25,375 nucleotides of DNA from a virus (IMGVR_UViG_3300032241_002220:1-25375), one strand, 5' to 3'. Shown: positions 1 through 25,375, counted from the stretch's first letter. Numbers and translations are program-made. The notes: generated by a model not told the origin, from the sequence alone.

Positions 1-4
1 TTTC

Positions 5-235
5 ATGACATCATGTAAATTATTATTACCCAGCAAACAGGAAAGATTAAATGATTTAAAATCTGTTTGTCCTAATTGTTTGTTATATAATAACATGGGA
101 GAATACTATGCTTTAGATACAACTTTTGAACCAAATAAATTGTATTTGATTTCTTTTTCACAAGGCGAATATTTAAAGACAAGTAATGCATTTCATATAA
201 GACCAAATTTAATTGAAATAAAACAAGTAAAATGA
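5..235 (+). CDS. hypothetical protein, possibly the 3' part of a gene starting before the window
   Basis: The frame is open to the left edge. Its TGA overlaps the next ATG (ATGA at 232-235), a coupling pattern seen throughout the window. Confidence 0.55.
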   Translation: MTSCKLLLPSKQERLNDLKSVCPNCLLYNNMGEYYALDTTFEPNKLYLISFSQGEYLKTSNAFHIRPNLIEIKQVK

Positions 236-678
236 AAAAATTACTATTCGCATTAATGTTAATCCCTTCTTTATCATTTGGACAATGTGTAAGAGTTGAT
301 TCTGTTTGGTGTAACAAAAAAGTTAAACAAATAGGCACCAGAAGTGTTCTTTTAGGTGTAAAACAAATAACTGAAGAAATATTATCAGAAAAATATAAAC
401 TTTGTGATTCTAATGCAATTTCGGTTAAAATAGAAATATATAAAATAGGTATGCCTTCAAGCAATTTTAAAATAGCAGGCGCCGGAGAAGCCAAACAAAC
501 CACACAAGTTTACACTAGAATGTATTTTGGCGATAAAGTTGTAGAAGGATTAGGTGAATCTGAAACTAAAGCAGGTTACATACTTATTGAATTAAACGAC
601 GATAAAATACCATTTAGTAATACAACAATAGGTAATGCATTAAAGAAATCAATACTCGACGCTTCCGGAAAATTATAA
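232..678 (+). CDS. secreted/periplasmic protein with Sec signal peptide, function unknown
   Basis: N-terminus MKKLLFALMLIPSLSFG|Q has a basic n-region, hydrophobic h-region, S-F-G cleavage site and Gln at +1. Confidence 0.6.
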   Translation: MKKLLFALMLIPSLSFGQCVRVDSVWCNKKVKQIGTRSVLLGVKQITEEILSEKYKLCDSNAISVKIEIYKIGMPSSNFKIAGAGEAKQTTQVYTRMYFGDKVVEGLGESETKAGYILIELNDDKIPFSNTTIGNALKKSILDASGKL

Positions 679-708
679 TATTTATAACAAACAAAAACAA
701 AACAGATT

Positions 709-993
709 ATGAACTTTAAACAATGGATTATTGATCTTTTCAAAGATGAAAGAGGATCAACATCAGTAAAACCAGTAGTGGCCGTGATTGGCACTTTATT
801 TCTTTGCGTAACTATGACATTAAATAGTTACACTCATGAAGAATTTAAACCAGCTCCAGAACTAGTAAACGCTGTGTTAGTTATAACAGCAATTGGTATG
901 GGTGCTGATACTTTAGACAAATTCACAAAGAAATCAGATTCATCAACACCTGCAGCTCCAGCTCCAGAAGAAAAACCATCAGAAGAAGCATAA
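709..993 (+). CDS. putative holin (two-TMD membrane protein)
   Basis: Two hydrophobic segments (PVVAVIGTLFLCVTMTL; LVNAVLVITAIGMGA) and a charged low-complexity tail. It lies 14 nt upstream of the endolysin. The function is inferred from topology and position. Confidence 0.5.
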   Translation: MNFKQWIIDLFKDERGSTSVKPVVAVIGTLFLCVTMTLNSYTHEEFKPAPELVNAVLVITAIGMGADTLDKFTKKSDSSTPAAPAPEEKPSEEA

Positions 994-1007
994 AATAAAA
1001 TAAAAAT

Positions 1008-1607
1008 ATGGATTTAAGTAAACTAAAAGGACACGTTCCTGATTCGGTTATTGAAATGTTACCGGATACAATTGAAAAATTTGAATTAAACACATCTTTA
1101 CGCTTAGCACACTTTTTAGCTCAAGCAGGTCATGAATCGGGTGGTTTTAAATTTGTACAAGAAAATTTAAATTACGGAGCTAAAGGCTTACGTAGCATTT
1201 TTGGAAAATATTTTCCTGATGACGCTAAAGCAGCTTTATATGAGCGTAAACCTGAAAAAATAGCTAACCTAATTTATGGTAATCGCATGGGTAATGGTTC
1301 TGAAGCATCAGGTGAGGGTTGGAAATTTCACGGTCGTGGATATATTCAATTAACTGGTAAAGAAAATTATGCTGCTTTTAGTAAAGAAATAAATGAAGAT
1401 TGCGTTGCTAATCCAGATTTAGTTGCAACTAAATATCCTTTAGCTTCTGCTGCTTGGTTTTTTCATAAAAATGGATTACACAAAATAGCAGATGAAGGTG
1501 CTAACGAAGCAACAGTTACTAAAGTTACTAAAAAAGTAAATGGTGGTGTTTTAGGCCTAGCCGACAGATTAAAACATTTTAATGAATACTATTCTTTAAT
1601 AAAATAA
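1008..1607 (+). CDS. glycoside hydrolase family 19 (chitinase/lysozyme-like) endolysin
   Basis: GH19 motifs HFLAQAGHESG (catalytic Glu) and GRGYIQLTGKENY; C-terminal VTKKVNGG..GLADR typical of phage GH19 lysins. Confidence 0.9.
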   Translation: MDLSKLKGHVPDSVIEMLPDTIEKFELNTSLRLAHFLAQAGHESGGFKFVQENLNYGAKGLRSIFGKYFPDDAKAALYERKPEKIANLIYGNRMGNGSEASGEGWKFHGRGYIQLTGKENYAAFSKEINEDCVANPDLVATKYPLASAAWFFHKNGLHKIADEGANEATVTKVTKKVNGGVLGLADRLKHFNEYYSLIK

Positions 1608-1612
1608 TAAAT

Positions 1613-1638
1613 AAGGAGCGCCAAAAAGCGCTCCTTTT
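1613..1638 (+). terminator. intrinsic terminator after the lysis genes
   Basis: Perfect 9-bp stem AAGGAGCGC (1613-1621) / GCGCTCCTT (1628-1636) with a 6-nt loop, and TTTT at 1635-1638, 5 nt after the endolysin stop. Confidence 0.8.
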
Positions 1639-1672
1639 ACATATTTATTATCGACTAAAATAACAAAATACG

Positions 1673-2290
1673 ATGATAAATATTACATACATTTATTTGG
1701 TTGAAAATTGTTTTGATAATCCTAATAAAGTCTATATAGGAAAAACAAAAAATAAGTATAAGCGAAAATCAATACATAAAAAAACCTATGGTAAAAATAT
1801 TGATTATACTATTATAGATCAAATAGATTCATTAAACCATAAAGATTGGAAACCTATTGAAACTATGTGGATTCAAAGTTTTATCAGTTGGGGATTTGAT
1901 GTTCAAAATATCAAAAAAGAAGGAGGAAGTGGTAGTAGCGAATGGACTAAAGAACAAAAATATAAACAAAAACAAATTTTTAAAAATAGGAATATTACTT
2001 GGAAAACAACAGGATCAAAAGGATATAAATGGACAGAAGAACAAAAAAATAATAGAAAAGGAAAAGGAATAGGACCTAATCCTTTAATTTCTCTAAAAAA
2101 GAAAAATCATCCTAGTAGATCTAAACCAGTATTACAATATGATTTAAAAGGTAATTTTATTAAAGAGTGGAAAAGTTGTGCTGAAGCTGGTAGGGTTTTA
2201 TTTAATGGTAAAAGTCAATGTATTCAAGATTGTGCCGCTGGTAGACAAAAAATAGGATATAAATTTATTTGGAAATATACAAATTATTAA
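1673..2290 (+). CDS. free-standing GIY-YIG homing endonuclease with C-terminal NUMOD1 DNA-binding domain (HE1)
   Basis: YIYLV...VYIGKT, a conserved Arg, the E in PIETMWI and the N in QNIKKEGG. C-terminal KPVLQYDLKGNFIKEW..C..G......KFIWKY is a NUMOD1-type module. Confidence 0.85.
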   Translation: MINITYIYLVENCFDNPNKVYIGKTKNKYKRKSIHKKTYGKNIDYTIIDQIDSLNHKDWKPIETMWIQSFISWGFDVQNIKKEGGSGSSEWTKEQKYKQKQIFKNRNITWKTTGSKGYKWTEEQKNNRKGKGIGPNPLISLKKKNHPSRSKPVLQYDLKGNFIKEWKSCAEAGRVLFNGKSQCIQDCAAGRQKIGYKFIWKYTNY

Positions 2291-2301
2291 AATAAAAAAT
2301 T

Positions 2302-2484
2302 ATGAAATACGTTTTATTATTTATATTATTTTTAGTTACATTTTCTTCATGTGTAATGGTAGAACCTCCACATATGCAACCTAATGTATATTATGGTGTA
2401 TCTTATTATCCTAGACCATATTACACACATCATGTTCGTCATTATTATAATTGCCAACACAATTACTATAATCACAGACATTAA
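2302..2484 (+). CDS. small lipoprotein with Tyr/His/Pro-rich mature part
   Basis: MK, a hydrophobic stretch and lipobox F-S-S-C17; the mature part is rich in Y, H and P. It has an A-rich leader like the other genes. Confidence 0.65.
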   Translation: MKYVLLFILFLVTFSSCVMVEPPHMQPNVYYGVSYYPRPYYTHHVRHYYNCQHNYYNHRH

Positions 2485-2490
2485 CAGAAA

Positions 2491-2535
2491 ATCGCGATAA
2501 ATTTAATCTCTCGCGCGAGAAATGCAATCTCTCGC
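2491..2535. repeat. CG-rich palindromes and 10-bp direct repeat in an intergenic region
   Basis: ATCGCGAT palindrome (2491-2498), TCTCGCGCGAGA palindrome (2509-2520), and AATCTCTCGC at 2505-2514 and 2526-2535 (21-bp period). Confidence 0.7.
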
Positions 2536-2552
2536 AAAAAAACAAAAAAGAA

Positions 2553-2588
2553 CGTGGCTACCGCAAGGTAGCTTCGTACATTTACGTA
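2553..2588 (+). promoter_or_regulatory. putative promoter (CGTGG-N19-TACATTTA) with a hairpin in the spacer
   Basis: Same spacing as the window-wide TTTGG-N19-TATATT family. The spacer contains GCTACC-GCAA-GGTAGC (2557-2572), and the downstream TTTACGTA(T)AATAAAAAATAAA is shared with the site at 2795. Confidence 0.6.
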
Positions 2589-2604
2589 TAATAAAAAATA
2601 AAAC

Positions 2605-2793
2605 ATGGATACAGTAAAATTAAGATTAGTAATTCAAAACCATTTAAATGATGCCATGGTTGAAATATCTAATAATCCACAAAGAGCACAAATGCGCCTT
2701 TTGTTTGTAAAATCACTTATACACAAATTTCATGATACTTCAATCGAAATTTCAGAAACAGAATTAGATGAAATTTGGGCTGAGGTAAACTAA
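2605..2793 (+). CDS. hypothetical protein (62 aa)
   Basis: Clean ORF between two promoter-like motifs, with an A-rich leader and no recognisable motif. Confidence 0.6.
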   Translation: MDTVKLRLVIQNHLNDAMVEISNNPQRAQMRLLFVKSLIHKFHDTSIEISETELDEIWAEVN

Positions 2794-2794
2794 A

Positions 2795-2830
2795 TTTGGT
2801 TACCTAAGAAACGGGTCGTATATTTACGTA
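2795..2830 (+). promoter_or_regulatory. putative promoter TTTGG-N19-TATATTTA
   Basis: TTTG at 2795-2798, a 20-nt spacer and TATATTTA at 2819-2826. It resembles the Bacteroidota housekeeping consensus TTTG-N19-21-TAnnTTTG. Confidence 0.7.
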
Positions 2831-2849
2831 AATAAAAAATAAAGGTTAT

Positions 2850-3695
2850 ATGCTTAAAACAGAAAAAAGACGCGGTCGTCCATCATTAAAAAATCAAAAT
2901 ATGCAATTAAACGAACCAAAACGTAGAGGTCGTCCTGCTACTAAATTATTTGTTAGTACATTCAATCCAGATGAAGTAAAACTATTCAGAGGTAGTGATT
3001 TAAGATTTAGTGATGCTTTGTTTCAACCTATGAAAACAAACCGTGAAATAGATACTATATTATCTACAGATGGTGGTTTAATGCCTGGTACAAATATGGT
3101 ATTAGTAGGTGGACCTGGTTCAGGTAAATCAACTGTTGCCTTAGATATGTTAGCTGATTTTACAAATCAAGGTTATAAATGTTTGTTTGTTTCAGCTGAA
3201 ATGGATGAAATCGCTCATTACAAATATTGTAAGCGTATGCCTAAATTTCAAAATGTACAAACATTGTTTTTGAAAAATTATGCTGAAAATATCAAAGAAA
3301 CAATTGAACATGTTTTCAATCAAGGTTATGATGTTATAGCAATCGATTCAATTGCTGAAGTAATTGAAATGTATAAAGATGCTTATCGTACAACTGAATC
3401 TGCTGCCGAATTTTGGTTTTTAAATTTACAAGATCAACATAAAAAAGGTGGTAACGAAAACAGTTATTATACTACATTTATCAACATTCAACAAGTTACT
3501 AAAGCAGGTGATTTTGCCGGTAGTAATAGGTTAAAACACATGACTGATGCTATGTGTCACGTAGAGCGTAATAAAGATGGTTTACAACGTAGCCTATATT
3601 TTAGTAAAAATCGTGATTGTGATAAGGATTTTAAAGTATTTTTTAGTATATTCCAGGATTCAGTTCATTATTCATATGAAACAACTAACGATTAA
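2850..3695 (+). CDS. RadA/Sms-like RecA-family ATPase with two N-terminal AT-hook motifs
   Basis: Walker A GGPGSGKS, Walker B VIAIDS, AGSNRLKH (cf. RadA AGPKxLEH) and SKNR (cf. KNRFG). KRRGRP occurs at residues 6-11 and 24-29. There is no C4 zinc finger and no Lon-like C-terminal domain. Confidence 0.75.
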   Translation: MLKTEKRRGRPSLKNQNMQLNEPKRRGRPATKLFVSTFNPDEVKLFRGSDLRFSDALFQPMKTNREIDTILSTDGGLMPGTNMVLVGGPGSGKSTVALDMLADFTNQGYKCLFVSAEMDEIAHYKYCKRMPKFQNVQTLFLKNYAENIKETIEHVFNQGYDVIAIDSIAEVIEMYKDAYRTTESAAEFWFLNLQDQHKKGGNENSYYTTFINIQQVTKAGDFAGSNRLKHMTDAMCHVERNKDGLQRSLYFSKNRDCDKDFKVFFSIFQDSVHYSYETTND

Positions 3696-3697
3696 TT

Positions 3698-4204
3698 ATG
3701 GCTTATAACAGTATATTAGATGGTTTTGTCTCTTCATCAAAGGAAGTAATTGATTTTGAAATCAGTAAATTGCAACCTTTAAAATACAATCGTTTCTTTT
3801 GGTGGAGAAATTATACTACTAAAACAAAACCATTACACAAATATCAACCTTTGATTAATAAAATCAAAAATGGAGATTTTGATCCATCACCATATCGTTG
3901 GATGGCGCAAAAAGCCATTTTAGAGGCCCAAAACAAAATAGACCTCACTAAAGACGACCACCAAAAACAATCCGAAATAGCAGCAATGGATATAGCCCGT
4001 TATCGCAGATTAATGGTTGATTTTGAAAAGGACGAAACAGAACGTTTAAAGCTATTATACAATGATTTTAGATTATCCTTTAGATTAGATGAAGAAACAG
4101 TACAAGATGAAATGTTTAATTTTGATGGTACACTAGAAGAATTTTATCACTATATTAGAAAAAAATATAGGGAAAATAATAGAGTACTTGGAGATTTTAG
4201 TTAA
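3698..4204 (+). CDS. hypothetical protein (168 aa)
   Basis: Long ORF starting 2 nt after the ATPase stop; no motif recognised. Confidence 0.65.
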   Translation: MAYNSILDGFVSSSKEVIDFEISKLQPLKYNRFFWWRNYTTKTKPLHKYQPLINKIKNGDFDPSPYRWMAQKAILEAQNKIDLTKDDHQKQSEIAAMDIARYRRLMVDFEKDETERLKLLYNDFRLSFRLDEETVQDEMFNFDGTLEEFYHYIRKKYRENNRVLGDFS

Positions 4205-4218
4205 TTTAATTATATTTA
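4187..4218 (+). promoter_or_regulatory. putative promoter CTTGG-N19-TATATTTA upstream of the TGT/DpdA-like gene
   Basis: CTTG at 4187-4190, a 20-nt spacer and TATATTTA at 4211-4218. Confidence 0.55.
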
Positions 4219-4235
4219 TTGATACAACATAGGTT

Positions 4236-5033
4236 ATGAATAAAAAAATAAAAGTTTCACATGAAGTTCCTTTTGATTTATTGGATATAAGTGCTGAGTT
4301 CAATGATTACGATTATTGTTTACCTCATTTATTAGACGAAAGTGAACAATATTTAGAATATTTTAAATGGGCTAAAGCAAATGGTCGTTATATTATAATG
4401 GATAATTCACTTCATGAATTAGGTACCGCTTATAATACAGATCGTTTATTATATTGGGTAAATGAGTTAAAACCAAACGAATTCATTATTCCAGATGTTT
4501 GGGAAAATAAAACTCAATCAATCATTAATGCTAGAAAATGGGCTAGTATTCAATTACCTGAAGAAATAACTAAAGTAGCTGTTGTACAATTTAATTTTAT
4601 AACAGATGCTACTGAATGTTACCAAACATATAAAGATCTAGGTTATAAAAAGATAGCATTTTCATATGGTGCTTCTTGCTATAACCTAATTTCATCTCAT
4701 CCAAATAAAGATATGGGTAAAGCATTAGGTAGAATTGAATTAATATCTAAACTTTATAAAAATAGAATAATATCATCAACCGACAGAGTACATTTATTAG
4801 GATGTGCTGTACCACAAGAATTTGGTTGGTATGATGATATGCCTTTTATTGAAAGTATTGATACATCAAATCCAATTATGGCTGCTTTAGAAGGTACAGC
4901 TTATAATTTTGGTTTAAATACTAAACCTAAAATCAATATGAATCAAGCTCAAACTTGGCCTATTGATGAAATTAATTTAGATTTGGTATATCACAATGTT
5001 GATGTTTTTAGATTAATAAACAACTTAAATTAA
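4236..5033 (+). CDS. TGT-fold transglycosylase-like protein, candidate phage DpdA (inserts 7-deazaguanine)
   Basis: TGT-family motifs appear in the expected order: IIMDNS (D56; cf. DSG), IIPDV (D87), VAVVQ, VHLLG (H186) and ESIDTS (D209; cf. nucleophile in D-x-F-D). There is no C-terminal zinc site. It lies upstream of queC/queD/queE/folE. Confidence 0.65.
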   Translation: MNKKIKVSHEVPFDLLDISAEFNDYDYCLPHLLDESEQYLEYFKWAKANGRYIIMDNSLHELGTAYNTDRLLYWVNELKPNEFIIPDVWENKTQSIINARKWASIQLPEEITKVAVVQFNFITDATECYQTYKDLGYKKIAFSYGASCYNLISSHPNKDMGKALGRIELISKLYKNRIISSTDRVHLLGCAVPQEFGWYDDMPFIESIDTSNPIMAALEGTAYNFGLNTKPKINMNQAQTWPIDEINLDLVYHNVDVFRLINNLN

Positions 5034-5046
5034 ATATAATATGACA
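5025..5046 (+). repeat. 22-bp direct repeat, copy 1 (TTAAATTAAATATAATATGACA)
   Basis: Identical to 5251-5272. It contains the stop codon of the TGT-like gene and the start of the 69-aa ORF. Confidence 0.85.
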
Positions 5047-5250
5047 GAATTTATTTCACTTTACGATTATTTAGGAAAACCAGCAGGATCTGCTCTAGGT
5101 AAAAAAGTCTACCAGTTTTCACAAATTATAGGGGCTAAAACTAGTTGCAAAAGGATATCCTATTCACCATACAGAGATGGTATTATTATGACCTATGAAA
5201 AGAGCACATTGCAAAAATATTTCGAGGTTGAATCCTTGTTTAAATCATAA
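5041..5250 (+). CDS. hypothetical protein (69 aa), flanked by 22-bp direct repeats
   Basis: ORF track; its leader is identical to that of the next ORF. Confidence 0.65.
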   Translation: MTEFISLYDYLGKPAGSALGKKVYQFSQIIGAKTSCKRISYSPYRDGIIMTYEKSTLQKYFEVESLFKS

Positions 5251-5272
5251 TTAAATTAAATATAATATGACA
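5251..5272 (+). repeat. 22-bp direct repeat, copy 2
   Basis: Identical to 5025-5046; contains the ATG at 5267. Confidence 0.85.
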
Positions 5273-5437
5273 AAATTAGATGATATAGTTTTAAAAACTA
5301 AAAAACCACAAGGCAATATTAATCCTGTATTTGAAGAAGAATTAGTAAAAGTATTACAACAAATTTGGGATAACCGATTTAATGTCAGTCATTCTATGTT
5401 AAAAATACTTAAACACGTTGCAAATAAAAAATCTTAA
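5267..5437 (+). CDS. hypothetical protein (56 aa), not in the ORF track
   Basis: My translation: MTKLDDIVLKTKKPQGNINPVFEEELVKVLQQIWDNRFNVSHSMLKILKHVANKKS*. It fills the gap exactly and stops 1 nt before the queC ATG at 5439. Confidence 0.65.
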   Translation: MTKLDDIVLKTKKPQGNINPVFEEELVKVLQQIWDNRFNVSHSMLKILKHVANKKS

Positions 5438-5438
5438 T

Positions 5439-6332
5439 ATGAAAAAACAAGTAGTAATATCATTATCAGGGGGTATGGATTCAAGTACTCTACTCCTACA
5501 TTACCTATCATCCGGTTACCAATGTACTTGTATCTCATTTGATTATGGTCAAAAACATAAAGTTGAATTAGAGCGAGCAACTGAATTAGTACACTATATA
5601 AACAGTAATATATCAAACAATGTTAAACATCAGATTATCAAATTAGATGGTTTAGCTCAATTATTAAATTCATCATTGGTAGAAGGTGGAGAAGATGTTC
5701 CTGAAGGTCACTATGCTGAAGAAAACATGAAAGCAACTGTAGTACCAAATCGCAATAAAATATTTGGTAGTATTGCTCAAGCAATAGCATTATCTATTGC
5801 TACTCAAACAAATAATGAATGTAAAATTGCTTTAGGTATTCATGCTGGAGACCATAGTATTTATCCTGATTGTAGACAAGAGTTTAGAGATGCTGACTAT
5901 AAAGCATTTTTGTTAGGAAATTGGGATTCACATTTAGTAACATACGATGCTCCATTTTTACAAGTTGATAAATTTGATATTTTAAAACATGGATTAGAAT
6001 GTTGTGAGCAATTAGGTTTAGATTTTGATGAAGTATATAAACGTACTAACACAAGTTATAAACCAATTTTAATTGAAACTAAAGCATCTTTAGGAACAAT
6101 AGAATTTGAGCATGGTGGGATAATCCATAAACTCCCACAAGAAGCAACAGTATACAGTGAATGGTACTCTGATTATAAATCAGCATCATCTGTAGAACGA
6201 ATAGAGGCATTTATTAAGTTAGGACGTCCTGATCCTGTAGCATATGCTGATGAAACTGGTCCTGTATCTTGGGAAGTAGCTAAAGCTCATGTTGAACATA
6301 TTTTATCAAATCATTTGGCTATTAAAAACTAA
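5439..6332 (+). CDS. queC: 7-cyano-7-deazaguanine synthase QueC, variant lacking the zinc-binding cysteines
   Basis: PP-loop SLSGGMDS, FDYGQKH..E, VVPNRN and HAGDHSIYPDCR..F. The start is placed at ATG 5439 (MKKQVVISLSGG) rather than TTG 5418. The C-terminal Cys motif is replaced by TNTSY...DYKSASSVER. Confidence 0.9.
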   Translation: MKKQVVISLSGGMDSSTLLLHYLSSGYQCTCISFDYGQKHKVELERATELVHYINSNISNNVKHQIIKLDGLAQLLNSSLVEGGEDVPEGHYAEENMKATVVPNRNKIFGSIAQAIALSIATQTNNECKIALGIHAGDHSIYPDCRQEFRDADYKAFLLGNWDSHLVTYDAPFLQVDKFDILKHGLECCEQLGLDFDEVYKRTNTSYKPILIETKASLGTIEFEHGGIIHKLPQEATVYSEWYSDYKSASSVERIEAFIKLGRPDPVAYADETGPVSWEVAKAHVEHILSNHLAIKN

Positions 6333-6345
6333 TATTGTATATTTA
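6314..6345 (+). promoter_or_regulatory. putative promoter TTTGG-N19-TATATTTA overlapping the queC 3' end
   Basis: TTTG at 6314-6317, a 20-nt spacer and TATATTTA at 6338-6345, 5 nt before the next ATG. Confidence 0.65.
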
Positions 6346-6350
6346 CCGGT

Positions 6351-6554
6351 ATGAGAAGAAGAAGAGATTTAGAAACTGAACCTTTTTATGTTGTGTTGAA
6401 TCAACAAGGAGAAGTATTTATAGGACTAAAACAAGGTAGACCTGTATATTCACCTAATTGGAGTGAAGCAAAACCCCTAAATAGCAGCAATACAACAATG
6501 CTTAAATACCTTAATCAAAAAATTGAATTAATTAAAGAAGAAGAATTTATATGA
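6351..6554 (+). CDS. hypothetical protein (67 aa)
   Basis: ORF directly behind a promoter motif; no motif recognised. Confidence 0.6.
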   Translation: MRRRRDLETEPFYVVLNQQGEVFIGLKQGRPVYSPNWSEAKPLNSSNTTMLKYLNQKIELIKEEEFI

Positions 6555-6555
6555 T

Positions 6556-6588
6556 TTTGGTGTGATCCTTGATTTTAATAATATGTAT
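6556..6588 (+). promoter_or_regulatory. degenerate promoter-like site TTTGG-N19-AATATGTA upstream of HE2
   Basis: TTTG at 6556-6559 and a 20-nt spacer. The downstream box has 2 mismatches to TATATTTA. Confidence 0.4.
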
Positions 6589-6592
6589 AACC

Positions 6593-7261
6593 ATGGAATA
6601 TACTAAAATATATTATTTACACAATGGTGATAACATACCTTTTTATATAGGGAAAACAAATGGAAATCTTATAGGTAGATTATCTGGTCACAAAATAAGA
6701 TTAAAAACTAATTTTTTAAAAATAGAGTTGATAGATGAAGTTTATGTTAATGAATGGAAATTCTGGGAATCGTGGTATATTGAATTATTTAAATCATGGG
6801 GGTTTAAGTTAGAAAATAAAAATAAAGGAGGGGGTGGTTTGGAATACCATTCTTATTTAACCAAAATTAAAATAAGTAAATCTAAAATAGGAAAACCTAA
6901 TCCTTTCAAAGGTATATCTAAATCAAAAGAATTTGGAGATATGATAAAAAATCATCCAACACGTGGTAAAAAAATAAGCGAATCTAATATGGGTAAAATC
7001 CATTCTAATAGAGGAAAACCATTTACTGAAGAACACAAACAGAAAATTAAATTAACTAGAGATTTTTTAAAAAATAGAAAAAATACATGGCAAAACACTC
7101 CAGTAATCCAATATGATCTTCAAGGTAATTTTATAAAAGAATGGAATTCGCAAAAAGAAGCATCTATTTTTTTAAAAACTAAAGGTGATGGGGTTGGAGC
7201 CTGTTGTAGAGGAAAACAAAAATCTGCTTATGGGTTTATTTGGAAATTTAAAACAAATTAA
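6593..7261 (+). CDS. free-standing GIY-YIG homing endonuclease with NUMOD3-like and NUMOD1 modules (HE2)
   Basis: KIYYL...FYIGKT..R, WESWYIE and LENKNKGGGG; GKPFTEEHKQKI; C-terminal PVIQYDLQGNFIKEW...CC.GK.KSAYGFIWKF. The start is placed at ATG 6593 (MEYTK). Confidence 0.85.
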   Translation: MEYTKIYYLHNGDNIPFYIGKTNGNLIGRLSGHKIRLKTNFLKIELIDEVYVNEWKFWESWYIELFKSWGFKLENKNKGGGGLEYHSYLTKIKISKSKIGKPNPFKGISKSKEFGDMIKNHPTRGKKISESNMGKIHSNRGKPFTEEHKQKIKLTRDFLKNRKNTWQNTPVIQYDLQGNFIKEWNSQKEASIFLKTKGDGVGACCRGKQKSAYGFIWKFKTN

Positions 7262-7270
7262 TTATATTTA
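7239..7270 (+). promoter_or_regulatory. putative promoter TTTGG-N19-TATATTTA embedded in the last codons of HE2
   Basis: TTTG at 7239-7242 is formed by the Ile-Trp codons (ATT TGG). After a 20-nt spacer, TATATTTA lies at 7263-7270, just past the stop codon. Confidence 0.65.
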
Positions 7271-7282
7271 AAATAAAAAATT

Positions 7283-7528
7283 ATGAGACAATTATTCTTT
7301 TTTCATGCTTCATGGTGTCAACCGTGTAAAGCCTTTAGTCCTATAATGGACCAAATTTCAAAACAAATCCCCGTGAAAAAAATCAACATCGATTACGAAC
7401 CCGATGTAAACGGTAGATTTAATGTATCTAGTATTCCTACTGTAATACTTGTGGAAAATGAACGAGAAGTTCGTAGATTTGTAGGTGTTAAATCTTACAA
7501 TGAAGTAATGGATTTTATAAAAGGTTAA
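7283..7528 (+). CDS. thioredoxin-family protein (WCQPC)
   Basis: FFHASWCQPCK, and VSSIPTVILV with the cis-Pro motif; 81 aa. Confidence 0.9.
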   Translation: MRQLFFFHASWCQPCKAFSPIMDQISKQIPVKKINIDYEPDVNGRFNVSSIPTVILVENEREVRRFVGVKSYNEVMDFIKG

Positions 7529-7531
7529 AAT

Positions 7532-8011
7532 ATGGGAAGATACATTTCAACAAAAACATTCGACAATTACTCTGTAGCCATCAGACAATGGAAAGCACAA
7601 CACTCACACTGTCAGCTACTCCACGGTTATGGAATTTATTTTAAAGTATGGTTTGCCTCAAATGAACCAATGGAAGAAAATCAACTAGACGATATGAATT
7701 GGATTGTTGATTTCGGTGGCTTTAAAGCACCACCTAAAGGCAATGGTTTAAAAGACTGGATGGACTATATGTGGGATCATACCTTACTAATTGAAAAAGA
7801 CGATCCGTACCTTGATTTCTTCAAATCAGCCGAAATGGAAGGTTTATGCCATGTTCGAGTAATGGATAAAATGGGATGTGAAAGTCTAGCTAAATTAGTT
7901 TATGACAAATTCAACGATGTATTATCTAAAACAGATGCTGGTCGTTGTAAAGTAATCAAAGTAGAATGCTTTGAACATGGAAAAAATTCATCAATTTATC
8001 AAGAAAATTAA
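7532..8011 (+). CDS. queD: 6-carboxy-5,6,7,8-tetrahydropterin synthase QueD (PTPS family, HCxxxHGY variant)
   Basis: RQWKAQHSHCQLLHGY, WIVDFGG, WDHTLL, GCESLA and VECFEH; T-fold size; pathway context. Confidence 0.85.
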   Translation: MGRYISTKTFDNYSVAIRQWKAQHSHCQLLHGYGIYFKVWFASNEPMEENQLDDMNWIVDFGGFKAPPKGNGLKDWMDYMWDHTLLIEKDDPYLDFFKSAEMEGLCHVRVMDKMGCESLAKLVYDKFNDVLSKTDAGRCKVIKVECFEHGKNSSIYQEN

Positions 8012-8017
8012 AATAAT

Positions 8018-8305
8018 ATGTGTGTAGTATCAATGGTCGGAGACCACTATAGTGACAAATGGAAACAACCTCAATGGAATGGAACTATAAGTAATGTAAC
8101 TTATAATCCTTCTCAAGTATCAAAAGAAGATTTTGACGCTTTAAAGAAAGACGTAGAAGAAATGAAAAAACTTCTTGAACGCGCTCTTGATTATGATAAA
8201 CGTAACAACGAACCTAACTGTGAAATGGAAGAAAAAGTAGCATTACTTAAAAAAGTAGCAGAATTGGTTGGTGTTAGCTTAGAAGATATATTTCCTAAAC
8301 AATAA
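8018..8305 (+). CDS. hypothetical protein, helical/coiled-coil C-terminal half
   Basis: ORF track; heptad-like FDALKKDVEEMKKLLERA. Confidence 0.65.
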   Translation: MCVVSMVGDHYSDKWKQPQWNGTISNVTYNPSQVSKEDFDALKKDVEEMKKLLERALDYDKRNNEPNCEMEEKVALLKKVAELVGVSLEDIFPKQ

Positions 8306-8317
8306 AAATAAAATAAA

Positions 8318-8542
8318 ATGAAGACAATTCTCAGTAATGGAGTTTACTCAAGAGTAGACAATGAAGTGGCTGACCGTGAAGTATCATTCGGTCGAGCTAA
8401 ATTTGCACCTAAATCCGAATGGAAGAAAAATGTTCGTGATATTAAACCAGAAGAAGTAGTTGTAGCCGAAGAAAAAGGTGAAAAAACTAAATCTAGAAAA
8501 GCTGAAAAAGCTCGTAAATTAAAAGCTAAACAAAGACAATAA
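8318..8542 (+). CDS. small basic hypothetical protein
   Basis: ORF track; Lys/Arg-rich tail KTKSRKAEKARKLKAKQRQ. Confidence 0.6.
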   Translation: MKTILSNGVYSRVDNEVADREVSFGRAKFAPKSEWKKNVRDIKPEEVVVAEEKGEKTKSRKAEKARKLKAKQRQ

Positions 8543-8543
8543 T

Positions 8544-8729
8544 ATGGAAGCTAATATTTCAAAACAAATTATTATGTGCGAGCGTTGTAAAGGCGAAGGT
8601 CAAGAATATAAACGTACTTCTCATTATGATAGCGAATATGTTATTTGTGAAGCCTGTAACGGTTCAGGTAGATTAGTTAAAGAAACAACCGTTAAATATT
8701 ATCCATTTAAAAACAACAATAATGAGTAA
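8544..8729 (+). CDS. small DnaJ-type cysteine-rich zinc-finger protein
   Basis: Two CxxCxGxG repeats (CERCKGEG, CEACNGSG) in 61 aa; no J-domain HPD motif. Confidence 0.7.
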   Translation: MEANISKQIIMCERCKGEGQEYKRTSHYDSEYVICEACNGSGRLVKETTVKYYPFKNNNNE

Positions 8730-9555
8730 AATAGATCCAAACAAACTACTTATCAGTAGCGACTTCTACTCAGTACAAGGAGAAGGTATTAGTACAGGTA
8801 TCCCATCTTACTTTATCAGATTAGGTTTATGTAATTTAACTTGTGGTATGAGCAATAAATTCCTCAACCAACTTGTTAAAGACAAAAAACTAGAAGACGG
8901 AGAAATATTTGTAGGTGATCTACAAGCAGAAGGTAAAGCAACTTGGACTTGCGATTCTACATCACAATGGGCCTGGAGAGGTGAAGATAAAGATTTTCAA
9001 TATTTGATTAATCAGTGGAAAGAACAAGGTATCTATGACGATATTTTAAATGGTACAATTCATATTATTTGGACAGGTGGTGAACCTACAATTAAAGGAC
9101 ATCAAGAAGCTATTGTAAATTTTATTCAATATATGTGGGAATGTGATTCATATAATTATACCCCATTTCATGAAATAGAAACAAATGGAACAAACTATAT
9201 TGAAGATGAACTTTTAAAGTCATTAGACCAAATTAACTGCTCCCCAAAATTATCAAATTCAGGTTTATCAGCTAAACAGCGTATTAATCCAGAGGCTATT
9301 AAACGTATAATGCAACATTCTAATTATCAATTTAAATTCGTAATTTCCAATGAAGAAGATGTACAAGAAATATTCCGTGACTTTATCATACCATTTAGCA
9401 TACCTCTTGCCAACGTGGTTTGTATGCCAGGATTAGATGATGCTGCTAATTTTGAAGAACGAACTCGATTTGTTTTGGAGCTTGCCAAAAAATATCGCTT
9501 CCGCGGTCTTACACGACTGCATATAGCTGCATGGAACAAAACATTAAACGTATAG
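8722..9555 (+). CDS. queE: 7-carboxy-7-deazaguanine synthase QueE (radical SAM), with a CX3CX35C cluster motif
   Basis: FYSVQGEG..TG.PS.FIRL..CNLTC, WTCDS, TGGEP, EIETNGT, CSPKL, FKFVI and R..RLHI. Confidence 0.9.
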   Translation: MSKIDPNKLLISSDFYSVQGEGISTGIPSYFIRLGLCNLTCGMSNKFLNQLVKDKKLEDGEIFVGDLQAEGKATWTCDSTSQWAWRGEDKDFQYLINQWKEQGIYDDILNGTIHIIWTGGEPTIKGHQEAIVNFIQYMWECDSYNYTPFHEIETNGTNYIEDELLKSLDQINCSPKLSNSGLSAKQRINPEAIKRIMQHSNYQFKFVISNEEDVQEIFRDFIIPFSIPLANVVCMPGLDDAANFEERTRFVLELAKKYRFRGLTRLHIAAWNKTLNV

Positions 9556-9557
9556 TT

Positions 9558-9992
9558 ATGATACTTCAGAACCGAAAAGCATATTACAATTACCATATAC
9601 TTGAAGAGTATATAGCAGGAATAATGCTAGTTGGTTCTGAAGTTAAATCTATTCGTAACCATGATATTAATTTTAAAGATAGTTATATTTATATCAACAA
9701 CAATGAAGTATTTGTTAAACAAATGTTTATAGGAAAATATAAACAAGCGGTACATACTAATCATGAAGAAGTTAGAGATAGAAAATTATTGTTAACTAGA
9801 AAACAAATACGAAACATTCAAAAACAGCTTCAAGTAACAGGTATTACATCTGTACCTTTAGAAATATTTGAAATGAGTGGTAAATTTAAAATTAAAATAG
9901 CAATAGCTAAAGGTAAAAAATTATATGATAAACGTGATGTTATCAAAGAAAAAGATATCAAATTACAAACCCAAAGAGAACTTATAAAATAA
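9558..9992 (+). CDS. smpB: SsrA-binding protein SmpB
   Basis: NRKAYYNYHILE..IAGIMLVGSEVKSIR, R.RKLLL, VPLE and AKGKKLYDKR. The start is placed at ATG 9558, just after the queE stop. Confidence 0.92.
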   Translation: MILQNRKAYYNYHILEEYIAGIMLVGSEVKSIRNHDINFKDSYIYINNNEVFVKQMFIGKYKQAVHTNHEEVRDRKLLLTRKQIRNIQKQLQVTGITSVPLEIFEMSGKFKIKIAIAKGKKLYDKRDVIKEKDIKLQTQRELIK

Positions 9993-10004
9993 TTATCTAT
10001 CATC

Positions 10005-10667
10005 ATGGATACAAAACCTTATATTTTTAATATTGAATATCAGAACGGACTTCGTATTTCATGTCATGACATAATTAATCCTGATACTGAATTTTGGATT
10101 CGTGTTTATATTAAAGCTCAAAATAGAAATAAAAAATTAATTTGGGAATCTAATAACTCAGGAGGAGCTATTGTAGATGAAATTATTATGAATAATGAAT
10201 CATTTAATATTCCTTTTTTAGAAACATCTATAAAAAATCATCATTTTACAGATTTCTTTTATAAAGGATTTGTTTCATATAATATTGAAATTACTAAACG
10301 TTATACTGAAGAAATAATATATTCTGAATCATTTGATTGTCGTTATAAATTAGTTAATTTTACTTTACATAGTAATGATATTAAAGAATTACATACTTGG
10401 ATGTGTGCTATTAAAAAGTTTAAAGATGAAACTAATTGTGAAATATCAATAATAAATGATTGGATATGGGAAAACAAAGAATATGATTTTGTAGACGCTT
10501 ATTATCGTTTTAAAGATAATTTTAACCAATATTATGCTGGTTATGTTATAGGACGATTTGGTGATGAAAACGCTCCTGATTTTTATAGAAATCCGGATGG
10601 GTTAAAAAACAAAACATCATTAGACATTATTGAAGATATTTTATACCATTTTACTAAGAAATTATGA
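10005..10667 (+). CDS. hypothetical protein, possibly the N-terminal half of a TibC/AAH-like (GT9-related) glycosyltransferase
   Basis: A beta-rich N-terminus is followed by ESFDCRYKLVNFTLHSNDIKELHTWMCAIKKFKDETNCEISI and YAGYVIG, reminiscent (from memory) of the S-x-S-L-G-D..W..F segment of that family. The LGD motif is absent. Confidence 0.35.
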   Translation: MDTKPYIFNIEYQNGLRISCHDIINPDTEFWIRVYIKAQNRNKKLIWESNNSGGAIVDEIIMNNESFNIPFLETSIKNHHFTDFFYKGFVSYNIEITKRYTEEIIYSESFDCRYKLVNFTLHSNDIKELHTWMCAIKKFKDETNCEISIINDWIWENKEYDFVDAYYRFKDNFNQYYAGYVIGRFGDENAPDFYRNPDGLKNKTSLDIIEDILYHFTKKL

Positions 10668-11314
10668 ATAATGTTTTAATGATAATGAATGCTCGAAACA
10701 TAGCCCCTTTTAAGGAATGTGTTGATAAATTAAACATTAATAAAGTTTGGTTTAAAGGTTATACTGAATTTGAACTAAATACACATATTAACAAATTTAT
10801 TCAGGAAACAAGTTATGATAATTATTTTTTAGCACCTGATGATTTATTAATTAAAAAACATCATTTTGAATTGTTAGAAAGAAAATTACAACATCATGAT
10901 ATAGTTACTGGTTGGGGTGTTTGGAGACAAAATTATAATTGGACTACAATTTATAAAAAAGATAAATTACACGTGTATTGTCAAGGATCATCATTACCGT
11001 TATTTAAAAAACATTACAACGTAGTTTATACACATGAAATAGACTCCATGCCAAACGAAATAGAAACCGCTTTTACCGGCTGGTTCTATACAGGAGCCAA
11101 ACGCCAAGTATGGTTAGATTATCCTTACCAAACCATTTCAGTAAGTAAAGAACAAAATGTTGCTTCAACAGATTTACATTGGTCTAAAAGAATATTGGAA
11201 GATAAAAAATATAAGCAAATATGTATTAAAGACGCTAGGGTAACTCATATTTCATATATTGGACATGATTACCTGGATTTAAAATTTGATACTAAAGAAA
11301 TCATATATGAATAA
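10664..11314 (+). CDS. putative GT-A fold (family 2-like) glycosyltransferase
   Basis: YDNYFLAPDDLLI (DxD-like), DIVTGW, FTGWFYTGAKR..W and a late VTH; ATGA overlap with the upstream gene. Confidence 0.5.
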   Translation: MNNVLMIMNARNIAPFKECVDKLNINKVWFKGYTEFELNTHINKFIQETSYDNYFLAPDDLLIKKHHFELLERKLQHHDIVTGWGVWRQNYNWTTIYKKDKLHVYCQGSSLPLFKKHYNVVYTHEIDSMPNEIETAFTGWFYTGAKRQVWLDYPYQTISVSKEQNVASTDLHWSKRILEDKKYKQICIKDARVTHISYIGHDYLDLKFDTKEIIYE

Positions 11315-11588
11315 AAAATTATTAAAAGAATCAATACAACGCAAAGAAAAATCACTATTGTTTTTTAATGCTAGTTGGTGTGGTGTTTGTCAAGATGTTA
11401 ATCCTATAGTAGAACAAATTAGAGAATCAAAACCTGATTATAGATTTTATAACATGAATATTGATGATAGGGATACTGAAGAAATAAGTGAAATATTTGA
11501 AGTTGATTTTATTCCTGTTTTAGTTGTAATATCTGAAACGGGTTATAAAGTTTATGATGGTAAACATCAAATTAAGAAATTACTTTAA
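11307..11588 (+). CDS. thioredoxin-family protein (WCGVC)
   Basis: FFNASWCGVCQ and VDFIPVLVV. The start is placed at ATG 11307, overlapping the upstream gene by 8 nt. Confidence 0.85.
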   Translation: MNKKLLKESIQRKEKSLLFFNASWCGVCQDVNPIVEQIRESKPDYRFYNMNIDDRDTEEISEIFEVDFIPVLVVISETGYKVYDGKHQIKKLL

Positions 11589-11620
11589 TTTGGTTGTATA
11601 AAAATAAGTTATTATATTAT
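11589..11620 (+). promoter_or_regulatory. putative promoter TTTGG-N19-TATATTAT upstream of folE
   Basis: TTTG at 11589-11592, a 20-nt spacer and TATATTAT at 11613-11620. Confidence 0.65.
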
Positions 11621-11641
11621 TAGAAATAAAATTTATATTAA

Positions 11642-12277
11642 ATGGAGTTATTGAAAAAATCAAATGGTAGCTTACCACGCACGCAAGAAGAAATCGATAA
11701 TATGATTGATCAAGCTGAAAAAGCGTATGGTGAGTTTCTTACAGCAGTTGGATTTGATTATAAAGCAGATCGTCAAACTGAAGATACACCTCGTCGTGTA
11801 GCCAAAGCATGGCTTAAAGACCTAATTGTAGGTTCAATTACAGATGAACCAAAAATCACAGTATTCCCTAATGATGAAGGATATAGTGGATTAGTAATCC
11901 AATCAGGTATTCCTATTGTTAGTATGTGTGCACATCACAATTTAGCATTTACAGGTTATGCTACTGTAGCTTATGTACCTGGTGAAAATGTAATTGGATT
12001 ATCTAAATTAAATCGTATTGTAGAATGGTTTTCTCGCCGTCCACAAATGCAAGAATCATTAACACAACAAATTCATGATTATATTGCTGATAAAATGAAA
12101 TGTGGTTCAGTAGCAGTAAGTATTGCTTGTAAACATACTTGTTGTTCACATAGAGGTATTAAACATCCTTCAGTAATGACTACAAATAAATTTAGTGGTG
12201 TGTTTATGGAAAAGGATAATTTAATTAGAGAAGAATTTTTACACGCAATTGAAACAAACGCCCCTGCTTTAAAATAA
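11642..12277 (+). CDS. folE: GTP cyclohydrolase I
   Basis: DTPRRVAK, SMCAHH, GLSKLNRIV..FSRRPQMQE.LT and HTCCSHRG. Confidence 0.95.
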   Translation: MELLKKSNGSLPRTQEEIDNMIDQAEKAYGEFLTAVGFDYKADRQTEDTPRRVAKAWLKDLIVGSITDEPKITVFPNDEGYSGLVIQSGIPIVSMCAHHNLAFTGYATVAYVPGENVIGLSKLNRIVEWFSRRPQMQESLTQQIHDYIADKMKCGSVAVSIACKHTCCSHRGIKHPSVMTTNKFSGVFMEKDNLIREEFLHAIETNAPALK

Positions 12278-12681
12278 TGGAAAAGATATATTTAAACTGG
12301 GCTGGTATAGAATCATATATTGATACTTTAGCTTATAAAATAGCAGCAAGTGGAAAACAAGTAACAGTTATTCATGGATTGTCTAGAGGTGGATTAATAC
12401 CCTCAGTATTATTATCTCACAAATTAGGTATTCCTTATGTAAATGATTGGCCTATACTTAAACATTTATATGATCCTAAAACAACACTAATAGTTGATGA
12501 TATTTGCGACTCGGGTAAAACATTAAAACCTTATACTGATTATATTACAGTTACTCTTCACCACAAAACAACAGCTATTGTTGAGCCTACATTTTGGGTT
12601 AAAACAGTAGAAGAAAACGAATGGATTGTTTATCCATGGGAAAGTAAAGAATCACAAACAATTCAAGATTATAAATTATAA
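12277..12681 (+). CDS. type I phosphoribosyltransferase (Gpt/Hpt-like purine PRTase)
   Basis: GLSRGGLIP, PRPP-binding LIVDDICDSGKT and WIVYPWE; its ATG overlaps the folE stop (TAATG). Confidence 0.88.
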   Translation: MEKIYLNWAGIESYIDTLAYKIAASGKQVTVIHGLSRGGLIPSVLLSHKLGIPYVNDWPILKHLYDPKTTLIVDDICDSGKTLKPYTDYITVTLHHKTTAIVEPTFWVKTVEENEWIVYPWESKESQTIQDYKL

Positions 12682-12682
12682 T

Positions 12683-12844
12683 ATGCAACCTAAAGAATCA
12701 AAATCAAGTAGACACTTTAAAATCAGTTTGATTAAATCAATTACAAGAATATTTTCAGGATTATCTTTATGTTTTGGTTTATTACATTTAGCTGGAATAT
12801 TTTTAATATTAGCTGAATTTTTAGGTATAGCAGAAGAATTTTAA
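12683..12844 (+). CDS. small membrane protein (53 aa)
   Basis: The start is placed at ATG 12683, just after the PRTase stop. Hydrophobic IFSGLSLCFGLLHLAGIFLILAEFLGI. Confidence 0.6.
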   Translation: MQPKESKSSRHFKISLIKSITRIFSGLSLCFGLLHLAGIFLILAEFLGIAEEF

Positions 12845-12854
12845 AATAAATAAA

Positions 12855-13307
12855 ATGATAACAATATACGCACATAAAACCCATCCAGATGCAGTTATAC
12901 CAACTGTAGCATATGGTTCAACATCAGCATGTTTTGATATAACATGCACTGAAACAACAACAATCCCTGCTAGAGGTAAAGCAGTAGTACCAAATGGTTT
13001 AAACCTAACAATCCCAGATAATTTAAATTATTGGATGCAAATTCAATTACGTTCTAGTAAAGGTTTCAAACATGATTTGGTACCTCATTACGGAACAGTA
13101 GATGCTGGTTACACAGGAAATTTAGGTATTAAAGTTTACAACTTAGGTGATACTGACGTAGTAATTGAAAAAGGTGAAAAATACGCTCAAATAGCTGTTA
13201 TTGAAAGACCTGAATATGAAATTATTGAACTAAACGATCAAGAATTTGAGTCATTTAAAACAACTCAACTTCGTGGAGATAGCGGATTTGGTTCAAGTGG
13301 AAAATAA
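12855..13307 (+). CDS. dut: trimeric dUTPase
   Basis: All five motifs are present: SACFDI, LRSS, GTVDAGYTG, YAQI and RGDSGFGSSG. Confidence 0.92.
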   Translation: MITIYAHKTHPDAVIPTVAYGSTSACFDITCTETTTIPARGKAVVPNGLNLTIPDNLNYWMQIQLRSSKGFKHDLVPHYGTVDAGYTGNLGIKVYNLGDTDVVIEKGEKYAQIAVIERPEYEIIELNDQEFESFKTTQLRGDSGFGSSGK

Positions 13308-13327
13308 ACAATTAAAATAAATATAAA

Positions 13328-13621
13328 ATGTCAACATTACACGAAAAATTTAATCAATTAAAAGAAATCATTCAAAGATCAAATCCAAACCCTCAATTTG
13401 GAGCAATGATGCAAGCCGTAAATGAACTAGAAGCAGCTTTACCTGCTAAAATTGATAACGCTGAAATATCTACTCTTAATGCTATGGTAGATACAAGTAG
13501 AGAACCTTTTATTCATCCTCCAGTTGAAGTAAATGAAATACCTTTAACACCTAAGAAAGGAGCTAAGAAAAAATCAACTTCTACAGACGAAACATCGACT
13601 GAAGAAGCATCAGCACAATAA
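13328..13621 (+). CDS. hypothetical protein with a disordered C-terminus
   Basis: ORF track; no motif recognised. Confidence 0.6.
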   Translation: MSTLHEKFNQLKEIIQRSNPNPQFGAMMQAVNELEAALPAKIDNAEISTLNAMVDTSREPFIHPPVEVNEIPLTPKKGAKKKSTSTDETSTEEASAQ

Positions 13622-13644
13622 TTAATTAAAAAAGGTTTTATATA

Positions 13645-16239
13645 ATGTATCAAGCAATTTATTTTGACAGGGAAGAAAAACAATATTATCTTAGAGATGA
13701 TGAAAAAGGATGGAAATCATTTCAATATTGGCCCACTTACTATTATCCAGACGAAGATGGTGAATTTGAAACATTGGATGGTAACAGAGTAAGCCCTGTT
13801 AAAAGAATAAAAGATTGGAATGACACCAACTATTATGAAAAAGATGTAGACAAATGTACACGATTGCTTGTTGATTATTATTATGAATCTGATGAAACCC
13901 CAAATCATCACAATATTATTTACTTAGATATTGAGTGTGAAATAGCAGGAGCGTTAACTGAAGATAGTATTAAAAACGCTCCTACTAAAATCACATCTGT
14001 TGCTTTATATGATAATAACAGTAAAAAATATTACTGTTTGATTCTAGATGAAGCAAAATTAATGAAGAAAGTAAATGATAAAAGTAAAGAAGTAATTCCT
14101 TATCATAATGAAAAAGAATTACTTGATGGTTTCCTAGACATTTGGATTGATTTAGACCCAACCATTATTACAGGATGGAATAGTGGATTTTTTGATATTC
14201 CTTATTTATATTATCGCATTAGTAAAGTATTGGGAGAATCAAAAGCCAATATGCTATCACCATTAGGTAAAGTACATTTTACACCCCAATTTCCAGAACA
14301 ACCCGTTAATTTAGCAGGTATTAATCACCTAGATTATATGTTGTTGTTTAAGAAATTTATTACTAAACAGGAACCAAGTTATCGTTTAGGTGATATAGGT
14401 ACAAAATATGTTAATTTAGGTAAAATTGATTATAAAGGTTCATTGGATAAATTATTTAAAGAAGACGTAAATAAGTTTATTGAATATAATATTCGTGACG
14501 TTGAAATTATTGTTGAATTAGAAAAAAGTCAAAAATTTATTGATTTAACAGTAGCTATTGCTCACTTATGTCATACAGAATATGAACAAATTTATTTTTC
14601 AACAATGTTAAATGAAGGAGCAATTTTAACCTATTTAAAACGTAGAGGTATTGTTTCTCCAAATAAACCAACAACTTATAATCCTGCCTTAAAAGAATTA
14701 AAAGAAGAATATGCCGGTGGATATTTAAAAGATCCGGTTCCTGGTTTATACGAGTGGGTTATTGATCTAGATTTTACATCACTGTATCCTTCAATTATTC
14801 GTTCTTTAAACATGGGAATTGAAACATTAGTAGGACGTGTTGTAAATAAAGGTAAATTTGATAATCAATGGTCTCTTAAGGAATTAAAGGAAATGAATCC
14901 TGAAACTATTGTTACTGTTGAAAAAGTAAAAAAAGACAAACGATTATCTCAAGCTCAAATTTCTATAGGTAAATTAATTGAATTAATAGAAGAAAATAAT
15001 CTATTAATATCAGCACCTGGTGTTATGTTCCGTAAGGATAAAGCAAGTGTGGTTTGTGAAATTTTATCTGATTGGTTTGATAAACGTCAAGAGTATAAAA
15101 AATTGATGAGAAAAGCATTTAAAGAAGATAAAGATCCGGTTATGGGTGAATTTTACAATCGCCAACAACACGCATATAAAATTAAATTAAACGACGTCTA
15201 TGGTGTATTCGCGATAAATGGTTGGAGATATACAGACGGAAATAAATTCATTTCTAAAGCGATTACTTTAACAGGTCAACGTTTAATCCAAGAATCCATT
15301 AAATTTACAAATAATTGGATGAATGAACAGTTAGGCACTGATGGTAAAGATTATATTGTAACCTCTGATACCGACTCATTATTTATTCAAGTTAAAGACC
15401 TAATACTACAACGCAACCCAGAATTAAAAGGTGCTAGTCGTGAAGAAATTACTGCTGAAGTATTAAAAGTGGCTACTGAAATACAAAAATTAGCAAATGC
15501 TCATCTTCATGTTTTGGTTAAGGAATTATTTAATGTTGATTATCCTAATGAGCCTCATTATTTTGAATTAAAACAAGAAGTTGTACTTGAACGAGGTTAT
15601 TTTTCAGGTAAAAGAAGATACGCTCAATTTATAGTAAATAAAGAAGGTGTACCTGTAGAAGAATTAGATATGAAAGGTTTAGATTTGATGAAATCTAATT
15701 TCCCACCATTGTTTAAAAACTTTGGAGAACATATCCTTAAGGAATTAATGTTTGGTAAAACTAAATCTTCTATTGATAAACAAATACTTGATTTTAGAAC
15801 ATCGCTACGAACCGTAGAATGGGAAAAAATACTTAAACCAACAGGTTTAAAACATTTAGAAGGTTATATTGCTCGAGGTCCTGGAGCTGGTGAAATATTT
15901 TCAAAATTAGCATTAAAGTGTCCTATTAATACTAAAGCAGCAATTTATTTTAATGATTTGGTTCGTTTTAAAAAGCTAGACAAAAAATACCCTACATTTC
16001 AAATTGGTGATAAAATGTTTATAGCTTATTTAAAAGAAAATCCATATAAAATAGATGTTATAGGATTTAACGGATATAATGATCCTCCAGAAATAATGGA
16101 ATTTATTGAAAAATATATTGACCGTGATGGTATATTTGAATCTGTTATGAAGAATAAATTAGAATCGGTTTATGCTGATTTAGGGTGGGGTTCACCTGTA
16201 TTTAACAATAATGTAAGTAAGTTTTTTACATTTGGCTAA
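13645..16239 (+). CDS. family B DNA polymerase (T4 gp43-like) with 3'-5' exonuclease domain
   Basis: ExoI LDIECE, ExoII GWNSGFFDIPY, ExoIII YNIRD; motif A DFTSLYPS, motif B KIKLNDVYG, motif C SDTDS; then KRRY and KGLD. Confidence 0.96.
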   Translation: MYQAIYFDREEKQYYLRDDEKGWKSFQYWPTYYYPDEDGEFETLDGNRVSPVKRIKDWNDTNYYEKDVDKCTRLLVDYYYESDETPNHHNIIYLDIECEIAGALTEDSIKNAPTKITSVALYDNNSKKYYCLILDEAKLMKKVNDKSKEVIPYHNEKELLDGFLDIWIDLDPTIITGWNSGFFDIPYLYYRISKVLGESKANMLSPLGKVHFTPQFPEQPVNLAGINHLDYMLLFKKFITKQEPSYRLGDIGTKYVNLGKIDYKGSLDKLFKEDVNKFIEYNIRDVEIIVELEKSQKFIDLTVAIAHLCHTEYEQIYFSTMLNEGAILTYLKRRGIVSPNKPTTYNPALKELKEEYAGGYLKDPVPGLYEWVIDLDFTSLYPSIIRSLNMGIETLVGRVVNKGKFDNQWSLKELKEMNPETIVTVEKVKKDKRLSQAQISIGKLIELIEENNLLISAPGVMFRKDKASVVCEILSDWFDKRQEYKKLMRKAFKEDKDPVMGEFYNRQQHAYKIKLNDVYGVFAINGWRYTDGNKFISKAITLTGQRLIQESIKFTNNWMNEQLGTDGKDYIVTSDTDSLFIQVKDLILQRNPELKGASREEITAEVLKVATEIQKLANAHLHVLVKELFNVDYPNEPHYFELKQEVVLERGYFSGKRRYAQFIVNKEGVPVEELDMKGLDLMKSNFPPLFKNFGEHILKELMFGKTKSSIDKQILDFRTSLRTVEWEKILKPTGLKHLEGYIARGPGAGEIFSKLALKCPINTKAAIYFNDLVRFKKLDKKYPTFQIGDKMFIAYLKENPYKIDVIGFNGYNDPPEIMEFIEKYIDRDGIFESVMKNKLESVYADLGWGSPVFNNNVSKFFTFG

Positions 16240-16262
16240 GCCAATAAATTTTATTATATTAC
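16231..16262 (+). promoter_or_regulatory. putative promoter TTTGG-N19-TATATTAC overlapping the polymerase 3' end
   Basis: TTTG at 16231-16234, a 20-nt spacer and TATATTAC at 16255-16262. An inverted repeat TTGGC-TAA-GCCAA lies at 16232-16244. Confidence 0.65.
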
Positions 16263-16266
16263 ACGT

Positions 16267-17007
16267 ATGATTAGTAAATTAGATCTCATTGCCGTTATAT
16301 CAAAATATTATTTAAACGGAATGAATGAAGCAGTTAGATGGGAAATCAAAGACGAAACAATAACAATTCGTTTTACTTCACCGGCTAAAGAAATGATTGG
16401 TAGTGTTGTTTTTAAAGGTATGCCCCTTGAAGATTCAACTATTGCTATAAGCAATACCACTCAATTAAATAAATTATTATCCATTACTGGTGGTTATTTG
16501 GATTTAAAATATGTTAAACAAAACAAATTAATCCAAAAACTAATCATTGCTGATAATCAATTTACGCTTAATTATACTTTAGCTGATTTGATGATTATTC
16601 CCAAAACAGGCGAATTAAGCGGTGATGTTGTTTTTAACATGGAAGCAGAATTAGATAATGAAAGTATTAATGCTATTGTAAAGGCTAAATCAGCATTGGT
16701 TGAAAGTGAAACAGTAGTAATAAAACCAACTTCAAATGCTGATGGTGAATTTCAATTAGAACTTGAATTTGGTGGTAATGTAGAATATGCAAATAAAGTA
16801 TCTTTTTATATTCCTAATATATCAACATCAAATACTCCCGAAGAATTTAAAGTCCATTACAATTCAGGTATGATTAAAGAAATTATGTACTGTAATAAAG
16901 ATATGGTTAAAGGACATATTGCTATTAATCTGGATGGATTGATGAAATTAGAATTCGAGAATGAAAATCTTAAAAGTACTTATTATCTTGTTGCAAATGA
17001 GATATAG
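16267..17007 (+). CDS. putative sliding clamp (T4 gp45-like)
   Basis: 246 aa with an alternating beta/alpha pattern of clamp size. It directly follows the polymerase in a region that also encodes clamp-loader subunits. The call rests largely on size and synteny. Confidence 0.65.
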   Translation: MISKLDLIAVISKYYLNGMNEAVRWEIKDETITIRFTSPAKEMIGSVVFKGMPLEDSTIAISNTTQLNKLLSITGGYLDLKYVKQNKLIQKLIIADNQFTLNYTLADLMIIPKTGELSGDVVFNMEAELDNESINAIVKAKSALVESETVVIKPTSNADGEFQLELEFGGNVEYANKVSFYIPNISTSNTPEEFKVHYNSGMIKEIMYCNKDMVKGHIAINLDGLMKLEFENENLKSTYYLVANEI

Positions 17008-17055
17008 GGCTATATATTTATATAATTTTTTATAGATTTCATATATTTATAATAG

Positions 17056-17220
17056 ATGAAACAACAAACTAAAGCAATTCAAATTGATGTTAAAATTCAC
17101 AAACAACTAAAAAAACATTGTGATGATAATGGTTTAAAAATGCAAAAGTTAGTTGAAAAAATAATTATAAATGAGATAGAACATGATAGGGATTTACAAA
17201 ATAATAAACCCCAAAGATAA
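17056..17220 (+). CDS. ribbon-helix-helix-like small DNA-binding protein (54 aa), not in the ORF track
   Basis: My translation: MKQQTKAIQIDVKIHKQLKKHCDDNGLKMQKLVEKIIINEIEHDRDLQNNKPQR*. It shows the strand (KAIQID) - helix - G turn - helix pattern and overlaps the HE3 start by 38 nt. Confidence 0.65.
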   Translation: MKQQTKAIQIDVKIHKQLKKHCDDNGLKMQKLVEKIIINEIEHDRDLQNNKPQR

Positions 17221-17860
17221 AATTTATATTGGACAAACAGTAAATTGGGATAGAAGAAAAAAAGATTATAAAATTTTAAGATGTAAAGGTCAAATAAAAT
17301 TATATAATTCATTTAAAAAATATGGGATTGAAAATCATATATTTGAAATTATAGAAGAATGTTCTGTTGAAGATCTTAATAAAAAAGAAAGATATTGGCA
17401 AGATTTTCACAATGTTTTAGAAAATGGTCTTAATTGTAGATTAACAACCTCTGAAGATAAAAGTGGTTTTCTTTCTGAAGAAACAAAATTAAAAATGAGA
17501 GGAAAAAAACAAAGTAATGACCATAAACAAAAACTTGGTAAAAGTAGAAAAGGAAAAAAAAGAACAGAAGAAACAAAACAAAAAATGATTAATTCAAGTT
17601 ACATTAAAGGAAAAAAAAGAACAGAAGAAACAAAACAAAAAATAAGCAAAACTCATTTAAAACTTAAAATTACTAGATTCAATAAACATCTTAATAAACC
17701 TATTATTCAATATAATAAACAAGGTATTTTTATTAAAGAATGGATCAACGCTACAGAAGCGGCTAAAAATTTAAATAAAGCAAGTGTTGCCATTTCTGAG
17801 TGTTGTAATGAAAAAAGAAAATCAGCTTATGGGTTTGTTTGGAAATTTAAAACAAATTAG
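17183..17860 (+). CDS. free-standing GIY-YIG homing endonuclease with NUMOD3 repeats and NUMOD1 (HE3)
   Basis: Canonical GIYKI...IYIGQT..R, L..SFKKYG..N..FEIIE, E..W and NGLN; KGKKRTEETKQK twice; C-terminal NUMOD1 ending KSAYGFVWKF. Confidence 0.92.
   Translation: MIGIYKIINPKDKIYIGQTVNWDRRKKDYKILRCKGQIKLYNSFKKYGIENHIFEIIEECSVEDLNKKERYWQDFHNVLENGLNCRLTTSEDKSGFLSEETKLKMRGKKQSNDHKQKLGKSRKGKKRTEETKQKMINSSYIKGKKRTEETKQKISKTHLKLKITRFNKHLNKPIIQYNKQGIFIKEWINATEAAKNLNKASVAISECCNEKRKSAYGFVWKFKTN
17549..17643 (+). repeat. exact 38-bp direct repeat inside HE3 (17549-17586 and 17606-17643)
   Basis: AAAGGAAAAAAAAGAACAGAAGAAACAAAACAAAAAAT twice with a 57-nt period, encoding KGKKRTEETKQK. Confidence 0.9.
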
Positions 17861-17869
17861 TTATATTAA
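17838..17869 (+). promoter_or_regulatory. putative promoter TTTGG-N19-TATATTAA embedded in the last codons of HE3, upstream of groES
   Basis: TTTG at 17838-17841 comes from the Val-Trp codons (GTT TGG); a 20-nt spacer; TATATTAA at 17862-17869. Confidence 0.6.
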
Positions 17870-17880
17870 TAATATAAATT

Positions 17881-18180
17881 ATGGAAAAATTAAAGTTACA
17901 AGCTGTGTACAATGCAATCATCGTGAAACCATTCGATGAACAAGAAACCAAATACGGAAACATTATCGTACCCGATTTAGGAAAAGAAAGAAATTTAAGC
18001 GGCACTGTTGTGTCTGTAGGACCAGGTCAATATTCTATTACTGGTGAATTACTACCTACAATGTTAAAAGAAGGTCAAAAGGTTATTTTACCTCAAATGG
18101 GACCTGTAAAAGTAGAAGACGATGGTGTAGAATACTACGTTTGCCCAGAAAATCAAGTACTTGCTATTATTAATGATTAA
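17881..18180 (+). CDS. groES: co-chaperonin GroES
   Basis: mobile loop ETKYGNIIVPD, GTVVSVGPG, LKEGQKV and a C-terminal VLAII. Confidence 0.9.
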   Translation: MEKLKLQAVYNAIIVKPFDEQETKYGNIIVPDLGKERNLSGTVVSVGPGQYSITGELLPTMLKEGQKVILPQMGPVKVEDDGVEYYVCPENQVLAIIND

Positions 18181-18195
18181 AAATAAATAAGTTAT

Positions 18196-19812
18196 ATGAG
18201 TAAAATTATAGAATTCGGCCCAGAGGCTAGAAAAAAATTATTTAATGGAGTTGAGAAATTATCCAACGCTGTTACATCAACTTTAGGCCCTAATGGTCGT
18301 AATGTTGTTATTTCAAAACCAGGTGAATATCCCCAATCTACAAAGGATGGTGTTACAGTAGCAAAAGCAATAACCCTTGAAGACCCAATTGAAGAATTAG
18401 GTGTACAAATGGTTAAACAAGCCGCTATTAAAACAGCAGATACAGCCGGTGATGGTACAACTACATCAACTTTATTGGCTGCTGAAATGGTTAAACAAGG
18501 TTTAACGTATTTAAATAACGGAGCCAACGCAGTAGAAATTAAACGCGGTATAGATGTTGCTGTTAAAGATGTACTTGAATTTATTCGTACAACAATCAAA
18601 GAAAACATTTCATCTGAAGATCAATTAAAACAAGTTGCCTCTATTTCTGCAAATAACGATCCTGAAGTAGGAGAACTAATTGCTACAGCAATGCAAAAAG
18701 TAGGACGTGAAGGTGTTGTTCATATTGAAGAATCAAAATCAGGCGAAACATATCTTGAAACAGTAGAAGGTATGCAATTTGACCGTGGTTATAAATCACC
18801 ATATTTTGTTACAGACAACAATAATATGTCTTGTACTCTAAATGATGTTTTGATTCTAATGTTGGATAAGAAAATTACCCAAGTAAAAGAATTGTTACCT
18901 ATACTTGAATCCGTATCTGCTCAAAATAAATCATTGTTAATAGTAGCTGAAGATATTGAAGGTGAAGCATTAGCAACACTTATTGTAAATAAAGCTAGAG
19001 GTATATTAAAAGTAGCAGCTGTAAAAGCTCCTGATTTTGGTGATCGTCGTAAATTGATTTTGGAAGATATGGCTATTCTAACAGGTGGTCAAGTGTTTAG
19101 TACTGAAAAAGGTATGAAACTAGATCGTTTCGATATGGGTTGGTTTGGTAAAGCTAGAGTAGTTACTGTTAATAAAGACACTACCACTATTGTGGATGGT
19201 AAAGGTGATGAACTAGCAATTAACCAACGTATTTCAGAACTACAACAACAAATTGAAGGTTCTAAATCAAATTTTGAACAAGAAAAATTACAAGAACGTT
19301 TAGCTAAGTTTACAGGTGGTGTAGCAATTGTTCACGTAGGTGGAAATACTGAAACCGAAATGAAAGAAAAGAAAGACCGTGTAGATGATGCTTTACATGC
19401 TACAAAAGCAGCCATTGAAGAAGGTATTGTACCAGGTGGTGGAGTAGCATTATTACACGCGCGTAATGGTATTAAAAACCGTGATACTATTGGTTCTAAT
19501 ATAGTTTGGCATGCTTGTGCAGCCCCACTTAATAAAATACTTAAAAACGCAGGTTATGAAGATCTAGCAATATTCCAAGTTACAAGTGATACTAACAACA
19601 GTGAAAATTGGAATGGTTGGGATTTGAAAGAAGAAAAATTAACTAACATGAAAGAAGCAGGAATCATTGATCCAGCCAAAGTAACCCGTTGCGCTCTTGA
19701 AAATGCAGCATCAGTAGCAGGAACCATTTTGTTAACAGAATGTACTGTTGTTGATAAACCAGAAGAAAAGAAAGCAGACGAAGGATTTGGAGGTATGGGA
19801 GGAATGTTTTAA
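18196..19812 (+). CDS. groEL: chaperonin GroEL
   Basis: TLGPNGRNV, TKDGVTVAK, AGDGTTT, EGMQFDRGY, KAPDFGDRR, ERLAK..GGVA, EEGIVPGGG and a GGMGGMF tail. Confidence 0.98.
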   Translation: MSKIIEFGPEARKKLFNGVEKLSNAVTSTLGPNGRNVVISKPGEYPQSTKDGVTVAKAITLEDPIEELGVQMVKQAAIKTADTAGDGTTTSTLLAAEMVKQGLTYLNNGANAVEIKRGIDVAVKDVLEFIRTTIKENISSEDQLKQVASISANNDPEVGELIATAMQKVGREGVVHIEESKSGETYLETVEGMQFDRGYKSPYFVTDNNNMSCTLNDVLILMLDKKITQVKELLPILESVSAQNKSLLIVAEDIEGEALATLIVNKARGILKVAAVKAPDFGDRRKLILEDMAILTGGQVFSTEKGMKLDRFDMGWFGKARVVTVNKDTTTIVDGKGDELAINQRISELQQQIEGSKSNFEQEKLQERLAKFTGGVAIVHVGGNTETEMKEKKDRVDDALHATKAAIEEGIVPGGGVALLHARNGIKNRDTIGSNIVWHACAAPLNKILKNAGYEDLAIFQVTSDTNNSENWNGWDLKEEKLTNMKEAGIIDPAKVTRCALENAASVAGTILLTECTVVDKPEEKKADEGFGGMGGMF

Positions 19813-19822
19813 CTTTTAGATA

Positions 19823-20077
19823 ATGGCTAAAAAAGTAAAAGAAACCAATATATTAATCGCTACAAGACAGCCACCTGGTGACAGGTGGTTGCTTGTTGGT
19901 GATGATAAAATTTACAATTCACTTACAAGTACTTTAGAAGCCTTTTTTCAAAAAGTAAAAGAACCTTGTGAATTTAGACTTGCTCCTTTAAAAGGAGAGT
20001 TGTATGTTATTACAACACAAGAAGCACAAATAAAAGAAATACCACCTAAAAAATCTAGTATCTACGGTGATCATTAA
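19823..20077 (+). CDS. hypothetical protein (84 aa)
   Basis: ORF track; fills the gap between groEL and the clamp loader. Confidence 0.6.
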   Translation: MAKKVKETNILIATRQPPGDRWLLVGDDKIYNSLTSTLEAFFQKVKEPCEFRLAPLKGELYVITTQEAQIKEIPPKKSSIYGDH

Positions 20078-20093
20078 GTTATAAAAAATAGTT

Positions 20094-21023
20094 ATGAAAC
20101 AACACACTATATTAAATGAGAAGTACAGGCCTGATACTTTAGAAGGTTATGTTACTACAGCTGAAAATAAAGCCAAATTTCAGGAATTTATTGATAAACA
20201 AGATATTCCACATCTATTGTTTGCTGGTAAACCTGGTTCAGGTAAAACTACGTTAGCTAAAATATTGGTTAACAACATTAGTTGTGATTTTCTTTACATC
20301 AATGCTGCCGACGAGAGAAGTATGGATGTTATGAGGGAAAAAGTAGGTGCATTCGCTGCAGCAAGTAGTTTTAAACCACTTAAAATTGTAATATTAGATG
20401 AAGCAACTCATATATTACAAGCATCCCAGGTAGTATTGTTAAACATGATGGAAACATATAGTTTAAAAACCCGTTTTATTTTAACAGGTAACTATCCAGA
20501 ACGTTTAATAGATCCACTTCGTAGCCGTTGTCAAGAATTTGATTTGCAACCACCATCTAAAAAGGTAATTGCTCAACATATTGATAATATCTTGACTAAA
20601 GAAGGTATAGAACATACCTTGGAAGATATTGCTATTATAATTAAGAAATTTTATCCCGATTATAGACGAATCATTAATAGTTGTCAAAAATATACTGTTA
20701 ATAATGTTTTAACATTAGACAATACCATTAATGTATCTAATGATCATAAGGAAAAAATATTAACCGAATTAAAATCACCATCAACTAAATCATTTAACAA
20801 TATTAGACAAATATTAGCGGATGCTGATTTAAGTGATTATGAGGATATGTATAGATTCCTGTATGATAATTTAGGTGATTATTCTAAAGGAAATGATGGT
20901 ATGATTATAATCTATATCGAAGAATATAAATTCCATTCATTATCAAGGGTAGATCAAGAAATATGTTTTATAGCCTTGATTTCAAAAATATTATCAACAA
21001 TTTCAAATAAAAAAGTATTATGA
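20094..21023 (+). CDS. clamp loader AAA+ subunit (RFC small subunit / T4 gp44-like)
   Basis: EKYRP (RFC box II), HLLFAGKPGSGKTT, INAADER, VILDEA, FILTGNY and PLRSRC (SRC motif). Confidence 0.93.
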   Translation: MKQHTILNEKYRPDTLEGYVTTAENKAKFQEFIDKQDIPHLLFAGKPGSGKTTLAKILVNNISCDFLYINAADERSMDVMREKVGAFAAASSFKPLKIVILDEATHILQASQVVLLNMMETYSLKTRFILTGNYPERLIDPLRSRCQEFDLQPPSKKVIAQHIDNILTKEGIEHTLEDIAIIIKKFYPDYRRIINSCQKYTVNNVLTLDNTINVSNDHKEKILTELKSPSTKSFNNIRQILADADLSDYEDMYRFLYDNLGDYSKGNDGMIIIYIEEYKFHSLSRVDQEICFIALISKILSTISNKKVL

Positions 21024-21265
21024 GTCAACAACAAAAATTAAACCTAAACATTGACATTAAGTCAACAACACCTATTGTTTCTCCTGATGGAAATAAACTT
21101 TTTGGAGAAGGTGTGATACTACGTAAAGTATCAAAGTTTGTAGCTGGAACTTCAGAGGATGCTGTTATTCCTATTCCTGTGTTCTATGATATAAAAACAG
21201 GAAATATATTAGTTGAAATGTTACCTAAAGAACTAAGAGAAGAATTTAAAGATGCTAATATTTGA
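21020..21265 (+). CDS. hypothetical protein (81 aa) between the clamp-loader genes
   Basis: ATGA overlap upstream and a 14-nt overlap downstream. Confidence 0.65.
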   Translation: MSQQQKLNLNIDIKSTTPIVSPDGNKLFGEGVILRKVSKFVAGTSEDAVIPIPVFYDIKTGNILVEMLPKELREEFKDANI

Positions 21266-21674
21266 TTGGTTAAAACAGATTACTTTAATTAAAAAACCTT
21301 GGGAATCATTCTCAGAAGACGATAAATCATCATTTAATCCTTATATGATTCACCGTTTTATAAGCATGAATGAGGGATATATTGCTATTGCGAATTACGT
21401 TCAAGTTATACCTTATACTGAAAAAGAAAAAATATATAAAATATATTGCGATATGATTCCTAAGAAAAATGTATTTTTAAAATACATCAAACCATCTAAA
21501 AAACGTGTATCTGAAGATATTCTGCAGTACGTTGCTAAAGAATATTGCATCTCATTAGGAGAAGCAGAAGATTATTTGTATCTTTTGGGTAAAGATGGTA
21601 TAGAATATATTCTAACGAAACACGGCGTTGATGAAAAATTACAGAAAAAACTATTAAAAGAAATTACAATATGA
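21252..21674 (+). CDS. putative clamp loader small subunit (T4 gp62-like)
   Basis: FNPYMIHRFISM...IAN resembles the gp62 Y/F-x-P-F-M-x-N-R segment. Size and proximity to the gp44-like gene fit. Confidence 0.6.
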   Translation: MLIFDWLKQITLIKKPWESFSEDDKSSFNPYMIHRFISMNEGYIAIANYVQVIPYTEKEKIYKIYCDMIPKKNVFLKYIKPSKKRVSEDILQYVAKEYCISLGEAEDYLYLLGKDGIEYILTKHGVDEKLQKKLLKEITI

Positions 21675-22054
21675 CAAAAAACAACGAAATATATCCTTAT
21701 ACCACAACCAAACCATTTACCTCAATTGAGGTTTTTGAACAAACATATCCTGAATTAGCTAAAGAATTTAAGCAAATTCAAGAGGAACAATACGAATTGT
21801 TTGCTGAAAAAATGCTTGATTATGGTATAGAAAATATTGCTTTAGGATCTGATTTATCAAATTTTGAAGATGTAAAACTTTCTCTTACTGGTATTTGGCT
21901 TAGATGTAATGATAAAATCAACCGTTTGAAAAATATTTTAAAGCGTGGTGGTAAAAATTATGTTGAAGGAGAATCTATGATAGATAGTTTTATTGATATT
22001 GCTAATTATGGAATCATAGCCCAATTAGTAGCTAAAGAAAAATGGAAAAAATAA
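21671..22054 (+). CDS. DUF1599/Nmad1-like all-alpha nucleotide pyrophosphohydrolase-fold protein
   Basis: K..DYG..N, RCNDKINRL and ES..DSFIDIANYGII. Confidence 0.7.
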   Translation: MTKNNEIYPYTTTKPFTSIEVFEQTYPELAKEFKQIQEEQYELFAEKMLDYGIENIALGSDLSNFEDVKLSLTGIWLRCNDKINRLKNILKRGGKNYVEGESMIDSFIDIANYGIIAQLVAKEKWKK

Positions 22055-22055
22055 T

Positions 22056-22589
22056 ATGCCTACAAGTTCAAATGATTTAAAAAGTGCAATATTCGAACAC
22101 ATCAGAACAATGGTGTTAGAACATTTACCTCAACGTTATAAAATATTAGATGTTGGACCGGGAATAGGTACTTATGGAATGAATCTATCTGATTTAAATA
22201 TTGATGCTATTGAAATTCATGAACCTTATATTGAACAATATGGTATTAGACAATATTATCGTAATGTGTTTATAGGGGATATTACTGAATTTGAAATAGA
22301 TGATTATGATTATATTATTATAGGAGATGTTTTAGAACATCTTCCTATTGATAAAGCACAGAAATTGATTCAATCAATTAATAATAAAAATATCAAATGT
22401 TTAGTTGCTGTTCCTTATTTATGCCCCCAGGATGCTGTTGATGGAGTAGAATCAGAAATACATTACCAATGGGATTTAACACCTCGAATAATGAAATCAA
22501 GATACCCAGAACTAGAATTGTTTTTAAGTAACAATAAGATAAATGGGTATGCTTATTATACAAACTATCATACATTCAATAAGTTTTGA
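22056..22589 (+). CDS. class I SAM-dependent methyltransferase
   Basis: Motif I ILDVGPGIG, IDAIE, GDI and YDYIIIGDVLEHL. There is no DPPY/NPPY/PC DNA-methyltransferase motif. Confidence 0.85.
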   Translation: MPTSSNDLKSAIFEHIRTMVLEHLPQRYKILDVGPGIGTYGMNLSDLNIDAIEIHEPYIEQYGIRQYYRNVFIGDITEFEIDDYDYIIIGDVLEHLPIDKAQKLIQSINNKNIKCLVAVPYLCPQDAVDGVESEIHYQWDLTPRIMKSRYPELELFLSNNKINGYAYYTNYHTFNKF

Positions 22590-23545
22590 GTAAGAAAAAA
22601 ATAACCATACCACCCATAGTAAAGGAAATTAAACAACGTGTTTTTCTTCCAATAGAATACGCTTATCAGAAATCGATATCATATAGCCAATTATCTATGT
22701 TTCGTAGTTGTCCTCGTAAATGGGCTTTACAATACAAAGAGGGACATTATATTTCTGAACAGTCTATTCATATGACTTTTGGTACAGCTCTACATGAAAC
22801 TATTCAACATTATATAACCACAATGTATGAAGTGAGTGGGGCTGAAGCCGATAGAATTGATTTGGAAACCTATTTTGAAGATAAAATGGGTGAAACTTAC
22901 AGAGAGGCTTATAAACAAAACAAAAATATTCATTTTAGTAATCCTACTGAAATGAGAGAATTTTATAATGATGGTGTAGAAATTTTAAATTATCTTAAAA
23001 AGAAAAAAGGTGGGTATTTTAGTAAAAGAGGGTGGCATTTAGTGGGATGTGAAATACCTATCCAATTAACTCCTAATCCTGTTTATAAAAACATTATTTA
23101 TAAAGGTTATCTTGATTTGGTTTTATATCATGAACCAACAAATAGGTTAAAAATCATTGATATTAAAACATCAACACGTGGTTGGAATGATAAAACAAAA
23201 AAGGACGAAGATAAACAATTTCAGTTAATACTATATAAACAATACTTTAGTCAATTATATAACATTCCTATTGATAATATTGAAATAGAATTTTTTATAG
23301 TTAAACGAAAAGTACCTGAGGTAAGTGATTTTCCTATTAAACGAATACAAACTTTTACCCCAGCTAATGGTAAAGTAAAAATAAATAAAGCAACAACTGC
23401 TGTAAAGGAATTTATAGAAGAGGTATTTAATGTTGACGGAACATATAAAGATAAAGTACACCAACCTCAACCTAGCAAAAATAATTGTTTGTATTGTCCT
23501 TTCAAAAATAATAAAGAACTTTGTGATAAAGGATTAATTTTGTGA
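22586..23545 (+). CDS. PD-(D/E)XK nuclease (RecB/Cas4-like exonuclease) with a probable Fe-S cluster
   Basis: ISYSQL..F..CP, FGTALH, GYLDLV and IIDIKT, Q...Y, and C-terminal CLYCPF......C. TTG start. Confidence 0.88.
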   Translation: MSKKKITIPPIVKEIKQRVFLPIEYAYQKSISYSQLSMFRSCPRKWALQYKEGHYISEQSIHMTFGTALHETIQHYITTMYEVSGAEADRIDLETYFEDKMGETYREAYKQNKNIHFSNPTEMREFYNDGVEILNYLKKKKGGYFSKRGWHLVGCEIPIQLTPNPVYKNIIYKGYLDLVLYHEPTNRLKIIDIKTSTRGWNDKTKKDEDKQFQLILYKQYFSQLYNIPIDNIEIEFFIVKRKVPEVSDFPIKRIQTFTPANGKVKINKATTAVKEFIEEVFNVDGTYKDKVHQPQPSKNNCLYCPFKNNKELCDKGLIL

Positions 23546-23585
23546 TATCATTATATATTTATATATGATAACAAATTATTAAATT

Positions 23586-23894
23586 ATGATAAAAAATTAC
23601 ATTGATTACCTTAGAGCATTCTTTAGGAATTGGAAAGAAATTAAAGAAAACATTAATCGTATTATAGTGCAAGATTTAATTCATCGCAAAGTTGTTTTAC
23701 ACACAGATGATTTAGATGAAACATTTGCAAAAATGAAGTACATAGTAGATTATAAACCCACTTATAAGCAAAAACAATTACCTCTTCCAAATTCTGGAGA
23801 ATTAATTGATATAACTAAAATATTTAATCTATCAGAACAAGCATCTGAAGAATTTTTAAAAACTGAAACCCCCAAACACTATGAGCGAAAATAA
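23586..23894 (+). CDS. hypothetical protein (102 aa)
   Basis: ORF track; preceded by an AT-rich intergenic region. Confidence 0.55.
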   Translation: MIKNYIDYLRAFFRNWKEIKENINRIIVQDLIHRKVVLHTDDLDETFAKMKYIVDYKPTYKQKQLPLPNSGELIDITKIFNLSEQASEEFLKTETPKHYERK

Positions 23895-24075
23895 ATTAAC
23901 CCTTACATCTGTAAAAGTAAATAGTGGATTATTTGAGGAATTTAAAGTTGCAACTGTTCGTTATAAGTTTTCACTTCAAAAATTAACAGACAGAGCAATT
24001 CATCTTTATTTAACAGACGAATCTTTTAGAAAAATGATTCACAATCATACCAATTTAGATATCAAAGAAAATTAA
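23881..24075 (+). CDS. ribbon-helix-helix-like DNA-binding protein
   Basis: LTSVKV strand, helix SGLFEEFKVATVRYK and helix SLQKLTDRAIHLY. Confidence 0.55.
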   Translation: MSENKLTLTSVKVNSGLFEEFKVATVRYKFSLQKLTDRAIHLYLTDESFRKMIHNHTNLDIKEN

Positions 24076-24094
24076 ACAAAACCAAATTAGTTAT

Positions 24095-25375
24095 ATGAAT
24101 TCAAAGTTTATGTATTTACCTCCAGAGAAGAGGAAAAAAATTCTCCTAATTACAGATGATATTAGAGTACACTCAGGTGTAGCTACAGTGGGTAGAGAAA
24201 TAGTTATACACACAGCACAACATTTTAACTGGGTTACTTTAGGAGGTTCTATTAAGCATCCAGACACTGGTAAACGTTTTGATTTATCTCAATCAACTAA
24301 TGAAACAACCGGATTAACAGATTCATCAGTGATACTTTATCCTGTAGATGGTTACGGTACTCAAGAAACATTGCGGGGTATTATCGGATTTGAAAAGCCA
24401 GATGCTATAATGTTGATTACTGACCCTCGTTATTTTATTTGGTTATTTCAAATTGAAAATGAGATCCGTAGAAATATTCCTATTGCTTATTTAAATATTT
24501 GGGATGATTACCCTGCCCCTTATTATAATAGAGCATTTTATGAAGCTTGTGATTTGTTAATGGGTATATCTAAACAAACCGTTAACATCAATAAATTAGT
24601 ATTAGACGATAAAGCTAATAACAAAATTATAAAATATGTTCCTCATGGTTTAAATCACGAGTTGATGAAACCATTAGATAAAAATGATCCTGAGTTGATT
24701 AAATTTAAAAACAGTTTATTCGGAAATAAAGAATATGATTTTGTTTTATTTTTTAATTCACGTAATATCAGACGTAAACAAATACCTGATGCTATGTTAG
24801 CATATCGTTTGTTTATTGATCAATTACCTATTGAAAAAGCTAAAAAATGTGCTTTTGTTTTACATACTGAATTAGTAAGTGAACATGGAACAGATTTAGA
24901 AGCGGTTAGAGAATTATTTTTAACAGGGGACCAATACAATGTTTATTTCTCAACAAATAAACTTGATACACCGGGAATGAACCTATTGTATAACAGCACA
25001 GATGTTCAAATACTTTTAACTTCAAATGAAGGATGGGGTTTGAGTTTAACCGAAGCACTTTTAACCGGTAGTCCAATTATAGCTAATGTAACAGGTGGAA
25101 TGCAAGATCAAATGCGTTTTGTAAATGAAAAAGGTGAATGGATTGATTTTGATGCTAATTTTCCTTCAAACCATAATGGTACTTTTAAAGAATGTGGTGA
25201 GTGGGCTTTTCCCGTATTTCCAACAAGTCGCTCAATTCAAGGTTCACCTATGACTCCTTATATTTGGGATGATAGATGTACTGCTGAAGATGCTGCTGTA
25301 CAAATAATGAATGCCTATAAATTAGGTAGAGAAGAATTGAAACGCAGAGGTTTAAAAGGTAGAGAGTGGGCAATT
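24095..25375 (+). CDS. GT-B fold (family 4-like) glycosyltransferase, 3'-truncated by the window edge; not in the ORF track
   Basis: Open for 427 codons from ATG 24095 (MNSKFMYLPPEKRKKILLITDD..SGVATV). Contains VPHG, NSRNIRRKQ and SNEGWGLSLTEA (E-X7-E), and ANVTGG..DQ. Confidence 0.9.
   Translation, partial: MNSKFMYLPPEKRKKILLITDDIRVHSGVATVGREIVIHTAQHFNWVTLGGSIKHPDTGKRFDLSQSTNETTGLTDSSVILYPVDGYGTQETLRGIIGFEKPDAIMLITDPRYFIWLFQIENEIRRNIPIAYLNIWDDYPAPYYNRAFYEACDLLMGISKQTVNINKLVLDDKANNKIIKYVPHGLNHELMKPLDKNDPELIKFKNSLFGNKEYDFVLFFNSRNIRRKQIPDAMLAYRLFIDQLPIEKAKKCAFVLHTELVSEHGTDLEAVRELFLTGDQYNVYFSTNKLDTPGMNLLYNSTDVQILLTSNEGWGLSLTEALLTGSPIIANVTGGMQDQMRFVNEKGEWIDFDANFPSNHNGTFKECGEWAFPVFPTSRSIQGSPMTPYIWDDRCTAEDAAVQIMNAYKLGREELKRRGLKGREWAI

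Follow-up and report, generated by a model that had tools for sequence, protein, structure and literature searches.

The region between positions 3698 and 12681 of the window, i.e., of the whole stretch of 25,375 nucleotides analysed here, likely constitutes a DpdA3-type module for the hypermodification of DNA with 7-deazaguanines in a large phage. This phage is uncultured and of Flavobacterium type, its host probably belongs to the Flavobacteriia, and its genome is represented by an 89-kb contig which starts at window base 1 and is 56% complete. In a preliminary description the module had been considered a possibly undescribed, non-canonical branch. However, the type of system has been known since 2023, when the DpdA3 subfamily was published (Hutinet 2023, PMC10516641), and the version found here is part of a very abundant branch that has never been cultured. 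With respect to the gene identities the description stands, as the six genes coding for a DpdA-like protein, QueC, QueD, QueE, FolE and a purine phosphoribosyltransferase (PRTase) all lie on the plus strand at the positions given in Table 1, and by Pfam, PHROG and NCBIfam the pathway to preQ0 (FolE, QueD, QueE, QueC) is complete.

Table 1. Genes of the module, their positions in the window and the evidence for each assignment
Feature	Position	Strand	Evidence
o168, conserved protein without family match	3698..4204	+	Neighbour of DpdA3 in relatives
Putative DNA guanine transglycosylase of the DpdA3 family, 265 aa	4236..5033	+	DpdA3 HMM, fold, conserved residues
o69, small conserved ORF	5041..5250	+	Directly 3' of DpdA3
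QueC-type ATP-dependent synthase (CDG to preQ0)	5418..6332	+	Pfam QueC, E = 1e-39
GIY-YIG/NUMOD homing endonuclease	6569..7261	+	Pfam NUMOD3 and NUMOD1
Thioredoxin, WCQPC motif	7283..7528	+	Pfam Thioredoxin, E = 1e-15
QueD (6-carboxytetrahydropterin synthase)	7532..8011	+	Pfam PTPS, E = 1.6e-10; PHROG QueD-like, E = 2e-33
QueE (radical-SAM CDG synthase)	8722..9555	+	PHROG QueE-like, E = 9e-40 over 5-274
Second thioredoxin, WCGVC motif	11286..11588	+	Pfam Thioredoxin, E = 6e-11
FolE (GTP cyclohydrolase I, pathway step one)	11642..12277	+	Pfam, E = 2.5e-48
Short XGPRT-like purine phosphoribosyltransferase, 134 aa	12277..12681	+	Pfam, E = 1e-9

FolE, QueD, QueE, QueC and DpdA3 are found together on one strand within 8.5 kb, and likewise in 80 related loci from IMG/VR contigs, which have the conserved order o168, DpdA3, o69, QueC, thioredoxin, QueD, QueE, FolE or FolE2, an optional PRTase, a MazG-like gene and PolB. 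What had been regarded as enzymes scattered among unrelated genes is thus a conserved synteny with few inserted genes, namely here a homing endonuclease, SmpB and a glycosyltransferase-like pair (o220/o216), and the genes from 3698 to 12681 are tightly packed with intergenic gaps of -29 to +53 nt. The homing endonuclease is an inserted mobile gene outside the pathway; it has paralogues at 1673-2290 and 17183-17860, and tblastn matches to it were found in only 14 of the 82 loci searched. The MazG-like pyrophosphohydrolase present in most relatives is missing from the lineage of the window phage. In line with the location described before, the PRTase gene is followed on its 3' side by dUTPase (12855) and then PolB (13645), which together with a clamp loader are the replication genes around the module.

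As judged from its sequence, the transglycosylase belongs to the DpdA3 subfamily. A comparison with the known phage sets by HMM and phylogeny, as proposed in the preliminary description, places it within this group: a profile built from its four named proteins (those of phiST, immuto, CP220 and CP21) matches it with 158 bits (E = 2e-44) over positions 2-254 of 256, and in a tree of 130 sequences the named members bracket the family, with the window protein nested among them. In tblastn searches E-values were 3e-42 for immuto, 2e-30 for CP220 and 2e-4 for phiST, and the protein has 33% identity with the DpdA annotated in Flavobacterium phage immuto and likewise with gp056 of Campylobacter phage CP220, while none of the cultured phages in a collection of 50,697 records has a counterpart more than 37% identical. 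The Pfam match is weak (DUF6610, E = 1e-3), and phrog_19058 matches with E = 1e-34. The TGT fold suggested for this ORF is borne out by an AF2 model (pLDDT 97.5, pTM 0.93), which Foldseek matches to TGT with a probability of 1.0 (E = 2e-8) and which has VIA Z scores of 17.8 to 1iq8 and 17.3 to DpdA 7ui4, with bacterial TGT within this range; the superpositions on arcTGT, bacterial TGT and DpdA 7ui4 cover 231-238 residues with an rmsd of 3.1-3.3 Å. The protein is a minimal TGT TIM barrel from which the Zn subdomain is missing, and neither an alignment of 119 sequences nor the AF2 model has a conserved Cys/His Zn site. Invariant in this alignment are D56, D209, H186, L188 and G189 (the last three in an HLLG motif), and D87 is at least 90% conserved. 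By hhalign, the motif SIDTSNP, of which D209 is the aspartate, aligns with the TGT nucleophile motif MFDCVMP, and the position of D56 at the end of a strand suggests that it may be the general acid. A role of DpdA3 in base exchange in DNA rests on association, since the authors who described the subfamily were unsuccessful in their attempts to demonstrate, in vitro or in E. coli, an activity on DNA (PMC10516641).

On either side of the transglycosylase gene lies a conserved ORF. Of the 80 related loci, 56 contain homologues of o168; about half of these homologues lie directly upstream of DpdA3, and those in loci L041, L042 and L046 directly downstream; o168 has no match in Pfam, PHROG, NCBIfam or Atlas and no homologue in immuto and CP220. 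Most of its relatives end in an RGRP motif (AT-hook-like), and it is possibly an accessory of the DpdA3 module. For o69, which also has no family match, tblastn matches were obtained in 42 of the 80 loci, mostly right behind DpdA3.

The departures of QueC and QueE from the textbook metal motifs, which had been pointed out earlier, are real, and QueD departs as well. QueC, for which the ATG at 5439 is the probable true start, scores 136 bits in Pfam (PF06508; cut-off 22), falls below the NCBIfam equivalog cut-off (TIGR00364; 132.7 vs 150.3) and has the PP-loop SLSGGMDSS (SGGxDS motif). It is 59-66% identical to the QueC of immuto. Of the Zn site of E. coli QueC (C...CxxCxxC), not one of the four cysteines is present in the window protein, in immuto or in any of the 53 clade members; a conserved C-terminal domain of about 85 aa takes the place of this region, and at least 8000 QueC proteins from metagenomes share this domain. 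By Pfam, no amidotransferase domain is attached to QueC. In QueD (Pfam PTPS score 41, threshold 22) the Zn-binding second His of CxxxHGH is replaced by Tyr (HCQLLHGY, i.e., HCxxxHGY), as in all 58 clade members including immuto. QueE has no Pfam match and only weak NCBIfam QueE matches, all of them below the equivalog cut-offs (best score 42, cut-off 260), and its cluster motif C37-x3-C41-x35-C77 differs from Cx3Cx2C (or Cx14Cx2C). The second spacer comes in two types, x7 in relatives with Cx3Cx7C and x35 here, and among 43 QueE sequences C37, C41 and C77, Q19, E21 and G22 (QxEG) and T118, G119, G120 and P122 (TGGxP) are invariant. These odd motifs are clade traits common to immuto_2-6A, and for all three enzymes, which lack textbook metal ligands, activity would follow from the precedent of immuto only. 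The WCQPC thioredoxin, 3 nt upstream of QueD, is a conserved module member; it occurs in 47 of the 80 loci and always adjoins QueD or QueE; the WCGVC thioredoxin upstream of FolE is found in 28 loci.

FolE (NCBIfam FolE, E = 2e-48) has the motifs SMCAHH and CKHTCCSHRG in its translation, and the ATG of the PRTase overlaps its stop codon (TAATG), an arrangement by which the PRTase is translationally coupled to FolE, as previously read. In NCBIfam the PRTase matches the xanthine PRTase model (E = 6e-13), with a score of 48.7 against an equivalog cut-off of 138. Aligned with 1a95, 6kqc and 1vdm, the protein retains VDDICDSGKT as PRPP loop and also the stacking Trp (W116/W121 motifs), but it has 134 aa as compared to the 152 aa of XGPRT and lacks about 15 aa of the flexible catalytic loop, between 'IPYV' and 'DPK'. 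In all 15 loci in which both were seen the PRTase adjoins FolE or FolE2, in either gene order, and in at least six phage lineages it accompanies 7-deazaguanine or FolE/QueD genes. It is present in immuto, phiST and CP220; in Synechococcus phage BUCT-ZZ01 it lies within the Que cluster, in Brevundimonas phage MaInes it adjoins FolE, and in Sphingomonas phage MMDA13 it forms a fusion with FolE. Since it is missing in three near-complete relatives and in about 60% of complete modules, the PRTase should be considered an accessory. Its association with FolE or FolE2 and the MMDA13 fusion suggest guanine recycling, and a purine salvage enzyme as a recurrent partner of the 7-deazaguanine pathway is a new point.

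Taken as a mechanism, GTP would be turned by FolE, QueD, QueE and QueC into a free base of the 7-deazaguanine type, with preQ0 as the most likely product, and DpdA3 would swap guanine in the phage DNA for this preQ0-type base by a covalent aspartate mechanism, with D209 as the putative nucleophile and D56 as the putative general acid. We infer DNA as the substrate and a replacement that is probably near-complete, given that the three DpdA3 phages characterised so far show complete replacement (PMC10516641); the DNA would then be refractory to restriction enzymes, and the anti-restriction reading given to the module before holds. The XGPRT-like PRTase would most likely turn the released guanine into GMP, thereby removing a competing product and replenishing the GTP pool used by FolE; that recycling of the guanine released by DpdA is indeed its role has about an even chance.

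As for the base itself, the view that it cannot be predicted from gene content is right insofar as the final base is not proven, but the gene content does narrow the choice to dPreQ0 as the leading candidate. This base leads because no QueF and no DpdN- or DpdL-type gene was found and because QueC is of the immuto type, and we consider it somewhat more likely than not, dADG improbable and some further base a lesser possibility. The lack of QueF and ArcS noted for the window extends to the 89-kb contig, in which no QueF (PF14489), no formyltransferase (PF00551) and no Pfam-TGT/ArcS-type gene was found. Moreover, tblastn with immuto QueF and DpdN gave zero matches, four relatives of 92-100% completeness have no QueF, DpdN or a second QueD-fold (DpdL-type) gene was found neither in the contig nor within 10 kb of DpdA3 in relatives, and no locus has a second PTPS-fold gene. 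The absent part of the genome could encode QueF or another modifier, although the near-complete relatives are without QueF. That the same DpdA3 system makes a base other than dPreQ0 is conceivable but less likely: the Zn-less QueC might halt at the amide and lead to dADG, as proposed for QueC* of CP220; o168, o69, the thioredoxins, the C-terminal domain of QueC or o220/o216 might turn preQ0 or CDG into an undescribed derivative; or the 44% of the genome beyond the contig might encode a modifier. Membership in DpdA3 does not fix the product, because dADG, dDG and fdPreQ1 all occur among its phages (PMC10516641), and the tracking of DpdA3 by o168 and o69, both of no known family, the extra conserved domain of QueC and the incompleteness of the contig also leave room for another base. 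However, preQ0 is the precursor of fdPreQ1, the base found at 100% in the DNA of immuto (PMC10516641), and the closely similar QueC of immuto must supply preQ0 to QueF, whereas the proposed amide-stopping QueC* of CP220 is more distant, has the Zn cysteines and is devoid of the extra domain. The missing QueF, DpdL-like and formyltransferase genes listed above and the lack of o168 in both immuto and CP220 likewise speak against another base.

Two further readings would assign the base or the enzyme to other routes. It is quite unlikely that the PRTase makes a 7-deazaguanine ribonucleotide which is carried by kinases and ribonucleotide reductase to a dNTP for PolB, with DpdA3 being secondary (patching) or having a different role. 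Such a pre-replicative route would agree with the complete replacement in the three characterised DpdA3 phages and with the finding of ADG as a nucleoside in the cytoplasm of cells infected by CP220 (PMC10516641). It would also agree with the recurrence of a purine PRTase with the pathway, with the MazG-like NTP pyrophosphohydrolase, which most relatives encode between FolE and PolB and which adjoins FolE in phiST, and with a thymidylate-kinase-like gene that adjoins DpdA3 in CP220 and CP21 and is three genes away in immuto. But DpdA3 is the universally conserved component, the PRTase is missing from three near-complete relatives and from most modules, the contig and five relatives are devoid of a Tmk-family kinase, and the window lineage has no MazG-like gene; moreover, the PRTase adjoins or is fused with FolE or FolE2, the first enzyme and consumer of guanine nucleotide, which is better explained by guanine salvage than by use of the end product. 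Even less credible is a modification of RNA, e.g., of phage tRNAs in a queuosine- or archaeosine-like manner, by a TGT-like enzyme and preQ0 genes. In its favour, the enzyme folds like a tRNA-guanine transglycosylase. However, in TGTs C-terminal Zn or PUA domains are used in tRNA binding, and the bare barrel of 265 aa has no conserved Zn site and no space for such domains. The module also stands beside replication genes, and the named DpdA3 relatives come from phages with fully modified DNA (PMC10516641).

Amongst the known systems, the DpdA1 phages 9g and CAjan, with dG+ or dPreQ0 at 25-32% of G, share the FolE, QueD, QueE and QueC route to preQ0 and, in CAjan, dPreQ0 as end product (PMC10516641), but they have a DpdA of another subfamily, a canonical QueC or Gat-QueC, and a replacement that is partial and motif-dependent. 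The bacterial DpdA/DpdB/DpdC system of Salmonella Montevideo (PDB 7ui4; PMC10164549) shares the TIM-barrel fold of the transglycosylase (Z 17.3, 17% identity) and a proposed double-displacement chemistry that relies on two essential aspartates. In contrast to the window protein, however, bacterial DpdA has 413-436 aa with large insertions and requires the DpdB ATPase, less than 0.1% of G is modified, and the system is one of restriction-modification (PMC10164549); neither DpdB nor DpdC has an evident homologue in the window phage. Cellulophaga phage phiST, with dDG at 100% of G, has a DpdA3 member in a cluster with the order QueD, QueE, FolE, a MazG-like gene and DpdA3, upstream of the polymerase, with a PRTase homologue elsewhere in its genome. 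Its DpdA3 is only 22% identical, and it has the QueD paralogue DpdL and no QueC, whereas QueC is present in the window, along with only one PTPS-fold gene.

The Campylobacter phages CP220 and CP21 (Firehammervirus), with dADG at 100% of G, resemble the window phage in a DpdA3 homologue of 33-37% identity, PolB, low GC, homing endonucleases, dispersed deazaguanine genes and a purine PRTase. In CP220, however, the genes extend over more than 100 kb instead of 8.5 kb, QueC* retains its four Zn cysteines and has no C-terminal domain, QueD has CxxxHSH, and the PRTase, 28% identical, is located near a radical-SAM gene rather than FolE.

Closest is Flavobacterium phage immuto_2-6A (PMC10516641), which differs in having QueF, the DpdN formyltransferase, Tmk and a MazG-like gene, none of which is found in the window contig, in having PolA in place of PolB, in a QueE spacer of 7 instead of 35 residues, and in a DpdA3 placed after FolE rather than upstream of QueC; its base is fdPreQ1, as compared to dPreQ0 predicted here. 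Both phages nevertheless share DpdA3 (33% identity), QueD with CxxxHGY (47%), QueE (34%) in which the second and third Cys are set wider apart, FolE (47%), the Zn-less and extended QueC, and a short PRTase adjoining FolE (48-53%), with GroEL and a polymerase close by and a host from the Bacteroidota.

With respect to the gene at 4236, Pfam matched its product to DUF6610 alone, below threshold, and phrog_19058 matched at E 1e-34, while a profile of the four named DpdA3 members aligns with it end to end (158 bits, E 2e-44). In a tree of 130 sequences the named members span the full breadth of the family, with the window protein nested among them; the tree is midpoint-rooted and indicates placement only. 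[quoted passage not shown] (2023, PMC10516641) tie the subfamily to complete replacement of guanine, the bases being dADG in CP220, dDG in phiST and fdPreQ1 in immuto. In metagenomes the family falls into 3211 clusters when grouped at 90% identity and 1458 when grouped at 50%, and the closest cultured-phage match to the window protein in a collection of 50,697 records is 37% identical; given so abundant a branch and so low an identity, the family is poorly sampled by characterised phages. To our knowledge, complete guanine replacement is linked among DpdA types to DpdA3 alone, and we know of no DpdA3 member that has been reconstituted.

The AF2 model, computed from an alignment of 119 sequences (pLDDT 97.5), retrieves TGT structures in Foldseek with a probability of 1.0, and VIA-align superposes it on archaeal TGT, bacterial TGT and DpdA (7ui4) at Z 17.3-17.8, with an rmsd of about 3.2 Å over 231-238 residues. 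The preliminary description had read this ORF as TGT-like and had held the lack of a TGT fold to count against its proposal; the fold is present. When searched against PDB sequences, the alignment profile gave only chance matches to TIM-barrel designs, plus DpdA at E 0.11, so that a connection with TGT can be drawn only from structure or hhalign. The latter pairs GVVQG, HLLGC and SIDTSNP of DpdA3 with GIIQG, YLMGVG and MFDCVMP of E. coli Tgt, respectively. DpdA is a bacterial DNA preQ0 insertase whose nucleophilic Asp is essential by mutagenesis (PMC10164549), and the last of these pairs makes D209 its counterpart. In the 119-sequence alignment D56, E61, P86, R166, H186, L188, G189, D209 and P213 are invariant, D87, T210 and S211 are nearly so, and there is no conserved Cys or His cluster. 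The chain ends about 55 residues past the last strand, and DpdA3 is a bare barrel without a Zn subdomain.

The window opens a linear IMG/VR contig of 89,375 bases, of which it covers the first 25,375. The contig is 56% complete (CheckV), has a GC content of 0.31 and carries 115 of its 130 ORFs of 80 aa or more on the + strand. The genes read from the sequence as FolE, QueD, QueE, QueC and a phosphoribosyltransferase (PRTase), followed by dUTPase and polymerase, were confirmed by Pfam, PHROG and NCBIfam scans (see table), the Pfam scan giving no match for the QueE ORF. Genes are tightly packed from 3698 to 12681, with intergenic gaps of -29 to +53 nt, and the ATG that opens the PRTase gene shares bases with the stop codon of FolE. 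Promoter-like sites were rarer than in shuffled sequences, although the sigma-70 consensus of the scan may not fit the host, and the promoter/terminator scan found no terminators on the + strand. Compared by megablast with the 50,697 phage records, the 8.4-kb region had no match. Downstream of the polymerase there is a GroEL-type chaperonin gene, as in immuto, and a GT1-like glycosyltransferase gene begins at the end of the window.

Features of the 7-deazaguanine module and its surroundings, with positions in the window
Feature	Positions	Strand	Evidence or remark
GIY-YIG/NUMOD homing endonuclease	1673-2290	+	paralogue
ATPase	2850-3695		rejected DpdB-like partner
o168	3698-4204		upstream neighbour of DpdA3
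DpdA3	4236-5033	+	TGT-fold transglycosylase
o69	5041-5250		downstream neighbour of DpdA3
QueC	5418-6332	+	Pfam, PHROG, NCBIfam scans
GIY-YIG/NUMOD homing endonuclease	6569-7261	+	inserted gene, paralogue
Thioredoxin 1	7283-7528	+	CxxC
QueD	7532-8011	+	Pfam, PHROG, NCBIfam scans
DnaJ-type zinc-finger ORF	8544-8729		rejected QueE partner
QueE	8722-9555	+	PHROG QueE-like, E 9e-40; five NCBIfam QueE models match weakly
SmpB	9531-9992	+	Pfam E 7e-49; NCBIfam score above equivalog cut-off; full-length
Glycosyltransferase-like ORF pair	10005-10667 and 10664-11314	+	overlapping; between SmpB and thioredoxin 2
Thioredoxin 2	11286-11588	+	CxxC
FolE	11642-12277	+	Pfam, PHROG, NCBIfam scans
PRTase	12277-12681	+	Pfam, PHROG, NCBIfam scans
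dUTPase	12855-13307		after PRTase
Family-B polymerase (PolB)	13645-16239		after dUTPase
GIY-YIG/NUMOD homing endonuclease	17183-17860	+	paralogue
GroEL-type chaperonin	18196-19812	+	Pfam E 8e-71
GT1-like glycosyltransferase	24095-25375	+

Comparison with 80 IMG/VR loci, whose DpdA3 proteins are 55-80% identical, reveals a shared order of o168, DpdA3, o69, QueC, thioredoxin, QueD, QueE, FolE, an optional PRTase, a MazG-like NTP pyrophosphohydrolase and PolB, with FolE2 (GCYH-IB, Pfam E 1e-70) replacing FolE in four loci. The layout had been described as scattered, and extra genes do stand between the pathway genes; however, the underlying order is conserved across these loci, and the scattered look is due to insertions within it. 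One of three homing endonuclease paralogues lying within 16 kb (31-48% identical) splits the QueC-QueD interval. SmpB, which overlaps the end of QueE by 25 nt inside the module, is restricted among the fetched loci to the window and its closest relatives, L004-L007. The glycosyltransferase-like pair, for which no Pfam family was found and whose first ORF weakly resembles TibC/Aah-type O-heptosyltransferases (NCBIfam E 8e-8), also lies within the modules of L010, L014 and L015, and those of L063 and L078 hold an unrelated 298-aa ORF without a family match. Several small ORFs complete the inserted genes of the window.

Phages of the window lineage have a trimeric dUTPase gene at the MazG-like position. 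The PRA-PH/MazG-like gene itself stands between FolE and PolB in L001 (11288-11812) and in L008-L082 (e.g., L011, 16495), and in phiST it likewise adjoins FolE. Its protein is 70-83% identical when immuto is compared with most of the uncultured phages (55-56% in L026, L052 and L053), and is thus far more conserved than the neighbouring DpdA3 (33%). A mosaic breakpoint is also seen at 3698-5033 between the window and L004-L007: as proteins, QueC, QueD, QueE, SmpB and FolE are 94-100% identical and thioredoxin 1 84%, but DpdA3 only 80%, and no counterpart of o168 or of the adjacent ATPase was found upstream in these relatives. QueD, QueE and FolE each occur in two divergent types that are shuffled across the 80 loci.

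The departures of QueC and QueE from the textbook metal motifs are real, but they are not peculiar to the window, as immuto already has them. By alignment, none of the four Zn cysteines of E. coli QueC is kept in the window or immuto proteins, which share a conserved domain, about 85 aa long, at the C-terminus; QueC is Zn-less in all 53 clade members, and at least 8000 metagenomic QueC proteins carry this extra domain. The QueD signature reads HCxxxHGY instead of CxxxHGH in 58 of 58 clade members, including immuto. In QueE, C37, C41 and C77 are invariant, with a spacer between the second and third of 7 residues in immuto and the majority of relatives, and of 35 residues in the window, L004-L007, L026, L052 and L053; the AF2 model of QueE (mean pLDDT 68, below 50 in the cluster region 36-85) is too poor to judge whether they converge. 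Since immuto shares these motifs and its DNA is fully fdPreQ1, made from preQ0 (PMC10516641), the three variants are presumably active, and the Zn-less QueC, the CxxxHGY QueD and the QueE with 7- or 35-residue spacers are good targets for enzymology.

As to the base itself, the reported absence of QueF, ArcS and Gat-QueC stood, and that of QueF and ArcS extends to the wider contig. A search for QueF (PF14489) covered the 56%-complete contig and four relatives of 92-100% completeness and retrieved the FolE T-fold alone, below cut-off; the contig holds no formyltransferase and no Pfam-TGT/ArcS-type gene, a second PTPS-fold gene was not found, and no amidotransferase is fused to the window QueC. 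The lack of QueF and other modifiers, together with the immuto-like QueC, makes dPreQ0 the leading prediction from gene content. Alternatively, the base may be dADG, or the conserved neighbours (o168, o69 and the thioredoxins) may yield some other product; however, the CP220 variant QueC*, the proposed ADG synthase, retains the Zn cysteines, unlike the window and immuto proteins, and the window QueC is far nearer to that of immuto.

The PRTase is most similar to xanthine-guanine PRTases (NCBIfam E 6e-13; PDB 1vdm, 1a95 and 6kqc), with PRPP loop and stacking Trp intact and a flexible loop short by about 15 residues. It is accessory: about 11 of 29 complete modules have it, and three near-complete relatives lack it. 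In each of the 15 loci with both genes it adjoins that for GTP cyclohydrolase, FolE or FolE2, in either order. In the 50,697-record collection tblastn (E ≤ 1e-3) found homologues in only 18 records: immuto (4), phiST-type phages (5), Brevundimonas phages (2, where FolE immediately precedes it and the genome also holds a QueD-family gene), Synechococcus phage BUCT-ZZ01 (between QueE and QueD-FolE), Sphingomonas phage MMDA13 (2), and fragments or unverified scaffolds (4). In MMDA13 the homologue makes up the first 118 residues of the FolE protein, encoded beside DpdA: vB_StuS_MMDA13 gp31 (L095, 5920-6807), annotated as 'GTP cyclohydrolase I', comprises PRTase in residues 1-118 (BLASTP E 2e-9 to the window PRTase; RGG and VDDLIDTGKT motifs kept) and FolE in residues 116-294. 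A weaker homologue in CP220 lies two genes away from one for a radical-SAM protein.

Since the PRTase is linked to the first enzyme of the pathway, which consumes GTP, it may serve to bring the guanine that DpdA sets free back into the nucleotide pool. Such return would close a guanine-recycling loop and pull the DpdA exchange to completion, a proposal whose chances we consider evenly balanced. Alternatively, the PRTase might be a dedicated pathway enzyme that acts on the 7-deazaguanine base and makes its nucleotide, complete replacement being then at least partly pre-replicative, via the dNTP pool and PolB; this we regard as very improbable, as both its accessory status and the absence of a Tmk-type kinase here fit such a role less well. 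Of the two, guanine recycling is the more likely function. The main text of PMC10516641 mentions no phosphoribosyltransferase, a full-text literature search returned nothing combining a PRTase with the 7-deazaguanine pathway, and no discussion of a guanine-recycling step in DpdA3 phages was found in the searchable literature.

Amongst the neighbours, o168 matched nothing in Pfam, PHROG, NCBIfam or Atlas and was not found in immuto or CP220; its predicted complex with DpdA3 scored 0.05, a value that argues neither for nor against an association. Thioredoxins 1 and 2 are conserved members of the module (47 and 28 of 80 loci, respectively; L017, L021, L023, L024, L032, L035 and L043 among them). 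Their genes always adjoin QueD or QueE, lying right between the two in several loci, and are missing from the immuto cluster; possibly they supply reductant to the variant QueE or QueD, or just to ribonucleotide reductase. Two further candidate partners were ruled out: the zinc-finger ORF, because its position upstream of QueE is not conserved in relatives, and the ATPase as a DpdB-like protein, with homologues in none of the 80 loci.

The DNA of these phages is likely resistant to many restriction enzymes and, when sequenced or cloned, may show odd behaviour. The repeated link of PRTase and GTP cyclohydrolase, once as a fusion, offers a definite proposal for how replacement could be kept complete. 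The observation is real and was rightly read in outline, but the suggestion of an undescribed branch does not hold: by profile (E 2e-44) and tree it belongs to the described DpdA3 systems. New here are an abundant uncultured branch without QueF, the 35-residue QueE spacer, the recurrent coupling of PRTase to GTP cyclohydrolase, and the conserved neighbours o168, o69 and thioredoxins; the module as such is a DpdA3 system whose closest characterised relative is that of immuto.
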